Shown here: piece after piece, positions 1 through 64,000 of the stretch | How positions within the stretch are numbered: the first letter of the stretch is position 1 | How the letters are laid out: each line of letters starts with the position of its first letter | Assembly (NCBI GenBank): GCA_017621525.1 | Contig: JAGASX010000011.1 | Coordinates: 47,865 to 111,864 of the forward strand | Direction of reading: 5' to 3' | Length of the DNA: 64,000 bases | Source: Clostridia bacterium | GTDB lineage: Bacteria > Bacillota > Clostridia > Christensenellales > UBA1242 | Notes under the pieces: generated by a model | Seen by the model: the letters and a program-made list of their open reading frames with translations, nothing else | What the model was told of the DNA's origin: nothing | The model's database searches: none | Program-made: the position numbers and the translations under genes

Positions 1-650
1 ACGAAGATGATTACTACCTACTAATTAATAAACCAAGCGGTTTGCCATGTATGCCAAGTCGTTCTCATTACACAAGCAATCTTGCAGGGGCGATTTGCAA
101 CTATATGAAAAAAGAGGACGGCTTTGTTTTACGTATAATCAATCGGCTTGACAAAGATACTGCAGGCATTATTATTGTCGCAAAAGACAGCATATCACAA
201 AATAAAATTAAAGATATTGAAAAAAGATATGTGGCAATTTGCGAGGGTGAAATTTTAAAACCACTTTCAATTAATTCCCCTATTAAAACAATAAATAATA
301 ATGGAGTGAACGAGCACAAAAGAATTGTGTCGCCAGACGGCAAACCAGCAACTACATTTATAACCCCTATTGCAAGCGAGAACAAACACAGCCTGCTTTC
401 AATAAAATTATTGCATGGAAGAACGCATCAAATAAGAGTTCACCTATCTTCTATCGGCAACCCCCTTTTAGGCGACGAACTTTATGGTAAAAAAAGCACC
501 CTCTTAAATCATACAGCCCTTATATGCAAGGAAATTTCTTTCTATCACCCATATTTACAAAAAACACTATCATTTCAAATTGATTATCCGCAAGATTTTG
601 AAAAAGCAATGACCATTTTAGGCTTAAAGCAAAAAACACATATCAAATGA
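1..650 (+). CDS. RluA-family pseudouridine synthase, 5' end cut by window edge
   Basis: Frame of ORF 42..650 stays open back to nt 3 (EDDYYLLINKPSGLPCMPS). Motifs RLDKDTAGIIIVAK and HGRTHQIRVHL are typical of RluA/RluD enzymes. Confidence 0.85.
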   Translation, partial: EDDYYLLINKPSGLPCMPSRSHYTSNLAGAICNYMKKEDGFVLRIINRLDKDTAGIIIVAKDSISQNKIKDIEKRYVAICEGEILKPLSINSPIKTINNNGVNEHKRIVSPDGKPATTFITPIASENKHSLLSIKLLHGRTHQIRVHLSSIGNPLLGDELYGKKSTLLNHTALICKEISFYHPYLQKTLSFQIDYPQDFEKAMTILGLKQKTHIK

Positions 651-662
651 TATGTGTTTTTA
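631..662. terminator. Bidirectional intrinsic terminator between convergent rluA-like gene and aspS
   Basis: Inverted repeat acacatatca (636-645) / tgatatgtgt (648-657), flanked by an A-run and a T-run. Confidence 0.6.
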
Positions 663-664
663 TT

Positions 665-2401
665 TTACTTTTCAATCACCTTTAAGCCAAGTTCTTGCAA
701 GGTTTTTTCATCAATCCTGCTTGGCGCATTCATAAGCAAATCTCTACCATTTTTATTAAGAGGAAATGCCGCGATTTCTCTTATCACATCATATCCTAAA
801 ATTTGCATAAGCATTCTGTCAAAGCCAAACGCACCGCCTGCGTGAGGTGGCGCCCCATAAGAAAAGGCGTTAAAGAGCGCAGAGAATTTGCTTTCAACAA
901 CTTCTTGCGAGTATCCTACAAGTTCAAAGGCTTTTATCATTGTTTCTTGTTGATGATTTCTTACCGCACCGCTTAACATTTCATAACCGTTACATACAAG
1001 GTCATACTGATAGGCAACAATATCCAATGGGTCTTTATTAAGCAAAGCATCAAGACCACCTTGTGGCATTGAGAATGGGTTATGCGAAAAGTCGAGTTTG
1101 CCTGTTTCTTCATTGATTTCATAGAAAGGAAAATCAACTACCCAGCAAAATTTAACCGCATTTGCATCAATAAGCCCAAGTTGTTCACCCAAAGCATTAC
1201 GAAGCACGTTGGCAAGTTTAATAGCCATTGCTTTTTCATCAGCAATAAAGAAAAGAGAATCACCCGCGTTTAAATTAAACGACTTTAAGGAATTTTTCTG
1301 CTCATCAGTCAAAAATTTGGCAATTGAACCAGAAAATTCAACGCCGTCATATTTAAGCCAAGCAACGCCTTTCCCCTCATAACTTACAATAAGTTTTCCA
1401 AGGTCATCATAAAATCTGCGAGGCTTATCTTCACAAGACGCAACAATCATTTTTATTGTTTTGCCCTTAAACGCATTAAATTCTGTGTTTTCAAACACAC
1501 TTGTAACATCATTAACTATAAGAGGATTGCGTAGGTCTGGCTTATCAGAGCAATATTTTTCAATTGCCTCTTTATAAGGGATACGCACAAAAGGTGCATC
1601 GCAAACGTCAAGTTTAGTAAATTTTTTGTAAAGCCCTGTTACAAAGTTTTCGCAAACTTCAAAAACATCTTCTTGCGTAACAAAAGACATTTCAAAGTCT
1701 ATTTGATAAAACTCCCCTGTCATTCTATCTGCTCTGCCTGCTTCATTTCTAAAACATGGTGCAATTTGAAAATATTTATCATAACCAGACACCATAAGCA
1801 ATTGCTTAAATTGCTGTGGCGCCTGAGGAAGAGCATAAAATTCACCCTTTGAAAAAATTGTAGGCACAATGTAATCTCTTGCCCCCTCAGGAGAACTTGA
1901 TGTCAATATCGGCGTTTGCACTTCCAAAAAGCCCATTTCATAAAATTTATCTCGAATATACTTTAAAATTTCACTGCGAACAACAAGGTTTTTATGGTTT
2001 AAAGGGTTACGCAAGTCAAGGTAGCGATATTTATATCTTAAATCTTCTTTTGTATTTGGCGCTTCGCCTATTTCAAAAGGAAGAACATTCATGCATTTAC
2101 CCAAAGTTTCAATCTTATGCACTTTAACTTCTATATCGCCTGTTTGCATATTTTTGTTTTTGGAACTACGCTCCACAACTTCGCCCTCTACGCGAACAAC
2201 GGTTTCTTTACAAATGTCGCCCAACATAGCCTCATCATCAAAAACAATTTGAGTAAGCCCAAAATGGTCGCGAATTGTACAAAAAGCAATGCCTCCCAAT
2301 TTACGTATAGCCTCTACCCAGCCTGACAAAACCACCTGTTTGCCAACATCATTTAAAGACAACTCGTTGCAATTATGTGTGTGATAATAATTAGTTTTCA
2401 T
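665..2401 (-). CDS. aspS: Aspartate--tRNA ligase
   Basis: Full-length class II AspRS-like translation (QAPQQFKQLLMVSG, FRNEAGRADR, GAPPHAGGAFGFDR). Start placed at the internal ATG 2401 (MKTNYY), which is preceded by GGAG. Confidence 0.95.
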   Translation of the reverse strand: MKTNYYHTHNCNELSLNDVGKQVVLSGWVEAIRKLGGIAFCTIRDHFGLTQIVFDDEAMLGDICKETVVRVEGEVVERSSKNKNMQTGDIEVKVHKIETLGKCMNVLPFEIGEAPNTKEDLRYKYRYLDLRNPLNHKNLVVRSEILKYIRDKFYEMGFLEVQTPILTSSSPEGARDYIVPTIFSKGEFYALPQAPQQFKQLLMVSGYDKYFQIAPCFRNEAGRADRMTGEFYQIDFEMSFVTQEDVFEVCENFVTGLYKKFTKLDVCDAPFVRIPYKEAIEKYCSDKPDLRNPLIVNDVTSVFENTEFNAFKGKTIKMIVASCEDKPRRFYDDLGKLIVSYEGKGVAWLKYDGVEFSGSIAKFLTDEQKNSLKSFNLNAGDSLFFIADEKAMAIKLANVLRNALGEQLGLIDANAVKFCWVVDFPFYEINEETGKLDFSHNPFSMPQGGLDALLNKDPLDIVAYQYDLVCNGYEMLSGAVRNHQQETMIKAFELVGYSQEVVESKFSALFNAFSYGAPPHAGGAFGFDRMLMQILGYDVIREIAAFPLNKNGRDLLMNAPSRIDEKTLQELGLKVIEK

Positions 2402-2457
2402 TTGTTTTTCTCCGCAAAAAGTATAACACATTTTTGACAGAACACAAAGTGTTTTTG

Positions 2458-3552
2458 TTATGATTTTTTATACAATTGCACCCCAGCAATCACAAGCGTA
2501 CCAACAAAAGCAAATGAAAATATCATCGCCCACACCCAATTTGAGGTTGAAGAATATTTTGTAGGCGGTTCGCTTGATTGGTTTTCATTATTTTCTTCAT
2601 CTATTATAATATCTTCGGTTTCTGGCGATTTTTCATCGTCAACTATAATTTCATCATCGCCATTCGAAACGCTGTTATATAGCGCCGTTTCAACAACATC
2701 TGCAAGGTATGGAATTGTATTAAAAACATACTCTTTTTCAATCATATACGTGCCCATTTCAAAAAGCAAATTTGTTTCTTTAAGGCTTTGATTATAGTGT
2801 CCACCGCCACAATAAACATCTAAAAAAAGCCAAGGATACATGCTGGCACCCAGCGCAAAAACCTTTTGTGCAAATTGATAGTTTTCTTCAAAATTAGGAT
2901 TTGATTTGCCAACAACAATTCTCACTTTGCTTAATGGTAGGCCGTTTTGGTTTGTATAATAATAACTTTTGCTTATTCCGTCGCGATGAATATCAAAAAG
3001 AGCGTCTGGGGAATAGTTTTCTTTCAGTGATTTTGCTGTAACCGAAGAGCGACTATACGCAGAACTATTATGAGGAATATGCAAAGTTTCATCAAGAACA
3101 GAAAATATACCGCGAGAGTTAAATTCTTCTTGCAACTCTCTTGCCACGTCATGAATTCCACCAGCGCCATAAATGCTATCGTAGCCATCGCTTGGGGTAT
3201 AACTTTCATCATTATGTGTCATATACATACAAATACTTTTTCGCTCTATTCCTCTTTTTTGCGGGAAAAATTGCCTATTGATTTTAGGCGGGTTTATATC
3301 TCTTTTCTTTCTTGCATAACCGCAGTTCCCCTCAACTTTATATATTTCATATTCATCAAAATTAGAGGTGATAAAAACATCGCCCTCTTCTATTTCGCTT
3401 TTGCGAGCCACTTCCTCACCTTGTTGATTGTAAACCACATACTCGGCTATATCGCCATCTTCGGCAAAAGTGATTTTTTCACAAAATGGCATTGCACACG
3501 GCAAAATGGCAAGCAACAAAAATAACAAAATAAGACATGAACAATTTTTCAT
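2458..3552 (-). CDS. spoIIP: Stage II sporulation protein P (SpoIIP-family amidase/peptidase)
   Basis: SpoIIP-like core (YMTHNDESYTPSDGY, GIHDVARELQEEF, DIHRDG). Has an N-terminal hydrophobic segment plus an acidic linker and a C-terminal TM helix. Confidence 0.8.
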   Translation of the reverse strand: MKNCSCLILLFLLLAILPCAMPFCEKITFAEDGDIAEYVVYNQQGEEVARKSEIEEGDVFITSNFDEYEIYKVEGNCGYARKKRDINPPKINRQFFPQKRGIERKSICMYMTHNDESYTPSDGYDSIYGAGGIHDVARELQEEFNSRGIFSVLDETLHIPHNSSAYSRSSVTAKSLKENYSPDALFDIHRDGISKSYYYTNQNGLPLSKVRIVVGKSNPNFEENYQFAQKVFALGASMYPWLFLDVYCGGGHYNQSLKETNLLFEMGTYMIEKEYVFNTIPYLADVVETALYNSVSNGDDEIIVDDEKSPETEDIIIDEENNENQSSEPPTKYSSTSNWVWAMIFSFAFVGTLVIAGVQLYKKS

Positions 3553-3587
3553 ATCTTATTTATGTGCAATAAAAACAAAAATACTCT

Positions 3588-4334
3588 TTATATTTTCTTT
3601 GCCTTAAAAAATGCAAAGAATGGCCTATCCTTTTGGTATTTATATTTCTCTACAAGTTTAATTGCCTCTGGCGACGCCTTCGATTCTCGCACCTCCAAAA
3701 TCATAAGCCCTGCGTTTGCTATTGCATTTATAACCACCTCAAAATTACGATGATATTTTACAACTCCTTCAATGTTCCAAGAAATTTCCCTTTTCCCAAT
3801 GTTGTTGTAATCACTTAAAAAATAGTACCTTTTCCCATCTATTTCGGTATATTTTGCCATGCCATCAACACGAATTGTTGCTGTTGTAACTGGGTGTTCT
3901 TGTGAGAAAATAAGTATACCATTTGGATTTAACAAGTTTGATATGTTTTTAATAAGCAAATCAAAATCTTCAATGTAATGAAAGGCAAGCGAACTGAAAA
4001 CAATATCAAATTTTTCAGTTAGCGTAGGCAGTTCTTCCATCGCAAGTTGAAGGTATTGCACATTTTGATGTTTATTTTGCACATTTGCACTTGCAATCAT
4101 ATTTGAAGAAACATCAATTCCTACAACTTTTTTTGCACCTTTTTCTGCAAAATATTGGCTCATACCACCCTCACCGCAACCAAGATCGAGGATTGTTTTT
4201 CCTTCAAGTTCTGGCAACATTTGTTTCATGATTGGAATTTCAATCAATTCGTTTGCGTTGATTTTGCCATCACGCATTGATTTGTACTCGGCAAAGAAGT
4301 CTGCATTGTCATAGACATTTTGAATTTTTTCCAT
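3588..4334 (-). CDS. Class I SAM-dependent methyltransferase
   Basis: SAM-binding motif ILDLGCGEGG..VVGIDVS. AGGAGG RBS at 4343-4348. Confidence 0.8.
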   Translation of the reverse strand: MEKIQNVYDNADFFAEYKSMRDGKINANELIEIPIMKQMLPELEGKTILDLGCGEGGMSQYFAEKGAKKVVGIDVSSNMIASANVQNKHQNVQYLQLAMEELPTLTEKFDIVFSSLAFHYIEDFDLLIKNISNLLNPNGILIFSQEHPVTTATIRVDGMAKYTEIDGKRYYFLSDYNNIGKREISWNIEGVVKYHRNFEVVINAIANAGLMILEVRESKASPEAIKLVEKYKYQKDRPFFAFFKAKKI

Positions 4335-4356
4335 ATTTTCACCTCCTTATATGGTC

Positions 4357-4386
4357 AAAAAAAGGTCCAATCCTTTCGGTTGAACC
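4357..4386 (-). terminator. Intrinsic terminator closing the tRNA-Leu transcription unit
   Basis: Minus-sense hairpin GGTTCAACC-GAAA-GGATTGGACC followed by T7. Confidence 0.6.
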
Positions 4387-4423
4387 TTTGATGCTTTATT
4401 TATTAAGTTAACAAAATGTATTA

Positions 4424-4530
4424 TGGTGCGGGCGGTGGGAGCCCTTACCCTAAAAATCTTACGATTTTCAGGGAACCCGCGAACCCAAAGGTTCGACACC
4501 CTCCGCGTCCAATATAACTAAAATGTATTA
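4424..4530 (-). repeat. tRNA-Leu-linked structured module ending in a duplicate tRNA 3' end (..CTCCCACCGCCCGCACCA)
   Basis: 29-nt perfect direct repeat 4413-4441 = 4520-4548. Internal hairpins at 4448-4473 (GTAA loop) and 4480-4495. Lies between the tRNA and its terminator. Confidence 0.6.
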
Positions 4531-4612
4531 TGGTGCGGGCGGTGGGAGTCGAACCCACACGGTTTCCCACTTGCCCCTTAAACAAGCGCGTCTGCCATTC
4601 CGCCACGCCCGC
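4531..4612 (-). tRNA. tRNA-Leu, anticodon read as AAG (type II tRNA, short variable arm, encoded CCA)
   Basis: Cloverleaf by hand: GCGGGCG / D arm GCGG-AATGGCAGAC-GCG / CTTGT-TTAAGGG-GCAAG / GTGGG-TTCGACT-CCCAC / CGCCCGC-A-CCA. Aligns to the tRNA-Leu at 55646. Confidence 0.85.
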
Positions 4613-4627
4613 ACATGATACTTTGTT

Positions 4628-4656
4628 ATTATATAAATATTTAAAAATAAAGTCAA
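4628..4656 (-). promoter_or_regulatory. Sigma-A type promoter for tRNA-Leu
   Basis: Minus sense TTGACT (4651-4656), 17 nt, TATAAT (4628-4633), about 15 nt upstream of the tRNA 5' end. Confidence 0.6.
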
Positions 4657-4698
4657 GCATTTTACACAAAAATTTTTAATTTTTTTTAAATAAAAATT

Positions 4699-4726
4699 AA
4701 AAAAAGAGGTTTTTTAACACACCTCT
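4699..4726 (-). terminator. Intrinsic terminator of clpX (overlaps the stop codon)
   Basis: Minus-sense stem AGAGGT/ACCTCT (4721-4726 / 4705-4710) followed by a T-run. Confidence 0.6.
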
Positions 4727-5991
4727 TTTTTATCTCCGTTGCTTTCCGTTGATTTATAGTAAATTTCAGGCTCACCCGCCTCTTCTTCAATGAATGGAAG
4801 GTCAACAACTATCTTTTCAACATTTTTAAGGCTTGGCACTTCATACATAAGTTTGGTCATTTTACTTTCAATGATTGTGCGAAGTCCGCGTGCACCTGTT
4901 TTAAGTTCCATAGATTTTTTAGCAATTGCCTTAACCGCCTCTTCTGTAAATTCAAGCACAATGCCATCAATTTTAAACATAAGTTTATACTGCTTGATAA
5001 GTGAGTTTTTAGGCTCTTCCAAAATTCTTACAAGCGAATGTTCATCAAGTTCGTCAAGGCCGACAACCACAGGAAGTCTACCAATAAATTCAGGTATAAG
5101 TCCAAATTTGATAAGGTCATTTGGCTGAATTTCCTTGGCAAAATTCCCCTTTTTACCTTCTTCGGTTTCTTTGATTGTTGCATTAAACCCCAAAGATGCG
5201 GTATCGTTTTTTCGAGCCTCAATTATTTTGTCAAGCCCTACAAACGCACCTCCACAAATAAACAAAATGTTTGTTGTGTCAATCTGTATCATTTCTTGAT
5301 GAGGATGCTTCCTACCACCTTGTGGTGGAACTGATGCAACCGTGCTTTCAAGAATTTTTAGAAGGGCTTGTTGCACACCCTCACCTGCAACATCTCTGGT
5401 GATTGATACATTTTGAGTCTTTTTTGCAATTTTGTCTATCTCATCAATATAAATAATCCCGCGTTGTGCCTTCTCGATGTCATAATCGGCATTTTGAATA
5501 AGTTTAAGCAAAATGTTTTCAACATCATCACCAACATATCCAGCCTCTGTTAAAGTTGTCGCGTCAGCGGTTGCGAATGGCACTTTCAGAACTTTAGCCA
5601 AAGTTTTAGCAAGAAGAGTTTTTCCAGAACCTGTTGCACCAACCATAAGAATATTGCTTTTTTCAAGTTCGACTTCATCAACGCTTTTTTTGTTTTCTAC
5701 ATCAAGATTGTAATTTAATCTTTTATAGTGGTTATACACAGCAACGGCAAGTACCTTTTTCGCCTCATCTTGACCAATTATATACTCATCAAGTTTTTCT
5801 TTAATTTCGCTTGGTGAAGGCAGGTCAAGTTTTTCAAATTTAGATTTTTTTACAACATCTACAACAATTTCTTTGCAAATTTCTATACATTCATCACAAA
5901 TATATGCATCGCCGTTTGGGCTTGCAATAAGTTTTTTCGCCTCTTTTTGACTTTTTCCACAAAAACTGCACTTGCAATCAAATTCGTTCAC
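4714..5991 (-). CDS. clpX: ATP-dependent Clp protease ATP-binding subunit ClpX
   Basis: N-terminal zinc ribbon CSFCGK..CDEC, Walker A GATGSGKT, and a full-length ClpX-like translation. Confidence 0.97.
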
Positions 5992-6011
5992 ACATACCTC
6001 CTATGGTTTGA

Positions 6012-6626
6012 TTAGTTGTTATTTTGTTCTGTTTGCGAAAGATTTACACCTCTTGAAACAAATATTTCATCAATAATGCCATACTCTTTCGCCTCTGTTG
6101 CCGTCATATAGTTATCGCGGTCGGTATCCTTTTCTACAATTGAAAGGTCTTTACCGGTGTTGTCGCTTAACATTTTATTTAAGCGGTCTTTTATATATTG
6201 AATATGGTTTGCTTGAATTTGAATATCGCTTACCTGGCCTTGTGCACCACCAAGTGGCTGATGAATCATAATTTCGCTGTTTGGAAGAGCGTAGCGTTTT
6301 CCTTTTGCACCACCGGCAAGTAAAAATGCCCCCATAGATGCCGCTCTGCCAACGCAAATTGTTGAAACGTCGCATTTTATATACTTCATAGTATCGTAAA
6401 TTGCAAGCCCAGCGCTTACACTGCCACCTGGGCTGTTGATATATAAGCAAATATCTTTGTTAGGGTTTTTGCCCTCTAAATAAAGAAGTTGCGCAACAAT
6501 TAAGTTTGCACTGTTATCGTCAACTTCTCCATTCAAAAAAATAATTCTATCTTCAAGCAGGCGTGAAAAAATATCATAACTTCTTTCTGAGTTTCCTGTT
6601 TGGTCTACAACCATAGGTACAAGCAT
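6012..6626 (-). CDS. clpP: ATP-dependent Clp protease proteolytic subunit
   Basis: ClpP hallmarks ([31 protein letters not shown]). tig-clpP-clpX synteny. Confidence 0.97.
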
Positions 6627-6659
6627 ATTATAATCTCCTTTTTATTGTTTTTATAAATC

Positions 6660-6690
6660 AAACCCTTTCACGTCTGTTATGAAAGGGTTT
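6660..6690 (-). terminator. Hairpin between tig and clpP (terminator/attenuator)
   Basis: 11-bp inverted repeat AAACCCTTTCA / TGAAAGGGTTT. The T-run is only moderate. Confidence 0.45.
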
Positions 6691-6733
6691 TATCTTTTGA
6701 CCGCCTTTTAATTATACGCCGAAAAACAAATTT

Positions 6734-8008
6734 TTATCTATTGTTTCCCTTAATTAAATCAAAGACTTTTGTCATAATTGCGTTGTTTTCAAAGAATGCA
6801 TAGTCTTGTGGAGATAATGCCTTCTTAAATTCCTCTACCGGCATTTGATATTTTGATGCATAATCAGCAATTGCACTATCAAGTTCTTTGGCAGTTACTG
6901 AAAGTTTGTTTTGAGAAATAATTCTTTGAAGAACAAGTCTTGACTTAATATTCTTTTCAGCATCATCTTTTCTTTCTGCTTTAAATTCTTCAAGAGTTTT
7001 GCCGATGTATTCAAGATAAGCTTCCATTGTCATGCCTTGATGTGAAAGTCTGTGTTCAAAATCATGTACCATATGTTCTACTTCATGGTCAATCATTGCT
7101 GGGGAAAGTTCAATCTTGCTTTTCTCTGCAATTTCGTCAAGAAGTAAAACTTCATAATCGCGTTCAGCACGCTCTTCTGCCATTTTTACAAGGTTTTCTT
7201 TAATTGATGCCTTGTATTCTTCCAATGTTTCAAACTCTGTTGTATCTGCAACAAATTTATCATTGATTTCTGGAAGAACTTTCTTTTCTACCTTTTTAAG
7301 TGTAACTTTGAATACAGCAGGTTTGCCGTTAAGGTTTTCTGCATGATAGTTTTGAGGGAATGTTACATTTATATCACGCTCTTCACCCTTTTTCATTCCA
7401 ACAATTTGGTCCTCAAAGCCCTCGATAAATGTATGAGAGCCAAGTTCCAAGCGATAGTCTTGCGCTTCGCCACCGTCAAACTTCTCACCGTCTACATATC
7501 CACAGAAGTCAATTGTTGCAAAGTCGCCAAGTTGCGCATCTTTGTCTTCTTCAACATAGCGAGCGTGTGCGTTTTTAGAATTTTCAAGTTCCTTTTCAAC
7601 ATCTTCTTTGCTTACTGAAATTTCAGGCTTTTTGCTTGTAAGCGAAGCAAGGTCTGGAAGTGTAAATTCTGGCATAAGGTCAAATTTTAATGTCGCTTCA
7701 AGTCCGTTTTCAATTGTAAAAGTGTTCATATCAACGCGTGGTTGGCTTGCAGGAACAATTGAAGTGTTTTCTTCCAAAAATTTTGAATATTCTTCATTTA
7801 AAATAGCATCGAAGGCATCATCAAAGAAAATGGTGTCGCCATAGTTTTGTTCAATCACCTTTCTTGGAGCCTTTCCGCTACGGAAGCCTTGTACTTTAAA
7901 CTTTCCTTTATTCTTTTGGTATGCCTCTTCAACCGCCTTTTCCCATTCTTCTTTTGAGGCTTTGATTGTAAGCACGCCTTGTTTGTCTTTTTTCTCAAAT
8001 GTGTACAT
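6734..8008 (-). CDS. tig: Trigger factor
   Basis: Ribosome-binding motif GFRSGKAPR, a central FKBP-type domain, and full length for trigger factor. Confidence 0.95.
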   Translation of the reverse strand: MYTFEKKDKQGVLTIKASKEEWEKAVEEAYQKNKGKFKVQGFRSGKAPRKVIEQNYGDTIFFDDAFDAILNEEYSKFLEENTSIVPASQPRVDMNTFTIENGLEATLKFDLMPEFTLPDLASLTSKKPEISVSKEDVEKELENSKNAHARYVEEDKDAQLGDFATIDFCGYVDGEKFDGGEAQDYRLELGSHTFIEGFEDQIVGMKKGEERDINVTFPQNYHAENLNGKPAVFKVTLKKVEKKVLPEINDKFVADTTEFETLEEYKASIKENLVKMAEERAERDYEVLLLDEIAEKSKIELSPAMIDHEVEHMVHDFEHRLSHQGMTMEAYLEYIGKTLEEFKAERKDDAEKNIKSRLVLQRIISQNKLSVTAKELDSAIADYASKYQMPVEEFKKALSPQDYAFFENNAIMTKVFDLIKGNNR

Positions 8009-8076
8009 AATATTCTCCTTTAAAATTTACTATCACATAATAGCACAATTTTGCAATTTATGCAAGTGTTTACATA

Positions 8077-8475
8077 TTAAATATTAAATTTACCTTGTGC
8101 CATGGCAACTATGCAAACAACTATCATCATCAGTGCAAAAAGAATTTTTGCAATATCAATAAGTTTATATTTTCTTTGGCTTTTCTTAAATTTTTTTATG
8201 TGGCTTTCTATGTCTTGCTCGAAAGTTTCGCTTGTAAGTGCGGTTGAATTGATAACCTCTGCCCTATACTCTTTAAAATCTTCATCAAAAGCAAGAAAGT
8301 AGTCTTCATAGTAATACAAAATAAGCCTTATCAGCCAAAATCCGCTTAAAACAATCACAAACGCCAAAGAAAAATATATAAAGCCAATCCAAACAGACTT
8401 TAAACATGCAGTTGTGATTATAAGTGCCAACAAAATGGCTGAAATTAGAAAATTTTTTTTCATATTGTATATCAA
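8077..8475 (-). CDS. Hypothetical small membrane protein (start uncertain: TTG 8475 or ATG 8463)
   Basis: ORF with three predicted hydrophobic helices. No family recognised. Confidence 0.45.
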   Translation of the reverse strand: MIYNMKKNFLISAILLALIITTACLKSVWIGFIYFSLAFVIVLSGFWLIRLILYYYEDYFLAFDEDFKEYRAEVINSTALTSETFEQDIESHIKKFKKSQRKYKLIDIAKILFALMMIVVCIVAMAQGKFNI

Positions 8476-8476
8476 A

Positions 8477-8788
8477 TTAAATCGTCAAAATGTATAGTAC
8501 CACAATTGTAACTACAAACACTACATAGCATACAATCCATGGAATTTGTCTATGCGTTCTCACCCAAGAAAACGCCAAAACAATGCAAATTGAATAGGCA
8601 ATAGCCTCGCCGACTGCCCCAAAAGCATTTGAAACTGATGAGTTGTTTTTAAAAATCAAGGCAAGCAAGATTGCAATTGCTATGCACCCTATTGCAACAT
8701 AGGCAACAAGCGACAAAATGGTATTAAATGTTTTCTTGCCACCTTTCGCCCCATCTTTTTTATCATTTTTATTAAATTGAACTTGCAT
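8477..8788 (-). CDS. Hypothetical small membrane protein
   Basis: Lys-rich N-terminus followed by three hydrophobic helices. No family recognised. Confidence 0.45.
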   Translation of the reverse strand: MQVQFNKNDKKDGAKGGKKTFNTILSLVAYVAIGCIAIAILLALIFKNNSSVSNAFGAVGEAIAYSICIVLAFSWVRTHRQIPWIVCYVVFVVTIVVLYILTI

Positions 8789-8796
8789 ATCTCACC

Positions 8797-9807
<1,011 letters not shown>

Positions 9808-9813
9808 TTACAA

Positions 9814-10593
9814 TTATTCTTCCACTTCATTTGCATCTTTAAACTTTTTATTGCCTACCGCTGAATTAAAACCAATCATAACCGCCATAATCAAAGCCGT
9901 TGCAAGTGCGATTATATCAAGGCAGGCAAGCAAAAGCCCAATAATAATGCTCATTTGTGCGAATATGCAAACAAAAACAGTTACCACAGTTGCAACCGCA
10001 AGGCAAATTGCCCCACCAATGATATATTTGGTGTTTGCTTTTTTGTCGACAGGCGTTTTAACAACCTCGCCATCAACCTCCACAACTGCCTGCTCTACGC
10101 CCCGCCATCTATCCACACGGCTTGAATAACTTAAATTATAAGACTGAGCAAGAACAGCCGAAATTTCCTCTGAAAAATATATAACTGTTGGGTTGCCTGC
10201 GTAAAGTCTAACACCCAAAAACATTTTAAGAATACTTTGCCAAATCATAAAGAAAAATGCCTTAATCTTGCCCATTTTTCTTTCACAAGTTACAACATCT
10301 TTCCTTTGAGAGATAAACCTGTTAAATTCTTCCATTTTAATAGGTTTTCTCATTATCATAACAGAGCCTTGTTGAATGTATTTTTGAAGTGAATTTATAA
10401 TTTCCTCTATATTACTTCCTTTTTCATAAACATGGAAAGACATATTTTCTTGGGTGGCGAATTGAGAAAGGTTTTCTTTTTCATCTTCTGTTACACCCAA
10501 AAGCACCCTTACACTGCTTATGTTTGAAAGTTTTTCAAGAATTTTTACATAGTTTTTGCCATTTTTAGAGATTGGCACAATAACATTTACCAT
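9814..10593 (-). CDS. Hypothetical protein: cytoplasmic N-terminal domain plus C-terminal TM helices
   Basis: ATG with AGAGG RBS. The N-terminus is vaguely glycosyltransferase-like. No family assigned with confidence. Confidence 0.5.
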   Translation of the reverse strand: MVNVIVPISKNGKNYVKILEKLSNISSVRVLLGVTEDEKENLSQFATQENMSFHVYEKGSNIEEIINSLQKYIQQGSVMIMRKPIKMEEFNRFISQRKDVVTCERKMGKIKAFFFMIWQSILKMFLGVRLYAGNPTVIYFSEEISAVLAQSYNLSYSSRVDRWRGVEQAVVEVDGEVVKTPVDKKANTKYIIGGAICLAVATVVTVFVCIFAQMSIIIGLLLACLDIIALATALIMAVMIGFNSAVGNKKFKDANEVEE

Positions 10594-10603
10594 AATTTAC
10601 CTC

Positions 10604-11029
10604 TTATGAATATTTTTTCAATCTTCTGGCGTGTCTGCCACCTTCAAATTCAGTTGTCAAAAACACCTTGATGATTTTGATTGCCTTTCTTTTTGATGTG
10701 TATCTGCCAGACAAGCACAAAACATTTGCGTCATTATGGCGTCTTGCAAGGTTTGCAAAAATTTCATTATGACAAAGGGCCGCTCTGATTTTTGGGTTGC
10801 GATTGGCAACCATGCTCATGCCAACACCTGTACCGCAAATATAAATGCCAACATTTCTGTCATCTTCAAGCACTTTTGCATTACCTGCCTTTGCAAAATC
10901 TGGGTAATCATCAAGTTGCTCTCTTGAATAGCACCCAACGTCAATTGCAATAATGTTTTCACTGTTTAAAAATTTTTTAATTTCCTCTTTTAAAGGATAG
11001 CCTGCGTGGTCGCTTGCAAGAATTATCAT
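10604..11029 (-). CDS. rpiB: Ribose-5-phosphate isomerase B
   Basis: RpiB/LacA motifs (ASDHAG, ICGTGVGMSMVANR). Start set at ATG 11029 (GGAGG RBS, ATGA overlap with the upstream stop). Confidence 0.9.
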   Translation of the reverse strand: MIILASDHAGYPLKEEIKKFLNSENIIAIDVGCYSREQLDDYPDFAKAGNAKVLEDDRNVGIYICGTGVGMSMVANRNPKIRAALCHNEIFANLARRHNDANVLCLSGRYTSKRKAIKIIKVFLTTEFEGGRHARRLKKYS

Positions 11030-11454
11030 AAGTCCCTCCATTTTAATATTTTTTCAAGCAAAATTTCAATTGCCTGAATGATTTGGTTTGCTGTGGTTTG
11101 GTATAACTCAACATCGCCACCATATGGGTCGGAAACATCACTCCCTGTTAAGTCTTTTATTGACATTATGCAAGAAGTTTTTACCTGACTTTTGATGTTT
11201 TCTGTCATAACAATGTATAATGTTTTGTCATCTATTCTACCAAGTTTTACTGATTTTCTGTTTGCACCAGACGCCTTGTATTTTTTAAGAACGATTTTGG
11301 CGTTTTCTGCAATGTTTTCACCATTTGCTTTAAGTCCTTTGGAAGAAACCTTTATATCGGCTATTCCCCTTTCTTTTAAAGCCTTTTTCATAAGTCTTTC
11401 CGCCATAACCGAGCGACAAGTGTTGCCGGTGCACACGAAACAAATTTTCAGCAT
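11026..11454 (-). CDS. Low-molecular-weight phosphatase (YwlE-like protein arginine/tyrosine phosphatase)
   Basis: P-loop CTGNTCRS and a DP motif. Sits next to rpiB, as ywlE-ywlF do in Bacillus subtilis. Confidence 0.85.
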   Translation of the reverse strand: MLKICFVCTGNTCRSVMAERLMKKALKERGIADIKVSSKGLKANGENIAENAKIVLKKYKASGANRKSVKLGRIDDKTLYIVMTENIKSQVKTSCIMSIKDLTGSDVSDPYGGDVELYQTTANQIIQAIEILLEKILKWRDL

Positions 11455-11512
11455 ATTTCTCCTTTGGAAAAATGTGAAATTTCACAATTCTTTATTATTT
11501 TAGCACACCAAA

Positions 11513-11549
11513 CAAAAAAAACAAAACAAATATCACCCATTTGTTTTGT
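11513..11549 (-). terminator. Intrinsic terminator after rsfS
   Basis: Minus-sense stem ACAAAACAAAT / ATTTGTTTTGT followed by a T-run. Confidence 0.6.
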
Positions 11550-11557
11550 TTTTTGTT

Positions 11558-11875
11558 TTAATCTTTTAAGGATATTTTTTTAGATTGCCAAAGTTTGTCT
11601 ATGTTATATTTCTCTCTTGATTGAGGAATAAGCAGGTGCAAAACAAGACCGCCAAAATCAAAGACAATCCATTCGCCCTTATTAAAGCCTTCGGGTTGTT
11701 TTTCAAGTCCAATATCTTCCATAATATTAAGTGCAAGTTTTTTATTGTTTTGAACGTTGGATATTGTTGCCATAACAACAAAATCAAAGTTTTGTCCCTC
11801 TTTTGAAAGGTCGTAAATTGCAATATCTTTACACTTTCTTTCGCTTAAATACTGATAAATGCTTTTAAGTTCCAC
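11558..11875 (-). CDS. rsfS: Ribosome silencing factor RsfS (iojap family)
   Basis: Size and sequence (DIAIYDL..DFVVMATISN..WIVFDFGGLVLHL) match RsfS. Confidence 0.9.
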   Translation of the reverse strand: MELKSIYQYLSERKCKDIAIYDLSKEGQNFDFVVMATISNVQNNKKLALNIMEDIGLEKQPEGFNKGEWIVFDFGGLVLHLLIPQSREKYNIDKLWQSKKISLKD

Positions 11876-11971
11876 TCTTTCCCTCGATTGTTATTTTTTA
11901 ATAGTATAATCCAAATTTTGCGGTATGTCAAATGATTGTCTAATAAATTTTTATTTGGCAATAATTAAGAT

Positions 11972-12778
11972 ATGCAAAAAGTCTTATTTATTTTTCAATT
12001 TATTTTAAAAACCTCACTTATATTTGCAATTGCTTTTATTTGGCTGAGGTTTTACTTAAATTCCCTTTGGCTGGCAATTGGCATTTCAGTTGCAATAACA
12101 CTTGTTGTGCTCTGGATTTTGGGGGCAATTAACAAAAAAAGAGGCGTCAAAGCAAACTTAAAAATCAAAGAAAAGGAAGAGGCTGAAAATATGTTTCTTT
12201 CGCTTTTAACAGATGAAAGCCCCCTATCTTTTTTCTTAAATTTGGCAAAATCTCGGCATAAAAATTCAAAAATGATTGATGACATGATTTTAATTGAAGA
12301 AGAGGAAAACGAAAATACAATCCTTGTACCATTTATTCGGCTATCACCGCTTTCTCCTGACGATATAAACCAAATACTTAAAAAATGTTCATCTTTTTCT
12401 GCGAGTAAAATTGTGATTACCTGCAATGAGTATGACAAAGTATGCAATTCTTTTATAAAAAACTTCACCAAAGATATTGTGCTTATTGATAAGTTTGAAA
12501 CGTACGCACTGCTTTATAAAGAATATGACTTTTACCCAGAAATAACCCAACAATATAAAAAGCCCAAAAAACTTACCTTTAAGGATATCCTTGCATCTGC
12601 TTTTAATAGAAGCAAAACAAAAAGTTATCTTTTTTGTGCGATGGTTTTTCTTGTTTCAAGTTTATGGATTAAAATGAATGTTTATTACTGCATTATGTCA
12701 AGCCTGCTTTTGTTGTTTGCTTTAATATCCTTTATAAACCCCAAATATAACAAGAAAAAAGAGAGAAAGATATTATAA
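11972..12778 (+). CDS. Hypothetical membrane protein (two N-terminal and two C-terminal TM helices around a soluble domain)
   Basis: ORF only. No family recognised. Confidence 0.5.
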   Translation: MQKVLFIFQFILKTSLIFAIAFIWLRFYLNSLWLAIGISVAITLVVLWILGAINKKRGVKANLKIKEKEEAENMFLSLLTDESPLSFFLNLAKSRHKNSKMIDDMILIEEEENENTILVPFIRLSPLSPDDINQILKKCSSFSASKIVITCNEYDKVCNSFIKNFTKDIVLIDKFETYALLYKEYDFYPEITQQYKKPKKLTFKDILASAFNRSKTKSYLFCAMVFLVSSLWIKMNVYYCIMSSLLLLFALISFINPKYNKKKERKIL

Positions 12779-12818
12779 AAAAAAACTATTATGAAAAAAT
12801 AACATAATAGCCTTTATT

Positions 12819-13115
12819 TTAAACTAATTCAATATGCTTAAAGTCTTTTTTAGAACTTTTGCGATATACAAGCAAAATGCCCCCTATAACCTGAACAGGC
12901 TCTGCCGACATCTGCTGACAAATGATTTTCATAAGTTCTTTTGCTGAATAATCACAGTTGTTAAGAACGCGAATTTTTACAAGTTCTCTTGCCTCCAAAA
13001 GCCCATTTAGTGCTTGTTTAGAATTTTCACCAAACCCCTCTTTGCCAATTTGTATTACAGGGTCAAGAGCGTTGCCAAGCCCTCTTAAAAAGGCACGTTG
13101 CTTAGTTGTTATCAT
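12819..13115 (-). CDS. yhbY: YhbY-family RNA-binding protein (CRM domain)
   Basis: TTKQRAFLRGLGN..IQIGKEG..VKIRV pattern typical of YhbY/YqeI. Confidence 0.85.
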   Translation of the reverse strand: MITTKQRAFLRGLGNALDPVIQIGKEGFGENSKQALNGLLEARELVKIRVLNNCDYSAKELMKIICQQMSAEPVQVIGGILLVYRKSSKKDFKHIELV

Positions 13116-13126
13116 ACTTTCTCCTT

Positions 13127-14395
13127 TTAATCGGTATATTCAAATGTTATATCTTTTATTTTTACAATACTTCCATTTTTAAGACCGCGTTCTTTAAGCA
13201 TATCAATTATACCCATTTCTTGCAAAGTCTTTTGGAAGTATGCGAATGAACGAGTATCTGAAAGCACAACACCACGAATAAAATTATCTATTCTTCCCCC
13301 GCCAAGGACAAAAGCCCCCTCATCATCACGAGTGATTGATATGCTGTCAACATCTCTTTCATCAAAATCATATTTTTCAATTTCAATTGGTGGCTTTGCA
13401 GGAATTTTGCTTAACGCTTCAAGTGTTTTAAGTTTCACCTGTTCTACGCCTTTATAAGTTGCACCTGAAATTTCAAGATATTCTACGCCTATTTCTCTTT
13501 CAAAGCGTGCTTTTCTTTCCTTTAAAGTTTCCTCGTCAAGCAAATCCACTTTTGAAAGTAACACAATTTGTGGAGTTTGGGCAAGTTCTGGGCTGTATCT
13601 TTCAAGTTCTTCATTTATTATTTTGTAATCTTCTATAAAATCACGACAATCGCTTTGAGATATGTCTACAAGGTGCAGAATTAAGCGAACTCTTTCTACA
13701 TGACGAAGAAAGTAGTGCCCAAGCCCTTGTCCCTCACTGGCGCCTTCAATAAGACCCGGGATGTCTGCAACAACAAAGGTTTCCCCTTTAACTTCGCACA
13801 CACCAAGGTTTGGGTACAGGGTTGTGAAAGGATAGTTTGCGATTTTAGGGTTTGCGTTTGATATGCAAGACAAAAGTGTTGATTTGCCTGCATTTGGAAA
13901 ACCTACAAGCCCTACATCTGCAATGGTTTTAAGTTCCAAAATCACCTCTTTGGCTGTTGTGATTTGACCTGTTTGCGAATAATGAGGCGCTTGCTTAATT
14001 GATGATTTATAAAAAGCATTGCCATGTCCGCCTTTGCCACCTTTTAGAGCGACAAATTGCATACCGTCTTCATAAAGGTCTGCGATAACCTTTTGAGATT
14101 TTGCATCTAAAATAACTGTACCGCAAGGCACTTTTATTACAACATCTTTACCATTTGCACCGGCACGAAGTCTTTGTCCGCCGTTTTCACCATTTTCAGC
14201 ATAAAATTTTTTATGAAAACGGAAGTCATATAAGGTGCTTTGTCCGCGTGTGGCGACAAAAACAACATCTCCTCCATTTCCTCCCTCGCCACCGTCAGGC
14301 CCGCCATTTGCTGTTTGGGCAGTATGCAAAAAAGAGGTAGAGCCGTTTCCACCATTGCCTGCTTTTAACATTATTTTCACTCTGTCTAAAAACAT
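13127..14395 (-). CDS. obg: GTPase Obg
   Basis: Gly-rich Obg fold (GNGGNG, GGPDGGEGGNGGDV), G motifs GFPNAGKST and DIPGLIEGA, and a C-terminal TGS-like domain. Confidence 0.95.
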   Translation of the reverse strand: MFLDRVKIMLKAGNGGNGSTSFLHTAQTANGGPDGGEGGNGGDVVFVATRGQSTLYDFRFHKKFYAENGENGGQRLRAGANGKDVVIKVPCGTVILDAKSQKVIADLYEDGMQFVALKGGKGGHGNAFYKSSIKQAPHYSQTGQITTAKEVILELKTIADVGLVGFPNAGKSTLLSCISNANPKIANYPFTTLYPNLGVCEVKGETFVVADIPGLIEGASEGQGLGHYFLRHVERVRLILHLVDISQSDCRDFIEDYKIINEELERYSPELAQTPQIVLLSKVDLLDEETLKERKARFEREIGVEYLEISGATYKGVEQVKLKTLEALSKIPAKPPIEIEKYDFDERDVDSISITRDDEGAFVLGGGRIDNFIRGVVLSDTRSFAYFQKTLQEMGIIDMLKERGLKNGSIVKIKDITFEYTD

Positions 14396-14449
14396 ATCTT
14401 CTCCTCTTTTTGTATGTAGTCTTATATAATAGATACGAAATATCGTATT

Positions 14450-15064
14450 TTATCTTTTTTTATTACAAATAGTTTTAAATGGGCAGTTTTCACAATTTGG
14501 GTTTTTGGCTTTGCAAATATACCTGCCAAAAAGCAGCATTTGAAGATGCAATTTACCCCACGATGCCCTATCAAATTTTTGCATAAGTGCAAGTTCACAT
14601 TCATGTGGTTGTTTTGTTTTCACAAAGCCTAAACGGTTTGATACGCGAAGCACGTGAGTATCAACTGCGATAGCCTGTCCACCAAAAGCCTCGGCGTACA
14701 CCACATTTGCCGTTTTCCTGCCAACACCTGCAAGTTTTTGCAATTCTTCGGTTGAAGAGGGCACTTCCCCTTGATATTCTTCAACAAGTTGTCTGCTCAT
14801 AGCCAATATGTTTTTGGCTTTATTATGATAAAATCCACAAGAATGGATTTTATCTTCCAATTGTTGCTGTGTAAGTGATAGCATTTTGTGTGGTGTATTG
14901 TAACGCTTGAAAAGTTCTTTGGTTACAACATTCACCCTTTTGTCTGTACATTGCGCAGAAAGAATAACCGCCACCAAAAGTTCATATTCGCTTTTATAAT
15001 TCAGTTCACATTTTGGCGCTGGAAAAAGGTTGTCAAAATGCTGTTGAATTTCTTTAACATCCAT
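14450..15064 (-). CDS. nth: Endonuclease III
   Basis: HhH-GPD motif (LAGVGRKTANVV, VDTHVLRV) and the 4Fe-4S cluster loop C..C..C..C at the C-terminus. Confidence 0.92.
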   Translation of the reverse strand: MDVKEIQQHFDNLFPAPKCELNYKSEYELLVAVILSAQCTDKRVNVVTKELFKRYNTPHKMLSLTQQQLEDKIHSCGFYHNKAKNILAMSRQLVEEYQGEVPSSTEELQKLAGVGRKTANVVYAEAFGGQAIAVDTHVLRVSNRLGFVKTKQPHECELALMQKFDRASWGKLHLQMLLFGRYICKAKNPNCENCPFKTICNKKR

Positions 15065-15067
15065 ATT

Positions 15068-16534
15068 TTACTTCATTTGTGGGAACAACACTGTATCCCT
15101 GATATTTGGAAGGTCAAAGATAAATTGAACAAATCTATCTATACCAAAGCCAAGGCCTGAAATTGGAGGCATACCATGCTCCATAGAAAGCAAGAAGTCC
15201 TCATCTACGTCCATTGTTTCTTCATCACCAAGTGCTTTTTCTTCAAGTTGTTTTTCAAGAAGTTTTCTTTGTACAATTGGGTCTACAAGTTCTGAATAAG
15301 CCTTAACAAGTTCTGCACCACCCGCTACAACTTGGAATACATCAATAATTCTGCTGTCTGCATCATTTCTGCGTGCAAGTGGGATAAGTTCTGCTGGGTA
15401 GTTGTAAATAATTGTTGGGTTTACAATGCCTGCCCTTATTTGTCTTTTATAGATATAGTCAATAAGCGTTCTTACAGTTCTGCACTCTTCAAGTTCTCCA
15501 TAGCCATAAAGACCGCTTTCAACAACCTTTTTCTTAAATTCATCAACATCGGTTTCAGCCAAGAAGTCAAAACCCAAAAGTTCTCTCATTCTTTCAACGT
15601 AGTTAATTCTTGGCCACTCGCTGTCAAATTCTATTTCTTGACCTTGATATGTGATTTTGGTTGTGCCCAAGCACTCTTCCAAAAGTTGTTTGATAAGTCC
15701 GCGGAAGAACTTAATGTTGTCTTCAAAATTCCAGTAAGAAGCATACCATTCTACTTGTGTGAATTCTTGAAGGTGTGATGGGTCCATGCCCTCATTTCTA
15801 AAATCCTTGCCAAGTTCAAAAACTCTGTCAAAACCAGCACAAATGCACTGTTTAAGCCATGTTTCTGTTGCAATACGAAGGTTGCAATCAATATCAAGTG
15901 CGTTGTGGTGAGTAAAGAATGGTTTTGCACTTGCACCTGAAACGCTTGTTTGAAGAATTGGAGTTTCCACTTCAATAAATCCGTTATCTTCAAGGTATCT
16001 ACGCAAGAAAGATACTATTTTACTTCTTGTTAAAAACACCTTTCTTGAATTTTCATTTGAAATAAGGTCAAGGTAGCGTTGTCTGTAAATTGTTTCTGTG
16101 TCATTAAGACCATGGAATTTTTCTGGCAATGGTCTTAAAGTTTTTGAAAGAAGGGTTATTTTTTCTGCCTTAACAGTAACTTCACCTGTTTGAGTGAGGT
16201 ATACCTCGCCTTCCACGCCAACAAAGTCGGCAATATCTATCATCTTTTTATAAAAATCATAAGCCTGCTCATCAAGTTCATTTCTGCCAACAGATACTTG
16301 AATTTTTGCGTTGATGTCGCGAATTTGAATAAAGCCAAACTTGCCCATAACGCGTTTAAAAATAATTCTGCCTGCAACTTTTACCCTTTCGCCAACCTTT
16401 TCTCTCGCCTCGGCAATAGTGCAAGTTCTGTCAAATTTATCTTTAAAAGGAATTTCCCCCATTTCAATTAAATCTTCAATTTTCTTTCTTCTGATGTCTA
16501 CCTCATTTGAAAGTTGTTGTTTATTCTCTGTCAT
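15068..16534 (-). CDS. lysS: Lysine--tRNA ligase (class II)
   Basis: Full-length LysRS-like translation (FRNEGMD, GFGIDR). Confidence 0.96.
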   Translation of the reverse strand: MTENKQQLSNEVDIRRKKIEDLIEMGEIPFKDKFDRTCTIAEAREKVGERVKVAGRIIFKRVMGKFGFIQIRDINAKIQVSVGRNELDEQAYDFYKKMIDIADFVGVEGEVYLTQTGEVTVKAEKITLLSKTLRPLPEKFHGLNDTETIYRQRYLDLISNENSRKVFLTRSKIVSFLRRYLEDNGFIEVETPILQTSVSGASAKPFFTHHNALDIDCNLRIATETWLKQCICAGFDRVFELGKDFRNEGMDPSHLQEFTQVEWYASYWNFEDNIKFFRGLIKQLLEECLGTTKITYQGQEIEFDSEWPRINYVERMRELLGFDFLAETDVDEFKKKVVESGLYGYGELEECRTVRTLIDYIYKRQIRAGIVNPTIIYNYPAELIPLARRNDADSRIIDVFQVVAGGAELVKAYSELVDPIVQRKLLEKQLEEKALGDEETMDVDEDFLLSMEHGMPPISGLGFGIDRFVQFIFDLPNIRDTVLFPQMK

Positions 16535-16580
16535 TTGTTTTCTCCTTTAAAAGATAAGGTACCACAAAATCACATTTATG

Positions 16581-17135
16581 TCAATTATTTACCGCAGTTT
16601 TATACCGATTTTTATAATATCTGTAATTCTTTTCCACCTTATTGATATAATTTTTAGTTTCTTCAAATGGAATTTTGGCAAGGGTTATGCCGTCTGTGGA
16701 ATATTCCTTATTTTTAAGCCAATTCTTAACATTGCCCTGTCCGGCATTATAAGCACAAAGGGCAGTTTTTGCATCGCCAAAGTGATTAAGCAGATAAGAA
16801 ATGTAATATGTTGCTATTTTTATGTTGTACTTCCCATTATAAAGTAAATTTAGGCTGTAATCTTCACCAATTTTTGTAGCAACCCACTCCGCCGTTGTTG
16901 GCATAAGTTGCATAACACCAACAGCCCCTTTGTTTGACAGAGCATTTTCATCAAAACCACTTTCAACATTGGCAACAGATGCAACTATTGCAGGATTGAC
17001 GCCGTATTGTCCACCATAATAAACGATTTCATCTTTAAACTTCATTGGATAAAAATAGGCATAAAACGCCCCAATGCAATAAGAAAGAACTATTGAAACA
17101 ACCGACAAAATAATAACCGAATATATGGTTTTCAT
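16581..17135 (-). CDS. Lytic transglycosylase (SLT domain), membrane anchored
   Basis: N-terminal TM helix. SLT catalytic region ES..GAVGVMQLMP..AYNAG. Confidence 0.8.
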   Translation of the reverse strand: MKTIYSVIILSVVSIVLSYCIGAFYAYFYPMKFKDEIVYYGGQYGVNPAIVASVANVESGFDENALSNKGAVGVMQLMPTTAEWVATKIGEDYSLNLLYNGKYNIKIATYYISYLLNHFGDAKTALCAYNAGQGNVKNWLKNKEYSTDGITLAKIPFEETKNYINKVEKNYRYYKNRYKTAVNN

Positions 17136-17173
17136 AAAGTTATTTTATTTCAAAATTCAATAAAAATACTTTT

Positions 17174-17434
17174 CTATACAATCCTTTCAACTTTTATTCT
17201 CCCGGATGTTTGGGTTATACGATAAAACCCAGCAAATGCACGAAAAGGCTTTGAGGAAAGGCATTGTTTAACTTTAAACAGCAACCGTTCATCAAATCGT
17301 ACAGATATCCCACACGCCTGACCTGCCTCTTTGGGCGTGTTGATTATCCCCGTTTGGACACCCAAAGATTTAAGCATATTCGCCAAATACAATGTTTCAT
17401 TTCTTGACCTAAAAACCGCTATACAAAATGTCAT
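17174..17434 (-). CDS. DUF3343-like small protein (putative S/Se carrier partner)
   Basis: Size and pattern (VFRSRNETLYLANMLKSLGV..TPKEAGQACGISVRF). Divergent from a class V aminotransferase gene. Confidence 0.6.
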   Translation of the reverse strand: MTFCIAVFRSRNETLYLANMLKSLGVQTGIINTPKEAGQACGISVRFDERLLFKVKQCLSSKPFRAFAGFYRITQTSGRIKVERIV

Positions 17435-17501
17435 AATTCACCTCGTTTGCACAATTTGCCCCTCTTTACACTATATTGATTGTATAAAGGAAAGTTTACC
17501 A

Positions 17502-18656
17502 ATGATTTATTTTGATAACAGTGCATCAACTTTTGCTAAGCCCAAAGAAGTGGTTAAGGCGGTTACAGACAGTTTATTACACTACACCGCAAACCCCGGC
17601 AGAAGCGGACACAAGGCAAGTGTAAAAACAGCGATTAAAGTGGAAGAAACAAGGGAACTGCTTGCAAATCACTTTAATGCATCTTTGCCACAAAATGTGA
17701 TATTCACCCAAAATTGTTCTCATGCTTTAAACCTTGCCATTTTGGGCACAGCAAAAGCCGGTGGCCATGCAATTTGCACCGAAAATGAGCATAATTCTGT
17801 TTTACGTCCTTTGGAACACTTAAAAAATTTAGGCGTTATTGAATACTCTATCGCTTTTCAAAAAGACAGGCGATTTTTAACCATTGACGACATAAAACCT
17901 TTGGTTAAATCCAACACATACATTATCATCTGCAACCACATTTCAAATGTTAATGGAGCAACCGCAAAAATTGAAGAAATTGGAAAATTTTGCAAAGAAC
18001 ACAACATTCTATTTTTGGTAGATTGTGCGCAAAGTTGCGGGCATTTGCAAATAGACATGGAAAAATGTAATATCAATTTTTTAACCATTGCCGGCCACAA
18101 AGGATTTTATGCACCGCAAAGTATAGGTTCGCTTATTATAAACGGCCAAACCATGCCGGAGCCTGTATTTTTTGGAGGCACAGGCACCAATTCTTTGGAA
18201 CTTTTTCAACCAGACATCTTTCCAGAGCGTTTGGAAGTTGGAACGCTTGCAACTCCCCTTATTTTGGGGCTTGAAGAAGGCGTAAAATTTGTTGAAAATA
18301 ATTTTAAAGAGATTAACAATAAAATTGATGACCTTACAACATACCTTAATTACGAACTTACAAACATGGGGCATGGTGTAACAGTTTATACCGAGCCAGA
18401 AAACTGCTATGGAGTTGTAGCCTTTAATATTGGAAATATTTTCTCTGGTGAAATTGCAAATATTTTAAGTGAAAAATACGACATTTGTGTACGAGGCGGT
18501 TTTCATTGTGCACCAATCAAGCACAAAGCATTGGGCACATTAAACCAAGGTGCTGTGAGAATTTCTATTTCATACTTTAACACATTTACAGAAATAGAGC
18601 GAGTGCTTTATGCAATTAGGCACATTGCAAAGAGTTTTGAAAAGAGTAAAAAATGA
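17502..18656 (+). CDS. Class V aminotransferase / cysteine desulfurase family
   Basis: MIYFDNSAST start. PLP-lysine region (TIAGHKGF) and C-terminal GGFHCAP. The upstream part of ORF 17331.. overlaps the divergent gene and is rejected. Confidence 0.85.
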   Translation: MIYFDNSASTFAKPKEVVKAVTDSLLHYTANPGRSGHKASVKTAIKVEETRELLANHFNASLPQNVIFTQNCSHALNLAILGTAKAGGHAICTENEHNSVLRPLEHLKNLGVIEYSIAFQKDRRFLTIDDIKPLVKSNTYIIICNHISNVNGATAKIEEIGKFCKEHNILFLVDCAQSCGHLQIDMEKCNINFLTIAGHKGFYAPQSIGSLIINGQTMPEPVFFGGTGTNSLELFQPDIFPERLEVGTLATPLILGLEEGVKFVENNFKEINNKIDDLTTYLNYELTNMGHGVTVYTEPENCYGVVAFNIGNIFSGEIANILSEKYDICVRGGFHCAPIKHKALGTLNQGAVRISISYFNTFTEIERVLYAIRHIAKSFEKSKK

Positions 18657-18715
18657 CTATTATGCAATTGTTATAATTTCATTACATAATAGTCAAATTT
18701 CAGCACTATTCAATA

Positions 18716-20827
18716 TTATTTTTGTTCTTCTTTTTCTGTTTTTGGAACAATGCGTTTAAGGTCAATTCTGCCCTTTTCGTCAATTTTGATAACTTCCACT
18801 TCAACAGTGTCGCCAATTTTTACAACGTCCTCAACTTTCTCTACTCTTTTGTTTGAAAGTTTTGAAATGTGAATCATACCTTCTTTGTTTCCGCCAAATT
18901 CTACGAAAGCACCAAAGTTCATAATTCTTACAACTTTTCCGTCATAAACATCGCCAACTTCAACATCTTCTACAATGCCAAGAATGATTTTCTTTGCCTT
19001 TTCAGCCATTTCTGTATCTTGTGATGCGATGAATACAAGTCCGTTATCATCAATATCAATTTTAACGCCGGTTTCATCAATGATTTTGTTTATCATCTTT
19101 CCGCCAGAGCCAATTACGTCTTTAATCTTATCTGGGTTGATTGAGAATGAAATAATCTTTGGAGCATATTTTGAAAGTTCTTTGCGAGGCTCTGCAATTT
19201 CAGCAAGAAGTTTATTCATTATAAACATTCTGCCCTCTTTTGCCTGTTTAAGAGCGGTTGTAAGAATTTCTTTATCAATACCCTTAATTTTTATATCCAT
19301 TTGAATTGCAGTTACGCCCACTTCTGTGCCTGTAACTTTGAAGTCCATATCGCCAAGGAAGTCTTCAAGCCCTTGAATATCTGAAAGAACGGCAACTTTT
19401 TTAGAATTTTCATCTTTGATAAGCCCCATAGCAATACCAGCAACTGGGCGTTTGATTGGCACACCGCCATCCATAAGAGCAAGTGTAGAGCCACAAACTG
19501 ACGCCATTGAAGAAGAGCCGTTTGATGAAAGAATTTCAGAAACAAGTCTTAATGCATATGGGAATTCCTCTTCGCTTGGAATAACTGGCTCAAGTGCCCT
19601 CTCAGCAAGTGCACCGTGCCCAATTTCTCTTCTGCCCGGACTTTTAATTCCTCTTGCTTCGCCTGTTGCATATGCTGGCATATTGTAGTGGTGAACATAT
19701 CTGTTTACCTCTTCATCATCAATGCCTTCAAGTTTTTGCATATCTGAAACTGTACCCAAAGTAAGGGTTGTAAGTGCTTGTGTTTGACCTCTGGTGAATA
19801 TTGCACTGCCATGAGTTCTTGGAAGAACACCTGTTTCGCACCAAATTGGACGAATTTCTGTAAGAGTTCTGCCGTCTGGACGAACGCCTTTATCAAGGAT
19901 TTTAGCCCTTACCTTTTCTTTTGTCATTTTGTAAAGCACTTGTCCAATTGCCTTTTCACATTCTGGGAAAATTTCTGCAAAATGAGCCTTAACATCAGCA
20001 TCAACTGCATCTTGACGTGCAGACCTTTCTGCCCTATCAAATGTGTCAAGAGCATGGTCAAGCATATCGCTTGCATAAGCACGAACTGCCTCGTTGATTT
20101 CATCTGGAACAATGTCATAAACAAGGTTTTGAGCAACTGGCTTGCCGATTTCTTCTTTAACTTGCTTTTGGAACGCTACAATTTTTTTGATTTCTTCATG
20201 TGCAAACATGATTGCGTCAAGCATTGTTTCTTCTGGCACTTCTTTTGCACCCGCTTCAACCATTAAAACAGCCTCATCTGTACCAGATACGGTAAGGTGC
20301 ATAAGTGAATTTTCACGTTCCTCTGCATTTGGGTTGATAATGAATTTGCCATCAACAAGTCCAACTTGAACAGAGCCTGTTGGTCCCATAAATGGAATAT
20401 CTGAAATTGTAAGTGCAAAACTTGAACCAAGCATTGCAAGTGGCTCTGGTGCAACATCTGGGTCAACAGAAAGTGCTGTTGCAACTACGCAAACATCATG
20501 ATAAAACCCTTTTGGGAAAAGTGGGCGAAGTGGTCTGTCAATAAGGCGTGAAGTAAGAATAGCCTTATCTGATGGTCTGCCCTCTCTTTTCTTAAATCCA
20601 CCCGGAATTTTACCAACAGAATACATTTTTTCTTCAAAATCTACTGCAAGTGGGAAAAAGTCTATACCCGGTCTTGGTTCTTTTGACATGGTAACGTTTA
20701 CCATAACAACGGTTTCGCCACATTTTACAAGGCAAGAGCCGTTTGCTTGTTCGCAAAGTCTGCCCGTTTCAAATGTTACAGTTTTTCCGCCGATTTCAAT
20801 ACTATAAATTTTAGCGTCGTCTTTCAT
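18716..20827 (-). CDS. pnp: Polyribonucleotide nucleotidyltransferase (PNPase)
   Basis: Two RNase PH domains plus KH and S1 domains. Full length. Confidence 0.97.
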
Positions 20828-20869
20828 TTTTCTCTCCTTAAAAATATTTCAATGCCGATTTTTTACTTT

Positions 20870-20898
20870 AAAAAAGGGGCAACAAAAAACTGCTCCCC
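20870..20898 (-). terminator. rpsO terminator / pnp leader hairpin
   Basis: Minus-sense GGGGAGCAG..GTTGCCCC imperfect stem followed by T6. Confidence 0.5.
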
Positions 20899-20907
20899 TC
20901 ATTTTAT

Positions 20908-21168
20908 TTATTTTACTTCTCTTATGCCAAGTTCTTTGATAAGGTTTCTGTATGCTTCAATATCTTGTTCTTTAAGATAAAGAAGGAAGCCCTTTCTTTT
21001 ACCAACCATTTGAAGAAGTCCACGACGTGAATGATTGTCTTTGTGGTTTTTCTTCAAGTGTTCATTCAAGTGGTTGATTCTTGCTGTAAGAAGTGCAACT
21101 TGAACTTGAACAGAACCTGTGTCGTTTTCAGAAAGTTTGTACTTTTCGATAATCTCTTTCTTATCCAT
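20908..21168 (-). CDS. rpsO: 30S ribosomal protein S15
   Basis: S15 sequence ([36 protein letters not shown]). Start at ATG 21168 after GGAGG. Confidence 0.95.
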
Positions 21169-21193
21169 AATTTCCTCCATTTTTATTTTTTAT

Positions 21194-21287
21194 CCTTTCA
21201 CGAAGTGCAAAGTCGAAGGTTTCTATTGCCTGCGTGAAGGTTTTTATCGACAAAATGGAGTATAGCACACTACAACCAATTTGTCCA
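21194..21287 (-). promoter_or_regulatory. Putative rpsO promoter and structured 5' leader
   Basis: Minus sense TGGACA (21282-21287), 17 nt, TATACT (21259-21264). A long-range stem CCTTCACG / CGTGAAAGG (21233-21240 / 21194-21202) lies just upstream of the RBS. S15 autoregulation is assumed only by analogy. Confidence 0.35.
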
Positions 21288-21301
21288 CTGATTTTAACAA
21301 A

Positions 21302-22717
21302 TTATTTAAAAAATTCTTTTTTCTTTTCAAGCATTTCATCAAACCGGGCGATATAATCCTCTACAAACTTAACATTGGCAAGTCTTGTAAGTTTTCTTTC
21401 AAGGTTGAATACCCTTTTGCTTATTGCACCAGCACCTATACCAATGATTGTGTTTGTTTCTTCCATGCTTTCTATATTGAACATACAAGGGTAGTTGTCC
21501 CTGAAATAACCAACATTTTCCAGCCCTTTAAGTTGATTTTTTTGGCGGTATATATAATATGGTTTATAATCATTTTTAAAAAGTGTGCTATGTGCATAGT
21601 CAAGCATTTTTTCAACGTCTTTATCATCGACCTTTGTTCCGTCGGTGCTTAAATTAGAGCCGTTTTTGATTGAAAGTGTATGAATAGTGATGTTGTGGGG
21701 TTGAAGTTCAAGCAGTGTATTTACTGTACGTTTAAAAATGCCCAATTTTTCGCCCGGAAGTCCCGCGATTATATCCATATTCACCACAAAATCGCGTTCA
21801 AGTGCAAGCGTGTACGCCTCATAAACCTGCATATTTTTTTGCTTTCTGCCAATGCGTTTAAGTGTTGCCTCGCAAAATGTTTGAGGGTTGATTGAAATTC
21901 TTGTAACACCCTGTTTCTTTAAAACATCAAGTTTTTCGGCGGTGATTGTGTCAGGTCTGCCACATTCCACAGTAAATTCATTGATTGGAAAGTTTAGTGC
22001 ACCCAAAAGCCTATCTAATTGTTTTGCAGTAAGCACCGACGGCGTACCGCCACCAATATAAATATTGCGGACAATATAAGACTTCTTTCTTATAATCTCT
22101 TTTACGCAGTTAATTTCTTTTATAAGGCAATCAATGTAGGTTTCAACTTTATCGCAAACTTTGGAAAGTTCGCTTGAAATAAAAGAACAATAAACGCATC
22201 TGGTTGGGCAAATTGGAATATTTACATAAAGGTCAATTAAATTATCGTTGCGAATTATCCCCTTTTGGTTTTTGATGATTTGTCCAACAAGCCTTGCCCT
22301 ATCCATAGATACAAAATAATCTCTATTTAAAATTTCTGGTACAAGATAACTTTCGCGAATTTCGCCATATTCAACAAGGTCGCAAGCAAACTTGGTTGGA
22401 CGAACGCCTGTAAGCGAGCCCCAAGGAAGTTGGACGCCTAATTCATTGCTTAAAATTTGATATAAATAGTTTTGCACCTTTCTTTTTCTTACAGATTTTT
22501 GACGAAGTTGCGAAAGAGAAAGGTTGAGGGAGTATTTATATTCATATTCCTTTGCTTGTCCATTTTTTATTAAGGTGAATTTTGTTTGAATTTCCCCCTC
22601 GCCCTCTTCGGTATGGGTAAGGGAAAGATTATCGTCTTCGCTTTCCCCTATACCGAAAAGTTTTGCAAGGTCTTGAAATTCAACCAAATATTCCTCTTTA
22701 TTTGTTGAGATTTTCAT
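21302..22717 (-). CDS. Radical SAM HemN/HemZ-family (oxygen-independent coproporphyrinogen III oxidase-like) protein
   Basis: CxxxCxxC motif (CPTRCVYCSF) and a GGGTPS motif. Size fits HemZ-type proteins. Confidence 0.8.
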   Translation of the reverse strand: MKISTNKEEYLVEFQDLAKLFGIGESEDDNLSLTHTEEGEGEIQTKFTLIKNGQAKEYEYKYSLNLSLSQLRQKSVRKRKVQNYLYQILSNELGVQLPWGSLTGVRPTKFACDLVEYGEIRESYLVPEILNRDYFVSMDRARLVGQIIKNQKGIIRNDNLIDLYVNIPICPTRCVYCSFISSELSKVCDKVETYIDCLIKEINCVKEIIRKKSYIVRNIYIGGGTPSVLTAKQLDRLLGALNFPINEFTVECGRPDTITAEKLDVLKKQGVTRISINPQTFCEATLKRIGRKQKNMQVYEAYTLALERDFVVNMDIIAGLPGEKLGIFKRTVNTLLELQPHNITIHTLSIKNGSNLSTDGTKVDDKDVEKMLDYAHSTLFKNDYKPYYIYRQKNQLKGLENVGYFRDNYPCMFNIESMEETNTIIGIGAGAISKRVFNLERKLTRLANVKFVEDYIARFDEMLEKKKEFFK

Positions 22718-24816
22718 CTTTCGCTCCTGTACACATTTATTACATTTTTTATATTTCTTATTGAACTTATTGCACTTTCAAGTTCTGCCTTGTTTTTAAC
22801 ATCTATAATAAGAGTGCAAACAAAATTGTCGCCGGCATCTTTGGCATCAAAGCCTTTTAAGTTGAATTTTAATCCGGTAAGCAGGCTGGTAAGTTTTGCA
22901 ATGTTGATGTTGTTTTTGTCTGCAACAACTTTTATAATAGCAGTAAATGTTGCGTTAGGTTTTTCCTGCCATTGGGCGTCAATAAGTCTTTCTTGCTCTA
23001 AATAAGCAAGGTTTGGGCAGTTTTTCCTATGGATTGCAACACCTTTACCACGTGAAATATAGCCAACAATATCATCACCCTCAATTGGAGAGCAACAGCC
23101 AGCAAAACGAACCATCATTCCGCTGTCGCCGTCAATAAGAACGCCCTCTTTATTACGTTTAAGGTGTACAACATTTTCAACTTTTGGAAGTGGTTTATTT
23201 TCATTATTATACAAATTTATGCATCTGCCCAAAACTTGCGAAGAGGTAACAGAGCCAGAGCCAATTGAAGCATAAAGTTCTTCAATTGTTTCCATATTAT
23301 ATTTCTTCAAAATATCAGCAAGGTATTTATCTTGTAAAAGTTGCGAAGAAGTGTACCCTTTATCTTGCATTGCCTCGGCAAGCATACTTTTGCCAAGTCG
23401 AATATTTTCATCTTTAAGTTCATTTTTGAAAAAGGCTTTTATTTTACTTCTTGCACTGCTTGTTTTTACAAATTTAAGCCAATCGCGAGATGGGCCTTTT
23501 GAATGGGAGTTTGTTATGATTTCAACAATGTCGCCATTGCGAAGTTCTGTTGTGAATGGTTTAAGTTTGCCATTGATTTTGGCACCTACGCATTGGTTTC
23601 CTATCTGGCTGTGAATGGCATAAGCAAAGTCGATGACGGTTGAGCCCTCTGGAAATTCAATTACTCTGCCTTTTGGAGTTTGAACAACCAAAAGTCCTGC
23701 ATAAAGGTCGCCTTTAAGAGTTTCGATAAAGTCATCATTAGACATATTTTTTGCGTTTTCTATGGTCTGCCTAAACCATGTCATTCTTATATCAAAATCA
23801 TCTTGTTTGGACTTTTTTTCTTTATACAGCCAATGTGAATAAACGCCGTATTCAGACTCTTTATGCATTGCTTTTGTCCTTATTTGAATTTCCATTGGGT
23901 GTTGGTTGTCTACAATAACCGTTGTATGCAGGGATTGATAGCCGTTTGGTTTTGGATTGGCAATATAGTCTTTTACTCTGCCCGGCATTGGCTTGTAAAT
24001 TCCATGTATTCTTCCCAAAACTTCATAGCACTCTTCCACGGTTTGTACAATAACCCTCATCGCCAAAATGTCGTAAATTTGGTCGAGAGTAAGGTTTTTA
24101 TTATGAAGTTTATTAAAAATTGAAGAAACGTGTTTAATTCTGCTTGCAATCTCACCTTTTATACCTAATTGTTTTAAAATTTCTTTTATTTTGGTAAGTG
24201 AGAGGGCAAGTTGTGCCTCGTTCTCTTCCCTTTTTGCCTCTACTGCCTCTTTAAGGCGGTAGTATTCATCGGGATATTCAAGGCGAATTACATTATCGTA
24301 AAGGTGTTGTTTAAGTTTATCAAGCCCCAACCTTTCTGCAAGTGGAACGTGAATTTCTTTTACCTGTTTTATAAAAAACGCCTCATTTTCACTAACAGGA
24401 TTTTTAAGGATTGAAATGTCATAATAAACGCCAAAAAGTTTGATGATAACAACGCGCAGGTCATTGCTCATAACAATAAACATACGGCGAATATCCTCTA
24501 CCTCTTCGCTTTGGGTAAGTTGGTTTATATCTTTGATTGTTTTAAAATCATTTATCATGCCTTGTGTTTCTTCTGGCATATCCAAAGCGATTTTATCTGC
24601 AAGTTCTGGATTTTCCTTATAAAGTTGATAGTTTGAAAAAGCGAGTGCCGATTGTGTGTCTAACTTATAATCTACCATCATCTGCAAAATTACCTTTGCG
24701 CGAGGCAAATTAACATTGTCATTAAGCATTTGCTCTACCAGCAAATTTTCTTGTTCGGTAAATTTGAAAAATGTTGCTATTTGCTTAATTTCTTTTAAAA
24801 TGTCGTGCATGTTCAA
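22714..24816 (-). CDS. rel: Long RelA/SpoT homolog: (p)ppGpp synthetase with TGS, zinc-finger and ACT/RRM C-terminal domains; hydrolase motifs not recognisable
   Basis: Synthetase motifs (RVKDYIANPKPNGYQSLHTTV, MEIQIRT), TGS (GDIVEIIT), CCSPIEGDDIVGY. AAGGAG RBS. Confidence 0.92.
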   Translation of the reverse strand: MNMHDILKEIKQIATFFKFTEQENLLVEQMLNDNVNLPRAKVILQMMVDYKLDTQSALAFSNYQLYKENPELADKIALDMPEETQGMINDFKTIKDINQLTQSEEVEDIRRMFIVMSNDLRVVIIKLFGVYYDISILKNPVSENEAFFIKQVKEIHVPLAERLGLDKLKQHLYDNVIRLEYPDEYYRLKEAVEAKREENEAQLALSLTKIKEILKQLGIKGEIASRIKHVSSIFNKLHNKNLTLDQIYDILAMRVIVQTVEECYEVLGRIHGIYKPMPGRVKDYIANPKPNGYQSLHTTVIVDNQHPMEIQIRTKAMHKESEYGVYSHWLYKEKKSKQDDFDIRMTWFRQTIENAKNMSNDDFIETLKGDLYAGLLVVQTPKGRVIEFPEGSTVIDFAYAIHSQIGNQCVGAKINGKLKPFTTELRNGDIVEIITNSHSKGPSRDWLKFVKTSSARSKIKAFFKNELKDENIRLGKSMLAEAMQDKGYTSSQLLQDKYLADILKKYNMETIEELYASIGSGSVTSSQVLGRCINLYNNENKPLPKVENVVHLKRNKEGVLIDGDSGMMVRFAGCCSPIEGDDIVGYISRGKGVAIHRKNCPNLAYLEQERLIDAQWQEKPNATFTAIIKVVADKNNINIAKLTSLLTGLKFNLKGFDAKDAGDNFVCTLIIDVKNKAELESAISSIRNIKNVINVYRSER

Positions 24817-27172
24817 TCTCTCCTTTTTGGGTGTCTTTTATAAGTTTCAAACGATTGTATATTTTTGAATTTGTAAGGTCGTTTTTCTCGCCCTTGTTTA
24901 CCTTTATAGTTATATTGCCATCGTTTACAACAGAAATAATACCAAGTTCGTTGAAAACAAGCATTGCAGAATAGAATGAAAAGAATGAAATGTTTGAAAG
25001 TTCACACTTATCGTATAGGTCAAACACATTATATACCGCTTTCCCCGCTTTTGACGAGAGAGCCTTGAAAACTTTGCCAAAACATTCTCGTGAAATATCC
25101 AATCCAGAAAATTTACGGGGGTCGCCACCCTGTTTATCTATTGGAATATAAATTTCAGCATCAGTTACGCGATTTAGTGCGGAGATAAACTTTTCATCAA
25201 TCACCGGCGAAAGGAAGATGATTTTTGAAAAGTTTTTCGCCCATGAAGTACCATTTGGTGAAAGAAGTATGCTGTTGTAACCTATTTCTCTGTTTTCATA
25301 AAACCCAAAGTGATATATGCCTTGTGTACTATATTGTTTACAAAAATCTACATATTCAAAGCACGAATATGTTACAAAGCAGGTGCCAAAAACAGAGTTT
25401 GAAGCATGGGTTACAAAATTTACAAGTTCTGATTTTGGATACATCGTATATTTTGCATCACCTCTGCCATCAACAATCAATTGATTGATTTCAATAGCGT
25501 TTAACTTTTTGTATGCATCTTCAACGATAAAACTTCCACCATCAAATGCCTCAACAGTACCGTTTGTGGAATGAGGTTCAAGTTCAAATATAAAGGATTT
25601 TTGGCGGGCAAGGTTGATTTTTATAATGTTGTTTGAAAAATTGAAGTACATTAAATTAAGTTTGCCAATTTTTATATTTGCGTGTTGTGGCAGGCGTTTA
25701 AGTGGTACAATTTCCACATCGTTTGCCGTGATTTTAAATCTTGGGCGAGGGTTTTCACAGCCAAAAGGTTCTAAAAGAGAAAGTTCTTTTACAAACTGTG
25801 GCGTAACCTCTTCTTCGGTGATTTCTTGGTCATAATATTCAATAGGTATAAATACATCTTCGCTTATGTTGTTTAAAGCAAAGGAATTTATCTTTTGGCA
25901 GAAAAGTTGATAGTTCTCTTTTTTCAGCGAAAGACCCGCGGCCATGGAGTGCCCGCCAAATGTTTCCAAAATATCTTTAAGAGATGACAAAAGTTCATGA
26001 ATGTTTATATCGTTTATGCTTCTGCCAGAGCCTGAAAGAATTTCACCCTCTTGCACAAACAAAAACACAGGTTTATGATATTTCTCTACAAGGCGAGAGC
26101 TAACTATGCCCAAAACTCCCTTATCCCATGCTTTGGAAGCAAGGGTGATAACTCGTTGGTTTTTTAAATCCATTTTGGCAAGTGCCTTTTCGCAATCATC
26201 AAAAATCTTGTTGCAAATATCCTGTCTTTTTACATTGTGTTTTTTAACCTTTTCAAGGCATTTTTTAAGTTTTGGAATATCTGTTTCAAAGTATATTTTC
26301 AGTGAATCTGTCGCATCGCCCATTCTGCCAGAGGCGTTAAGTTTTGGCCCAATTTTAAATGAAATGCTGGTTGAATTTGGCTCTTGCAGGCTTATTCCAT
26401 ACTCTTTAAACATCATCTTTAAGCCTATTGGCAAATGTTTTTCGCAAAGTTTCAGTCCGCGTGTTACAAGTGTGCGATTTTCGCCAATTAGAGGCACGAT
26501 ATCCACTATTGTTGCAATTGCACAAATAGGCAAAAATTGTTCAGCCTCTACCCTACCTAAAAGAGCCTCGGCAAATTTATAAGCAACGCCCGTCCCGCAA
26601 AGTTCCCTAAATGGATATGCTTGATTTGGTAGTTTTGCGTTTAGCACAATGGTATCTGGTATGATTTCTGGAATTTCATGGTGGTCTGTAACCACAACTT
26701 CTATGCCCAATGTTTTTGCATATTCAATTTCGTTTGCACATGAAATTCCGCAGTCTACCGTTATGATAAGGGTTGGAGAAAACTGCTGTGCAATTTTATC
26801 TATCACAGCATTTGTAAGACCATAGCCATCAACAAAGCGGTTTGGCAAATAGTAATCTGCTTTTATGCCAAACTGTGCCAATGCTTTTATCATAATTGCG
26901 GTGGCGCTTACGCCATCTACATCATAGTCGCCAAAGATGAGGACTTTGTCTTTTAATTCCTTTGCAAGTTTAACCCGTGCGACAAGCCTTTGCATATCTT
27001 TAAGCAAAAGTGGGTCATGCATTTGGGTTGGGTTTAAAAATTCTTCAAATTCTTCTTCACTGCTTACCCCGCGTGAAAGCACAAGTTCTGTTGTGCGGGG
27101 TGAAAGATTAAACTTATCTGCAAAAAATTGAACTTTGTCGGCATCTTTGTTAAAAAATTTTTTAAAAATCAT
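24785..27172 (-). CDS. recJ: Single-stranded-DNA-specific exonuclease RecJ
   Basis: DHH motifs (GDYDVDGVSA, TVDCG, VVTDHH) and DHHA1 (GGHSMAAG). recJ-rel synteny. Confidence 0.93.
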   Translation of the reverse strand: MIFKKFFNKDADKVQFFADKFNLSPRTTELVLSRGVSSEEEFEEFLNPTQMHDPLLLKDMQRLVARVKLAKELKDKVLIFGDYDVDGVSATAIMIKALAQFGIKADYYLPNRFVDGYGLTNAVIDKIAQQFSPTLIITVDCGISCANEIEYAKTLGIEVVVTDHHEIPEIIPDTIVLNAKLPNQAYPFRELCGTGVAYKFAEALLGRVEAEQFLPICAIATIVDIVPLIGENRTLVTRGLKLCEKHLPIGLKMMFKEYGISLQEPNSTSISFKIGPKLNASGRMGDATDSLKIYFETDIPKLKKCLEKVKKHNVKRQDICNKIFDDCEKALAKMDLKNQRVITLASKAWDKGVLGIVSSRLVEKYHKPVFLFVQEGEILSGSGRSINDINIHELLSSLKDILETFGGHSMAAGLSLKKENYQLFCQKINSFALNNISEDVFIPIEYYDQEITEEEVTPQFVKELSLLEPFGCENPRPRFKITANDVEIVPLKRLPQHANIKIGKLNLMYFNFSNNIIKINLARQKSFIFELEPHSTNGTVEAFDGGSFIVEDAYKKLNAIEINQLIVDGRGDAKYTMYPKSELVNFVTHASNSVFGTCFVTYSCFEYVDFCKQYSTQGIYHFGFYENREIGYNSILLSPNGTSWAKNFSKIIFLSPVIDEKFISALNRVTDAEIYIPIDKQGGDPRKFSGLDISRECFGKVFKALSSKAGKAVYNVFDLYDKCELSNISFFSFYSAMLVFNELGIISVVNDGNITIKVNKGEKNDLTNSKIYNRLKLIKDTQKGEIEHARHFKRN

Positions 27173-27243
27173 TTTATGCCTTTCTTTGTTTTTATTATAA
27201 ATTAAAAAGCAATATCATTGCAAGTAAAAATGACAACAAAATT

Positions 27244-27268
27244 AAAAAAACTGCCAAAGTTTGGCAGT
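27244..27268 (-). terminator. Intrinsic terminator
   Basis: Minus-sense CTGCCAAA / TTTGGCAG stem followed by T7. Confidence 0.65.
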
Positions 27269-27274
27269 TTTTGA

Positions 27275-27979
27275 TTAACCTTTTGGTTTATATATCATTC
27301 TTCGGCAATGCTCGCAAACAAGCATACCATCTTCTTCAAGTTTCATAAGGCTGACGTAAGGCATTTCCATATGGCAACCACCGCAAGAATTACCTTTAAG
27401 TGGCACAACAACAGGAAATACATTTTCTCTACGTCTTTTTTGATATGATTCAAGCAAATTGCCGTCAATATCTTTTGCAAGAGAGGCAAGTTCTTGCGTG
27501 AGTTTGTTTTTCTCACCCTCCACTGCTTTAACATCTGCATCATAAGCGTTTTTGCTGTCGGCATATTGTTGTTTTGCACTGTTGAATGTTTTTATTGTTT
27601 TATTGAATTCAGCAAGTGTTGAATTCATATTTTCAGCAAGGGTTGTAAGGTTCTTTTCAAGAATTTGCAAGTTTTGGGCAAGTTTGTTTTTAAGCATGAT
27701 AAGGTTATCAAGTTCTGCCTTAGTCATACTTTCAATATCCTTTTGCATAAATTCTTGCATCTTGTCTTCTTGAATTTTAAACTGCTTTTTCACCTTATCA
27801 ATTTCGGCAAGAAGTGCACCCGCCCTTTCTTCCAATTTTACAGAACGATTTTGGGCGTTTTTAATATTCTCATGCATTTGGCTTGCCAAAATTCTGTTTT
27901 TATTTTCTTTCAAGCCCCTTTCAATTTTAAAAAGTTGGCTGTCAAGTTTTTGATATTCAAGCAATTTCTCTACTTTCAT
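27275..27979 (-). CDS. Coiled-coil protein with C-terminal C4 zinc ribbon (COG1579-like)
   Basis: Long heptad-like region followed by CGGCHM..CEHCRR. Confidence 0.75.
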   Translation of the reverse strand: MKVEKLLEYQKLDSQLFKIERGLKENKNRILASQMHENIKNAQNRSVKLEERAGALLAEIDKVKKQFKIQEDKMQEFMQKDIESMTKAELDNLIMLKNKLAQNLQILEKNLTTLAENMNSTLAEFNKTIKTFNSAKQQYADSKNAYDADVKAVEGEKNKLTQELASLAKDIDGNLLESYQKRRRENVFPVVVPLKGNSCGGCHMEMPYVSLMKLEEDGMLVCEHCRRMIYKPKG

Positions 27980-27996
27980 AAATTCTCCTTAATTTT

Positions 27997-29055
27997 TTAG
28001 TTTATAAAGTCTACAAGTTTTTTACTTCTGTTTGGGTGTTTAAGTTTTCTTAATGCTTTCGCCTCAATTTGACGGATACGCTCTCTGGTTACGCTGAATT
28101 CTCTGCCCACCTCTTCAAGGGTTTTGCTTTTGCCGTCAATAAGGCCATATCTTTCACGGATGACCTGTTGTTCGCGAGGTGTAAGGGTTTCGATAACCGC
28201 AAGAAGTTGCTCGTGCAATAATTTTTGAGAGGCAACTTCCATTGGACTTTTGGCAGATTCGTCTTCGATAAAGTCGCTCATCTTGCTGTCTTCCTCTTCA
28301 CCGATTGGGGTTTCAAGAGAAATTGGGTCAAGTGCACTCTTTTTAATTTCAATAACCTTTGCTTCGCTTAATCCCATCGCCTCGGCAATTTCTTCAAGGG
28401 TTGGTTCGCGAGAAAGTTGTTGAGTAAGTGTGCGAACTGTTCTTGAATAGCGATTGATTGTTTCAACCATGTGTACAGGCAGACGAATTGTTCTTGATTG
28501 GTCTGCAATTGCCCTTGTGATTGCCTGTTTTATCCACCAAGTGGCGTATGTTGAAAACCTGAAACCTTTTGTGTGGTCAAACTTTTCAACAGCCCTTAAA
28601 AGTCCCATATTGCCCTCTTGGATAAGGTCAAGGAATGAAAGGGAGTTGGTGTTTGCCCAACGTTTTGCAATTGACACAACAAGACGCAAGTTTGCTTGGC
28701 AAAGTCTTACTTTTGCCTCCATCTCGCCTTCAAGAATTTTCTTGGCAAGTTCTATTTCATCTTCGGCTGAAAGAAGAGGCACTTTGCCAATATCTTTAAG
28801 ATACATTTTTACAGGGTCATCAATGGCAACAAAGCCGGGAATATCAATTTCTTCTTCGCCGTCTTGTCCATCATCGGTGGCTTTGATTATCTTTATGCCT
28901 TGGCTTTCCATTTTTTTAATAAATTTTTGAATTTCTTGGGCTGAAAGGTCATATTTCAACAATCTGTAATAGACGTCATCTTCATTCATAGAGCCTTTTT
29001 TAGCACCTATATCGAAGATTTTTTTCATCTCCATCTCTGACTTGCTATCTAACAT
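27997..29055 (-). CDS. sigA: RNA polymerase primary sigma factor
   Basis: Regions 1.2 to 4 are recognisable ([43 protein letters not shown]). dnaG-sigA operon. GGAGG RBS. Confidence 0.95.
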
Positions 29056-30838
29056 AAAATTCCTCCAAACTTTTCTCTCGCAGTGCCTTATTTACTGCGT
29101 TTAATTTCTTCATAATTTCAAGTCTTTCTTCCTGCACTCGGCACTCGGTAAACTGTTTTGTAAGTTCCTCCTGCCGTTTTGAAAGTTCTTGGCTTGCAAT
29201 AAGCCTTATACATTCATCAAAATATACTTGTGCGTTGTTTTTATACAAATCAAAATCTATTGCAAGGCAATCCTTTAAGGTTGGCATATTTTCAACATCA
29301 AAATAGTCATAATATGATGAAATTGGTATGCCGGCAAGTGCCTTATCAATTACATCAGCAAACCTTGGCAATAGTTTTTTATAGTCTATCTCTCGCCTTA
29401 CAAATGGCTTTTTAAATACAAGCGAACCAAGCACATACTTTACAGCACGATTGTTGCCATTTTCGCGAGAAACTAAAACATTTTGTCCCTCTTTTTCTGG
29501 CAGTTTTGCAGGTGTTATACCCTTTTTTATTTTTGCAATATCACGCCTTAAAATATCAATTGGCACATTGGTTATATCCCTTATTTTTTCAAGGTACGGC
29601 TCCTCCATGCTGGACGAGTCGAGTTTTGCAATTATGTCGAGGGCGGACTGAGTGAATTTGCCCTTTTCATCAGCATGGGAAAGGTTGTATTTTTTCAGTT
29701 CATTTTCAATAAGGTAATCTGTTGGTGGCAATGCCTTGTTTATTATTTCTTCAAGTGCTTGTTTGCCTTGCAATCTTAATATTTCGTCAGGGTCATGTCC
29801 GTCTGGCATTTGTGCGATGCGAATATCAAAACCCTCTTCTTTTAAAATTTCAATTGATTTTATTGTGGCTTTTATACCAGCGGTGTCGCCGTCAAAGCAC
29901 AAGACAACTTTGTTGGAAAGTTTTTTAAGTTCTTTTGCGTTTTCTTTGGTGAGAGCGGTACCCATGCAGGCAACTGTTGATTTAAAGCCGGCACGATGCA
30001 TGGCAATAACGTCAATTTGCCCTTCTACAATGATGACCTTGTCCAAATTTCCGCTTTGTTTTAGCGCCTTTACAAGGTTTATACCAAACACCACCCTTCC
30101 TTTTTGGAATACAACCGTTTCGGCAGTATTTTTGTATTTGGCGTAATCTGTTTTTTCAAGTGCACGGGCAGAAAACCCTACACATTCATTAAAAGCATTG
30201 AAAATTGGAAAGCAAAGTCTGCCAGCCATAACATCATAGTATGTTGTTTTGCCATTTTCCTTTTCTTTTGCTTGAACTACGCCCGCTTCAAGCATTTCGT
30301 TGTATGTAAAGCCATGTTTGCGAAGGTGCCCAATAAGGTCTGTCCAATTTAGTGAATATCCAAGTTTAAAATCTTCAAGTTCTCGTCTTGTAAAACCCCT
30401 TTGTTTTATGTAATCTTGGGCAGGTTTTGCCTCTTTTGTGTAAAGGTTTGCTTGATAGTGTTTATATGTTTCGTCCAAAAGTTTAAGCACCCTTTCTTTA
30501 AGTTGTTTTTTCTGGGTATTTTCTTGCGTGCCTTGATATTGTGGTACTTCCATGCCTGCGTTTTTGGCAAGAATTGAAATTGCCTCTTGAAAATCGCAAC
30601 TTTCAAATTTTTGAACATAGGCAATAACGTCGCCGTGCTCTTTACAGCCAAAACAATAAAAATAACCTTCGTCCTCGCTTACGGTAAAGGACGGAGTTTT
30701 TTCATGATGAAATGGGCAACACGCCCAAAATTTATTGCCTTTGCGCTCTAAACGAATTGTTTTGCCAATAACTGACACTATATTGTTTTTCTGTTTAAGT
30801 TCGCTAAGCCAATCTGTAGGAAAGCCTTTATTCTGCAA
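29045..30838 (-). CDS. dnaG: DNA primase
   Basis: Zinc finger [15 protein letters not shown] and a TOPRIM domain ([15 protein letters not shown]). Apparent TTG start with GGAG upstream. Confidence 0.95.
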
Positions 30839-30932
30839 ATTAAATCTCCAAAAAATTACTCTTTAAACTTATTATACAACAAAAAAACTTAATTTCCTCT
30901 TTTTATTTTAAATTTTTTAGAAAATTATTTTT

Positions 30933-31589
30933 TTATATCAAACTTCCTTGTAAATAAACTGACGGAATATCACCAACAATTATACTTTCGCACAAAGCAA
31001 CTTCCATTTCTGTTACAAAATTTTGGGTATTTGCCGGCAAAACCATGCCAACGCTTGCTGAAATTTGAAAATAAAGCCTATGAATAGTTTGGTTTATACC
31101 CGCAGACTGAAAAGATGAAGCAAATTTAGTGTTTATCGTGCCAACAGGTACAAGTTGTACCGAAATTTTAGGTCCCACTCCATATAAAAAGGGAATTCCT
31201 GAAAATGTACCCAAAGCAATATCCACGCCCTCATTGCTTATGCCGTCAAAATGGCGTTGAACCTCTTGGGTAATCTGCCTTACAAGCATATTAACTTTGA
31301 TTGTGTCAACTTCTATAAGTTCAATTTTATTGTCATTTGAATATGAAATGTTTACAATTCCGTCATAGGTTATATTTTGAGTGATAATCACATCGTTTAC
31401 AGACTGGCTGATTATTCTTGTGGAAACAGAACGGATTTTCTCTTGGCTTAACTGAATAACAATTGGGCAAACAACCTTAAAATAGTAAACGCAAATTGCT
31501 GTAAAAATTGTAGCAATGCAAAAAAGGGCGACAAACCACTTCCGTTTTTTCGCCTTTCTTTTTTTGTTTTTATAGTAAGCCACTTGCAT
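30933..31589 (-). CDS. yunB: Sporulation protein YunB
   Basis: N-terminal TM helix. The C-terminal half resembles Bacillus subtilis YunB as recalled from memory (ALGTFSG..GPKISV.., ..VGDIPSVY). Confidence 0.7.
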   Translation of the reverse strand: MQVAYYKNKKRKAKKRKWFVALFCIATIFTAICVYYFKVVCPIVIQLSQEKIRSVSTRIISQSVNDVIITQNITYDGIVNISYSNDNKIELIEVDTIKVNMLVRQITQEVQRHFDGISNEGVDIALGTFSGIPFLYGVGPKISVQLVPVGTINTKFASSFQSAGINQTIHRLYFQISASVGMVLPANTQNFVTEMEVALCESIIVGDIPSVYLQGSLI

Positions 31590-31680
31590 ACAAATTTATA
31601 TGCCTTTAAATCTTAAAACTTTACCTTATTTTACATAATACAATATTTTGTATGAATTATGTTGGACATAATACAAAATA

Positions 31681-32037
31681 TTACTTTTTTGTTTTGGAAT
31701 GAAATATAAGCGCAAAGATAAATGCAAACAACACAGCCGCAGCAATACCTCCGGCAGTTGCTTCAAGTCCGCCAGTGAACGCTCCCAAAAGCCCCTTTGC
31801 CCTTACCGCGCCAATAGCACCTTTTGCAAGCGATGCACCAAAGCCAATGATTGGCACATTTATCCCCGCCCTTGCAAATTGAGAAATAGGGTCAAAAATT
31901 TCAAACGCCTGCAAAGCAACACCTATCAGCACAAAGGTAACCAAAATACGGGCAGAAGTTATATTTGTGTAAATGATAAGCACCTGACCTAACATACAAA
32001 TAAAACCGCCTATTAAAAACACCCAAAGATAATACAT
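31681..32037 (-). CDS. spoVAE: Stage V sporulation protein AE (SpoVAEB type)
   Basis: 118-aa polytopic membrane protein directly downstream of spoVAD. Typical size and position. Confidence 0.85.
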   Translation of the reverse strand: MYYLWVFLIGGFICMLGQVLIIYTNITSARILVTFVLIGVALQAFEIFDPISQFARAGINVPIIGFGASLAKGAIGAVRAKGLLGAFTGGLEATAGGIAAAVLFAFIFALIFHSKTKK

Positions 32038-32040
32038 TTT

Positions 32041-33192
32041 TTACTCCTTTTTATTTGCTTTTGCCCTTGTAGGTTTATCGGTTGATGTGGTGGTTGTAGT
32101 AGTAATTTTTTCTGTTTCTTGTTTTTCATTTCCCACATTCTTTGTCCCGAACTTTGTCGGCTGGGCGACAATAACCCTTTGATGTTTGACTTCCGCGTCG
32201 CTTTCAAGCACAATAGCGTGGCAAACACCCGGAATTGTTTCCCCCTGTTGTGATGCCGTTGTTGACATAAGGGCGCCGGTCGGCATAAAAAGAACTCGTC
32301 TTAAATCACCACGCCTTAACTTTTCGATTATAAAAGAGTTTAACACCGTCGCACTGCAACCACAACCGCTTCCACCAGACAGTGTGTTTTGATTTCTTGC
32401 AAAATACATTTGACCGCAGTCATTGTAGTTAAGGCCAAGTTTTATCCCCTGCTCTTCCATAAGGTCAATTAAAATTTCACTGCCAAGTTTGCCAAGGTCG
32501 CCAGTTGCGATAAGGTCATAATCATCAGGCGTTGTGCCGGTATCGCGAAAGTGAGCAAGCATTGTATCCATTGCCGATGGCGCCATTGCAGCGCCCATAT
32601 CATTGACATCGTTTACGCCCCAATCCACAACCTTACCAAAGGTTGCCATTGTAATTCGAGGCCCTTTGCCTTGTTTAGAAAGCACCGTCGCACCAGCGCC
32701 CGTAACCGTCCATTGCGAAGTTGGCGGGCGTTGATTGCCAAGTTCGAGAGGAAAACGAAACTGTCTTTCGGCAGTTGAAAAATGAGAACCCGTGGCACAG
32801 ACAACATTTTCAAAAAGTTTCGCCTCTATCATGCTTGCACCAATCGCCAAACTTTCTGCCATAGTTGAGCAAGCGCCAAAAAGCCCCAAAAATGATATAT
32901 CAAAGTTTCTGGCGGCGTACGAAGATGATATTATTTGATTTAAAAGGTCGCCAGAAAGCAAAAGTCCAATATCTTCAGGTTTTAGTTTTGCATTTTTTAC
33001 AGCACCCTCTATTGCACTTTCTATCATCTTTTTTTCCGCCTTTTCATAAGACTTTTCGCCGAAAGCATCATCTTCAATCACCTTATCAAAGTAAGCTCCA
33101 AAGTTTCCCTTTCCCTCTTTCGGCCCAACAATTGAAAAACTGCCTGTTATCACAGGCTTCGAACGAAAGATAACCGTTTGTTTTTTGCTCAT
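32041..33192 (-). CDS. spoVAD: Stage V sporulation protein AD, with a roughly 45-aa Thr/Lys-rich C-terminal extension
   Basis: Thiolase-like SpoVAD sequence (GPKEGKG, GACSTMAESL, SGGSGCGCSA). Confidence 0.9.
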   Translation of the reverse strand: MSKKQTVIFRSKPVITGSFSIVGPKEGKGNFGAYFDKVIEDDAFGEKSYEKAEKKMIESAIEGAVKNAKLKPEDIGLLLSGDLLNQIISSSYAARNFDISFLGLFGACSTMAESLAIGASMIEAKLFENVVCATGSHFSTAERQFRFPLELGNQRPPTSQWTVTGAGATVLSKQGKGPRITMATFGKVVDWGVNDVNDMGAAMAPSAMDTMLAHFRDTGTTPDDYDLIATGDLGKLGSEILIDLMEEQGIKLGLNYNDCGQMYFARNQNTLSGGSGCGCSATVLNSFIIEKLRRGDLRRVLFMPTGALMSTTASQQGETIPGVCHAIVLESDAEVKHQRVIVAQPTKFGTKNVGNEKQETEKITTTTTTSTDKPTRAKANKKE

Positions 33193-33201
33193 TTATTCCC
33201 C

Positions 33202-33669
33202 CTAAATAAAAAGGTAAATTATACCCACAACAACGCTTGCAACTACACCAGAAACAATAACCGGCCCAGCGATTGTAAACATTTTTACACAAATTCCATA
33301 AATTACGCCCTCGTGTTTAAATTCAAGCGCCGGCGAAGTGATTGAATTTGAAAATCCGGTGATAGGCACAATTGAACCACCGCCCGCAAACTTGCCGATT
33401 TTATCATAAACACCTATTCCCGTTAAAAAAGAGGCAATTAAAATAAGGGTGATTAGGGTTAGCGCCCATGCAGACTGCTCTGCAATGCTTGGAAACCACA
33501 ACAAAATAAGGTCATTTATACCTTGACCAATACAGCAAATTACGCCCCCAACCCAAAAGGAATTAAACAAGCTCGGCCATGCCTTTGTTTTTGGCAGTCT
33601 TGCCTTAACATAGCGATTGTACGCCTCATTTCTTTTTTGAATTTCTTTTTTGTCCATAACATTCTCCAA
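33202..33669 (-). CDS. spoVAC: Stage V sporulation protein AC
   Basis: SpoVAC-like membrane protein (FWVGGVICCIGQ, PITGFSNS). Confidence 0.9.
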   Translation of the reverse strand: MENVMDKKEIQKRNEAYNRYVKARLPKTKAWPSLFNSFWVGGVICCIGQGINDLILLWFPSIAEQSAWALTLITLILIASFLTGIGVYDKIGKFAGGGSIVPITGFSNSITSPALEFKHEGVIYGICVKMFTIAGPVIVSGVVASVVVGIIYLFI

Positions 33670-33754
33670 GAGAATTGTTGACGGATTGCACCGAATTTAA
33701 ACATAGACGCATAATTTAAGCCAAATTATGCAAACTATTGACAGGAGGTTTTTT

Positions 33755-34762
33755 ATGAAAAAAATTCTTTTATCTTGTTTAAGTTTTGCGTGCATTTTCC
33801 TTTTTGGAGGTTGTTCTCTGTCGGGCGACAACGAGGCAATAACTTCACTTAACAACCAACTTGACAGCGTGCAAACCTCGGTTGCATCAACCAGCGTGCA
33901 AGAGATTGCCGACGTAAGCCCTTCGGTTACGTTTGAAAGCGACCAACCTTATAACTCCATTCAATCTTTTCGCGCCCTTTCAAATGAAAAAATGTTACGC
34001 GAAGAGGAAATTAGGCAGAAAATTTTAACGCTTACCCAAACTTTAAAATCTTGCACAAATCAAAAATACAAACTTGGCAAGAAAAAGGCGGAGGCGTTGA
34101 AAGATTTAAGCAGTAATTTAGGCAAATATTCTTCTCATTTAAACGAAACAAAATCAAGGGTGAAAAACAGCGTAAGACAAATTAAGAAAAATCTTAAAGT
34201 AACCAATATTAACATTGAAGAGGCGTCAAGCGGATATGTAACTTTAAACAACAGCATGAATGAAAGATACGCCTACCTTTGCAACATTTACGACAATTTG
34301 GAGCAAGCATCTATTATTCTTGATTGTGATTGCCATAACTGCGATGAGGAATGTTGCGATGAACAGACAGACACTAACATTTCAATAACAAAATCAACAA
34401 TGCCAGACAGTCGATTTGATGAAGATTATTCAATAGGCAAAATAACCGACGATGAAGAACGCACTTCCAACAAATTTGCAAAAAATATTGACAGTTATAA
34501 GGCGAATAATGGCGAAAAACAAGCAGAAAACATTGATACAAACTACCCACAAACGCCTGTTAATCCACAGCCTCAACCATTGCCAAGACCTTATCCGGTT
34601 GGAAATCCCCATTATGGGAATTACAATGGGTATTACGGAAATGGATATTATAATGGAGGAATTATCAACCCAAGCCGTAATACAGATACATTTTATCAAT
34701 TTAATCGCAACATAGACACATATAGATATAGTCCCAATTTCTATAAAGGATATGGTTATTAA
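33755..34762 (+). CDS. Putative lipoprotein with a Cys cluster and a Tyr/Gly/Asn/Pro-rich tail
   Basis: AGGAGG RBS. Signal peptide with lipobox LFGGC. CDCHNCDEECCDE cluster. C-terminal NPHYGNYNGYYGNGYYNGG low complexity. Confidence 0.6.
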   Translation: MKKILLSCLSFACIFLFGGCSLSGDNEAITSLNNQLDSVQTSVASTSVQEIADVSPSVTFESDQPYNSIQSFRALSNEKMLREEEIRQKILTLTQTLKSCTNQKYKLGKKKAEALKDLSSNLGKYSSHLNETKSRVKNSVRQIKKNLKVTNINIEEASSGYVTLNNSMNERYAYLCNIYDNLEQASIILDCDCHNCDEECCDEQTDTNISITKSTMPDSRFDEDYSIGKITDDEERTSNKFAKNIDSYKANNGEKQAENIDTNYPQTPVNPQPQPLPRPYPVGNPHYGNYNGYYGNGYYNGGIINPSRNTDTFYQFNRNIDTYRYSPNFYKGYGY

Positions 34763-34787
34763 AAAAAGGCTTAGTAAGCCTTTTTTG
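34761..34787. terminator. Bidirectional intrinsic terminator
   Basis: AAGGCTTA / TAAGCCTT stem flanked by A7 and T6. Confidence 0.6.
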
Positions 34788-34805
34788 TTATAAAACCAAG
34801 TTAAA

Positions 34806-34928
34806 TTATGGTATATCTCCACCCACCATAAAATCAAGTGTTGAAAGCGCCCATACGCCTACAACAGACATGATTGTGGCAAGCATTACGAATGATATTA
34901 TGGATATTATTTTCAATGCTTTTGTCAT
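34806..34928 (-). CDS. Unannotated 40-codon hydrophobic peptide (MTKALKIISIISFVMLATIMSVVGVWALSTLDFMVGGDIP)
   Basis: Below the ORF-track size cutoff. ATG 34928 is preceded by GGGAGGAAACA. A consensus promoter (TTGACA 35033-35038, 17 nt, TATAAT 35010-35015) is interleaved with operator palindromes. Confidence 0.5.
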   Translation of the reverse strand: MTKALKIISIISFVMLATIMSVVGVWALSTLDFMVGGDIP

Positions 34929-34990
34929 TGTTTCCTCCCTAAAATTTTTCTTTGGCTTATATTCTTATAAATCAAATATGTGTAATATTG

Positions 34991-35059
34991 GAACAAAATG
35001 TTCATAATTATTATATGGAACAAAATGTTCCGTGTCAAGAAAATTTGAACACTTTGTTC
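34991..35059. promoter_or_regulatory. Three GAACA-N3-TGTTC operator palindromes in the divergent XRE/peptide control region
   Basis: GAACAAAATGTTC at 34991-35003 and 35018-35030. GAACACTTTGTTC at 35047-35059. Box 2 lies exactly in the spacer of the minus-strand promoter and box 1 just downstream of its -10. Confidence 0.6.
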
Positions 35060-35071
35060 TAAAATATTTTT

Positions 35072-35278
35072 ATGAATAAGTTTAGCGAACGCATTAAAGA
35101 ATTAAGGGTTGAAAAAGGTTATTCTCGCAAGCATCTTGCAGGGCTTTTGTTTATCAGCGAAAGGCTTGTTTCTTATTGGGAAAATGGGCAACGAGAATGT
35201 GATTTTGATATGCTTATAAAAATTTCAAATGTTTTTAATGTAAGCATAGATTTTTTATTGGGTAAAAGCAATTTTTAA
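35072..35278 (+). CDS. XRE-family helix-turn-helix transcriptional regulator (68 aa, HTH only)
   Basis: Classic Cro/CI HTH (IKELRVEKGYSRKHLAGLLFISERLVSYWENGQ). No SD. TAAAAT (35060-35065) ends 6 nt before the ATG, which suggests a leaderless mRNA. Confidence 0.85.
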   Translation: MNKFSERIKELRVEKGYSRKHLAGLLFISERLVSYWENGQRECDFDMLIKISNVFNVSIDFLLGKSNF

Positions 35279-35303
35279 AAAGCAGGCATAAAGCCTGCTT
35301 TTA
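35279..35303. terminator. Bidirectional terminator between the XRE gene and sigF
   Basis: AGCAGGC-ATAAA-GCCTGCT stem flanked by A and T runs. Confidence 0.6.
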
Positions 35304-36026
35304 TGATGAAAGTTTGTTTCTTAAATTTTCTAAAATCTTGTTTTCAAGGCGGGAAACCTGCACCTGCGAAATGTTAAGTTCTTTGGCTATTTCGCTTTGG
35401 GTTTTATCAAAATAATAGCGTAGCATGATGATTTTTTTATCCCTTTCGTCAAGGTTTTTTATTAATTGAGAAAGGGCGAGTTTTTCAAGCATTTTACCGC
35501 CTAAATCTTCTTCGCTTTCTATTCTATCAACAAGGCATAGCGAATCTGCGCCGTCTTCAATTGGTGTATATATTGAAATTGGCATTTTTGCCGAGTCCAT
35601 AGCAAGCACAATTTCTTGTTCTTCCAACTGAAAATGTTGGGCAATTTCTTCAATTGTTGGGCTTTTTTGATTTGTTTTAACAAACGCCTCTATAAACTTG
35701 TTAATCTGCAAATTTAGCGTTTTTAGGGCTCGGGAAACTTTTATAGAACCGTCATCCCGCATAAATCTTTTTACTTCGCCAATAACCATAGGCACCACAT
35801 AGGTGGAAAATTTTACTTCAAAAGAGGGGTCAAAATTTTTTATCGCCTTCAAAAAGCCCATACAGCCTATTTGGTAAAGGTCATCATACTCAACACCCTT
35901 GTTTTTAAAGCGTTTTATAACGCTTTTTATTAGTGGCGAATTTTCTTCAAGTAGCACCGATTTTGCACTTTGATTACCCTGTTGAGCCAGATTTACAAGT
36001 TGCAAAATTTGGGCAGAATCAATCAT
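35301..36026 (-). CDS. sigF: Sporulation sigma factor F
   Basis: Sigma-70 regions 2 to 4. Third gene of the spoIIAA-spoIIAB-sigF operon. Confidence 0.93.
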   Translation of the reverse strand: MIDSAQILQLVNLAQQGNQSAKSVLLEENSPLIKSVIKRFKNKGVEYDDLYQIGCMGFLKAIKNFDPSFEVKFSTYVVPMVIGEVKRFMRDDGSIKVSRALKTLNLQINKFIEAFVKTNQKSPTIEEIAQHFQLEEQEIVLAMDSAKMPISIYTPIEDGADSLCLVDRIESEEDLGGKMLEKLALSQLIKNLDERDKKIIMLRYYFDKTQSEIAKELNISQVQVSRLENKILENLRNKLSS

Positions 36027-36468
36027 TCCCCACCTGCTTTAATGCCCTTGCAATCTGCTTGTACATAACCACTTTAAGCCCCATGCCGTCATTTGGCATA
36101 ACTTCCACCTTATCCATAAAACTTTCCATAACTGCAAAGCCCATTCCACTTCTCTCTTCGCTTGGTTTTGTGGTGTAAAAAGGCTCCATTGCTTTGGAAA
36201 TATCTTTTATGCCAATTCCGCTGTCCTTAACGATTATTTTTATATTATCTCCCTCTAATTCGCAACGCAAATTTACCATGCCATTACCCTTTGGGTATGC
36301 GTGCACCACGCAATTTGTAACCGCCTCTGATACCGCAGTTTTTATATCGTTAAGTTCATCTACCGACGGGTTGAGTTGTAGGCAAAAGCCGGCAACGCAA
36401 ACGCGAGCAAAACCCTCGTTGATTGACAACGCTTTAAAGTTTACTTCCATAAAATTCGATTTATTCAT
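36019..36468 (-). CDS. spoIIAB: Anti-sigma F factor / serine kinase SpoIIAB
   Basis: HATPase_c motifs (AVSEAVTNCVVHAY, DSGIGI, GMGF). Operon context. Confidence 0.93.
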   Translation of the reverse strand: MNKSNFMEVNFKALSINEGFARVCVAGFCLQLNPSVDELNDIKTAVSEAVTNCVVHAYPKGNGMVNLRCELEGDNIKIIVKDSGIGIKDISKAMEPFYTTKPSEERSGMGFAVMESFMDKVEVMPNDGMGLKVVMYKQIARALKQVGND

Positions 36469-36478
36469 AACTGCTCCT

Positions 36479-36787
36479 TTAAACTATTTTGGGCATTATA
36501 TTGTACAGCCCAGTCATTTTAAAAATCCTTTCCGCCTGCTTTGATGGATTGCTTATGAAAATTGGTATATTTTTTGTGTGCATCTTTTTATATCTGCCTA
36601 TTAAAACACCTATCCCCGTGCTGTCCATAAATTCAAGTTCTGAAAGGTCTATGATAATCTGTGAAAAACTTCCGCCCGCAAATATATCGTCAAGGGTTAT
36701 ACGAGTGTGTTCGGCCGAATATTCGTCAAGTTCTCCACACAAAAGGACATAAAGTGTATTGTTGTAAATTTTACTTTTAATCTGCAT
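36479..36787 (-). CDS. spoIIAA: Anti-sigma F factor antagonist SpoIIAA (STAS domain)
   Basis: STAS fold with the phosphorylatable Ser motif (FMDSTGIGVLIG). Operon context. Confidence 0.9.
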   Translation of the reverse strand: MQIKSKIYNNTLYVLLCGELDEYSAEHTRITLDDIFAGGSFSQIIIDLSELEFMDSTGIGVLIGRYKKMHTKNIPIFISNPSKQAERIFKMTGLYNIMPKIV

Positions 36788-36865
36788 GGCTTTCGCCTCC
36801 TGTTAAGCATAATTTAGCACAAGCGCAGATAAGAAAAATAAGCCCTTTTGCCGAAAAATAGACAA

Positions 36866-36897
36866 TAAAAAAGAAAGGGCTCGTTTGTCCTTTCTTT
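36866..36897 (-). terminator. Intrinsic terminator after the SDR gene
   Basis: Minus-sense AAAGAAAGG..CCTTTCTTT stem followed by T-run. Confidence 0.6.
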
Positions 36898-36905
36898 AAA
36901 CTTAT

Positions 36906-37640
36906 TTAAAATTTTAAAACCCCACCCGAAACGGTAAGCACCTCGCCTGTTATAAAACTTGCATCATTGCTTGCAAGAAAATACACGGCGTTTGCGACAT
37001 CTTGTGGAGTGCCCAATCTTTTAAGAGGCGTGCGGTTTATGCAAGCGTTTTTTTCCTCATCAGTATACGACGAGGTCATTGGGGTTTGAATAAATCCGGG
37101 TGCAACCGCATTGACGCGCACCTCCAATGAGGCACATTCATCAGCCAATGCCTTTGTAAGGGCAATTATACCGCCTTTTGAGGCTGAATATGCACTTTCG
37201 CAGGCTCCGCCATAAATGCCATATATGGAGGAAATATTGACAATGGAGCAGTTTGCCATTCTATGGTCTATGAAGTGCTTTTGCGCCTGCCCATTGCAGT
37301 ATAAGGCGCCTTTTAAGTTTACATCAATAATTTTGCTTATATCCTCAGCCGTCTGGTCGCAAAGCAATTGTTCGCCAAGTGAAATTCCACTGTTAAACAC
37401 AACCGTTTGTATGCAATCACTTGAAAAAGCCTCTTTAAAGCCCTCTTCAACCGATTGAAAGTTGGACACGTCCATTTTTATAGTTTTTAATTTAACTTTA
37501 TTAGTTTCGCAAATAGTTTCTATTGCTTTTGTATCGCTTTTATTATAGGTTGCAACAATATCATAACCATTTTGTGCAAATTTTTCTACCAATGCAAGGC
37601 CTATTCCGCCTGTTGCGCCAATTATAAAGGCTTTACTCAT
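36906..37640 (-). CDS. Short-chain dehydrogenase/reductase (FabG-like)
   Basis: GATGGIG cofactor motif and the S..YxxxK catalytic pattern (YSASKGG). Start at ATG 37640 after GAGGGGG. Confidence 0.85.
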   Translation of the reverse strand: MSKAFIIGATGGIGLALVEKFAQNGYDIVATYNKSDTKAIETICETNKVKLKTIKMDVSNFQSVEEGFKEAFSSDCIQTVVFNSGISLGEQLLCDQTAEDISKIIDVNLKGALYCNGQAQKHFIDHRMANCSIVNISSIYGIYGGACESAYSASKGGIIALTKALADECASLEVRVNAVAPGFIQTPMTSSYTDEEKNACINRTPLKRLGTPQDVANAVYFLASNDASFITGEVLTVSGGVLKF

Positions 37641-38367
37641 TTTCTTCCCCCTCACTTTCTTTTAAAAATTCTTCCAACTTATTTTGAACATCCGCAAATG
37701 GTATATGGGTGAATGAATATTTGCCTTGTTCGTCTACGATTATTTGGTCGCCTACCATTAAAACCTCAACGCCCAAAGCCTTTGCCATAGCACCATCTTC
37801 AATTTCATTATTTCCTATATAAATCACCTCTTCAGGCAAAAGGTTGAATTTATTTAAAATATCTTGCAAAAAGTTGGGGTTAGGCTTGCAACAAGTTGAA
37901 TTAGAATAGTCGCTGATATAGTCAAAATTTTCTAAGTTTACGCCTGCAAATTTGGCTCGCCACTGCATAGCCTCTTTTGGAAATACCGGGTTTGACGCCA
38001 AAATGACATATTTAAAGTTTTGTCTGCAAAAATCAACAATGCCTTTTGACATTGGATTAAATCCGCAAGCAATTTTCGTCTGTGCAAACTCGTTTAAATA
38101 AAATTCATCAAAAATTGCCTTATCTTTCAATTTATCTTCACCAAAGGTTTGAGCAAAATACTTCCAAAACACCTCTTCATTTGTGGCATCACCATTGTTG
38201 TTTCTCATAAGAACAGTGCCTTTCATTATGGTGTTTATAAATTGTTGTTTGTCATACCCAAAAGGCATAGCCTTTTTGCATAACAGCCCAAAATAAGCCT
38301 TTACAAATTCATCTTCATTCATAGGCAAAAGAGTACCGTCAAGGTCAAAAATAACTGCTTTTTTCAT
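37633..38367 (-). CDS. HAD-family hydrolase
   Basis: Motif I DLDGTL at the N-terminus and a late GDQ-type acidic motif. Start at ATG 38367 after AGGGG. Confidence 0.8.
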   Translation of the reverse strand: MKKAVIFDLDGTLLPMNEDEFVKAYFGLLCKKAMPFGYDKQQFINTIMKGTVLMRNNNGDATNEEVFWKYFAQTFGEDKLKDKAIFDEFYLNEFAQTKIACGFNPMSKGIVDFCRQNFKYVILASNPVFPKEAMQWRAKFAGVNLENFDYISDYSNSTCCKPNPNFLQDILNKFNLLPEEVIYIGNNEIEDGAMAKALGVEVLMVGDQIIVDEQGKYSFTHIPFADVQNKLEEFLKESEGEENE

Positions 38368-38380
38368 GATATCCCCTAAA

Positions 38381-38407
38381 AAAATAAAAAACCTGCACAA
38401 GGCAGGT
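38381..38407 (-). terminator. Intrinsic terminator ending the six-tRNA cluster
   Basis: Minus-sense ACCTGC-CTTGT-GCAGGT stem followed by a long T-run. Confidence 0.6.
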
Positions 38408-38411
38408 CTTT

Positions 38412-38496
38412 TGGTGGGCAGGGATGGATTCGAACCATCGAAGTCATTGACGACAGATTTACAGTCTGTTGCATTTGGCCGCTCTGCAACCTACCC
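38412..38496 (-). tRNA. tRNA-Tyr (GTA), type II, CCA encoded
   Basis: GGGTAGG acceptor, loop CTGTAAA, long variable arm, T arm GATGG-TTCGAAT-CCATC. Confidence 0.92.
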
Positions 38497-38530
38497 ATAA
38501 ATTTTAAGCACCTTTTTCAAGGTGCTTTTT

Positions 38531-38605
38531 TGGAGCTGGTGAACGGAATCGAACCATCAACCTGCTGATTACAAGTCAGCTGCTCTACCATTGAGCCACA
38601 CCAGC
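38531..38605 (-). tRNA. tRNA-Thr (TGT), CCA encoded
   Basis: GCTGGTG acceptor, anticodon arm GCTGA-CTTGTAA-TCAGC. Confidence 0.92.
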
Positions 38606-38639
38606 ATATTGTGAACTAAAACTTTGAATAGCCCACGTT

Positions 38640-38707
38640 TGGTGCCCTAAGGTGGGCTTAACCCTCTCTTTCAAGAGATTTAAGGTTGCTTCCACCAAGG
38701 CCACGTT
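38640..38707 (-). repeat. tRNA-Phe-linked 68-nt module ending in a duplicate tRNA-Phe 3' end (..CCACCTTAGGGCACCA)
   Basis: 23-nt perfect direct repeat 38633-38655 = 38701-38723 (period 68). Internal hairpin TCTC-TTGAAA-GAGA. Confidence 0.6.
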
Positions 38708-38783
38708 TGGTGCCCTAAGGTGGAATCGAACCACCGACACAAGGATTTTCTGTCCTTTGCTCTACCGACTGAGCTATCAGGGC
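38708..38783 (-). tRNA. tRNA-Phe (GAA) with A instead of U at position 33, CCA encoded
   Basis: GCCCTGA acceptor, D arm GCTC-AGTCGGTA-GAGC, anticodon arm AAGGA-CAGAAAA-TCCTT, T arm GGTGG-TTCGATT-CCACC. Confidence 0.85.
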
Positions 38784-38827
38784 GTACAAAATTTTTCAAT
38801 TTTGCTTTTTTGTTATCCCATTGGGAT

Positions 38828-38904
38828 TGGCGACTCGAATTGGGCTCGAACCCACGACCTCCAGCGTGACAGGCTGGCGTTCTAACCAACTGAACTACCG
38901 AGCC
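38828..38904 (-). tRNA. tRNA-Asp (GTC), CCA encoded
   Basis: Anticodon arm CCAGC-CTGTCAC-GCTGG. Discriminator G. Confidence 0.92.
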
Positions 38905-38948
38905 ACATAATTCTTATGTGATGATGAAATCTCTGTGTCAAAAGAGAT

Positions 38949-39025
38949 TTGGTGGGCCTTCAGGGACTCGAACCCCGGACCGACCGGTTATGAGCCGGTT
39001 GCTCTAACCAACTGCGCTAAAGGCC
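38949..39025 (-). tRNA. tRNA with CAT anticodon (elongator Met or lysidine-dependent Ile2; loop CTCATAA favours Ile2)
   Basis: GGGCCTT acceptor with a normal 1-72 pair, so not an initiator. Anticodon arm ACCGG-CTCATAA-CCGGT. Confidence 0.85.
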
Positions 39026-39054
39026 CATAAGTAAACCTGTTCTTGTTTTTTAGA

Positions 39055-39130
39055 GTGGTCGGGGTGGAGAGTCTCGAACTCCCGACCTCATGGTCCCAAA
39101 CCACGCGCTCTACCAACTGAGCCACACCCC
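39055..39130 (-). tRNA. tRNA-Pro (TGG), CCA encoded
   Basis: CGGGGTG acceptor, anticodon loop TTTGGGA. Confidence 0.92.
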
Positions 39131-39150
39131 GTTGAACAAGTTTACGATGA

Positions 39151-39179
39151 TATTTTAGTATATTCTTCAAACTATGTCA
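39151..39179 (-). promoter_or_regulatory. Sigma-A type promoter of the tRNA cluster
   Basis: Minus sense TTGACA (39174-39179), 17 nt, TAAAAT (39151-39156), 20 nt upstream of tRNA-Pro. Confidence 0.65.
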
Positions 39180-39290
39180 AGAAAAATTTAAAGATTTTTG
39201 AAAAAATTTGAAGTTTTTTGATGATTTGCAATCATCTTTGTTATTTTATTATTTTTTAATGGCTTTTGTCAACTGATTTTTAAAAGTTTT

Positions 39291-40025
39291 TTATAAATCT
39301 TCGTCATCACCGCCATAAAAATCAAACGCTTTCATGATTTCGCTTAAATCATCTTTTGGATTGATTGCCTCTTTTAGGTCAAAGCCAGAAGATTGTATTT
39401 TCATAGCCCGTGGCTGTTCTTCTGGTGGTTTTGTATCCAAAAACTTATCCACAAGGTTATCATAGTTGTCATTTTCATTAAGTTGCATTTGGGTAACAGG
39501 TTTTATAAATGGCGTTCTGTCTATGCGTTCTATTTTCACTTCGCGTGGGTTATCTTGCACTCTTCTCCCCTGCATTTTGCTTAACAAAAGCCTCATAGGG
39601 TCATTTTCTGTGCCTGTTTCTATATTTTGTTGCTGTTTTGATTCATTGCTGTCTATAATAACGCGAATTTCCGCCAAGAGTTTTTTATAACCACTGTTTA
39701 ACAGTAATCCCGAGTCGCGTTCATTTAATTTTTCAAGAAAATCTACAATTTGTTGATACACCATACGAAGTTGTTCTGCACGCAAAACCTCTATGTTTCT
39801 GTTTCCGTCTTCCTGATATTTCTTAAAAGATTCAAGCATTGTGGCAATATTTTTTTCTTTGGCGTCAATTTCTTGTGCACGTCTTTTCATTTCAAGAATT
39901 TTACGCTCGCCATCCAAAACTTTAAGACGCTCTTCCATCAATGTTTTTTCATAATCAGCCTTTAAGTTGGCAATATATGCATCCACTTCTTTTTTGTTAT
40001 AGCCATTGAAATCGGTTGAAAACAT
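39291..40025 (-). CDS. DivIVA-domain protein
   Basis: N-terminal DivIVA motif (FNGYNKKEVDAYI) followed by coiled coil. Confidence 0.8.
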   Translation of the reverse strand: MFSTDFNGYNKKEVDAYIANLKADYEKTLMEERLKVLDGERKILEMKRRAQEIDAKEKNIATMLESFKKYQEDGNRNIEVLRAEQLRMVYQQIVDFLEKLNERDSGLLLNSGYKKLLAEIRVIIDSNESKQQQNIETGTENDPMRLLLSKMQGRRVQDNPREVKIERIDRTPFIKPVTQMQLNENDNYDNLVDKFLDTKPPEEQPRAMKIQSSGFDLKEAINPKDDLSEIMKAFDFYGGDDEDL

Positions 40026-40040
40026 CTGTTACCTCTCCTA

Positions 40041-40550
40041 TTAAAATGTAAAAAATCTTATGACTAATAATAGCACACCCACGATAGCAAATGCAACAAA
40101 AATCCATGCCGATATAAATTTTAATAAAAACAAAACAAGCCCCAATGACACGAAAAATAGCGATATTGCAAGAAAAATTTGGAAGGGCTGTTTATAAACA
40201 ATCCCGGTAATCAGCGAAGAAAAAGCGAACGAAATGATTATAAAAGCAGGATATAAATAGTAAACCTGAAAATATTGAGAGAGAAAATAAGTTGCGCCAA
40301 CCATAAAAAGCGTCAATCCAAAATAGCAAGAAGAATCAAACTTAAAAAGCAGGCTTTTGAAAAAGAGATGTATACCGGTGGACAGGCAAAAAATGTAGAA
40401 AATATCGTTATATTTGCCATTCATTAACGCAAAAGCAGACAGCGTGGCAAAAATTATGGCGTTTATAACCAATGACAATATAAGCCAAATGCTTTTTTTG
40501 ATGCCTAAAACTCTTCCCCTCATGCTTTTATTATTCCAAAAAGCAGGCAA
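40041..40550 (-). CDS. Hypothetical polytopic membrane protein (start uncertain)
   Basis: ORF with five or more hydrophobic helices. TTG or internal ATG start, no clear RBS. Confidence 0.45.
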   Translation of the reverse strand: MPAFWNNKSMRGRVLGIKKSIWLILSLVINAIIFATLSAFALMNGKYNDIFYIFCLSTGIHLFFKSLLFKFDSSCYFGLTLFMVGATYFLSQYFQVYYLYPAFIIISFAFSSLITGIVYKQPFQIFLAISLFFVSLGLVLFLLKFISAWIFVAFAIVGVLLLVIRFFTF

Positions 40551-40570
40551 TTTATATATAAAAAAAGAAC

Positions 40571-41482
40571 TTATTGGTCTTTTTTGTCATTTTGTTCATC
40601 TTTTGGGATTTCTATTTTTATATCCGCCTTGCCGTTTTGCAGTTTTTGTTGATAGTAAGGTTTTAACTGTTGAAGTGATTTTGCCTTTCCTTTTTTATAA
40701 AGAATGTGGCTGGTTGCAATAAATGCAATACCAAACAAAATAAGCAGAATAGACAAAAATTGCGACACCCTTAAAGCACCAATATAAAGGCTATCAGTAC
40801 GCAAAGCCTCTATCCAAGACCTGCCAACTCCGTAAATTATAAAATATAGTGCCATGGTTGAACCTCGATAGCGCAGTTTTTCCTTTCTTAACAAAAACAT
40901 AAGAATGGCAAAAGTGGCAAGGTTCCACATGCTTTCATAAAAGAATGTGGCATAATGCCAGCCAGAGCCTGCACAAGTGCAACCCATTTGATTGCAATCA
41001 TCAATATAAACGCCAAAAGGGAAAAATCTTAAAGACTGGTTTTCTATATAATAGCCGTAAGCCTCTTGATTGAAAAAATTGCCCCATCTGCCAATCGCCT
41101 GCCCTAAAATAAGTGCAGGAACAACCACATCGGCGACATCAAGAAAGTTTTTCTTATGAATTAAGCAGTATAAGGCAACACCAATTGCGCCACCAATAAC
41201 TCCACCATAAATTGCCATGCCACCCTTCCAAATTTCAAAGACCTGCCAAAAAGAGGTGAATTTATCAAGGCTGAACAGAACGTAATATATTCTTGCGCCA
41301 ATTATAGCCAAAGGCAGGACATAGCAGGCAAGTAAAATTATATCTTCACCTTTAAGTCCTCTGTATTTTGCATTTTTTACTGCAACAAAAACGCCTAACG
41401 CCATACCAACGGCGATAATAAGCCCATAATAGGCAATATCTAACCCAAAAATGGTGAAATGCTTTGAGTAAAATCCAAACAT
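40571..41482 (-). CDS. lgt: Prolipoprotein diacylglyceryl transferase with a Lys/Gln-rich C-terminal tail
   Basis: Lgt motifs (YGLIIAVG, GARIYYV, GRWGNFFNQEAYG). Start at ATG 41482, directly behind a consensus promoter. Confidence 0.9.
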   Translation of the reverse strand: MFGFYSKHFTIFGLDIAYYGLIIAVGMALGVFVAVKNAKYRGLKGEDIILLACYVLPLAIIGARIYYVLFSLDKFTSFWQVFEIWKGGMAIYGGVIGGAIGVALYCLIHKKNFLDVADVVVPALILGQAIGRWGNFFNQEAYGYYIENQSLRFFPFGVYIDDCNQMGCTCAGSGWHYATFFYESMWNLATFAILMFLLRKEKLRYRGSTMALYFIIYGVGRSWIEALRTDSLYIGALRVSQFLSILLILFGIAFIATSHILYKKGKAKSLQQLKPYYQQKLQNGKADIKIEIPKDEQNDKKDQ

Positions 41483-41488
41483 ATTTAT

Positions 41489-41518
41489 ATTATAATGGCA
41501 AATAATTGTGTTTGTCAA
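41489..41518 (-). promoter_or_regulatory. Consensus promoter placed for a leaderless lgt mRNA
   Basis: Minus sense TTGACA (41513-41518), 18 nt, TATAAT (41489-41494), then 6 nt (ATAAAT) before the ATG. No SD. Confidence 0.55.
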
Positions 41519-41529
41519 ATTTTTAAAAT

Positions 41530-41561
41530 AAAAAAACCCCAACAGATTGAGGCTTTGGGGG
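41530..41561 (-). terminator. Intrinsic terminator after the Rho-like gene
   Basis: Minus-sense CCCCAA..TTGGGG stem followed by T7. Confidence 0.6.
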
Positions 41562-41562
41562 C

Positions 41563-42720
41563 TTAATTGAGTTTTTTGCTGATTTTTAAAATGTCAGTTG
41601 TCAAAAATATGTCGTTTTCATCAATTTTGTTGTAGCCCATTATAAGTGTGGTGCTGTATCCTTTTGAATACGCCTTGGCAGTTGTAAGCAAGTTTTGCAT
41701 AACCGCAATTGCATATTCACTGCGACCATTTTGGAATATTAGTGGTTGTTTTTCTGCATGAGTTTTTATTATAAATTCATCAACCTTTCTTAAAGCAGTT
41801 ATTATATCTGGTACAAAAACAATCACCTTTTTGCCAAGTTCTGTTTGATATTTTGCATGGTTTGCCACATCCACCACTTTATTTATACCTTCGCCGTCAT
41901 TATCGCCATAGTTGGAGATGAATGTATCTGGAATATCCAACGATTTAAACAAAATTTGGTTTTCATACGGAGTATCTATGCTTAACACTTTAAGTTGATA
42001 GTTGTTTTTATCGCAAAAATTTACAAGGTTTTTAAATTTATCATCTTCAAACAATTCTTCTTCAAAAGAATAAACATTTCGTCTACCCTCTTTTGCTGTG
42101 AAATTGCCAAACTTGATGTCGTTATAGCCGATTACTTCTTCGCCCATGTCGATTTCGGTGTCTATTGCATCTTCAACTTTTACGCCTTCAACTTCAAGCA
42201 CCGCGGTTGCATCGTAGTGATTTTTATTGGTATTCATAGATGCTGAAACTTTTACTTTTGCACCCAATTTTAAAAGTTCTGCGCCGTCAATATCTTCTGG
42301 AATGTATGCCGATGCCCAAGCATCTATATCAAAAATGCAAAATCTGCCGTCTTTTGCAATTCTTACATACCCCTCTAATATTGCAGTGTTGCCACAAAAT
42401 GAATTTAAAGAATCTTCTTCCTGCATAAATGACACAACGCCTGAAATTGTGGCTTCCTCTTGTTTTGGCGTGTTTTGAACAGATGAAACAATGGCGTCAA
42501 CTGATGAAAGTTTTTTGAAAGGGCGTCCGCGTTTATGTGCCTTGATTTTTATTTGTGTGCCATCTTTTAATATGTCAAAAATAAGAGAGATAAGTTCTTC
42601 CCTCTTCTTTGTTGTTGGTGAAGCTATGCCAAGTTCTCTTGCAAGAGCGCGAAGTTCAAACACACCCAAAGAGTGAACTAAAATTTCGCGTTGTTGCAAT
42701 TCATTCATTTCTTTTCCCAT
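41563..42720 (-). CDS. Rho-like protein (Rho_N plus CSD-like plus RecA-like core) lacking a Walker A P-loop
   Basis: N-terminal ELRALARELGI..KKREELISLI. Middle and C-terminal regions align by eye to Rho, but no GxxxxGK[ST]. Start at ATG 42720 after GGAG. Confidence 0.6.
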   Translation of the reverse strand: MGKEMNELQQREILVHSLGVFELRALARELGIASPTTKKREELISLIFDILKDGTQIKIKAHKRGRPFKKLSSVDAIVSSVQNTPKQEEATISGVVSFMQEEDSLNSFCGNTAILEGYVRIAKDGRFCIFDIDAWASAYIPEDIDGAELLKLGAKVKVSASMNTNKNHYDATAVLEVEGVKVEDAIDTEIDMGEEVIGYNDIKFGNFTAKEGRRNVYSFEEELFEDDKFKNLVNFCDKNNYQLKVLSIDTPYENQILFKSLDIPDTFISNYGDNDGEGINKVVDVANHAKYQTELGKKVIVFVPDIITALRKVDEFIIKTHAEKQPLIFQNGRSEYAIAVMQNLLTTAKAYSKGYSTTLIMGYNKIDENDIFLTTDILKISKKLN

Positions 42721-42778
42721 AAGTTTCTCCAAAGTTATTAAAATTTTAAGTTAGTATGGCAAATTTGTCAACTATTTT

Positions 42779-43729
42779 TCACCAAATTGGAATAAAATTC
42801 GTGATTATTCCCAAAATTACGGCGATAAAATACAAAATAATTGTTATAAACACATTTGTGCCCGTCTTTTTATAGTTGCAGGTAAAAAGAACAATTAAGC
42901 CAATGCCCGCGCCCGCGCTTAGTCCGGCAAGAAGTGCTGGAAAAAGGATAACACCCTCCATATACATTTCTACCAAAAAGACTGATGAGGCACAATTTGG
43001 AATTAACCCTATCAGGCAAGAAAGTAGGATTTGAACATAAACATTGTTTGTGAAAAGTTTTGCAAGAGGTTCAAGCCCGCCACAATATCCTCTTATTAAG
43101 TTTATGGCAAGGGTTGCAACAAAAACATAGGCGATTATGATTGCTGTATGTTTTAATGCATCTAAAAATATATTTGTTGCACAGCAAGAAGAGTGGCCAT
43201 GATGATGTTTTTCTTGATGTTCATGACTTTCGTCTGTTATAGGTTGTCCGTTATCGTCCACAATTTCTGTATGGGCGTGCTGGCAATGTTTATCATGGTA
43301 TTCATTAAGTGGTTGTTTTTTGCGTTTTACAAGTGTTATAATGCCGTCTATTGCATAGCCTACAATGATTGCGTAAACAATTTTAAAAGCCATAAGCAAA
43401 AGGAGTTTTGGTATAAATTCTGGTTTTGAAATCATAAGAGGCAGTGCCTCATCGCTGGTTGCAATAAACACGGCAAAAAGTGTGCCAATTGTAATCATCT
43501 TTTTTGAGAAAAGATTGCTCATCACAGAAGAAAACCCGCACTGTGGCACGCTACCCAAAAAAGCACCAATGACAGGCCCCGCCTTATTGGTGCGATGTAA
43601 AATTTTTGAATATTTTTCATTATCGTTGTGTGAGAAATAACTTACAAGTAGATACGTCAAATACAGAATTGGCAAAACAATTAAACTGTCTTTGACGGCG
43701 TCCCACAACGCGTCTAAAAAGATTTCCAT
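42779..43729 (-). CDS. Polytopic membrane protein, putative metal permease (ArsP_2/10TM-exporter-like) with a His/Cys-rich loop
   Basis: GSVPQCGFSS and LIPNCASS repeat motifs. Central loop HDKHCQHAHTE..HEHQEKHHHGHSSCC. Confidence 0.55.
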   Translation of the reverse strand: MEIFLDALWDAVKDSLIVLPILYLTYLLVSYFSHNDNEKYSKILHRTNKAGPVIGAFLGSVPQCGFSSVMSNLFSKKMITIGTLFAVFIATSDEALPLMISKPEFIPKLLLLMAFKIVYAIIVGYAIDGIITLVKRKKQPLNEYHDKHCQHAHTEIVDDNGQPITDESHEHQEKHHHGHSSCCATNIFLDALKHTAIIIAYVFVATLAINLIRGYCGGLEPLAKLFTNNVYVQILLSCLIGLIPNCASSVFLVEMYMEGVILFPALLAGLSAGAGIGLIVLFTCNYKKTGTNVFITIILYFIAVILGIITNFIPIW

Positions 43730-43739
43730 TTTTTACCTT

Positions 43740-44636
43740 TTATTCTTGGCTTTGATTTGTTGGCAAATCGTCTATTTTAAGTTGTTTTGTTTTTGGTTTT
43801 CTTGCAGGTTTTTTAATTTCTTCAACAGGTTTTTCCTCTTCTTTTTCTTCTGTTTGTTCCTGCGTTTCTGGTGCAAAAGTTTCTTCTTTTTCCTTGCGGT
43901 ATTCATTCATGCGTTTTGTGCTTTCTTGTGGTGAATATAAAATGATTGTTTGTTTTTCTTGCAAGCCAATTTCACCATTCATATTAGCAGAAATAATAGC
44001 CTTGCCTACCATTTCTTCAATACGGCCGTTATTAAACGTTGAAACCTCGCTGTTATCTGCAAAAAGTTTGATTGCACCATTATTCATAGTGCCAACTTTA
44101 CTATCGTTTAAAAGATAGTAAATTTCTCCATTAAGCATACTTACAAGGCGGGCGTCGTTGTAAACGCCTGTGATTTTGCCGGTTATCATAGTAACAACCC
44201 TTGCTTTACCGCGAACAAACATAATTTCTCCGTCTGTCATAGTTGCAAGTTCTGCCCTGTCGTCGACAAAGCGAATAAAACCGCCATTCATGGTGCCGAT
44301 TGTTGCCCTGTCTTTTACATATCCAATATGGCAGTTGTTGATTGTTGTGATTGATGCCCTGCCGGCAATGGTGTTGATGCGTCCGCTTTTGAAAAGACCA
44401 ATTTTGGCTTTACCGCAAAGTTGTTCAACTTCGCCATCTTCAAGCATTTGAACTTTTGCTTTGCCAGAAATTTCCTTAAATGAGCAGTTGAAACTTTCAA
44501 GCACAATTGCACTTCCTGTAAGTGTAACATTGTTGCACTTGTTTAAAATATGCACACCCGTTGAAAGAGTGAAATTGCCCTCTTCATCATGAATGATTGG
44601 GTCGATAACCTTTTCTTTTTTCTTAAAAAGACACAT
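43740..44636 (-). CDS. Bactofilin-like beta-helical repeat protein with an acidic/basic disordered tail
   Basis: Ten tandem 17-residue repeats ([GDN]xAx[VI]xTMxNGxIxxxx). Start at ATG 44636 after GGAGG. Glu/Lys/Pro-rich C-terminal tail. Confidence 0.5.
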   Translation of the reverse strand: MCLFKKKEKVIDPIIHDEEGNFTLSTGVHILNKCNNVTLTGSAIVLESFNCSFKEISGKAKVQMLEDGEVEQLCGKAKIGLFKSGRINTIAGRASITTINNCHIGYVKDRATIGTMNGGFIRFVDDRAELATMTDGEIMFVRGKARVVTMITGKITGVYNDARLVSMLNGEIYYLLNDSKVGTMNNGAIKLFADNSEVSTFNNGRIEEMVGKAIISANMNGEIGLQEKQTIILYSPQESTKRMNEYRKEKEETFAPETQEQTEEKEEEKPVEEIKKPARKPKTKQLKIDDLPTNQSQE

Positions 44637-44756
44637 AACAGCCTCCAATGCGATTATTTTAACATATAAATTATAGGTATGCAAACATTTTTTACAAAAT
44701 TTACAAATTTATTAAAAGTTATTCACAAATGTTGTATGATTTTATCAAATTTTTTG

Positions 44757-44786
44757 TTGACTTGCAAAGAGTGTTTTTCATATAAT
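44757..44786 (+). promoter_or_regulatory. Sigma-A type promoter of the ABC exporter operon
   Basis: TTGACT (44757-44762), 18 nt, TATAAT (44781-44786). Confidence 0.6.
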
Positions 44787-44814
44787 ACTATCAGTTTGTA
44801 AAAGGTGAATTAGT

Positions 44815-46566
44815 ATGTTTAAACTTTTTAAATATCTTAAATGGCAAGAATGGATTTTGCTTATTGTGGCGATTGGTTTTGTTGGATTACAAGTTTTTTG
44901 CAATGTTTCTTTGCCACAATGCACTTTGGAGATAAGCAATTATTTTCAAAGTGGTGATTTGTCAGGAAACTATAACGGGCTTATTTTAACCTGCCTTAAA
45001 ATGTTGGGCTATACTGCCGGCGTGATTTTATCTGCAATTTGTGCAAGTTTTATTGCGTCATATGTTGTAACCCACCTTTTGGCAAGGGTGCGTGGAAAAA
45101 TTTTTGCAAAAGTAAACAGTTTTTCAGCAAGAGAAATCAATAAATTTTCAATACCTTCGCTTATCACTCGTTCCACAAACGATATTTCCCAACTTCAACA
45201 GGTTTTAACCACCCTTATAACCCTTGGTTTTAATGCACCTCTTACCGCCACCTTTGCAATTATAAACATTGTAAAACTTTCCTCTGAAAATGGCGCGCAA
45301 ACCCTTTCTTGGGTGAATATTGTTTCTGTTTTGGCAATTTCAATTGTGGTGATTTTGATTATGATGTTGGCGGTGCCAAAGTTTAAAACTATTCAAAAAA
45401 CAACCGATGAACTTAACAAAGTAACTCGTGAAAACTTAACCGGCCTTAAAGTAGTAAGGGCAAATGGTGCCGAAAAATCGCAAGAGGCAAAGTTTGACAA
45501 GGTGAACAATCGTTTTGCCAAAATTGACCTTTTTATTGGCAAGGTTATGTCTATTATTGAGCCAAGTCTTACGCTTATTATGCAAGGCACATCTCTTGCA
45601 ATTGTTTGGATTGTTGGCTTATTGGCACAAACAAACCCCGCAACAATTGCACTTATGGGAAGTTTTACACAATATTCTACATTTATTATTATGAGTTTCA
45701 CCTCTCTTTCCGTGCTTTTTATGTTTGTACCAAGAGGCATTATCTCTGGCAGGCGTATCAATGAAATTTTGGACACCGAACTTTCTTTGGTTGACGGAAA
45801 GGGAGCAACCGCAACAAAGCAAGGCACTGTTGAATTTAAAAATGTATCTTTCCGCTATCCAGACGCAGATGAAAACGTGCTTGAAAACATTTCTTTTACT
45901 GTAAATCAAGGCGAAACTGTGGCGTTTATCGGCTCTACCGGAAGTGGCAAAAGTACCCTTATAAACCTTATACCTCGTTTCTATGATTGCACCGACGGCG
46001 AAATTTTAATTGGAGGCAATCCTATTAAGGAATACAAGCAAAGTCAGTTGCACGACATGATTGGTTATGTGCCACAAAAAGGGTTGTTATTCAGCGGAAC
46101 TATCAGCGAAAATGTGCGTTATGGCAAGGAAAACGCAAGTAAGGAAGAAATTGATAAAGCCATTGAAATTTCACAATCTTCTTTTGTTTATTCTTTCCCG
46201 GAGGGTTTGGATTACATGGTGGCACGTGGCGGAAAAAATCTTTCTGGCGGGCAAAAGCAAAGGCTTTCTATTGCGCGTGCAATTATTAAAAACCCCGACA
46301 TATTGATTTTTGACGATAGTTTTTCTGCGCTTGACTATAAAACCGATAAGGTTGTAAGAGAAAACCTTGATAAGGAATACTCGGGGACAACAAAAATTAT
46401 TGTTGCACAGCGTATTGGAACAATTATGAATTCAGACAAAATAATTGTGCTTGACGAAGGCAAAATGGTTGGCATAGGCACTCACAAAGAATTGATGGCA
46501 GATTGTGAGGTTTATCAGCAAATTGCACTTTCTCAACTTTCAAAGGAGGAACTTGAAAATGACTAA
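44815..46566 (+). CDS. ABC exporter, fused permease/ATPase (heterodimer subunit 1)
   Basis: Six-TM domain plus an NBD with GSTGSGKST, LSGGQKQR, ILIFDDSFSALD. Confidence 0.9.
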   Translation: MFKLFKYLKWQEWILLIVAIGFVGLQVFCNVSLPQCTLEISNYFQSGDLSGNYNGLILTCLKMLGYTAGVILSAICASFIASYVVTHLLARVRGKIFAKVNSFSAREINKFSIPSLITRSTNDISQLQQVLTTLITLGFNAPLTATFAIINIVKLSSENGAQTLSWVNIVSVLAISIVVILIMMLAVPKFKTIQKTTDELNKVTRENLTGLKVVRANGAEKSQEAKFDKVNNRFAKIDLFIGKVMSIIEPSLTLIMQGTSLAIVWIVGLLAQTNPATIALMGSFTQYSTFIIMSFTSLSVLFMFVPRGIISGRRINEILDTELSLVDGKGATATKQGTVEFKNVSFRYPDADENVLENISFTVNQGETVAFIGSTGSGKSTLINLIPRFYDCTDGEILIGGNPIKEYKQSQLHDMIGYVPQKGLLFSGTISENVRYGKENASKEEIDKAIEISQSSFVYSFPEGLDYMVARGGKNLSGGQKQRLSIARAIIKNPDILIFDDSFSALDYKTDKVVRENLDKEYSGTTKIIVAQRIGTIMNSDKIIVLDEGKMVGIGTHKELMADCEVYQQIALSQLSKEELEND

Positions 46567-48367
46567 AAAAGAAAAACAAAAAATTTCACTTCCTCCCCGT
46601 CCAAAGGTGAAGAACTTTAAGGGCACTTTAAAACTTTTATTTAGTGAACTTTCACAACACAAATTTGCCCTTGTATTTGCATTTATTTTTGCCATTTCAT
46701 CTGCCGTGCTTGTTATTGTTGGGCCAAGAATTTTAAATGACATGATGGAAGTTATTATTCCAACTGCGGGTGGCGGTTCTAAAATTGCAGAGATTACAAA
46801 ATATGGCATAATTATTTTGTCTATGTATGTTTTAGCATGGTTTTTGAATTATTTTCAAGGGTTTTTATTAAACAAAATTTCGGTAAGTATTTCCAAAAAT
46901 TTGCGTACAAAACTTTCAAAGAAAATCAATCGTTTGCCACTTAAATATTTTGACAATCACAGTTACGGCGACCTGCTTTCTCGCGTTACAAACGATGTTG
47001 ACAATGTTGGGTTTACTTTAAGTAGAACTCTTTCATCCCTTATAACATCTGCTGTTATGTTGATTGGTATGCCTATTGTTATGTTTACTATAAATTGGCA
47101 ACTGACATTGATTGCACTTCTTCAATTGCCTATTGCCCTTATAATTGTTTTCTTTGTGGTGAAAAACAATCAAAAATACTTTGTTGGGCAACAAAAAGAA
47201 CTTGGAAATGTGAATGGATATATTGAAGAGAACTTCTCTGCACACAATGTGGTTAAAGCATTTAATGGCGAGCAAAAAGCAGAAGAAGAGTTTGGGGATA
47301 TTAACAACAGGCTTCGCAGTACCTCCCGCAAAGCACAATTTTTCTCTGGGCTTATGCACCCTATTGTAAACTTTACAAGCAACCTTGTTTATGTGCTTAT
47401 TTGTATTGTTGGGGCGTCCCTTGCAATTAAATCAAACAGTCCTACATTTCTTGCCACAATCATCACCTTTATGACTTACACAAAACTTTTCAATCAGCCT
47501 ATTTCACAAATTGGAACTATATTTGGAAATCTTCAATCCACAGTCGCCTCTGCCGAACGCGTCTTTGAATTTATAAATGAGGGCGAAGAACTTGACGAAA
47601 GTTTTAAAAATGCTATAATAGAAAATGTCAAAGGAAAAGTTGAATTTAAAAACGTCAACTTTGGCTATCTGCCAGACAAACAAATTATTCACAATTTCAA
47701 CTTTACCGCCCTGCCCGGCGAAAAAATTGCAATCGTAGGGCAAACAGGTGCCGGCAAAACAACCATTGTGAATTTGCTTATGCGTTTTTATGAAGTGGAC
47801 GATGGCGAAATTCTTATTGACGGCGTATCTACAAAAGATTTAAACAGAACCTATGTGCGTTCCCTTTTCGGCATGGTTTTGCAAGACACTTGGCTTTTTG
47901 AAGGGACTGTTAAAGAAAATTTGCGTTTTGGCAATCCAAACGCCTCCGATGAAGAAATTGTATCTGCCTGCAAACTTGCAAATGTTGACCATTTCATTCG
48001 CACAGAGCCAAAGGGTTATGATATGATTTTGGGCGAAGAAAGCAACATTTCTGCAGGGCAAAAGCAACTTCTTACAATAGCAAGGGCTATGGTGCAAAAC
48101 GCACCTATGCTTATCTTGGACGAAGCGACAAGTTCTGTTGATACGCGTACAGAAATTTTAATTCAAACTGCAATGGACAGATTGACCGAAGGGCGAACAA
48201 GTTTTGTGATTGCGCATAGACTTTCAACCATTAAAAATGCAGATAAAATTATTGTTATGAAAGATGGCAACATTGTTGAAGTGGGCACACATCAGCAGTT
48301 GTTGGACGCAAATGGCGTATACACAGAGTTGTACAACAGCCAATTTGAAGATGGCGAGGACTTTTAG
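46559..48367 (+). CDS. ABC exporter, fused permease/ATPase (heterodimer subunit 2)
   Basis: Start at ATG 46559 (AAGGAGG RBS, overlaps the upstream stop). NBD motifs GQTGAGKTT, ISAGQKQL, ILDEATSSVD. Confidence 0.9.
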   Translation: MTKKEKQKISLPPRPKVKNFKGTLKLLFSELSQHKFALVFAFIFAISSAVLVIVGPRILNDMMEVIIPTAGGGSKIAEITKYGIIILSMYVLAWFLNYFQGFLLNKISVSISKNLRTKLSKKINRLPLKYFDNHSYGDLLSRVTNDVDNVGFTLSRTLSSLITSAVMLIGMPIVMFTINWQLTLIALLQLPIALIIVFFVVKNNQKYFVGQQKELGNVNGYIEENFSAHNVVKAFNGEQKAEEEFGDINNRLRSTSRKAQFFSGLMHPIVNFTSNLVYVLICIVGASLAIKSNSPTFLATIITFMTYTKLFNQPISQIGTIFGNLQSTVASAERVFEFINEGEELDESFKNAIIENVKGKVEFKNVNFGYLPDKQIIHNFNFTALPGEKIAIVGQTGAGKTTIVNLLMRFYEVDDGEILIDGVSTKDLNRTYVRSLFGMVLQDTWLFEGTVKENLRFGNPNASDEEIVSACKLANVDHFIRTEPKGYDMILGEESNISAGQKQLLTIARAMVQNAPMLILDEATSSVDTRTEILIQTAMDRLTEGRTSFVIAHRLSTIKNADKIIVMKDGNIVEVGTHQQLLDANGVYTELYNSQFEDGEDF

Positions 48368-48376
48368 GAGGAAAAT

Positions 48377-50470
48377 ATGAAGGTTTTGGAACTTATTGAT
48401 GTAAATAAAGAGTACAAACTTGCTGGGAAGGAAAAATTTAAGGCGTTAAGCGACGTTTCTGTTTCTTTTGAGCGTGGTGAACTTGTTTCTATTATTGGTG
48501 AAAGTGGAAGTGGAAAAAGTACGCTTATGAATTTGATAGGCGGACTTGACTCTGACTATACCGGAACAATCAATATTGACGAAATTGACCTTAAAACATT
48601 TAAAGATAAGCAACTTGATGACTATCGCAAAAAGAAAATTGGTTTTGTTTTTCAATCTTTCAATCTTATTCCTCACCTTTCTATACTTGAAAATGTTACC
48701 ATTCCCCTCACCCTTTCAAACGTTAAAGAAAGCGAAAAGGTGGAAAAGGCAACAAAGTTATTGACAAAATTGGGGCTTGAATCACAAATAAGGAAAAAGC
48801 CAACCCAACTTTCCGGCGGGCAAAAGCAACGTGTTGCGATTGCAAGGGCACTTATCAATGACCCAGACATTATTTTGGCAGATGAGCCAACCGGTGCACT
48901 TGACAGCACCACTACCGGGCAAATTCTTGAAATTTTAAAAGAAATTGCAGACGACGGAAAGTTGGTGATTATGGTAACACATTCCGAAAAAGTTGCAAAA
49001 ATTTCCTCACGAATTGTTGAAATTGCCGACGGAAAAATAATACGCGACGAGAAAAAAGCAGACTATATGGCAACGCCAAAAGAAGAGCGTATTATTGAAG
49101 AAAAAACCTCTGCTGAAACAAAAAAGGTTAAGAAAAAAGAAGGACACCTTTCACTTTGGTCGGCATTAAAGTTATCTTTCCATAACATGTGGGCAAGCAA
49201 AACCAAAAATATTTTAATGGCAATTGGTGTTTCAATTTCTCTTATGTCTATGATTTTAATGTTATCATTCGGCTCTGGGCTTACCGGCTATATTACTGCA
49301 ACTGCCGGCGAATATTCCAACCCTACTGTGGTTTCTATTTCCAAAAAAGCAAATGGAAACCCTCTTGATACTTCTATACTTGAGGCTCTGAAATTTACAG
49401 AGCACGAAGTACAAACATTAACAGATGAAATAAACGCCCTTCTTGAATCTAAAGAAAATTCTTTTAGAGTTATCACTGATGGAGAAAATAAAAATCTTGA
49501 ATATGGTTTTAGCACACCAACAATATCGGCGGGAACTGTTGTTTACAAACCAGAATCTACAGAAGAAGAGCCAAATCCTGAAGAAAAAACCGAACAAATT
49601 TTTTATACCTACACCACACCTCCATATTACAATGAAACACATCTTGTAACCGAAAGTGGTCATATAAGCGGGGAAAATGAAATCATGCTTTCAAAAGCGG
49701 CATTAAAATTTCTTGGTTTGGAAAATTCACAAATTGAAGAAGTTGTAGGAAAAGAAGTAACTTTAAATATCAACTTTGGCGATATTAAATTAAGCAAACA
49801 AGTTACAATTTCTGCAATTGTTGACATTTCTCTTTTTGAGTCTATGATGGTTATGTATATTGACTATAACTTCCTTAACGATTGCGTAAAAGAAGCACAA
49901 GTTGCCAATGGATATGAAGCCACAGGGCTTTCCCCTACACAATTGTACATTCAAACAGACAGCGAGCAGACCACCGACCTTATCAACAATTATATTGAAA
50001 AAAATAGAAAAGACCTTGCCGGCTCGGTTGAAGAGCAACTTGAAAAAATGTTTAGTGAAATGCTTAACACATTTTCAATCGCCCTTACAGTTATTGCGGG
50101 AATTTCACTTGCTGTTGCATTGATTATGATTTTGGTAGTTCTTTATATGAGCGTTTCCGAGCGTACGCGTGAAATTGGCGTTCTTAAAAGCATAGGCGCA
50201 CGCAAAAAAGATATTAAACTTATTTTCAGTATGGAAAGTTTTCTTGTAGGAATTTTAAGCGGGCTTGTTGGAATTGCCCTTACGCTTCTTACAGGTGGAA
50301 TATTATCTATTGTGTTTAATTCTCTTCTTGGATTTGCACCTATAAATATGTTGTGGTATTACTTTGCAGAAGCAATGCTTATAAGCGTTGTTATAAGTGT
50401 TGTTGCTGGACTTTACCCTTCTGCAAAAGCAGCAAAACTTGACCCTGTTGAATCTTTGCGTCATGAATAA
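48377..50470 (+). CDS. MacB-type ABC transporter (N-terminal ATPase fused to an FtsX-family permease)
   Basis: GESGSGKST, LSGGQKQR, ILADEPTGALD, then a large extracytoplasmic domain and C-terminal FtsX helices. Confidence 0.88.
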   Translation: MKVLELIDVNKEYKLAGKEKFKALSDVSVSFERGELVSIIGESGSGKSTLMNLIGGLDSDYTGTINIDEIDLKTFKDKQLDDYRKKKIGFVFQSFNLIPHLSILENVTIPLTLSNVKESEKVEKATKLLTKLGLESQIRKKPTQLSGGQKQRVAIARALINDPDIILADEPTGALDSTTTGQILEILKEIADDGKLVIMVTHSEKVAKISSRIVEIADGKIIRDEKKADYMATPKEERIIEEKTSAETKKVKKKEGHLSLWSALKLSFHNMWASKTKNILMAIGVSISLMSMILMLSFGSGLTGYITATAGEYSNPTVVSISKKANGNPLDTSILEALKFTEHEVQTLTDEINALLESKENSFRVITDGENKNLEYGFSTPTISAGTVVYKPESTEEEPNPEEKTEQIFYTYTTPPYYNETHLVTESGHISGENEIMLSKAALKFLGLENSQIEEVVGKEVTLNINFGDIKLSKQVTISAIVDISLFESMMVMYIDYNFLNDCVKEAQVANGYEATGLSPTQLYIQTDSEQTTDLINNYIEKNRKDLAGSVEEQLEKMFSEMLNTFSIALTVIAGISLAVALIMILVVLYMSVSERTREIGVLKSIGARKKDIKLIFSMESFLVGILSGLVGIALTLLTGGILSIVFNSLLGFAPINMLWYYFAEAMLISVVISVVAGLYPSAKAAKLDPVESLRHE

Positions 50471-50486
50471 TTTTATTTAAATAAAC

Positions 50487-50519
50487 AAAAATGCATGGAA
50501 TAAATTCCATGCATTTTTT
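50487..50519. terminator. Bidirectional intrinsic terminator
   Basis: ATGCATGGAA / TTCCATGCAT stem flanked by an A-run and T6. Confidence 0.65.
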
Positions 50520-50590
50520 AATTGCGTTTTTGCATAATAGCGAAAGATGTTGTAGGTTGAAAAAGCAGAACACATACAATATATTGATTT

Positions 50591-53176
50591 TTAGTTGTTT
50601 AAAAGTTTTTCAAGTTTTGCCCTGTTTACTTCAAGTTTTTGCTTTTCCGCTTCAACCAAAGAGGCTGGTGCTTTATCTACAAAGCCCTTGTTTGAAAGCA
50701 TTTTTTCAGAGCGTGCAATTTCAAATTTAAGGCTTTCTATTTCCTTTTCATTTCTTTCTTTTTCTTTCTCGCTGTCAATAAGTTCCCCTACCGGAATAAA
50801 TACTTTAACTTCATCAATGATAAGTTTTACGCATTTTTCTTGTGGCTGTTGTTTAACGATTTGAGCGTTTGTTCCAAATGCAAGTTTTGCAATTTCGGCA
50901 ATGTTTTCTTTTACAACATCGCACTCTTCATCAAGCATAATATACAAAGACGTTCTTTTATTATCCGGCACGTTATATTCTGCCCTTGCATTTCTTATAG
51001 CACGAACAATTTCAATTACCTTGTTAAAGTTGTTCGCCAAATTACCGGCGCCCACCTTTTTAGGGAACTTGGTTTTTAAAATTGTTTCTTCATGCATAGG
51101 AAGTTCTTGATAAATATATTCGGTAACAAAAGGTATGAAAGGATGGAAAAGTTTAAGCAAGTTGTCAAATACGTAATAAAGTACGTTTTGAGCAACATTT
51201 TTTCTTTCTGCATCTTCCCCATAAAGGTCAACTTTGCAAAGTTCTATATACCAATCACAGAATTTTGCTACGGTAAATTCAATAAGGTTTGAAGTCGCCA
51301 CGCCAAGTGCGTATTTATCAATATTTTTGGTAACAGATTTGATAAGGTCGTTAAGTTCTGTCAAAATCCACTTATCTTTTTCTTTAAGTGCAAGTTTTGA
51401 AAGTTCGGTTTTCTTCATACCGTCAAGGTTTTGAAGAACAAATTTGCTTGCGTTGTAAAGTTTGTTGATAAAGACTTTTGCATCTTTCGCCTTCTCTTCA
51501 CCATAGCGAATGTCTGTACCCGCGCTCATTCCGTTGATAAGGCTTAAACGAAGAGCATCTGCGCCATACTTTTCAATCATATCGATTGGGTCGATACCAT
51601 TGCCAAGGTGTTTTGACATTTTAACGCCATGAATATCCCTTACAAGGCCATGTATTACAACGTCCTTAAATGGGATTTCACCCATAAATTTAAGGCCTGA
51701 AAACACCATTTTTGAAACCCAGAAAGTTATTATATCATAACCTGTAACAAGAGTTGAGGTTGGGTAGTAATATTTTAAGTCTTCTGTCTGATTTGGAAAT
51801 CCAAGTGTAGAGAATGGCCAAAGCGCAGACGAAAACCACGTGTCAAGTACATCGTTATCTTGCGACAATTTTGTACTTCCGCAATGTGGGCAAGTTGGAT
51901 TATCGTGTTCGCTTGCAAACGTATGACCATTTTCGCAAGTAAAGACAGGAATTCTATGTCCAAGCCAAATTTGGCGAGATATACACCAATCTTGAATGTT
52001 TTCAAGCCAATTTAAATATGTTTTCTCGTAGCGTTTTGGGTGGAACTTCAATTTGCCCGTTTTAACCGCCTCAATGGCCGGCTGGGCAAGTTCTTTCATC
52101 TTAACAAACCATTGGGTTGAAATTCTTGGTTCTGTAAACGCCCCGCATCTTTCACAAGTACCCACTTGGTTTTTGTATTTTTCCTTTTTAACAAGGTATC
52201 CGCCTTCTATAAGTGCCTTTTCGATAAGTGGGCGGGCTTCAATTCTGTCCATTCCGCTAAATTCGCCAGCAATTGCCGTCAATCTGCCGTCGTCATCAAT
52301 ACAATTTACAACTTCCAAATTATGGCGAAGCCCAACCTCATAGCCATTTGGGTCATGGGCTGGTGTGATTTTTACCGCACCTGTACCAAAACCGATTTCG
52401 CAATAGTCATCGCCAATAAGTTTAATCTTCTTGTTTACAAGTGGCAGAATAAGGTCTTTGCCAATTTGTCCCTTAAACTTTTCATCTGCTGGGTTTACCG
52501 CAACCGCAGTATCGCCAAATATGGTTTCTGGGCGAGTGGTTGCAACAACCACCTCTCCACTGCCATCAGCAAATGGATAACGAATATACCAAAGATATGT
52601 GTTTTGGTCTACGTGAACGTTTTCATTGTCTGATATGGTTGTTTTGCAACTTGGGCAATAATTTACAACGCGTTTTCCTTTATAAATTAAGCCCTCGTTA
52701 TAGTAACGGCAAAAAACATGACGAACAGCGTGGTTAAGGTTGTCATCCATGGTAAAAGCAAGGCGTGTCCAATCGCATGAAACGCCCAACATTTTAAGTT
52801 GGTCGCATATTACGTGGGTATATTTTTTATACCAATCCCACCCTCTTTTTAAAAATTCTTCTCTGCCAATGCCCTCTTTTGTGAGACCCTCGGCTTTAAT
52901 TGCCTTAACAAGCACCTGTTCGGTTGCAATAGCAGCATGGTCTGTACCCGGCACCCACAACGTGTTGATACCTTGCATTCTTTTTGTTCTTATTAAAATA
53001 TCTTGAATAGTATTATCAAGGGCATGACCAATATGTGCCTTACCGGTAACGTTCAATGGCGGCATAACGATTGAATAGTGTTCTCTACTGTCTGGGTCTG
53101 TCCTAAAATAATTTTTGTCAAGCCAAGTTTTATAAATTTCATTTTCAAAACTTTGAGGTGAATAAGTCTTTTCCAT
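50591..53176 (-). CDS. valS: Valine--tRNA ligase
   Basis: HIGH (GKAHIGHA) and KMSKS motifs, editing domain, C-terminal coiled coil. Start at ATG 53176 after AAGGAG. Confidence 0.96.
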   Translation of the reverse strand: MEKTYSPQSFENEIYKTWLDKNYFRTDPDSREHYSIVMPPLNVTGKAHIGHALDNTIQDILIRTKRMQGINTLWVPGTDHAAIATEQVLVKAIKAEGLTKEGIGREEFLKRGWDWYKKYTHVICDQLKMLGVSCDWTRLAFTMDDNLNHAVRHVFCRYYNEGLIYKGKRVVNYCPSCKTTISDNENVHVDQNTYLWYIRYPFADGSGEVVVATTRPETIFGDTAVAVNPADEKFKGQIGKDLILPLVNKKIKLIGDDYCEIGFGTGAVKITPAHDPNGYEVGLRHNLEVVNCIDDDGRLTAIAGEFSGMDRIEARPLIEKALIEGGYLVKKEKYKNQVGTCERCGAFTEPRISTQWFVKMKELAQPAIEAVKTGKLKFHPKRYEKTYLNWLENIQDWCISRQIWLGHRIPVFTCENGHTFASEHDNPTCPHCGSTKLSQDNDVLDTWFSSALWPFSTLGFPNQTEDLKYYYPTSTLVTGYDIITFWVSKMVFSGLKFMGEIPFKDVVIHGLVRDIHGVKMSKHLGNGIDPIDMIEKYGADALRLSLINGMSAGTDIRYGEEKAKDAKVFINKLYNASKFVLQNLDGMKKTELSKLALKEKDKWILTELNDLIKSVTKNIDKYALGVATSNLIEFTVAKFCDWYIELCKVDLYGEDAERKNVAQNVLYYVFDNLLKLFHPFIPFVTEYIYQELPMHEETILKTKFPKKVGAGNLANNFNKVIEIVRAIRNARAEYNVPDNKRTSLYIMLDEECDVVKENIAEIAKLAFGTNAQIVKQQPQEKCVKLIIDEVKVFIPVGELIDSEKEKERNEKEIESLKFEIARSEKMLSNKGFVDKAPASLVEAEKQKLEVNRAKLEKLLNN

Positions 53177-53254
53177 ATTTTCTCCTTGATGTGTTTGGAT
53201 AGGTTTATTATACAATATTTAATAGTCAAAAAGCAAGCAAAAGTGTATGGTTTT

Positions 53255-53291
53255 AAAAAACAACCCTACCAATTTAGGCGGGTTGTTTTTT
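53255..53291 (-). terminator. Intrinsic terminator 75 nt upstream of the valS start (leader attenuator, or end of an independent RNA)
   Basis: Minus-sense AACAACCC-13 nt loop-GGGTTGTT followed by T6. The loop contains UUGGUA. Confidence 0.6.
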
Positions 53292-53334
53292 GTGTACCCC
53301 AAGGGATTTGCCTTTTTGCTTGACTGGTCGCGTA

Positions 53335-53552
53335 CTCCCTCCGTCAGTGCATGGGCACTGACACCTCCCTCCCGGAGGGAGGTTATGATAAGGTGTTATT
53401 TTGATGACACCCTCCGGCACTGCGTGCCACCTCCCGACGGCCAGAGCGGGAGGCTTTTTACAAAGTTGTATTCTCCCCCAGTCGGCTGTGCCGACAGCCC
53501 CCTCCCAGAGAGAGAGGGGGGACTTACCTTTTCACTTTTACTTCTTACCTTT
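53335..53552 (-). ncRNA. GC-rich structured RNA candidate / non-T-box valS leader containing three similar hairpin modules
   Basis: Modules at 53335-53382, 53410-53453 and 53473-53521, each with C-rich/G-rich pairing partners around a short GC hairpin. Bracketed by promoter 53560-53587 and terminator 53255-53291 on the minus strand. Strand assignment is inferred. Confidence 0.4.
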
Positions 53553-53559
53553 CACCTGT

Positions 53560-53587
53560 ATATTACCCCCCCCCCTGAAAAAGTCAA
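53560..53587 (-). promoter_or_regulatory. Putative promoter with a G10 tract in the spacer
   Basis: Minus sense TTGACT (53582-53587), 16-nt spacer containing G10 (53566-53575), TAATAT (53560-53565). Confidence 0.45.
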
Positions 53588-53617
53588 GCGTTTTGAGGAT
53601 ATTTTTAAAAATTTTCA

Positions 53618-53647
53618 ACAAAAAAGCAGATAATTTATGTTATCTGC
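53618..53647 (-). terminator. Intrinsic terminator of the nfeD-SPFH operon
   Basis: Minus-sense GCAGATAA / TTATCTGC stem followed by T6. Confidence 0.6.
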
Positions 53648-53657
53648 CTTTCTATTA

Positions 53658-54569
53658 TTATTTATCTTCTTTTGAATCTTTTTTCATTGTTTCGCTTATG
53701 CTTGAGAACAAGCCTAACACATTTTGAATTTCGCTTGGAACGATAAGTTTTGTTGCCTGCCCATCTGCAAGTTTTTTAAGAGCCTCGAAGCCTTGCAATG
53801 TGATATATGCAGGGTTTGGATTTGCCGAATTTATCATATTGATTGCTTGGCTTTCACCCTCTGCAAGAGCTATAAGGGCTGATTTTTTAGCCTCTGCTTC
53901 CATGATTTTTGCTTGTTTATCAGCCTCTGCGCGTAAAATTTGAGCCTGTTTTTCACCTTCAGCAACCAAAATGCTTGATTTTTTCTCACCCTCAGCACGC
54001 AAAATTTGTTCACGGCGTTCGCGTTCCGCACGCATTTGTTTTTCCATCGCCTCTTGAATATCTTTTGGTGGCAAAATGTTTTTAAGTTCCACGCGGTTGA
54101 TTTTGATACCCCATGGGTCGGTCGCCTCGTCGAGAATAACTCTCATCTTTGTGTTTACTATTTCGCGTGATGTCAAAGTTTCGTCAAGTTCAAGTTCACC
54201 AACTATGTTACGAAGTGTTGTTGCTGTAAGGTTTTCAATTGCCTTGATTGGTTCATCTACGCCGTACGAGAAAAGTTTAGCGTCTGTGATTTGAAAATAC
54301 ACAACTGTATCAATTTGCATTGTTACATTATCTTTTGTGATAACTGGTTGTGGTTTGAAGTCGGCAACAATTTCTTTAAGTGAAATTGGTTTGCTGGTTC
54401 TATCAAAGAATGGCAAAATGATATGTATGCCTGTTTCTAATGTTTTTCTATATTTTCCAAGTCTTTCTACAACCACTGCGGTTGCCTGTCTTACAATTCT
54501 GATTGAAAGACAAAGTACAAGTAATGTAACTACGCCAAGTACGATTAAAACTATTGCAAATGCGCTCAT
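53658..54569 (-). CDS. SPFH/band-7 (stomatin/QmcA-like) protein
   Basis: N-terminal TM helix, SPFH domain, Ala/Glu-rich coiled coil (EREQILRAEGEK..). Confidence 0.9.
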   Translation of the reverse strand: MSAFAIVLIVLGVVTLLVLCLSIRIVRQATAVVVERLGKYRKTLETGIHIILPFFDRTSKPISLKEIVADFKPQPVITKDNVTMQIDTVVYFQITDAKLFSYGVDEPIKAIENLTATTLRNIVGELELDETLTSREIVNTKMRVILDEATDPWGIKINRVELKNILPPKDIQEAMEKQMRAERERREQILRAEGEKKSSILVAEGEKQAQILRAEADKQAKIMEAEAKKSALIALAEGESQAINMINSANPNPAYITLQGFEALKKLADGQATKLIVPSEIQNVLGLFSSISETMKKDSKEDK

Positions 54570-55051
54570 TTTTCTTCCTCCTTAATTTCCTCTTTGTTTT
54601 GTGGTTGTGGTTTTTCTTCCACCCTTTTCACAACCATTTTATTACCATCGATTTTGGTAATTTCTACAAGTTGCCCTCTTGATATTTTCTCGCCATTTTC
54701 GCTAACCGCCGTCCAAACGACATCGTTGATTTTTATAGAACCGTTTTTCTCAAAATCGGCGTCTTCAAGAAGTCGGTATCGTTTGCCCTCTTGTGCGTGG
54801 ACGTTAGTTTTTGTGTTCATGTTTTTAAACAGCAGTTTCTGTGCGTACTTTCTAACAAAAATTATCAAAAGTGCAGATGGCACAACGAAAATTATTAGTT
54901 CTATTTCAAGTGGCACTCCACCAATTGCCGAAAGTATAAACGGAACAACCGCACCCACCGAGAACCACACGGCGACAAGGTCAAGGGTAAGCACCTCTAT
55001 TATCACCGATACCACGATTACGGCAAGCCAAATCCAGAACATAACTTCCAT
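54566..55051 (-). CDS. NfeD-family membrane protein
   Basis: Three or four TM helices plus a C-terminal OB-fold. Overlaps and precedes the SPFH gene, the classic NfeD-stomatin pairing. Confidence 0.85.
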   Translation of the reverse strand: MEVMFWIWLAVIVVSVIIEVLTLDLVAVWFSVGAVVPFILSAIGGVPLEIELIIFVVPSALLIIFVRKYAQKLLFKNMNTKTNVHAQEGKRYRLLEDADFEKNGSIKINDVVWTAVSENGEKISRGQLVEITKIDGNKMVVKRVEEKPQPQNKEEIKEEEK

Positions 55052-55285
55052 TTTTCAGCCCCCTTTTGTGTTTGTATTCTATCACAAAGTATAAAATTTG
55101 TCAATGTTATATGCAAGAATTTGCATTTGTGTTTATTTTCCCGCCGAAAAATCACAAAACTTAAAAAAATTTAAAAATATTAAAAAAAGTTTGCAAAAAC
55201 AGTTGCTTTTTATACTAAAATTTGATATTATATTGGAGTAAACCTTAGTTACTGCATACAATATAGTAATGAATAGGCGATTTTC

Positions 55286-55360
55286 GCGGGAGTGGCTCAG
55301 TGGTAGAGCGTTACCTTGCCAAGGTAAATGTCGCGGGTTCGAATCCCGTCTTCCGCTCCA
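55286..55360 (+). tRNA. tRNA-Gly (GCC), CCA encoded
   Basis: GCGGGAG acceptor, anticodon arm TTACC-TTGCCAA-GGTAA. Confidence 0.92.
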
Positions 55361-55364
55361 CAAT

Positions 55365-55439
55365 GGTACCATCGCCAAGCGGTAAGGCAAAGGTCTGCAA
55401 AACCTTTATTCCCCGGTTCAAATCCGGGTGGTACCTCCA
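55365..55439 (+). tRNA. tRNA-Cys (GCA), CCA encoded
   Basis: GGTACCA acceptor, anticodon loop CTGCAAA, discriminator T. Confidence 0.92.
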
Positions 55440-55645
55440 TTGAATTCAGCGACCGAGGGAGGTCGCTATTATAATTTATGGGGGTATTTTTATTAAAGGT
55501 GCGGAAAGAGTGGCGGAATATCAATCCTTTGCACCAATGTGTGCGGTGAAAGGATTGATGCATACGCTTTGCGTATTTAGTGCAGACGGCGTCTGCCATT
55601 GTTAAGTACAACGCTTGTACAAAATTTACAACTTAATATCTCTCA

Positions 55646-55731
<86 letters not shown>

Positions 55732-55736
55732 ATAAA

Positions 55737-55755
55737 ACAGGGTAACCTGTTTTTT
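55737..55755 (+). terminator. Small intrinsic terminator right after tRNA-Leu
   Basis: CAGG-GTAA-CCTG followed by T7. Confidence 0.5.
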
Positions 55756-55786
55756 TATTACAAGCAATTAAGGTTTTTGTTGAATT

Positions 55787-55865
55787 ATTGGTGGGAGGCG
55801 AACGTGTTCGACGGGGTCCCAAAAAATCGTAAGATTTTTGGGGTAAGGCTTCCACCACCAGCACC
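55787..55865 (+). repeat. tRNA-Leu-linked structured module ending in ..CTTCCACCACCAGCACCA (homolog of 4424-4530)
   Basis: 15-nt repeat of the tRNA 3' end (55717-55731 = 55851-55865). Hairpins CGAAC-GT-GTTCG and CCCAAAAAATC-GTAA-GATTTTTGGGG. Has its own terminator downstream. Confidence 0.6.
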
Positions 55866-55873
55866 AAATAAGT

Positions 55874-55903
55874 AAGATCCAAACTGAAAAGTGAGGATCT
55901 TTT
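55874..55903 (+). terminator. Intrinsic terminator after the module
   Basis: AGATCC..GGATCT stem followed by T5. Confidence 0.55.
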
Positions 55904-55915
55904 TATATCTTTTAG

Positions 55916-55977
55916 ATGTGGAGGTAGATTTTAAGGCACGGCTCAACCCCACCACAAACAAGGCATCTTGTTTTTTT
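55916..55977 (+). repeat. Decayed third copy of the Leu-linked module with its own terminator
   Basis: TGTGGAGG..TAGATTTTAAGG..GGCTCAACCCCACCACA resembles ..AAGATTTTTAGGGTAAGGGCTCCCACC.. of the intact modules. ACAAG-GCAT-CTTGT followed by T7 at 55957-55977. Confidence 0.4.
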
Positions 55978-56041
55978 TCGTTAAAAATTAAAATATTGAC
56001 AAATATATTATAGAATGATACAATGAGTATGGAGGCTTAAA

Positions 56042-56317
56042 ATGATTGATTTACAAAATGTTAAAAATATTATAGCAAAACAAATAAATGTTAACCCTGT
56101 AAATATTGACGATAAAGCAACTCTTGGAGGCGATTTACGCATGAATTCTAAACAAATTACATCTCTTATGAGCAATATTGAGGCAAAGTTTGACATCTCT
56201 TTTTCTTTAAGTGAAACACCCGTTGGAAAGGAAACATCCGTCGAATACTTGGCGTATTTGGTTAAAATAGCAGTTGACAACAAAATTCCTTACGACGATT
56301 CTGTATTAGAAGCTTAA
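56042..56317 (+). CDS. Small acyl/peptidyl-carrier-protein-like protein
   Basis: 91 aa with a four-helix-like pattern. LGGDLRMNSKQITSLMSNIEAKF resembles the LGxDSLxxVEL carrier motif, with NS in place of DS. Confidence 0.5.
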   Translation: MIDLQNVKNIIAKQINVNPVNIDDKATLGGDLRMNSKQITSLMSNIEAKFDISFSLSETPVGKETSVEYLAYLVKIAVDNKIPYDDSVLEA

Positions 56318-56332
56318 AATTCAATCTTAAAT

Positions 56333-56363
56333 AAAAAAAAAGACCATTGAAGGTCTTTTTTTT
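56333..56363. terminator. Bidirectional intrinsic terminator
   Basis: AGACC-ATTGAA-GGTCT stem flanked by A9 and T8. Confidence 0.6.
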
Positions 56364-57024
56364 AATCTTTTGTGATTATGTTGTAGATTTTTTCGATGAA
56401 GTTTGAACAGGCTTTTGCGGTTGATTTATCTGCCACTGCGCCATTAAGTTGAATTGTAGTGCCACCCAAAATTATAGTTATATTCTCCATATAGCCATCA
56501 AGTGCATTGTTTGTAAGATATTCTGGGGTTTGTTTTATTGAAAGGTTTAAAAGTGAAGAAAATTGTTTTTGAGTAAATTTTTTGATCTGAGCAAACTTAT
56601 CTTCACTTATAGTACAAAGAGTTGCGTCAATTTCAATTGATGTATCTAAGTTATCGCGAGTATTAACAAGTTTTATATAAACCCTTTTATTATATTTGGG
56701 GTGTTTTTTAGGAACAAGTGCACCGCGATTTACAAAAAGGTAAAATTCTGCGTTTGTTGGAAGAGGTTTAACTTCTTCTTTTTTCTCCTCTTGTTTTTTT
56801 CTGCCCTTTATAAATGGAACAACAAATGGAAGACCTACAACTGCACTTTTAAATCCGTCTACAATATGGACAGAAGTTTTAAGCATGTCCATTACAGCGT
56901 TGAAAACTTTAAGTTTATCAGTCTTTTTAACTGAATATTTATCAAATAACTCTGTAAAGAAAAATTTTTCACCTGATTTTAATGATTTTATTTCTTTGAC
57001 AATTTTTTCAATTATTTCTTGCAT
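56362..57024 (-). CDS. Hypothetical protein (220 aa)
   Basis: ORF with a Lys/Glu-rich linker between two halves. No family recognised. Confidence 0.5.
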   Translation of the reverse strand: MQEIIEKIVKEIKSLKSGEKFFFTELFDKYSVKKTDKLKVFNAVMDMLKTSVHIVDGFKSAVVGLPFVVPFIKGRKKQEEKKEEVKPLPTNAEFYLFVNRGALVPKKHPKYNKRVYIKLVNTRDNLDTSIEIDATLCTISEDKFAQIKKFTQKQFSSLLNLSIKQTPEYLTNNALDGYMENITIILGGTTIQLNGAVADKSTAKACSNFIEKIYNIITKD

Positions 57025-57124
57025 TTTAGCCCCCTAAATTGCTTTAAGTATATCATAAAAAATGTTTATTGGCTATTGATTTAATATACAATTTAAAAAT
57101 TTTAAAAAAATATGTAAATAAAAC

Positions 57125-57176
57125 TTGACATTTGATACGAGTGAGCGTATAATAAAAATGTAAAGGAAACTTTACA
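57125..57176 (+). promoter_or_regulatory. Consensus promoter plus operator palindrome for the membrane-protein/XRE operon
   Basis: TTGACA (57125-57130), 17 nt, TATAAT (57148-57153). Perfect inverted repeat TGTAAAG-GAAA-CTTTACA at 57159-57176. Confidence 0.65.
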
Positions 57177-57188
57177 AAAGGAGGTTTT

Positions 57189-57521
57189 ATGGAAAAGGAA
57201 GAAATTTTGGAAAGGGCAACCAAGAAAAAAGCGTTGGTTGGAGAAATGGAAAAGGCAAAAATTAACAAATCTTGTTGGATTGGCAATATTGTTGCTGTGA
57301 TTGTCGCTGTTGCTTTTATGGTTATTGAAGGAGCAATTGGACATTTTACCGCAATTTACGCAATTGCATCTATTTGCATGATTTGGGCAAGTGTGTTTTA
57401 TTTCTGCCAATACTTTATTGCAAAAAGGCCATGGCCGGTGCTTTTAGGCGCGATACTTGAAGGGCTTGGTGCAATGGCTATGTTGACATTTTACATTCTT
57501 TTTGCGGTTGGGGTTTTATAA
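57189..57521 (+). CDS. Small membrane protein (three TM helices) co-transcribed with an XRE regulator
   Basis: GGAGG RBS. Its stop overlaps the regulator's ATG (TAATG). Confidence 0.6.
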   Translation: MEKEEILERATKKKALVGEMEKAKINKSCWIGNIVAVIVAVAFMVIEGAIGHFTAIYAIASICMIWASVFYFCQYFIAKRPWPVLLGAILEGLGAMAMLTFYILFAVGVL

Positions 57522-57727
57522 TGGATAGTGAATTGATATTAAAAAATAATCTTAAAGAAAAAAGGATTAAAAAAGGACTTTCACAAGAAGAACTTGCAAA
57601 ACTTGTTGGCACCACCCGACAAACAATTATATCCATAGAAAAGAATTTGTTTAACCCATCAGCAAAACTTGCACTTTTGCTTTGTACGGCGTTGGATGAA
57701 AAGTTTGAAAACTTATTTTACTTTTAA
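57521..57727 (+). CDS. XRE-family HTH transcriptional regulator (68 aa)
   Basis: HTH LKEKRIKKGLSQEELAKLVGTTRQTIISIEKN. Confidence 0.85.
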   Translation: MDSELILKNNLKEKRIKKGLSQEELAKLVGTTRQTIISIEKNLFNPSAKLALLLCTALDEKFENLFYF

Positions 57728-57752
57728 AAAAGAGGGTTTGCCCCTCTTTTTT
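57726..57752. terminator. Bidirectional intrinsic terminator
   Basis: AGAGGG-TTTG-CCCCTCT stem flanked by A6 and T6. Confidence 0.6.
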
Positions 57753-59463
57753 AGAACTTGCATCTTGAATTACAGCATAAATAAATTATTTGATAGTCAG
57801 AGGCAAGTTCTTTTAAAAACTCCCCTGCCTTTTTCATGTTTTCATCATCAAGGTTTACAAAGGTATCATCAAGCACGATAAATGGTTTTTCCTTTTTGTA
57901 TATTTCTTTTAAAAGGTAAATTCTTACGCAGAAAGACAAAATATCTTGGTAGCCTTGGCTTGAATATTCCTTTTCTTTTACACCAGACAAGGCAACTTCT
58001 TTTACATCAAAGTTTCCATCAATGATAAACTGTCTGCCTCGCACTTCAAACTTGGATAAAATATCTTTAAGCGCCTTATTAGCGGGCTGAACAAATCTGT
58101 TTGAAATATTTTCACCGGCCTGCAATAAAAAGTTTTGTGTGGCAGTCAAAAGTTGCATTTTTCTTGTCGAATTTGCGTAACTTTCTTCATTTAAAAGTAT
58201 ATGTGAGGCAATCTCGTCTATTTTGTCTTGATTTCTTTCACTTTCTGTTATTAAAAACTCTCTTTCTTTTAAAGCATTTTGAAGCGCCATTCGCAAATCA
58301 AATAATTGTGCATTTATTGTGTCAACCATTGCAAAGTTTGGCGACTGGATATTTTGATATGCTTTAAGGTTGTCTTTGATTATTGAAAGTTGTTGATTTT
58401 TTACATCAAGTTGGTTTTGAATTTCGGTGTTCTGTTGTGGTTGTTGAGTATTTTGCGGTTTATGCAAAAAGAAAATTCCCACGCAAGCAATTGCAAGCAT
58501 ACACACTGCAATTATTATTGAAATTGGCAGGCTTATGGTTTTTAATATGCCTAATACCACGCAAGACACGGCGCCTATTAAGCCCAAAATTATCATTATA
58601 ATTGCAGGTATTGTAAGCGGTTTTTGAGGCTTTGTCTGTGGCTGAATTTGATTGAGTTGAAGTAAAAGATTGTTGACCTCTTCCTGTTTTACCCTTAAAT
58701 CATCTTCCATTTTTTGCTTTATACTGAATTGCTGCATGGCAAAGTCATATTCTTCTTTTGCTTTTTGAGAATTCACTTCAAGTGCTTTTATTTTGTTTTG
58801 ATATTCATCAATTTGGGCTGTTAAATTTTCTATCTTGTTTTGATTATTTTGTATGTTGGCTTGAAGGTTTTGAAATTCAATACGCAGGTTTTCTGTTTTT
58901 GACTTATCGCCTTTCTCTTTTTTTACCTCTGTAAGTTTTTTCTTTATTTGAGAAATTGCACCTTTTAAATTTGCAAGGTCATTTTTAAATTTATCAAGTC
59001 CCAAAAGGTTTGCAGACGTTTCATCATTTGTGGTAACAGCAAAATTCAATTGTGGGAAAAACGCTGTGGTTTGAAAAGTTTCCCTGCCAATTTCAAATAA
59101 AACCTCCCCAATTTCTTTCCCTTGTAAGTCGACAACTTTATTTGTTGCCAAATTTAACAGTTGACAAAAATCACCCTCCGGAGTTTTTGCAAAATTTCTT
59201 GTTATGCGGTAAGGCGTATTCTGGCTTTCAAATTCCACATAACCGCCATACGTTCCACCCTGCCAAGGCGTGTATTTTTTTCTTTCGGTTTTTATATTCT
59301 CTCGTGATGCCGTCATGCCATAAAACATGGCCTTTATGAAAATTGACAAGGTTGTTTTGCCATATCCATTTTCATAGCAAAATTGGTTGATACCATCTTG
59401 AAAATCAATGGTTATGTTTTGAAGTTTTCCAAAATTTTGTATGTATATTTTTGTTATTTTCAT
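57751..59463 (-). CDS. SbcC/Rad50-like AAA ATPase of the YhaN type, with two central TM helices inside the coiled coil
   Basis: Walker A ENGYGKTT, long coiled coil, hydrophobic hairpin (IPAIIMIILGLIGAVSCVVLG / LPISIIIAVCMLAIACVGIFFL), signature-like SQGYQD, Walker B FIVLDD. Confidence 0.75.
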   Translation of the reverse strand: MKITKIYIQNFGKLQNITIDFQDGINQFCYENGYGKTTLSIFIKAMFYGMTASRENIKTERKKYTPWQGGTYGGYVEFESQNTPYRITRNFAKTPEGDFCQLLNLATNKVVDLQGKEIGEVLFEIGRETFQTTAFFPQLNFAVTTNDETSANLLGLDKFKNDLANLKGAISQIKKKLTEVKKEKGDKSKTENLRIEFQNLQANIQNNQNKIENLTAQIDEYQNKIKALEVNSQKAKEEYDFAMQQFSIKQKMEDDLRVKQEEVNNLLLQLNQIQPQTKPQKPLTIPAIIMIILGLIGAVSCVVLGILKTISLPISIIIAVCMLAIACVGIFFLHKPQNTQQPQQNTEIQNQLDVKNQQLSIIKDNLKAYQNIQSPNFAMVDTINAQLFDLRMALQNALKEREFLITESERNQDKIDEIASHILLNEESYANSTRKMQLLTATQNFLLQAGENISNRFVQPANKALKDILSKFEVRGRQFIIDGNFDVKEVALSGVKEKEYSSQGYQDILSFCVRIYLLKEIYKKEKPFIVLDDTFVNLDDENMKKAGEFLKELASDYQIIYLCCNSRCKF

Positions 59464-60497
59464 AAATTGATTTCTTCACCTTTTAAGGCTTCAAGCCCAA
59501 TTTCGCAAATTAGTTTTTTATCTTCTTGTGGCAGGTCGCTGTTTTCTACCAAAGTGATAAATTCATATTTGAATGAAAGTTTTTCTTGTTTTATTTTCTC
59601 TATATCAAGTTTTAAAGTGCTTTCATCTTTTAATTCAAAATAAAAGAAGTGATTAAAATGCTGTTTTATATATTCAAGTGATTTTTCCGAACTTTCATCA
59701 TAACTACCCTTTAAAACAACGCGGACAATATCTTTTGTTGAAATTGAATTTTGCAGTATTGTTTCTTCTATTTCTTTTATAATTTGTGTTGAGTTTTGGC
59801 AGGAAGAAATATCACATTCGCAAATCATATAGCGTCTGGTAGCAAAAGGCTTAAATTCAACCTTTTCCACTTTTTTATCCTCTATTACAACCTGCAAAAA
59901 GCCTTTATCACCACATTCATCAAAGCCGTTTGAAAACAGGCTTCCGCTGTAAGCAAAAATGTTGTTATCCTTCTTATATTTTTTCATTTGATGAATGTGC
60001 CCCATGGCGATGTATGTGAATTTACAAGGGAAATATTTATTTATATTTACATAGTCATTGTCGCCCATTGTTTCTATATTGCCGTGTAAAAGAAGAACAT
60101 TTGTTTGTGATTGGTCGATAGTTTGCCCTTCAATTTGTGAGTAAAAATTAACATTATTTATAGTAATTGAAGGGTTGCTTTTGCTTAAAATATGAAAGTT
60201 TTGGGGTATGATTTTGTCAGCAAAAATATTTTCATCATGATTTCCTTGAACATAAAGGACAGGTCTTGCAAAGTTTTTTACGGCAGTAACAAAGGCGTTA
60301 TATAGTTTTTGTGAAACCGATTTTGAGTGAAAAAGGTCGCCACAAATTAACACAACATCATATCCTTGCGAATATGCCTCATCAAAAAAACATTGAAGGT
60401 TTATAAACCCCTCTTCTCTTAAAACTTTTTGTTGGTATGCTGGCAATTTTAGGTTTTTGCTACCCAAGTGCCAATCTGCTGAATGTAATATTTTCAT
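59460..60497 (-). CDS. SbcD/Mre11-like metallophosphoesterase (YhaO type)
   Basis: ILHSADWHLG, CGDLFH, GNHD, MGHIH motifs. Start at ATG 60497 after GAGGAAACA. ATGA overlap with the ATPase gene. Confidence 0.85.
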   Translation of the reverse strand: MKILHSADWHLGSKNLKLPAYQQKVLREEGFINLQCFFDEAYSQGYDVVLICGDLFHSKSVSQKLYNAFVTAVKNFARPVLYVQGNHDENIFADKIIPQNFHILSKSNPSITINNVNFYSQIEGQTIDQSQTNVLLLHGNIETMGDNDYVNINKYFPCKFTYIAMGHIHQMKKYKKDNNIFAYSGSLFSNGFDECGDKGFLQVVIEDKKVEKVEFKPFATRRYMICECDISSCQNSTQIIKEIEETILQNSISTKDIVRVVLKGSYDESSEKSLEYIKQHFNHFFYFELKDESTLKLDIEKIKQEKLSFKYEFITLVENSDLPQEDKKLICEIGLEALKGEEINL

Positions 60498-60543
60498 TGT
60501 TTCCTCTTGATTTAAGTATACAAAATTTTTATAAAAACGCAAA

Positions 60544-60568
60544 CAAAAAAAGAGGTTTTTAGCCTCTT
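60544..60568 (-). terminator. Intrinsic terminator after the DUF4097-like gene
   Basis: Minus-sense AGAGG..CCTCT stem followed by T7. Confidence 0.55.
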
Positions 60569-61980
60569 TAATTTGCTTCTATTATTGAAACGTTAACTTT
60601 GCCGTCTGTGATGATTTTTGCGATATTTGTGCCACCATTGATTGTAAGTGGGTTTGTAAATTTCTGTTTAAGAAATTCTATGTTTATATTATCTGTTCTA
60701 TCTTTACCCTCTGCGTTGTAAATTGCAAGCACGAATTTCAAGTTGTCTTTTACAGCCAAATTAACTTCGCCTTTTGTTGAAGTTATATCTATTTGGTTTT
60801 TGATTGTTGAGCAATCAAACTTCACATCAATTTTGCCTTTGGTTGTTTTCACTTTAAAATCATCTGCATATGTGTGCATTGTTATTGCACCTGTTGTTGT
60901 TTCGATATCTGCATAGGCATAAGTTTTGCCCAAAGTTACACTTCCAGAAGTAGCATGAATGTAACAAGCACCTTTATCTGTAATTTCTTCAATTTCAATT
61001 TTTGAAGCGTTGGCAAATGGCAAACTTATTGCACCTGAAACTCTGCCTATTGTGATTGACGCCGATTTCATTTGCTTATTTGAATCATTTGCAACCAAAT
61101 TGCCATTGATGTTGGACACTTCAAGTATACCTTTATTGATTGAAAGGTCTACACCTGCATTGATTGCGTTCGCTGTAAGTTTTGAATTGTTTATATCAAA
61201 CACTACCTTTTGGTTTGAAAGCGTTAAATCTTGCATTTTTATATCGCCAGAAGTTGAATGAAGTTCAAAAGAATTGGCAACTTCAAGATTTTTATTTATT
61301 TGAATATTACCCTTTGTTGATTTGATGAATATATCATTGAAATTTCCGTTGATATGTGAGAACAAGAACACCCTACCACTGTTTGTTTTTACACTGAATG
61401 AATTAAGGTCGATTTCATTACTGCCAACAGTTGTGATTCTTATGTTGTTGCCAATATAAATATCGCCAGAAGTATTTGTGATGTCTACCTTTGTGTCTGC
61501 AAGAGCGTAAGATGAATGAATTGGCACAGCAACTGTGATTGTTATATCTTTGGAAAGATACAAAAAGCCAACAGGTTCTGTAACTTTTACATTTAAAATT
61601 GTGTTTTCAGGGTTTGCATAGGTAACTGTGTAAGTAAAGTCTGTATTTTGCCCCTCTTTTGCAAAGCCTTTTGTGTTGTTTGTGATTATGATTGCATTGT
61701 TGTCTATATTGTCATATCTTTCTACGCGAACATCTGCATAGTTGCAATCAATATTGATTTGTTGAATTTTTGAAAAATCAAAAATTTCTCCGTTATCAGC
61801 ATTTGTTACGTTATACACATAATCTTCCGATTGATATAAAAAGTACTTAAGCCCTAAAACATTTTTGAAGGGAGAAAAAAGCATAATGGTAACAAAAATC
61901 ATAAATGCTGCGACGAGAGCGATAAACAGCACAAGCAAATATGTGGTGAAACCCTTTCTTATTTTTCCTTTTTTTGCCAT
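60568..61980 (-). CDS. Membrane-anchored beta-helical repeat protein (DUF4097/putative adhesin-like)
   Basis: N-terminal Lys-rich segment plus TM helix, then degenerate repeats (..TSGDI.., ..STSGDIKM.., ..ATSGSVTL.., ..TTKGKIDV.., ..STKGEVNL..). Confidence 0.6.
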   Translation of the reverse strand: MAKKGKIRKGFTTYLLVLFIALVAAFMIFVTIMLFSPFKNVLGLKYFLYQSEDYVYNVTNADNGEIFDFSKIQQINIDCNYADVRVERYDNIDNNAIIITNNTKGFAKEGQNTDFTYTVTYANPENTILNVKVTEPVGFLYLSKDITITVAVPIHSSYALADTKVDITNTSGDIYIGNNIRITTVGSNEIDLNSFSVKTNSGRVFLFSHINGNFNDIFIKSTKGNIQINKNLEVANSFELHSTSGDIKMQDLTLSNQKVVFDINNSKLTANAINAGVDLSINKGILEVSNINGNLVANDSNKQMKSASITIGRVSGAISLPFANASKIEIEEITDKGACYIHATSGSVTLGKTYAYADIETTTGAITMHTYADDFKVKTTKGKIDVKFDCSTIKNQIDITSTKGEVNLAVKDNLKFVLAIYNAEGKDRTDNINIEFLKQKFTNPLTINGGTNIAKIITDGKVNVSIIEAN

Positions 61981-62068
61981 AATTCCTCCATAGTTGCCCC
62001 TACAACCATTCTATGCAATTATTATATCATATATTTTTGTAAATTACAATAGCAATTTGCAATGATTA

Positions 62069-63886
62069 TCAATCAAGAATTGCCTTTATACGACGAATTC
62101 CGCTTGAAGAGGACTCTTCCTTTACAATTTTAAAGTGGTGAAGGTCTTTTGTGTTTTCTGCGTGAGGCCCTCCACAAATTTCTTTACTTACACCTTCAAT
62201 GGTATAAACCTTTACTTCCGAGCCATATTTATTTGTGAAAATGCCCTCTGCGCCCTCTGCTTTTGCCTCTTCAACTGTCATTGTTTTGCAAACAACAGGT
62301 ATTTCTTTTGCAATTGCATCGTTTACAAAATTTTCTATCTCTTCAATTTCTTCTTTTGTCATTTTGTGGTCGAGATTGAAGTCAAAACGAAGTCTTTCAG
62401 GTGTTATGTTGGAACCGCGTTGTTTAACATCTTTGCCATACTTCTTTTGAAGTCCCGCCAAAAGAAGGTGTGTTGCTGTGTGCAAGTATGCAGATTGTTT
62501 TGAGTCATCAGCAAGTCCGCCCTTAAACATACCAGCAGACGCTTGGCGTGATTTCTCTTGATGTTCTTTAAATCTTTCTTGAAATTCATTTTCATCAACT
62601 TCATAACCGCGTTCAAGTGCAAGTTCTTTTGTAAGTTCAAATGGGAAGCCGAATGTGTCGTAAAGTCTGAATACAGCCTTTCCTCCAAGTTTGTTTTCGA
62701 CTGTTTGACCGTTTTTCGCTGCAAATTCTTTATGTTTTTCAATTCCGGCAATCACCTTTTCAAATTCCTTATGTCCCTCTTCGATTGCCTTTGAAAATTT
62801 TTCTACTTCTTTGCCAAGTTCTTCCTTGATAAATTCTCGTTTTGAAGCAATATCTTCATAGTCTTGCCCATATTCATCAACATAAATATCTGCAATTTCT
62901 GCAAAATGTTTGCAATCAAATTTGATGTTTCTTGCACAATTGATTGCACGACGAATAAATCTTCTTAAAATATAGCCTTGACCAACGTTTGAAGGAGTTA
63001 CGCCACGTTCATCACCCAAAATGAATACAGAAGAACGAAGGTGGTCGGTGATGATGCGATAAAATCTTGTTGCTTTTTCGCTTTCCTCATATCCTACGCC
63101 AGCATATTGAGCGATAAAATCTATCACGCGTTTAAGGCAACCGCTATCATACACGCTTTTGGCGCCGTTAAGAACGGCGACTGTTCTTTCAAGCCCCATG
63201 CCTGTATCAATGTTTGGACGTGGGAGTTTTTCTGCCTTTTCACCAGCATTTTTAACAAGGTATTGCATGAAAACGTCATTCCAAATTTCAAGATATTTTC
63301 CGCAATCGCAAGCCGGAGAGCAAGTTTCACAGCATTTTGGCTTGCCTGTGTCATAAAACATTTCGGTATCTGGTCCGCAAGGGCCTACACCACCACCAAG
63401 AGCCCACCAGTTGTTTTCTTTTGGTAGGAAGAAAATTTCTTTCATGCCACACTCTTTCCAAGCGTTGAAAGCCTCGTCATCGCGTGGCGCAACTTCATCA
63501 CCTGCAAAAACTGTTACGGCAAGGCGTTCCACCGGTATATTTAAGTATTCTGGGCTTGTCAAAAATTCAAAAGAAAGTTTTATCATTTCCTTTTTATCGC
63601 AAGTGCCCAGCGTCCAGTTGCCTAACATTTCAAAAAGAGTAAGGTGGCTGTTGTCGCCAACTTCATCTATATCATTTGTTCTAATGCATCTTTGGACATC
63701 ATAAATCTTTTCGCCATAAGGGTGTTTTTCGCCAAGAAGGTATGGAACAAGTGGGTGCATTCCAGCAGTTGTAAAAAGAACTGTTGGGTCATTTTCTGGA
63801 ATGATTGAATAGCCCGGTATTTTTTTAAAGCCATGTTTTGTGAAAAATTTATTCCATAATTCTTTAAGTTGTCTATCTGTTTTCAT
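62069..63886 (-). CDS. alaS: Alanine--tRNA ligase, compact form ending after the editing domain (no C-Ala domain)
   Basis: Class II AlaRS N-terminus (DPTVLFTTAGMHP, RCIRTNDIDEVG, FEMLGNW). Editing motifs HTATHLL and CGGPH. Start at ATG 63886 after GGAG. Confidence 0.88.
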   Translation of the reverse strand: MKTDRQLKELWNKFFTKHGFKKIPGYSIIPENDPTVLFTTAGMHPLVPYLLGEKHPYGEKIYDVQRCIRTNDIDEVGDNSHLTLFEMLGNWTLGTCDKKEMIKLSFEFLTSPEYLNIPVERLAVTVFAGDEVAPRDDEAFNAWKECGMKEIFFLPKENNWWALGGGVGPCGPDTEMFYDTGKPKCCETCSPACDCGKYLEIWNDVFMQYLVKNAGEKAEKLPRPNIDTGMGLERTVAVLNGAKSVYDSGCLKRVIDFIAQYAGVGYEESEKATRFYRIITDHLRSSVFILGDERGVTPSNVGQGYILRRFIRRAINCARNIKFDCKHFAEIADIYVDEYGQDYEDIASKREFIKEELGKEVEKFSKAIEEGHKEFEKVIAGIEKHKEFAAKNGQTVENKLGGKAVFRLYDTFGFPFELTKELALERGYEVDENEFQERFKEHQEKSRQASAGMFKGGLADDSKQSAYLHTATHLLLAGLQKKYGKDVKQRGSNITPERLRFDFNLDHKMTKEEIEEIENFVNDAIAKEIPVVCKTMTVEEAKAEGAEGIFTNKYGSEVKVYTIEGVSKEICGGPHAENTKDLHHFKIVKEESSSSGIRRIKAILD

Positions 63887-64000
63887 AATTTCTCCATATT
63901 TCAAAAATTTTCATTATTTTAGCACATTTTATTGCAAAAATCAAACATTTACGTCATTTAATAAATTGTATCTTGCAAATATAGTCCGCAAGCTGGCATT

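Follow-up and report, generated by a model that had tools for sequence, protein, structure and literature searches.

Non-coding hairpin modules at tRNA 3' ends in a clade of uncultured Clostridia

Modules downstream of three tRNA genes

The window, that is, the whole 64-kb stretch of DNA analyzed here, holds three modules, which follow tRNA-Leu(AAG), tRNA-Leu(TAA), and tRNA-Phe and are designated M1, M2, and M3, respectively (Table 1). The module at tRNA-Leu(AAG), taken singly in the initial annotation, is not a one-off, as two more lie in the window and others in related MAGs.

Sequence self-comparison of the M1 region confirmed the perfect 29-nt direct repeat described earlier, for which the chance expectation is about 1e-11. 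The three helices previously assigned to the minus strand were all recovered at their positions, namely, the 8-nt pairing of GCGGAGGG (4506..4499) with CCCACCGC (4439..4432), the hairpin CGAACC-TTTG-GGTTCG, and the 11-bp hairpin with a GTAA loop. The pairing of 4499-4506 with 4432-4439 holds, but the 5' arm is longer than the 8 nt first attributed to it, being a gapless 28-nt inverted copy with 75% complementarity to the tRNA 3' end (4490-4517 versus 4528-4555), which reaches over the whole 3' end including CCA and three flanking bases (TAA) and supplies the 5' strands of helices P1 and P2. The 3' strand of P2 is a direct copy of the T stem and the start of the T loop. The order of parts in M1 is the T arm, 3' end, and trailer, 10 nt, the inverted 28 nt, 4 nt, and again the T arm to 3' end and trailer, and GGGTAAGG(G) of the constant region occupies the place that GGGTTCGA has in a T arm. 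The M1 fold was predicted at -40.7 kcal/mol compared to -28.9 ± 3.7 kcal/mol for shuffles (z = -3.2). As annotated before, folding placed no terminator between the tRNA and M1 and one after M1, an imperfect 12-bp hairpin followed by U7; a simple terminator scan of positions 4200-4800 called no terminator, that hairpin included.

A search of the window for the GTAA hairpin returned a second copy at 55818-55843, inside M2. The 3' end of M2 equals that of its own tRNA with one mismatch, the 5' arm TGGTGGGAG pairs with it, and, given a slippage deletion of 9 nt (CCA..CCA), the inverted arm matches the tRNA end and the TAA flank. The locus reads tRNA, terminator A, M2, tRNA end, and terminator B, beyond which lie a module remnant so heavily decayed that it is barely recognizable, a truncated tRNA end, and terminator A', the last being homologous to terminator A. 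M3 turned up when the last 20 nt of every tRNA in the window were searched. Its novel part of 45 nt consists of the inverted T arm GGTGGAAGCAACC, a GAAA-capped hairpin unlike that of M1, and GGGTTAAGC, and its 23-nt repeat (38633-38655 = 38701-38723) takes 16 nt from the tRNA-Phe 3' end and 7 nt from the trailer. The repeats are spaced by 107 nt in M1, 134 nt in M2, and 68 nt in M3.

Table 1. Coordinates of the modules and associated features in the window
Feature	Position	Strand	Remarks
Intrinsic-terminator-like hairpin and U7 ending the M1 unit	4357..4389	-	-13.7 kcal/mol, z = -3.8; conserved in L012
Direct repeat copy 2 of M1: displaced tRNA 3' end and trailer	4413..4441	-	CCA ends at 4424
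Family constant region of M1: GGGTTCCCTGAAAATC-GTAA-GATTTTTAGGG hairpin (4448-4473) and GGGTAAGG(G)	4442..4479	-
P2 hairpin CGAACC-TTTG-GGTTCG	4480..4495	-	from sequence and folding
Inverted imperfect (75%) copy of the T arm, acceptor 3' strand, CCA, and TAA	4490..4517	-	identical in L012
Direct repeat copy 1 of M1: tRNA positions 59-76 (18 nt) and 11 nt of trailer	4520..4548	-
tRNA-Leu, anticodon AAG, CCA encoded	4531..4612	-	50.7 bits
Sigma-70-type promoter of the tRNA-Leu(AAG) unit, TTGACT-17-TATAAT	4628..4656	-	11/12 match; conserved in L012
M3, between tRNA-Phe and tRNA-Thr, within the tRNA operon	38633..38700	-
Terminator between tRNA-Leu(TAA) and M2	55734..55753 (55734-55756 as the homologue of terminator A')	+
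M2, downstream of tRNA-Leu(TAA) (55647-55732)	55789..55867	+	same plan as M1
Decayed module remnant, truncated third tRNA-Leu(TAA) 3'-end copy, and terminator	55906..55978	+

Related modules and empty sites in other genomes

Sequence comparison places M1 in a small family of non-coding hairpin modules at tRNA 3' ends in a clade of uncultured Clostridia. A pattern scan of 185,579 species genomes returned, besides chance matches, only the uncultured-Clostridia MAGs L003, L006, and L007, and a scan of metagenome contigs added L011, which makes four uncultured-Clostridia loci in both scans together. L003 and L006 have two modules each after identical tRNA-Leu(AAG) genes, and L007 has one after tRNA-Glu(TTC). 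A module profile run over about 210 kb of related sequence matched only beside tRNA genes.

Each module begins with an inverted copy of the T arm of its own tRNA, continues with one or two hairpins, and closes with the 3' end of that tRNA in direct orientation. The 5' part of the common plan comprises the tRNA, a spacer, the inverted T arm with or without the acceptor, a loop, and GGGTTCG; the 3' part comprises the constant hairpin, GGGTAAGG replacing GGGTTCGA, tRNA positions 59/60-76, and in some cases trailer. This one architecture recurs at four tRNAs, each time with a non-tRNA interior of 45-107 nt. The duplicated tRNA end amounts to the last 16-18 bases per module, and the direct duplications measure 15-34 nt across the family and reach 7-16 nt beyond CCA into the trailer. 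In L007, both arms are exact: the 5' one is the reverse complement of the T arm of tRNA-Glu, and the module closes with the 3' end of that tRNA without a mismatch; despite such locus-specific arms, the 36-nt region GGGTTCCCTGAAAATCGTAAGATTTTTAGGGTAAGG is identical between L007 (Glu) and M1 (Leu), and the 36 nt of the constant region are 100% identical in L003a, L006a, L007, and L016. The modules L003a and L007 read GGGTTCG-hairpin-GGGTAAGG-CT/TT-CCC versus GGGTTCGACT/GATT-CCC in their tRNAs, which supports the earlier picture of a T arm with a hairpin inserted in its T loop, and in both modules the central hairpin is equidistant from the inverted T arm and the T arm of the tRNA itself.

The same three-way junction was predicted for M1, its L012 orthologue, M2, L003a, and L007, and one long hairpin instead for M3. 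The inverted copy spans 28 nt without gaps at 75% in M1, fits with the 9-nt deletion in M2, and matches in the T-arm part only in L003a, L007, and M3. In the latter three, the segment from the inverted T arm to the hairpin has the right length and no complementarity (1/15 identical), next to a perfect T-arm copy.

Orthologous loci were fetched via ClpX, a HAD hydrolase, and a Band-7 protein, and the alignment of tRNA-Leu loci called for in the initial annotation uncovered both empty and filled sites among relatives. M1 is present in L016 (ClpX identical) and L012 (ClpX 97% identical) and absent from L013, L014, L113, and L114 (ClpX 86-89% identical), where a terminator follows the tRNA directly; at an empty tRNA-Leu(AAG) site, the tRNA end would be expected to run straight into GTTAACTTAAT. 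In L003, L006, and L011 (ClpX 81-82% identical), modules are located at tRNA-Leu(AAG), too; their junctions differ, and a terminator intervenes. M3 occurs in the L012 genome (locus L019) but not in L020, where the empty tRNA-Phe site reads CACCA-AAGTGGGCT; at this site, L019 and the window have 45 novel nt, and the tRNA end with its trailer is duplicated over 23-24 nt. Both M1 and M3 are common to the window and the L012 genome and occur in none of the intermediate lineages. Because relatives have clean empty sites, the modules are DNA insertions or duplications, and on comparative grounds the 107-nt unit is a DNA-level insertion at tRNA-Leu(AAG), not an ancestral part of it, in a family gained patchily. 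At tRNA-Leu(TAA) of the L012 genome (locus L021), the order is tRNA, terminator B, module, decayed tRNA end, and terminator A; this order differs from that in the window, and the loci were therefore rebuilt repeatedly.

Partial copies were also observed on the 5' side of tRNA-Leu(TAA). L023 has a copy of tRNA positions 1-41 with the leader upstream of the gene, and L022 has two tandem 5' partial copies with the family hairpin stem GGGTTCCCTGAAAAT..ATTTTTAGGGTAA in the D loop, ending in a palindrome that reaches beyond the anticodon stem. The window spacer upstream of the gene contains GTGGCGGAAT, a hairpin, and a perfect 12-nt inverted D-arm copy, and at 55583-55600 the 5'-partial copy has a palindrome reaching beyond the natural stem.

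Between the window and L012, the third codon positions of clpX and a methyltransferase gene differ by 34-39%, uniformly to the gene ends, and the unstructured spacer is about 27% different or has indels, compared with 6/89 differing positions in the M1 core, whose hairpin core is identical at 32/36. M3 differs at about 5/45 positions, with 25/25 identical in the hairpin core and about 29% difference in the adjacent spacer, and the four displaced tRNA ends have one change in 68 nt. A recombination tract behind the low divergence was rejected, as third-position divergence is 24-50% per 150-nt block to both gene ends. Conservation of the tRNA-proximal copies exceeds that of synonymous sites by a factor of 4-5, which from two genome pairs points to some constraint or a homogenizing process. 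Changes that keep pairs on the tRNA-sense strand were found in P3 (G.U to A-U) and in P1 of M2 (G.U), and two differences in the M3 inner helix break pairs, none compensating. The proximal copies are conserved far above the neutral level. The apparent covariation of P1 is not evidence for an RNA function because its pairing is explained by T-stem copying.

The GNRA loop was lost in the L012 genome (GTAA to ATAA). Decay was observed in arrays: the distal copies (b) of L003, L006, and L011 are decayed while the proximal copies are intact; L006b and L011b have C-to-T changes in the tRNA end together with loop and closing-pair changes. Hairpin variants are common to the copies within a genome, with locus-specific arms around them: both copies of the L012 genome read CCCTAAAAATCATAAGATTTTTAGGGT and are identical to each other at 27/27 positions, and both M1 and M2 have the GTAA loop and GGGTAAGG. 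Turnover, copying from a source particular to each genome, or selection exerted by a trans-acting partner could underlie such concerted variants.

A terminator hairpin is located between the tRNA and the module at four of the six distinct loci (M2, L021, L003/L006/L011, and L007), and a promoter scan detected no promoter-like site ahead of M2 or L003a. Because most members have this terminator, co-transcription with the tRNA is probably a property of M1 and M3 and not a family trait. As M3 is part of a tRNA operon and no terminator precedes M1, these two must presumably be transcribed, and M1, located between tRNA and terminator, should ride in the tRNA precursor as a passenger.

Known elements and RNA families

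Searches of the 30 window ORFs and of the L012, L019, and L021 neighborhoods for integrase, transposase, or recombinase genes near the modules detected none, in agreement with the earlier statement that no integrase gene is nearby, and only housekeeping genes were present. Neighborhood genes were tig-clpP-clpX, aspS, spoIIP, valS, pnp, relA, recJ, and sporulation genes. The gene content downstream of module-bearing tRNA genes was variable.

Exact and degenerate pattern scans of IMG/VR gave no match or chance matches without a hairpin partner, and blastn against phage and plasmid collections gave no relevant match; no parent element was found in these collections, and the sequence read comprised the 64-kb window and about 150 kb of relatives. 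At both gathering and permissive thresholds, Rfam reported only tRNA genes in the M1 module, the M2 locus, and the L022 5' fragments. The RtT model gave nothing at E <= 10 over 4300-4700 and no match at the gathering score in the window. The Rfam models for self-cleaving ribozymes, T-box, and tmRNA gave only sub-threshold chance matches, those of permuted tmRNA reaching 17-19 bits versus a gathering score of 47. Literature searches found no equivalent element described.

Individual candidates were rejected on specific features. A hammerhead lacks its core CUGANGA in CCCUGAAAAUC, and a T-box was rejected for the mismatch between the 5' UGGA and the ACCA discriminator. A tRNA pseudogene or intron-containing tRNA is contradicted by the absence of an acceptor 5' strand, D arm, and anticodon arm, and ARAGORN made no call. 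A retroviral-type origin, with a primer-binding site and a strong-stop copy of 18 nt that stops at m1A58, suggested itself because the repeat starts at position 59, but trailer DNA forms part of the repeat, and there is no reverse transcriptase in view. For IS200/IS605, IS110 bridge or seek RNA, casposons, and CAST homing guides, the defining gene is missing in each case, and each analogy predicts no duplication or a fixed short one. A MITE or REP sequence does not agree with target-derived arms that differ per locus, duplications of 15-34 nt, and profile matches that in 210 kb lie only beside tRNA genes.

The suggestion of a CCA-ending, minihelix-like small RNA proved weak as stated. On folding, the acceptor 3' strand (11-12 nt) has no partner in L003a and L007 and the T loop is replaced, only GCGG of the acceptor pairs in M1, and M3 forms an imperfect 6+5-bp stem that also pairs A73 and C74 and leaves a CA overhang. 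Neither ARAGORN nor the Rfam tRNA models called a tRNA in the modules, and the terminators at four of six loci and the decay in arrays also speak against this suggestion. In sum, no known enzyme, element, or RNA family accounts for the modules.

Several known systems share part of the layout. Integrated units flanked by att sites and devoid of their own recombination genes, known as CIMEs, accumulate in tandem at one att site and decay, and such site-specific accretion is reportedly described for ICESt1/ICESt3 of Streptococcus thermophilus. The modules, too, have att-type direct repeats and no recombination module of their own; unlike CIMEs, which are kilobase-scale deletion derivatives of a recognizable ICE, they are about 100 nt of pure structure with no known parent. 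In the Islander signature of genomic islands, tDNA fragments are mostly from the 3' end and seldom from the 5' end, tandem arrays occur, and crossovers map to the T loop or the T/acceptor junction (PMC4383910), and phage Ms6 has a 26-base core in the T loop of tRNA-Ala (PMC1762012). Like such islands, the modules display an intact tRNA gene and then a displaced 3' fragment in the same orientation, with identity that starts in the T loop and may pass the gene end, arrays, and rarer 5' fragments; in M1, M2, and M3, an intact tDNA is accompanied by its cognate fragment on the side and in the orientation expected by Islander. Unlike islands, they have no tyrosine integrase between tDNA and fragment and no cargo, their interior is 45-107 nt as opposed to 2-200 kb, and it is filled by the inverted T-arm copy and the constant hairpin at four different tRNAs.

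The tRNA-linked repeats of E. coli tyrT, the precedent named in the initial annotation, are 178 bp long. Downstream of tyrT, the rtT repeats carry the tRNA 3' end and are co-transcribed, giving a processed RNA (bioRxiv 10.1101/2024.07.17.603846). The layout of the modules does resemble them, but by analogy only, with no match to the RtT model, and in contrast to units of about 170-180 nt at one tRNA, the modules have an inverted T-arm copy and a hairpin common to several tRNAs. In integron attC and CTX-phi attP(+), two inverted imperfect copies fold into a stem that imitates a duplex target site and is unpaired or branched at the crossover, and insertion leaves the inverted partner next to one junction; their recombinases, IntI and XerCD, target attI and dif and not tRNA genes, and these elements carry genes. 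The modules are arranged as such elements would be after insertion (tRNA end, spacer, inverted arm, loop, direct arm bearing a branch hairpin, and displaced end), but lack a known recombinase and genes, lie at tRNA genes, and a single-stranded intermediate is only assumed for them. Tandem inversion duplications in Salmonella have quasi-palindromic junctions arising by snap-back replication, usually span kilobases, and start as identical copies. With them, the modules have in common the direct-inverted-direct order, junctions at short palindromes, and remodeling by deletion; unlike them, the modules are short and have a common foreign insert.

Possible origin and role of the modules

The best explanation, adopted tentatively and at a little less than an even chance, is that the modules are miniature non-autonomous insertion modules that use the segment from the tRNA T loop to the 3' end as attachment site. 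A non-coding module of about 70-135 nt would enter a tRNA gene at the T loop and supply or regenerate the last 16-18 nt of the gene, pushing the old 3' end downstream as a direct repeat, which is how integrase-type insertion at an attachment site in a tRNA gene is recognized. Having no cargo and no recombinase gene of its own, it would be moved in trans. Its core would be the three-way junction, in which P1 and P2 pair the inverted and direct copies of the target T arm, so that the folded single strand would reproduce the duplex T-arm/3'-end segment of the target gene, and P3, the constant GNRA-capped hairpin, would sit at T-loop position 58/59 beside the start of tRNA identity. Mobility in trans, the folded strand as substrate, and the kind of enzyme are proposals of this model. 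The model is favored because sites at tRNA-Phe and tRNA-Leu(AAG) are empty in some relatives and filled in others; because one architecture with local arms and a 100% identical 36-nt hairpin occurs at four tRNAs; because arrays have intact proximal and decayed distal copies, as in tandem tDNA accretion; because L022 and L023 have 5'-partial copies of tRNA-Leu(TAA) ahead of the gene; and because the profile, run over about 210 kb, matched exclusively next to tRNA genes. Repeated excision and insertion, or genome-specific copying, would also give the shared hairpin variants and near-identical tRNA ends.

Against a miniature mobile module, there is no recombinase gene near any copy and no larger relative in the IMG/VR, phage, and plasmid collections. 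Because about 100 bp of double-stranded DNA could hardly close into a circle, the model has to posit a single-stranded or otherwise unusual intermediate, and retargeting with a 100% identical hairpin is hard, since both direct and inverted arms need replacing. M1 and M3 are most simply one ancient insertion each, and the low divergence therefore looks like purifying selection in place and not like turnover. The inverted arms of M1 and M2 also cover CCA and trailer, which fits local fold-back copying better.

A rival reading is a functional structured RNA, either a domesticated tRNA-trailer RNA or a released small RNA, kept by selection after a DNA duplication. Its 5' arm would be antisense to the cognate T arm and 3' end and its own 3' end a copy of that of the tRNA, and the RNA could serve as a mimic, a decoy, or a switch in folding or processing for enzymes that recognize tRNA 3' ends. 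This reading is rather unlikely, but the contrast between third-position divergence and the few changes in the M1 core and the M3 hairpin core (0/25), the near identity of displaced tRNA ends to the tRNA, and the pair-preserving changes on the tRNA-sense strand (P3 and P1 of M2) all agree with it, as do the location of M3 in a tRNA operon and of M1 without a prior terminator, and folds well below shuffles with the same three-way junction. Co-evolution with a trans-acting partner could likewise lie behind the parallel changes seen in the loops of both copies in one genome. The patchy distribution, with four related lineages lacking the module, argues the other way, as do the terminators ahead of the module at four of six loci with no promoter-like site preceding, the repeat extending past CCA by a length that a mimic would not need, the decay of distal copies, the loss of the GNRA loop in the L012 genome, the broken pairs in the M3 inner helix, and the absence of a matching Rfam family.

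Fold-back (snap-back) template switching at hairpins in a tRNA gene under heavy transcription, producing a direct-inverted-direct triplication of the segment from T arm to trailer that was later trimmed by deletion, agrees with the layout of M1 and, with the 9-nt slippage deletion, of M2. It is also in agreement with the end of the direct repeat, which in M1 falls within about 3 nt of the centre of the palindrome and in L003/L006 (copy 1 versus 3) at the centre of the terminator loop, with the tRNA-like distance of the inverted T arm from the central hairpin in L003a and L007, and with the extended palindromes that end the 5'-partial copies (L022; window 55583-55600). The constant hairpin would then be a separate small palindromic insertion, tolerated in the redundant copy only, and two independent processes must coincide at every locus. 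Template switching leaves the 100% identity of the 36-nt hairpin between Leu and Glu loci of different genomes without an explanation, nor does it fit the non-complementary segment (1/15) beside a perfect T-arm copy in L003a, L007, and M3, or an M1 inverted arm that is 25% diverged between two identical direct copies, and it is considered improbable. Least credible, and very unlikely, is an ordinary scar, in which a prophage or genomic island, once full-sized, lost its interior and left its attL and attR behind. As in islands (PMC4383910), the displaced 3' tDNA fragment has the expected side and orientation and its identity begins in the T loop, and the downstream gene content is variable; but independent deletions must have left the same right end of about 70 nt at four tRNAs in at least three lineages, no island genes are left, no larger homologue occurs in the collections searched, and the interior of M3 is just 45 nt. 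Recombination at the tRNA 3' end, one of the two explanations offered in the initial annotation, therefore agrees with the empty and filled sites, but not in the form of a single degraded-island scar, because four tRNAs are involved, the interior is always 45-107 nt, and there is no integrase.

That the modules constitute a new class of cargo-less hairpin-att modules recombined in trans, or the same modules domesticated as tRNA-3'-end mimics, is regarded as unlikely. In the former case, the folded single strand would serve as a hairpin attachment site like integron attC or CTX-phi attP, and the trans-acting enzyme would read the universal GGTTCGA T-loop motif, so that a module could be refitted to whichever tRNA; the 5' fragments would stem from similar events at D loops.

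Genes for tRNAs are classic landing sites of mobile DNA. The island pipeline rejects candidates below 2 kb or without an integrase (PMC4383910); as surveys drop such candidates, elements of module size are uncatalogued. In the Clostridia MAGs, the perfect tRNA-end copies can mislead the mapping of tRFs, att-site callers, and island finders. If mobile, the modules would be among the smallest site-specific elements, served by a recombinase that recognizes tRNA-gene structure rather than sequence; if they function as RNA, they would represent a bacterial tRNA 3'-end mimic carried in a tRNA transcript.

Non-coding pieces and a gene cassette at tRNA-Leu 3' ends

A terminator with an AT-rich stretch (..TTTGTAC..GGATTAT(A/T)TTTGAAATAAGAAA..GAAAAGTT) was located 3' of a tRNA-Leu(AAG) end copy in locus L003 and 3' of tRNA-Leu(TAA) in L022. 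Between L003 and L006, two relatives with modules at tRNA-Leu(AAG), it differed by 0-3%, compared to 10-50% in the surroundings. This stretch is a second non-coding piece, common to these loci, that moves with tRNA-Leu 3' ends.

In the displaced tRNA ends, one C-to-T change, which affects the first position of the T stem (CTCCC to CTTCC), was common to three independent modules, namely, M2 after tRNA-Leu(TAA) (55850-55852), the proximal copy of L011, and the distal copy of L006. It converts a G-C pair of P1, the helix pairing the inverted arm with the displaced end, to G.U.

In three lineages, the cassette of genes for a DUF6442 membrane protein and an HTH_3 regulator, with a conserved promoter of its own and a TGTAAAG..CTTTACA palindrome, lies directly 3' of tRNA-Leu(AAG). 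Its position in the window and the related L012 genome is about 1.3 kb past tRNA-Leu(TAA), and there tRNA-Leu(AAG) is followed by module M1 instead.

Coordinates and strands of the features in the window and in related loci
Feature	Location	Strand	Remark
DUF6442 membrane protein and Xre-type HTH_3 regulator	window 57110-57727	+	
same cassette	L013 7700-8336; L113 4000-4609; L114 5440-6051		
same cassette	L021 1293-1900	-	L012 genome
Spacer, tRNA-Cys to tRNA-Leu(TAA)	window 55440-55646	+	200 nt; highly structured; conserved in L021
Partial 5' copies of tRNA-Leu(TAA)	L022 2620-2800	-	upstream of intact gene
Plain copy of tRNA-Leu(TAA) positions 1-41 and leader	L023 ~3035-3110	-	upstream of intact gene
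Terminator and AT-rich stretch	L003 7100-7250		~130 nt
same stretch	L022 ~2290-2455	-	~130 nt
tRNA-Phe	window 38708-38783	-	anticodon loop CAGAAAA
tRNA-Leu(AAG)	window 4531-4612	-	gene also in L012, L013, L014, L113, L114, L003
SbcC-like ATPase (AAA_23/SMC_N) and SbcD-like metallophosphoesterase	window 57751-60542	-	

Surroundings of tRNA-Leu(TAA)

In the spacer 5' of tRNA-Leu(TAA), which had no match in Rfam, a tRNA 5' fragment (GTGGCGGAAT) precedes an 11-bp hairpin. The spacer also includes the D arm of the tRNA as a perfect 12-nt inverted copy (55589-55600 versus 55660-55671). The partial 5' copies in L022 are two units in tandem, each about 132 nt long, and their D loop bears the hairpin stem that is also present in the 3' modules.

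SbcC and SbcD constitute a nuclease pair cutting DNA hairpins and palindromes. Genes resembling both are situated at a distance of 2 kb from the array of modules at tRNA-Leu(TAA), a proximity that is probably coincidental.

Anticodon loops of tRNA-Phe and tRNA-Leu(AAG)

U at tRNA position 33 is near-universal. The tRNA-Phe of the window, the only one seen there, has A at this position, and the orthologues in L019 and L020 have the loop CTGAAAA; A33 is either a true variant or an assembly error.

In bacteria, A34 is usually limited to tRNA-Arg(ACG) and is unusual in tRNA-Leu. The tRNA-Leu(AAG) gene is identical or nearly identical throughout the clade, and this conservation suggests that a Leu tRNA undergoes A-to-I editing in these Clostridia.

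Follow-up and report, generated by a model that had tools for sequence, protein, structure and literature searches.

A putative Rho-derived pseudo-ATPase family in spore-forming gut Clostridia

Rho is the textbook example of a ring-shaped, ATP-driven RNA translocase. Its P-loop reads PPKAGKT, and the other landmarks of its motor are the catalytic glutamate E211 and the arginine valve R212, both within LLIDERPEE, the Walker B aspartate D265 and the arginine finger R366; part of its subunit interface comes from the C-terminal segment. In the OB fold we take R66 and D78 to make the cytosine-specific contacts, and Y80 and Y110 to be further residues of the site (E. coli Rho numbering, here and below). 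There is continuing debate on how far Rho acts through its motor, and how far through binding to RNA polymerase in an allosteric or "stand-by" manner (PMC12360218). According to the main text of the survey of Moreira et al. (2024), a functional Rho is missing from about 30% of Bacillota, and a category of "Rho-like sequences" gathers those that carry one Rho domain alone or the N-terminal domain together with the RNA-binding one (PMC11347177). We will focus here on a protein of 385 amino acids encoded in a window of 64 kb (the whole stretch of DNA that was analysed), which a sequence-only reading had described as a Rho-derived pseudo-ATPase devoid of the P-loop. Our comparisons make this identity highly probable. 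We give a probability of about 0.6 to the complete reading, in which such a pseudo-ATPase would act as an ATP-independent nucleic-acid binder and scaffold. A literature search found no published description of a motor-less Rho family, and the Rho-like proteins presented here constitute an undescribed family, found in uncultured, spore-forming gut Clostridia.

The gene lies on the minus strand at 41563..42720, and the open reading frame was confirmed together with all of the peptides that had been quoted from it. It encodes 385 amino acids and a stop when counted from the ATG, or 389 from an in-frame TTG located upstream, and a GGAG ribosome-binding site stands 6 nt 5' of the ATG. A sigma-70-type promoter-like site is found further upstream (42743..42771, minus strand; TTGACA, 17 nt, TAAAAT), where the consensus scan scores 11/12 as a pattern match only. 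At the other end, a pattern scan places a hairpin resembling an intrinsic terminator, followed by a T run visible in the sequence, at 41533..41556 on the minus strand, immediately 3' of the stop codon, in agreement with the terminator proposed earlier. The gene is thus predicted to form a separate transcription unit with a promoter and a terminator of its own. It is also under strong purifying selection: against an ortholog of 83% identity, dN/dS is 0.118 over the whole gene and 0.078 for the part encoding the RecA-like core. The exact 385-aa protein is present on 8 independent metagenome contigs. A scan of the genome collection found the gene in 80 GTDB species, for example CALVZK01, SVIV01 and CARJLX01, each genome having a single locus; the assembly GCA_054276855.1 (contig JAZPNC010000003.1) is another carrier. 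Homolog searches gathered 278 clusters when grouped at 50% identity and 84 when grouped at 90%. Since the gene is kept as a single copy in 80 genomes, spans 278 clusters and evolves with a dN/dS of 0.12, it is neither an error nor a decaying gene.

The kinship with Rho is barely perceptible when the protein is searched singly. Pfam and NCBIfam scans of the 385-aa sequence returned nothing beyond a sub-threshold match to Rho_N (E=4.9e-5, 23.7 bits for a cutoff of 24.9); ATP-synt_ab was not matched in the single-sequence Pfam scan, and phmmer against the PDB gave no match. Taken alone, such searches would give the false impression that the likeness to Rho stops at the N-terminal motif. At the level of the family, Rho_N is matched by 49 of 50 members, each searched singly, and Rho_RNA_bind (PF07497) by 8 of the 50 (best E=3.3e-5). 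The comparison of the family profile with a profile of 30 canonical Rho proteins by hhalign gave a probability of 98.7% (E=2.1e-16) over 321 columns, spanning residues 16-362. This requires a diverse Rho alignment: against E. coli Rho alone, hhalign found the right register with a probability of only 16%, and the sequences found by a homology search that started from E. coli Rho were all gammaproteobacterial and at least 89% identical, hence unsuited to a profile. When the family profile was compared with PDB sequences, the top matches were Rho, in three collinear stretches. A transitive link leads to the same place, from the family profile to the protein of the L080 subfamily (probability 99.6%, E=1.8e-23), and from this protein to T. 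thermophilus Rho (E=2.3e-15). Finally, the AlphaFold2 model (pLDDT 83) was compared by Foldseek with the PDB, and its top 50 matches are all Rho, with E values from 3.4e-15 to 1e-10, many of them aligned across essentially the whole length. The alignment that had been made by eye was in the correct register, and the resemblance goes far beyond chance, even though identity to Rho is about 14-20%. The objection that only a Rho_N/SAP-like motif is held in common fails, the profile and fold matches being full-length. On the strength of hhalign (E=2.1e-16) and Foldseek (E=3e-15), the RecA-like core is judged homologous to the ATPase domain of Rho, and the protein as a whole is best read as a full-length evolutionary descendant of Rho.

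What this descendant lacks is best seen in its RecA-like core (residues 186-385; 41566..42165, minus strand), which is modelled with a pLDDT above 90 and delimited by Foldseek and hhalign as well as by its low dN/dS. A strand carrying GRRN, encoded by the codons GGT AGA CGA AAT, leads into the acidic loop EEELFEDD (residues 212-227 for the two together; 42040..42087, minus strand), delimited with hhalign, the AlphaFold model and the motif table. This loop, whose family consensus is DLYE, replaces the Walker A P-loop in the hhalign alignment and is flanked in the model by a strand (214-219) and a helix (228-239), as in Rho. In the hhalign register, GRRN faces the GQRG of Rho, NVYSFEEELFED faces the P-loop segment, QLKVLSIDTPYEN the strand of LLIDERPEE, KKVIVFVPDI the Walker B strand, and STTLIMG the GGSLTII strand. 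A regular-expression search for [AG]xxxxGK[ST], GK[ST] and GxxGxGK found none of them anywhere in the 385-aa protein, as the sequence-only reading had reported for GxxxxGK[ST]. The absence is common to all 50 aligned homologs and to the 80 species-level genomes, which dispels the suspicion that a sequencing error masks a P-loop; among the 220 superfamily sequences retrieved, only P0212 shows GK[ST] at the place of the P-loop and within a Walker A context.

The loss extends well beyond the P-loop. The positions of the catalytic glutamate and of the arginine valve are occupied by T-P in the 385-aa protein (IDTPYEN) and by T-S in the family consensus (NTSFEN), and only E253, downstream of the lost glutamate, is invariant in this vicinity. 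At Walker B, an invariant aspartate persists (D305, in VFVPDI), one position after the column aligned with D265. The segments aligned with the Q loop and the R loop vary in both length and sequence, have no R-loop lysine and are unrecognisable. All sub1 and sub2 members end at about Rho residue 341-345, before the C-terminal region as had been claimed, so that the arginine finger and the last ~75 residues of Rho are absent from the family. Because the deleted segment belongs to the subunit interface of Rho, it is uncertain whether the Rho-like protein forms a ring.

The two modules that precede the core are better preserved. The Rho_N helix bundle (residues 14-53; 42562..42681, minus strand) is aligned with the N-terminus of Rho by hhalign and carries the invariant motif LGVFELR…SPTTKKR…L…I, which bears out the N-terminal resemblance to Rho reported before. 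It is followed by a basic segment, HKRGRPFKKL (residues 62-71; 42508..42537, minus strand), in which G65, R66, P67 and K69 are invariant, and the mean net charge of the N-terminal 75 residues is +4.7. A GRP core with basic flanks is the hallmark of the AT-hook, which binds the minor groove of AT-rich DNA; in the family this core and its basic flanks are invariant, and the Pfam scan of the 385-aa protein gave no AT-hook match. The [KRQ]GRP motif also stands in Clostridial Rho proteins that are catalytically intact, so it was inherited rather than newly gained, and we rejected the reading of KRGRPFKK as an AT-hook gained de novo, from which DNA binding would follow. The linker that comes next is modelled with low confidence (pLDDT below 50) and contains an F-x-Q-E motif (residues 92-100; 42421..42447, minus strand) with F98 in 98% of the members and an invariant Q100, which may be a short docking motif.

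Residues 111-185 (42166..42390, minus strand) form a five-strand beta domain in the AlphaFold model (pLDDT ~90) and align with the cold-shock-like RNA-binding OB domain of Rho, as hhalign and the PF07497 matches indicate. The earlier proposal that the RNA-binding modules are retained holds for the fold and for three aromatic positions of the cleft, conserved at 129, 139 (Rho Y80) and 169 (Rho Y110). It does not hold for the positions aligned with the cytosine-reading residues R66 and D78, which show no conservation in the family, and the OB domain is net acidic, like the body of the protein. RNA binding is plausible from this anatomy, but since the OB domain is acidic and the equivalents of R66 and D78 are not conserved, it may be weak, non-specific or lost.

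As to descent, the host of the gene studied here is a spore-former, and distinct subfamilies occupy distinct genomes. Canonical Rho is common in Clostridia and displays the same N-terminal signature, SPT[ST]xKK…GRP, which also exists in the catalytically intact Clostridial Rho proteins. In a distance tree, all of the P-loop-less forms fall in one long-branched clade beside these intact proteins. Its branches are 5-10 times longer than those among true Rho, and the clade may in part be a long-branch artefact. The Rho-like protein appears to descend from the insertion-bearing (type 2) Clostridial Rho. The superfamily also offers a graded series, in which P0212 keeps GEKGSGKS, while P0161, a near-intact Rho by its resemblance and 38% identical to E. 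coli Rho, is devoid of GKT; the P0161-type gene adjoins spoIIR. Neither the 64-kb window nor 1.2 Mb of related loci, too small a sample to inform, contained a canonical rho; tblastn gave a weak match to Rho residues 19-71 at 14309..14491, which runs across obg and nth and was set aside as spurious. Nor was any match found when a phage origin was sought by tblastn against 50,697 phage records.

The neighbourhood is conserved to a large extent. The gene adjoins lgt, as the sequence-only reading had stated: this prolipoprotein diacylglyceryl transferase gene (40571..41482, minus strand; Pfam LGT E=2.4e-69) lies directly downstream, behind a predicted promoter of its own (41518..41489, minus strand; 12/12 consensus in the pattern scan), and recurs at 53 of the 80 related loci, most of which also have it as the immediate downstream gene. 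Next come a gene for a small multi-pass membrane protein (40041..40523, minus strand), without any Pfam or NCBIfam match and in the same relative position at 41 of the 80 loci, and a gene for a 244-aa DivIVA-domain protein (39291..40025, minus strand; TIGR03544 22.6 bits for a cutoff of 22, Pfam DivIVA E=1.5e-4), present at 57 of the 80. On the upstream side stands a membrane protein of the ArsP_2, or "arsenic efflux", family (42779..43729, minus strand; NCBIfam NF037962 E=1.6e-76, with a Pfam ArsP_2 match), whose gene recurs at 67 of the 80 loci. A guess that an upstream repeat protein is a bactofilin found no support, with no Pfam, NCBIfam or PDB match and no significant Foldseek match. Sporulation genes, those of the sigF and spoVA operons, also lie in the vicinity. 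In the distant L065 subfamily, a DivIVA-domain gene lies just downstream in an operon-like cluster, so that the linkage is seen in two subfamilies that diverged deeply. Other subfamilies reside elsewhere: the L080 gene follows scpA-scpB, and the L078 gene stands beside two large genes, one unannotated and the other a putative aminoacyl-tRNA-synthetase-like gene. As synteny differs between subfamilies, the DivIVA link may reflect a lineage-specific gene order rather than a function.

From this anatomy we can propose how such a protein might work. It keeps an N-terminal helix bundle with the basic SPTTKKR…GRP segment, an OB fold and a RecA-like core, and it would not be expected to hydrolyse ATP or to translocate RNA as Rho does; having lost its motor elements, it would be unable to use the Rho motor mechanism to end transcription. 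We favour an ATP-independent binder of nucleic acid, probably single-stranded RNA, that would double as a protein scaffold. The nucleic acid would be held by the basic N-terminal segment and the aromatic cleft of the OB fold, and through its constrained RecA-like body the protein would associate with itself or with partners. This mechanism is put forward tentatively, at slightly less than even odds. The linkage to the DivIVA-domain and membrane-protein genes suggests an activity connected with the envelope of the cell, with division or with sporulation. A bolder version, which we consider unlikely, is that a radiation of spore-forming gut Clostridia converted its only rho gene to a motor-less protein and was left with no ATP-driven Rho. 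The remnant may then bind RNA polymerase or RNA without translocation, or tether nucleic acid to a DivIVA-marked membrane site in division or sporulation; if true, this would be a natural experiment on which Rho functions need no motor.

The alternative that stands up best, although we find it unlikely, is that the protein is a paralog modulating a co-resident canonical Rho, as an anti-termination or buffering factor in sporulation for example, either by competing for rut-like RNA, NusG or RNA polymerase, or by poisoning Rho rings through co-assembly. The retained N-terminal and OB modules are indeed those that Rho uses to capture RNA, and both the frequency of canonical Rho with the same signature in Clostridia and the spore-forming host agree with this idea; the canonical rho that it calls for was not seen in the window or the 1.2 Mb of related loci, too small a sample to inform, and mixed rings are unlikely because the core is only about 14-20% identical to Rho and the C-terminal interface segment is absent. 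Somewhat less likely again is a degenerate rho ortholog, in lineages without Rho-dependent termination, that would survive for a task needing no motor, for instance as a tether for RNA or DNA that the DivIVA-domain protein encoded nearby brings to the pole or septum. The share of Bacillota without a functional Rho, some 30% in the main text of Moreira et al. (PMC11347177), leaves room for such lineages, and the single copy per genome, the separation of subfamilies into distinct genomes, the single clade beside canonical Clostridial Rho, the near-intact P0161-type gene next to spoIIR and the recurrent DivIVA-domain gene all fit with it. Positional orthology lends it no clear support, one canonical rho locus sharing only an ArsP_2 homolog ~6 kb away and another sharing nothing, and the clade itself is open to the long-branch artefact mentioned above. 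An NTPase with a non-canonical nucleotide site is very improbable: D305, an invariant aspartate on or beside the Walker B column, and GRRN and E253, likewise invariant, could count in its favour, but the P-loop, the catalytic glutamate and the arginine finger are absent, and a conserved acidic loop sits at the phosphate-binding position. We practically dismiss the readings as a pseudogene in decay, as an artefact of assembly or sequencing, and as a protein with no more than a SAP/HeH-like N-terminal motif in common with Rho, for which the sub-threshold Rho_N match and the empty phmmer search might plead, in view of the dN/dS of 0.12, the identical protein on 8 contigs, the full-length homologs in 80 species and 278 clusters, and the full-length profile and fold matches to Rho.

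We therefore return to the pseudo-ATPase acting as binder and scaffold. A large and constrained family without the catalytic elements implies that selection can maintain the Rho scaffold for a use that needs no ATP hydrolysis, and a naturally motor-less Rho could be used to test binding to RNA, RNA polymerase, NusG or DivIVA. Pfam does not see the RecA-like part, so domain-based surveys would score such genomes as carriers of "Rho-like" fragments or as Rho-less.

In the survey of Moreira et al., the family would fall in the "Rho-like" bin, as HMMs see Rho_N and sometimes Rho_RNA_bind; in the main text, this category rests solely on HMM-detected domains, with its description deferred to the supplement, and that text holds no ATPase-dead RecA core, graded series or synteny (PMC11347177). 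Compared with canonical Rho, as seen in the structures of E. coli, T. thermophilus and M. tuberculosis, the Rho-like protein keeps all three modules, in unchanged order, and the GQRG-like strand, the strand with the Walker-B-like aspartate and the GGSLT-like strand can be recognised in it, but it is without the Walker A motif, the catalytic glutamate, the arginine valve, the Q and R loops, the arginine finger and the last ~75 residues. Closer to it are the type 2 Clostridial Rho proteins, for example P0364/P0375 (548 aa) and P0393 (561 aa), the sister group of the pseudo-Rho clade in the distance tree. Like the family, they have SPT[ST]xKK followed some 30 residues on by [KRQ]GRP; unlike it, they keep GQRAMIVSPPKAGKTTLL, LLIDERPEEV, the arginine finger and the C-terminus, match all three Pfam Rho domains and have a much longer insertion. 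Between the two, the P0161-type and L080-type proteins look like early-stage P-loop-less relatives of Rho, with the N-terminal signature and the loss of GK[ST] as in the family but in different gene contexts. Taken in order, P0212, the P0161 type, the L080 type and the family trace the stepwise decay of a hexameric motor to a pseudoenzyme. Both intermediate types are much closer to Rho than the family is: P0161 matches E. coli Rho at E=6e-70 and keeps the C-terminal region, and L080 still reads GDRGLIVGNKRSRLYS and LLALNETPERIDE.

The Rho-like gene (window 41563..42720, minus strand) encodes 385 aa counted from its ATG, with a GGAG ribosome-binding site 6 nt upstream and a promoter-like pattern, TTGACA-17 nt-TAAAAT, at 42771..42743 on the same strand. 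The sequence-only reading had described a product with Rho-like peptides and no P-loop, encoded beside lgt with its own terminator, and all this holds: every quoted peptide is found in the protein, a regular-expression search for the Walker A signature GK[ST] gives zero matches anywhere in it, a terminator-like hairpin follows the stop codon at 41556..41533 (minus strand), and lgt is the next gene. Directly 3' of the hairpin lies the lgt promoter (41489..41518, minus strand), a perfect 12/12 match to the sigma-70 consensus (TTGACA-18 nt-TATAAT). The identical protein is present on 8 independent metagenome contigs, and comparison with an 83%-identical ortholog in GCA_054276855.1 gives a dN/dS of 0.118 overall, 0.087 for the N-terminal 75 residues and 0.078 for the RecA-like part. 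This is a working, selectively maintained gene.

Its family comprises 84 clusters when grouped at 90% identity and 278 representatives when grouped at 50%; the homologs are full-length, nearly all of 350-400 aa, and the few that bear source names are called hypothetical. When one genome per GTDB species was scanned, 83 encoding stretches came up, and the best 80 of these 83 all lie in different assemblies, so that there is one copy per genome. The carriers of these 80 loci are all MAGs of uncultured gut Clostridia, sampled from deer, rabbit, mouse and human, and a search of phage records gave no match. An alignment of 50 members (A1) reveals an invariant N-terminal block (LGVFELR…SPTTKKR…L…I), an invariant G65-R66-P67-x-K69, an invariant G212-x-R214-N215, with R213 in 94% of members, and the invariant single residues Q100, G153, E253 and D305. 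A short conserved F-x-Q-E motif (F98, Q100) falls within a linker of low AlphaFold confidence.

In single-sequence searches, only the Rho_N motif seemed to be shared with Rho, which the sequence-only reading had named as the case against itself: the sole Pfam match was Rho_N (E=4.9e-5), whose 23.7 bits fall short of the gathering score, 24.9; NCBIfam gave no match and the PDB sequences no meaningful one. This appearance is contradicted by the profile, the fold and the intermediates. Searched against PDB sequences, the A1 profile finds Rho as its best matches (M. tuberculosis E=0.011, E. coli E=0.09), in stretches that are collinear across the N-terminus, the OB and the core, while individual Pfam scans of the 50 members detect Rho_N in 49 and Rho_RNA_bind in 8 (best E=3.3e-5). 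The AlphaFold2 model built from A1 (pLDDT 83, pTM 0.70, above 90 pLDDT across most of residues 111-385) retrieves only Rho among its top 50 Foldseek matches in the PDB (E 3.4e-15 to 1e-10), many of them aligned over about the whole length, with an rmsd of 4-5 Å across about 280-300 columns. The hhalign comparison of A1 with A2, which aligns 30 canonical Rho proteins chosen for diversity, gives a probability of 98.7% (E=2.1e-16); the 321 columns span residues 16-362. When E. coli Rho was the only template, the probability was 16%, a weak score because the template was a single sequence, and the register was identical. With the intermediates as the fifth agreeing line, homology to Rho thus extends over the full length, and the RecA-like core, on which profile-profile comparison and AlphaFold2/Foldseek agree, is indeed that of Rho, as had been proposed.

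The loci encoding these intermediates were obtained through the N-terminal motif. The 384-aa protein of locus L080 (GDRGLIVGNKRSRLYS…LLALNETPERIDE…VILLITDLADVY) matches T. thermophilus Rho in a plain phmmer search (E=2.3e-15, residues 95-356) and the A1 profile in hhalign (probability 99.6%, E=1.8e-23). This protein (L080:9965-11119) and that of L079 are "missing-link" relatives, 384 aa long, whose P-loop (GDRGLIVGNKRSRLYS) is half decayed; the L080 gene stands immediately 3' of scpA-scpB (chromosome segregation; ORFs named by eye). The relative P0161 has 464 aa, 38% identity to E. coli Rho, and FTQDKFKK at the P-loop position. Together with P0341-P0347, including P0344 (L088:3851-5248, directly after spoIIR), it forms a group of 434-466 aa, sharing about 38% identity with E. 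coli Rho, which keeps the C-terminal region, has lost GK[ST] at the P-loop and has Asn for the Walker B Asp; by their sequences, these look like recently inactivated Rho proteins. Another relative, P0212 (460 aa, from the representative library), still has a Walker A (GEKGSGKS) and an Asp-Asp Walker B, with Lys replacing the catalytic Glu (DKRPED), and may bind nucleotide without hydrolysis. As P0212 retains Walker A, the decay is graded.

A homology search seeded with P0161 also retrieved many canonical Clostridial Rho proteins with intact P-loops (GQRAMIVSPPKAGKTTLL), several of which carry the N-terminal signature of the family (SPTSKKK…KGRP in P0364, SPTTMKK…QGRP in P0393), so that this signature, including GRP, was inherited from the local Rho lineage. 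GRP as a novel AT-hook was rejected, the same motif being found in these P-loop-intact proteins. In a neighbour-joining tree of the shared OB and RecA region, the P-loop-less proteins all fall in one long-branched clade, a grouping that may owe partly to long-branch attraction; its sister is exactly the signature-bearing canonical subgroup, a placement to which the signature lends independent support. Within the clade, the first branch is the P0161 type, and the subfamily of the window protein is among the most derived.

As for the claim that RNA-binding modules are retained, it stands in part. The N-terminal 75 residues are basic (family mean charge +4.7). Mildly acidic parts are the OB, the linker and the RecA-like region, and the window protein as a whole has a net charge of -12. 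Three aromatic OB positions persist: 129 (F in 31/50 members), 139 (aligned with Rho Y80; F/Y in 42/50) and 169 (aligned with Y110; Y/F in 47/50). The positions aligned with Rho R66 and D78 (E. coli numbering) are not conserved.

At related loci, the gene order is beta-repeat protein (57/80), ArsP_2 membrane protein (67/80), Rho-like, lgt (53/80), small membrane protein (41/80) and DivIVA-domain protein (57/80). In a deeply diverged subfamily (L061-L076, about 24% identity), the Rho-like gene is followed by a membrane protein gene (about 199 aa) and then a DivIVA-domain gene, with coding regions that overlap or abut (e.g. L065:9968-12460), which looks like an operon; ORFs 5' of this cluster resemble, by eye, fba and a ribosome-hibernation-factor gene. 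In L078, the Rho-like gene is flanked by two large genes, one unannotated and the other aminoacyl-tRNA-synthetase-like. The beta-rich repeat protein (298 aa, window 43740..44636, minus strand) is encoded 5' of the ArsP_2 gene and the Rho-like gene. Of the 57 related loci having it, 56 show 59-84% identity, far above the conservation of the Rho-like protein. It has no match in Pfam, NCBIfam or PDB sequences; its single-sequence AlphaFold model (pLDDT 69, 1/5 models confident) is a stack of about 12-residue beta-hairpins, for which Foldseek returns nothing significant (best E=0.32). Locus L082, 99.99% identical to window 31563..52720, carries spoIIAA-spoIIAB-sigF and spoVAC/D/E, so the host is an endospore-former; converted from L082, this sporulation region spans about 31681..36787, with spoVAC/spoVAD/spoVAEB at about 31681..33657 and spoIIAA-spoIIAB-sigF at about 35301..36787 (both minus strand), a few kb downstream of the Rho-like gene. 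A cluster of six tRNA genes (38415..39131, minus strand) directly follows the DivIVA-domain gene, a cluster of three lies at 55286..55729 (plus strand) and a single tRNA gene at 4534..4612.

The window protein is thus a member of a Rho-derived, ATPase-dead, selectively maintained family. Such a family would act without ATP, most plausibly holding nucleic acid with its basic N-terminus and its OB cleft and using the RecA-like body as a platform for assembly or partner binding. Possibly, the gene is a converted rho ortholog whose product works with its DivIVA-domain neighbour; it is also possible that the protein modulates a co-resident Rho. Of two canonical rho loci compared for gene position, one has in common with the window's locus just an ArsP_2 homolog about 6 kb away, and the other has nothing in common with it. 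The window and 1.2 Mb of related loci contain no canonical rho, a sample in which less than one chance match is expected. In the literature, the main text of a 2024 survey of Rho diversity uses "Rho-like sequences" as an operational class and leaves its description to the supplement (PMC11347177), a 2025 Rho review mentions neither inactive homologs nor Rho paralogs (PMC12360218), and our searches found no published description of this family. The Rho-derived family is real and well supported.

Set against canonical Rho, with its elements named as in PMC11347177, the window protein has GRRN where Rho has GQRG, the strand RNVYSF for RGLIVA, and EEELFEDD instead of the P-loop PPKAGKT (family consensus DLYE, with E225 in 86%), a register for which the AlphaFold model, with a loop between strand 214-219 and helix 228-239, is independent support. 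The catalytic Glu and Arg valve of LLIDERPEE give way to T-P, or T-S in the family consensus; the invariant D305 of the family lies one residue beyond the Walker B Asp of Rho, and the segments aligned with the Q loop and R loop are variable. The Arg finger and the C-terminal region are absent, since the protein ends at about residue 341-345 of E. coli Rho; that it stops short of the C-terminal region had been noted in the sequence-only reading. Judged from sequence and model, the loss of these motor elements would exclude by anatomy the motor-driven termination of canonical Rho.

Follow-up and report, generated by a model that had tools for sequence, protein, structure and literature searches.

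The window, by which we mean the whole 64,000-nt stretch of DNA analysed (Clostridia bacterium, UBA1242; assembly GCA_017621525.1, contig JAGASX010000011.1, positions 47,865-111,864 of the forward strand), contains genes for tRNA-Leu(AAG), tRNA-Phe and tRNA-Leu(UAA) that are adjoined by partial copies of their own ends. Some of these copies are interrupted by a hairpin cassette of ~40 nt, here called H. The features, with the evidence for each in brackets, are as follows:

4413-4441, minus strand: unit A, sense tRNA 3' end and flank (29-nt perfect direct repeat of 4520-4548)
4442-4489, minus strand: unit A, sense 5' half of the T arm (GGGTTCG), then H and TAAGGG (pattern; profile)
4490-4517, minus strand: unit A, decayed inverted tRNA 3' end, T loop through CCA plus TAA (inverted repeat with 4528-4555, 28 nt, 75%)
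4531-4612, minus strand: tRNA-Leu(AAG) (ARAGORN; Rfam)
38633-38707, minus strand: divergent unit after tRNA-Phe (k-mer repeat search; sequence; fold as one long hairpin, z = -2.9)
55510-55600, plus strand: mirror-image 5' module upstream of tRNA-Leu(UAA) (direct repeat D9; inverted repeats I5, 12/12, and I8; alignment)
55647-55732, plus strand: tRNA-Leu(UAA), whose ends are copied in the flanking units (ARAGORN; Rfam tRNA, 62.8 bits)
55734-55756, plus strand: terminator t1, directly 3' of tRNA-Leu(UAA) (terminator scan; direct repeat D4, 82% identical to 55956-55977)
55789-55803, plus strand: unit B, inverted T loop and T-stem 3' strand, TGGTGGGAGGCGAAC (pairs with 55709-55723, 15 nt, 93% complementary)
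55804-55812, plus strand: unit B, sense 5' half of the T arm, GTGTTCGAC (sequence; unit alignment; fold)
55813-55848, plus strand: unit B, H (GGGGTCCCAAAAAATC GTAA GATTTTTGGGG TAAGG) at T-loop position 57/59 (pattern; profile E = 3e-13)
55849-55866, plus strand: unit B, sense T-stem 3' strand, acceptor 3' strand and ACCA, CTTCCACCACCAGCACCA (direct repeats D1 and D2; exact 15-mer)
55874-55905, plus strand: terminator t2, after unit B (inverted repeat 55874-55885/55890-55901, then TTTTTAT; homologue in related locus L048)
55918-55978, plus strand: unit C, a decayed older unit (direct repeats D2 and D4; alignment; positional orthologue in L048)

The 79-nt unit that the initial annotation placed after tRNA-Leu(UAA), ending in a 15-nt copy of that tRNA's own 3' end, is real, with coordinates off by one: the exact direct repeat (CCACCACCAGCACCA) links 55718-55732 to 55852-55866, and one base to the left, where it had been placed, the match is 14/15. 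The proposed homology between this module and the one at 4.4 kb, as opposed to a random duplication, also holds up, the core AAAATCGTAAGATTTTTNGGGTAAGG occurring exactly twice in 64 kb, at 4443-4468 (minus strand) and 55823-55848 (plus strand), with none expected from 100 shuffles. Unit B is indeed bracketed by terminators, t1 being recovered by the terminator scan and t2 as an inverted repeat followed by a T run, and the decayed third unit with a terminator of its own is borne out twice over. Its end and terminator (55948-55977) are homologous to the tRNA end and terminator (55717-55756), and the sister genome L048, in which the homologue of t2 directly follows the tRNA, carries a better-preserved unit with an intact hairpin at the same position between the same two terminators. 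In the window, unit C keeps a remnant of the inverted arm (GTGGAGG), a remnant of H (TAGATTTTAAGG; ~33 nt deleted) and a decayed 3' end, and is followed by a decayed copy of t1.

The 3' units share one anatomy. Each starts with an inverted copy of the T arm of the adjoining tRNA (sometimes of the whole 3' end), which accompanies every 3' unit, and continues with the sense 5' half of the T arm, H, and the sense T stem and acceptor 3' strand with CCA; a locus-specific flank of 7-29 nt often ends the unit. This arrangement is found at tRNA-Leu(AAG), tRNA-Leu(UAA) and tRNA-Glu, with a divergent version at tRNA-Phe, and the direct-inverted-direct order of a local segment recurs at 4.4, 55.8 and 38.6 kb in the window and in related loci L005 and L008. 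In unit B, 55804-55812 and the end of the inverted copy are predicted to fold together as a short hairpin, and in unit A the direct repeat extends 11 nt past CCA into the local flank. The divergent unit, within a cluster ordered Pro-Met-Asp-Phe-(unit)-Thr-Tyr, combines a decayed inverted tRNA-Phe 3' end with a different central hairpin (TCTCT TGAA AGAGA; GGGTTAAG) and closes with a sense 3'-end copy and 7 nt of flank. A mirror-image form occurs upstream of tRNA-Leu(UAA), where a related species (L049/L050) carries H in the D loop of 5' partial copies. The window's 5' module, aligned with these units and with an H-less 5' partial copy in L052, consists of sense tRNA nt 7-16, a hairpin, the sense 3' part of the D arm and a 12-nt inverted D-arm copy; its hairpin, at the D-loop position (55520-55559), differs from H.

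The cassette has the consensus form GGGYTCCCTGAAAAT-loop-ATTTTTAGGGT-RA.. and a length of 36-44 nt. In 3' units it lies in the T loop between G57 and C/T59, and in 5' units in the D loop between G13 and A14; neither the exact T-loop placement nor the D-loop occurrence had been noticed in the initial annotation. Its GTAA loop and the adjacent TAAGG are invariant in one set of units, with ATAA, GCCA, GTCA, GTTA and TGATGG found elsewhere. Behind H comes TAAGG or TGATGG with no T run, unlike in an intrinsic terminator, and a terminator scan of the units flags it only in the degenerate terminal copy of L035; the variant H', which stands in tandem with H in L036 and L038, does carry CATTTTTT. A profile search of the 64 kb gave two matches, both in tRNA-derived units, and no third copy. 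Across ~300 kb of related loci all copies of H are tRNA-linked, unlike the dispersal of REP- or MITE-type repeats. A source in the anticodon arm of tRNA-Leu was considered and rejected, the 8/9 and 12/14 matches lying within the estimated chance expectation. The outer junction of a unit falls just after CCA or at a terminator, and the inner junction carries H, which is common to several loci and not obviously of local origin. Because the same cassette is present in copies of different tRNAs and in several species, H appears to have been copied between loci; for everything else in the units, direct repeats that run into the locus-specific flank point to a local origin.

Related loci: distribution, arrays and decay

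The initial annotation had considered an element that targets tRNA-Leu 3' ends, a description that proves too narrow, since the family is also present at tRNA-Glu(UUC) in L008, another metagenome-assembled genome, and has its divergent member after tRNA-Phe. Nor are the copies confined to the window's genome. Units are present in two clades (the window with L029; L005 with L035) and their distribution is patchy, with intermediate and several close relatives lacking them: the same tRNA has no unit in L030, L031, L033 or L042/43, and neither has the Leu(UAA) locus of L054. A public pattern scan of genome contigs returned 8 loci, 4-5 chance matches among them (L001-L004, L007), and a scan of public metagenomes returned one true and one chance match; both patterns demanded a GNRA loop and TAAGG, and the TGATGG-type arrays that they missed were later found by synteny.

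Among contigs encoding identical ClpX the arrays number 2, 3 or at least 4 units, counts that come from short-read metagenome assemblies, in which 131-nt repeats can be miscounted and whose contigs break at the units. In L035-L040 the full 131-nt period is repeated, local terminator included, and in L010 and L005 the direct repeats extend over 7-16 nt or more of flank or terminator. The window's Leu(UAA) locus has one unit more than sister genome L048, L050 and L049 have one or two 5' units, and the same species includes a structural variant, L014. The units decay with distance from the tRNA, as does unit C of the window with its lost hairpin, and are partly re-homogenised, the second unit of L005 being nearer to the tRNA than that of L006 or L010. 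Within a genome both loci carry the same cassette variant, and sister genomes differ in theirs; the variants are discordant with ClpX relationships, and the split between TAAGG and TGATGG recurs in both unit-bearing clades. The 5' copy in L052, which has no H, shows that such duplications also exist in cassette-free form. L014, L005 and L049 carry, at different loci, a second conserved module of ~140 nt, made up of a terminator and an AT-rich hairpin, that follows a ...GCACCA end.

Folding, conservation and transcription of the units

It had been claimed that the 5' strand of the units changes in step with the tRNA end, as a real helix would, and cautioned that each unit may simply derive from its own tRNA. 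The pairing stands, but not as independent evidence for a helix. The 5' strand is an inverted copy of the T arm or 3' end of the tRNA itself, hence its pairing with the 3' copy, as the caution had anticipated, and the apparent tRNA-specific helix thus results from inverted duplication. This inverted copy fully accounts for the co-variation between 5' strand and tRNA end.

This bears on whether the units are functional structured RNAs made from tRNA transcripts, which we think unlikely. Such RNAs would form a long hairpin or three-way junction and serve as tRNA-end mimics, decoys or antisense regulators, the 3' arm consisting of the cognate T-stem/acceptor 3' strand with ACCA, the 5' arm being antisense to the T arm, and H providing a protein-binding or stabilising handle. 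Predicted folds are moderately better than those of shuffled sequences (z = -1.9 for unit B, -3.1 for unit A, and -5.3 and -3.5 for relatives), and the values from -3 to -5.3 speak for this reading. So does the H stem, in which 96.4% of cells are paired and three pairs have changed on both sides among 15 distinct copies, a score reached in 0/500 shuffles: the stem is kept by compensatory changes and the loop is variable. Template switching, however, can create and maintain hairpins, apparent compensatory changes included, and so compensate them without selection (PMC8794818), and inverted duplication by itself brings about the pairing of the arms. Unit A is 91.6% identical between the window and L029, versus 61-66% at third codon positions (~64% at synonymous sites), and five of its six substitutions lie in loops or junctions, the sole stem change being G.U to A-U. 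This pattern suggests constraint on unit A, tempered by the other intergenic stretches, which are ~76-87% identical in the same comparison.

Evidence on transcription is divided along similar lines. Unit A and the tRNA-Phe unit must be co-transcribed because no terminator precedes them, the 5' units lie in the leader from a predicted promoter-like site at L049 2425-2397, and the cassette variants match at both loci of one genome, all of which fits an RNA product. Most 3' units, on the other hand, are immediately preceded by an intrinsic terminator, and promoter-like sites are absent from all of them, sequence scans having found none between 55756 and 55787 and none in the L035 array; the promoter scan thus gives the units no promoter of their own to go with a terminator, and the idea of an independent tRNA-end-mimicking RNA gene, raised in the initial annotation, is not upheld. 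Also weighing against an RNA function are the close relatives without units, the strain-variable copy number, the distal decay that has cost unit C its hairpin, and the changes elsewhere to a GTAA loop and TAAGG that are invariant in one set. Rfam searches of the window and related arrays at gathering and permissive thresholds matched only true tRNAs, the best overlap with a unit being permuted tmRNA at 16.8-19.2 bits versus a gathering score of 47, and ARAGORN called no gene within the units. The units next to these tRNA genes look like repeated, unstable DNA rather than a proven new RNA gene.

Several other candidates were set aside. A minihelix mimic with a free CCA does not suit unit A and the tRNA-Phe unit, in which the inverted arm also pairs with CCA. 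For CRISPR-like, bridge-RNA-like or omega-RNA-like guides the associated genes are absent, the two "guides" are mutually complementary and a terminator lies upstream. On sequence inspection, none of the following fit: a retron, a type III toxin-antitoxin system, group II intron domain V, a hammerhead or other small ribozyme, an integron attC, a dif/Xer site or a CodY box.

A proposed origin of the units and its rivals

We tentatively favour the view, to which we give somewhat less than even confidence, that the units are DNA-level, direct-inverted-direct partial duplications of tRNA ends, amplified by recombination and sharing a cassette copied between loci; there is no need for a dedicated RNA product to explain them. 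We infer that fold-back or template-switch replication errors at the hairpin arms of tRNA genes would have produced the initial duplications, reaching on the 3' side from the T arm to CCA and a further few bases, or some tens, into local flank or terminator, and on the 5' side over the promoter-proximal flank and tRNA nt 1-43. Unequal recombination and gene conversion between the duplicate ends, of which the arrays bear the pattern, would then expand, shrink, delete and partly re-homogenise the array, while copies distant from the tRNA would escape homogenisation and decay. The ~40-nt cassette, carried in the interrupted loop of a pseudo-copy, would finally be copied between loci, most economically if the near-universal GGTTCG...TCC motif of the T arm mediates gene conversion or template switching.

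What a spontaneous process alone leaves unexplained is the same cassette at the same loop nucleotide in units from at least three tRNAs, and its arrival in the D loop of 5' copies, where T-arm homology is absent. Both observations fit a different explanation, which we consider improbable overall: H would be a REP- or PATE-like miniature non-autonomous mobile element, inserted by an enzyme encoded elsewhere into the T and D loops of cloverleaf-folded single-stranded DNA, with only those insertions surviving that fall into redundant partial copies or occur together with the duplication. The shared loop position in Leu(AAG), Leu(UAA) and Glu(UUC) copies, the tandem H' and H of L036 and L038, and the H-less partial copy in L052 are in keeping with this, as is a stem that is compensated around a free loop, the behaviour expected of a hairpin recognised by shape. 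Genome-specific variants that do not track ClpX relationships, and the recurring TAAGG/TGATGG split, fit a trans-acting agent as well as they fit conversion between loci. Against mobility, no candidate enzyme was found in the 64-kb window or beside any unit, and inspection of the window's ORF map made no RAYT or IS200/IS605 TnpA ORF evident. All ~36 copies seen lie in tRNA-derived sequence, just two of them in 64 kb, unlike the intergenically dispersed REP and MITE families; a cassette of 36-44 nt would be below the size of most described mobile repeats; and the inverted T-arm copy of every 3' unit is left unexplained. Two further points count against duplication as the whole account, namely that unit A is more conserved relative to L029 than are synonymous sites, with substitutions that avoid stems, and that the copy-number support comes from assemblies prone to miscounting.

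Integrases offer a third explanation, already weakened and in our judgement the least probable of those weighed here, in which the units are att remnants of prophage-, ICE- or CIME-like elements that repeatedly integrated in the T loop and lost their interior, the inverted arm and H being a conserved arm beside attR. A direct repeat of a tRNA 3' segment beside an intact gene, here 15-29 nt and exact, is the classic signature of integration, tRNA-targeting integrases leaving partial tRNA att repeats according to the passage of PMC9897764 that cites Williams 2002. Successive integrations push older partial tRNAs outward, as in tycheposon arrays with their tandem accretion at one tRNA (bioRxiv 10.1101/2020.12.28.424599), and the distal units here are the older ones; the ~140-nt module of L014, L005 and L049 could be the element's other arm. 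Yet at none of >20 related loci do the repeats enclose an integrase or other DNA of an element, the spacers measuring 24-216 nt, and the intact integrative element envisaged in the initial annotation did not appear. Past the identity block no element-derived sequence follows: the repeats run 7-29 nt or more into local flank and terminators, which would be foreign to an imported element. The T arm at the supposed core is interrupted, not contiguous, and the same hairpin occurs in the mirror-image 5' copies. Finally, blastn of units A and B against 50,697 phage records gave no match and a pattern scan of IMG/VR for the cassette gave 0, the 10 matches of a looser 18-mer scan all being chance occurrences without the CCC...GGG TAAGG context.

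Comparison with known systems

No family of hairpin-bearing partial tRNA copies beside tRNA genes is described. If the units are ordinary duplications, they would show in a clean natural case how small direct-inverted-direct duplications and their arrays behave at tRNA genes, and would serve as a practical warning: short-read assemblies break at them, they can be taken for att sites, and they produce covariation that is false. There is a small chance of something more unusual, either that H is a mobile hairpin which homes to the D/T elbow loops of bacterial tRNAs and is kept and amplified in truncated copies since insertion into a live gene is lethal, or that the units are processed tRNA-end hairpin RNAs which titrate a factor that reads tRNA 3' ends. 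A dedicated enzyme that moves H would make H an unusually small element that picks tRNA loops as targets by their structure, and homing to D and T loops would imply a bacterial counterpart of archaeal mobile tRNA-loop introns or a new structure-targeting transposition system; processed RNAs would constitute a new class of Leu, Glu and Phe tRNA-end mimics in a common uncultured Clostridia lineage.

Among functional RNAs, the 3' external transcribed spacer of E. coli glyW-cysT-leuZ is an sRNA sponge derived from a tRNA trailer. The same tRNA order is found here (Gly-GCC, Cys-GCA, Leu-UAA), but the units have no similarity to that spacer in sequence or structure and a terminator separates the tRNA from unit B. 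Like REP/REPIN, PATE and MITE repeats, H is a ~40-nt hairpin whose stem is conserved and whose loop is free, and it occurs several times per genome and varies between strains; unlike them, it lies strictly in tRNA-derived sequence, has two copies in 64 kb and has no transposase partner that we could find.

Tandem inversion duplication (TID) in Salmonella is a case akin to inverted triplication. Replication errors are described as giving rise to inverted triplications whose junctions lie at short inverted repeats (ODIRA model, PMC4689423), and the units resemble them in their direct-inverted-direct order, perhaps in junctions at the hairpin-capable T arm or terminator, and in being unstable and variable in copy number, with later asymmetric deletions to be expected. 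Those triplications, in contrast, span kilobases and are transient under selection, whereas the units span 25-130 nt, persist across species and carry the same foreign-looking cassette at the inner junction of every locus. The units recall att repeats in that the 3' segment of an intact tRNA is duplicated immediately downstream of it, and in that the copies form a series of which the oldest is farthest; the units differ in having no element DNA or integrase between the repeats, in including local flank and terminator within them, and in their inverted T-arm copy, the hairpin interrupting the T loop and the mirror-image 5' version. In position H resembles tRNA introns of Thermoproteales archaea, non-canonical and apparently mobile, that lie in D and T loops (PMC4090602, PMC4033280), for H too is a short hairpin inserted at D- and T-loop positions and common to different tRNAs. 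Those introns, however, occupy full-length, expressed genes from which the archaeal splicing endonuclease removes them, whereas H is bacterial and found only in truncated, non-functional copies.

Units at the tRNA-Leu genes and their anatomy

Both tRNA-Leu genes of the window carry, downstream and on the same strand, a unit that terminates in a copy of that tRNA's own 3' end (a 3' unit): unit A after tRNA-Leu(AAG), and unit B, followed by the decayed unit C, after tRNA-Leu(UAA).

4531-4612, minus strand: tRNA-Leu(AAG)
55647-55732, plus strand: tRNA-Leu(UAA)

The 15-nt tRNA-end repeat described in the initial annotation exists and is exact, its true position being one base further right (55718-55732 = 55852-55866). 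At tRNA-Leu(AAG) the repeat spans 29 nt (4413-4441 = 4520-4548), including 11 nt past the CCA. The 26-nt core AAAATCGTAAGATTTTTNGGGTAAGG occurs exactly twice in the window, with 0 occurrences expected from shuffles, and a profile of this core recovered no further copy there. Also borne out were the terminators on both sides of unit B and the reality of unit C, in which both the tRNA end and its terminator recur in diverged form.

The structure of the units became clear because related loci from other genomes were compared. At one of these, L008, a unit adjoins tRNA-Glu(UUC) on its downstream side; reverse-complementing the T arm of that tRNA yields exactly the unit's 5' part, GGGGAATCGAACCCC. 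Likewise, 55789-55803 in unit B is an inverted copy of 55709-55723 (93%), and 4490-4517 in unit A is an inverted copy of 4528-4555, the entire 3' end plus TAA (75%). The 5' strand, previously noted as compensatory, is therefore an inverted tRNA copy, whose match to each tRNA gives no evidence of a selected helix. This inverted arm and a hairpin cassette of about 40 nt, H, are always found together, and the order of parts is identical in all 3' units.

Parts of a 3' unit, in order
Part 1: inverted T-arm copy, in some units the entire 3' end
Part 2: T-arm 5' half, sense (GGGTTCG)
Part 3: variable bases, 1-5
Part 4: conserved cassette H, GGGTTCCCTGAAAATC-loop-GATTTTTAGGG-TAAGG (alternatively TGATGG)
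Part 5: final two T-loop bases, matching the local tRNA (Leu, CT; Glu, TT)
Part 6: T-stem 3' strand, acceptor 3' strand and ACCA
Part 7: local flank, in many units

In this order H falls inside the T loop of a truncated tRNA copy, with position 57 on one side and position 59 on the other.

Other unit types and tandem arrays

Two further modules of the window vary this plan.

38633-38707, minus strand: third window unit, after tRNA-Phe (between Phe and Thr), with the same architecture and a different central hairpin
55510-55600: the window's own 5' module, upstream of tRNA-Leu(UAA), a diverged version of H-bearing 5' units

The tRNA-Phe unit comprises a decayed inverted tRNA-Phe 3' end, a TCTCT-TGAA-AGAGA hairpin, GGGTTAAG, and a sense 3' end with 7 nt of flank; it lies within a Pro-Met-Asp-Phe-Thr-Tyr cluster with no terminator upstream of it and must therefore be transcribed within the tRNA operon. 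Most 3' units, by comparison, come after a terminator, and none contains a promoter-like site.

The 5' units are mirror-image copies, found singly or two in tandem upstream of tRNA-Leu(UAA) in the L005 species, where the Gly-Cys-Leu(UAA) locus was reached through Band 7 homologues. Each consists of tRNA nt 1-13, a D-loop insertion with the same H stem and a larger loop, and tRNA nt 14-43 with the anticodon hairpin lengthened by four inverted bases, and ends in a copy of the upstream flank; these units lie in the tRNA leader, with a promoter-like site upstream. The window's 5' module repeats tRNA nt 7-16 in sense orientation and has a 12/12 inverted D-arm copy and, at the D-loop position, another hairpin of 11 bp (55520-55559) with GCACCA within its loop; its counterparts in L049 and L050 are H-bearing 5' units. 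Of two control loci, L052 has a 5' partial copy without H and L054 is free of 5' and 3' units alike.

Orthologous tRNA-Leu(AAG) loci were reached through ClpX homologues. In the L035-L041 species 131-nt repeats stand in a tandem array downstream of the gene, each made of local flank and terminator, inverted arm, T-arm half, H and 3' end. All unit copy numbers are taken from short-read assemblies; contigs with the same encoded ClpX carry 2, 3 or at least 4 copies, and the final unit is truncated in every case. Within one array unit, a diverged cassette, H' (GGGGCTCCCCGCAAATT GTGA GATTTGTGGGG CATTTTTT; L036 5691-5730 and L038 5579-5618, minus strand), lies directly upstream of a normal H; two compensatory pair changes and a T run give it a terminator-like appearance, which hints that terminator hairpins may have been the source of H.

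Distribution, instability and possible constraint

At tRNA-Leu(AAG), two clades carry units, the window with L029 (ClpX 97% identical) and L005 with L035 (93.5%); L030 (ClpX 89% identical to the window's), L031/L033 and L042/43 lack them. The sister genome (L029 and L048, which belong to a single contig) has the orthologue of unit A. Its Leu(UAA) locus holds a single unit between the two terminators corresponding to those around unit C, and this unit bears the idiosyncratic GGCGAACGTGTTCGACGGGG of unit B; this makes B and C paralogues and puts the window one unit ahead of its sister. Decay is seen in distal units, and L005 unit 2, nearer in sequence to the tRNA than its L006/L010 counterparts are, indicates gene conversion. 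Because tRNA ends are repeated, assemblies break here: short-read Logan contigs of the window's species (L012, L013, L017, L018) end exactly inside units A and B/C.

Another contig of this species, L014, differs in structure at the Leu(UAA) locus: in place of the tRNA-Leu(UAA) end it has (1-290) a 3' part resembling tRNA-Leu(CAA), then a terminator, a ~140-nt AT-rich hairpin module and ~70 nt more, before window sequence resumes at the terminator (55737); the contig, of only 1.1 kb, does not cover the upstream context. The ~140-nt module (L005 7091-7225; L014 60-198; L049 about 1950-1820, minus strand) consists of a terminator and then an imperfect hairpin, long and AT-rich (GTACTTTTATTTCTTATTTTTTC...GAAATAAGAAAGAAAAAAG). 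In every case a ...GCACCA end immediately precedes it, at a tRNA-Leu-linked position that varies by genome, and its identity between species is 76%.

The 11-bp H stem is 96.4% paired over 15 distinct copies, with 3 pairs changed on both sides and a covariation score unmatched by any shuffle; the loop is free (GTAA, ATAA, GCCA, GTCA, GTTA, GTGA; 5-7 nt in 5' units). Unit A of the window and its L029 orthologue share 91.6% identity, with substitutions mainly in loops and junctions, against 61-66% at third codon positions; the adjoining promoter (~87%) and terminator region (~76%) make its contrast with other intergenic DNA modest. A functional hairpin RNA formed from the tRNA end, which such pairing might reflect, seems to us improbable, and no Rfam family was matched by the units.

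Origin of the units and relation to known systems

All parts but H (tRNA end, flank, terminator, inverted arm) are of local derivation, which favours direct-inverted-direct local duplication over imported integrative elements. Direct-inverted-direct duplication at short inverted repeats is a known class of replication error (PMC4689423). Partial tRNA genes usually come from integrative elements (PMC9897764; bioRxiv 10.1101/2020.12.28.424599), yet we consider integrase scars the least probable reading, nearly all of each unit being local, unlike an imported element. The repeats enclose no integrase at any locus, phage and viral sequence searches gave no match, and inspection by eye of the ORFs across the 64 kb found no evident integrase or transposase. 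Among the genes of the window, whose GC content is 36.6%, spoIIAA-spoIIAB-sigF-like genes and SpoIIP (Pfam match), at 35301-36787 and 2458-3552, indicate a spore-forming Firmicute.

Our leading interpretation, held tentatively at somewhat under even odds, is that the units are DNA-level repeats, in which local direct-inverted-direct duplication would come first and recombination between the duplicated ends would follow. An independent origin of H at each locus is impossible, so H has been copied between tRNA-derived sequences. Transfer between T arms could proceed by conversion through the conserved GGTTCG...TCC motif, which cannot explain the D-loop copies. The two hairpins of the L029 genome, though separated by 50 kb, have the same sequence (CCCTAAAAATCATAAGATTTTTAGGG); both window copies share GTAA and TAAGG, and the TAAGG/TGATGG split is repeated in both unit-bearing clades. 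Such a pattern is as compatible with a trans-acting agent as with conversion between loci whose units have 60-80 nt in common. A hairpin element mobilised in trans is, in our judgement, unlikely. There is a real, if minority, chance that behind the units lies either a mobile element of a new, loop-targeting kind or a new class of RNA.

Neither Rfam nor our literature searches turned up a description of units like these, which are best filed as a variant on two known themes, tRNA-gene fragments and palindromic repeats. The tRNA order at 55286-55732, Gly(GCC)-Cys(GCA)-Leu(UAA), is that of the E. coli glyW-cysT-leuZ operon, where the 3' trailer is known to act as an sRNA sponge; in the window, Cys and Leu are parted by a terminator and ~200 nt.
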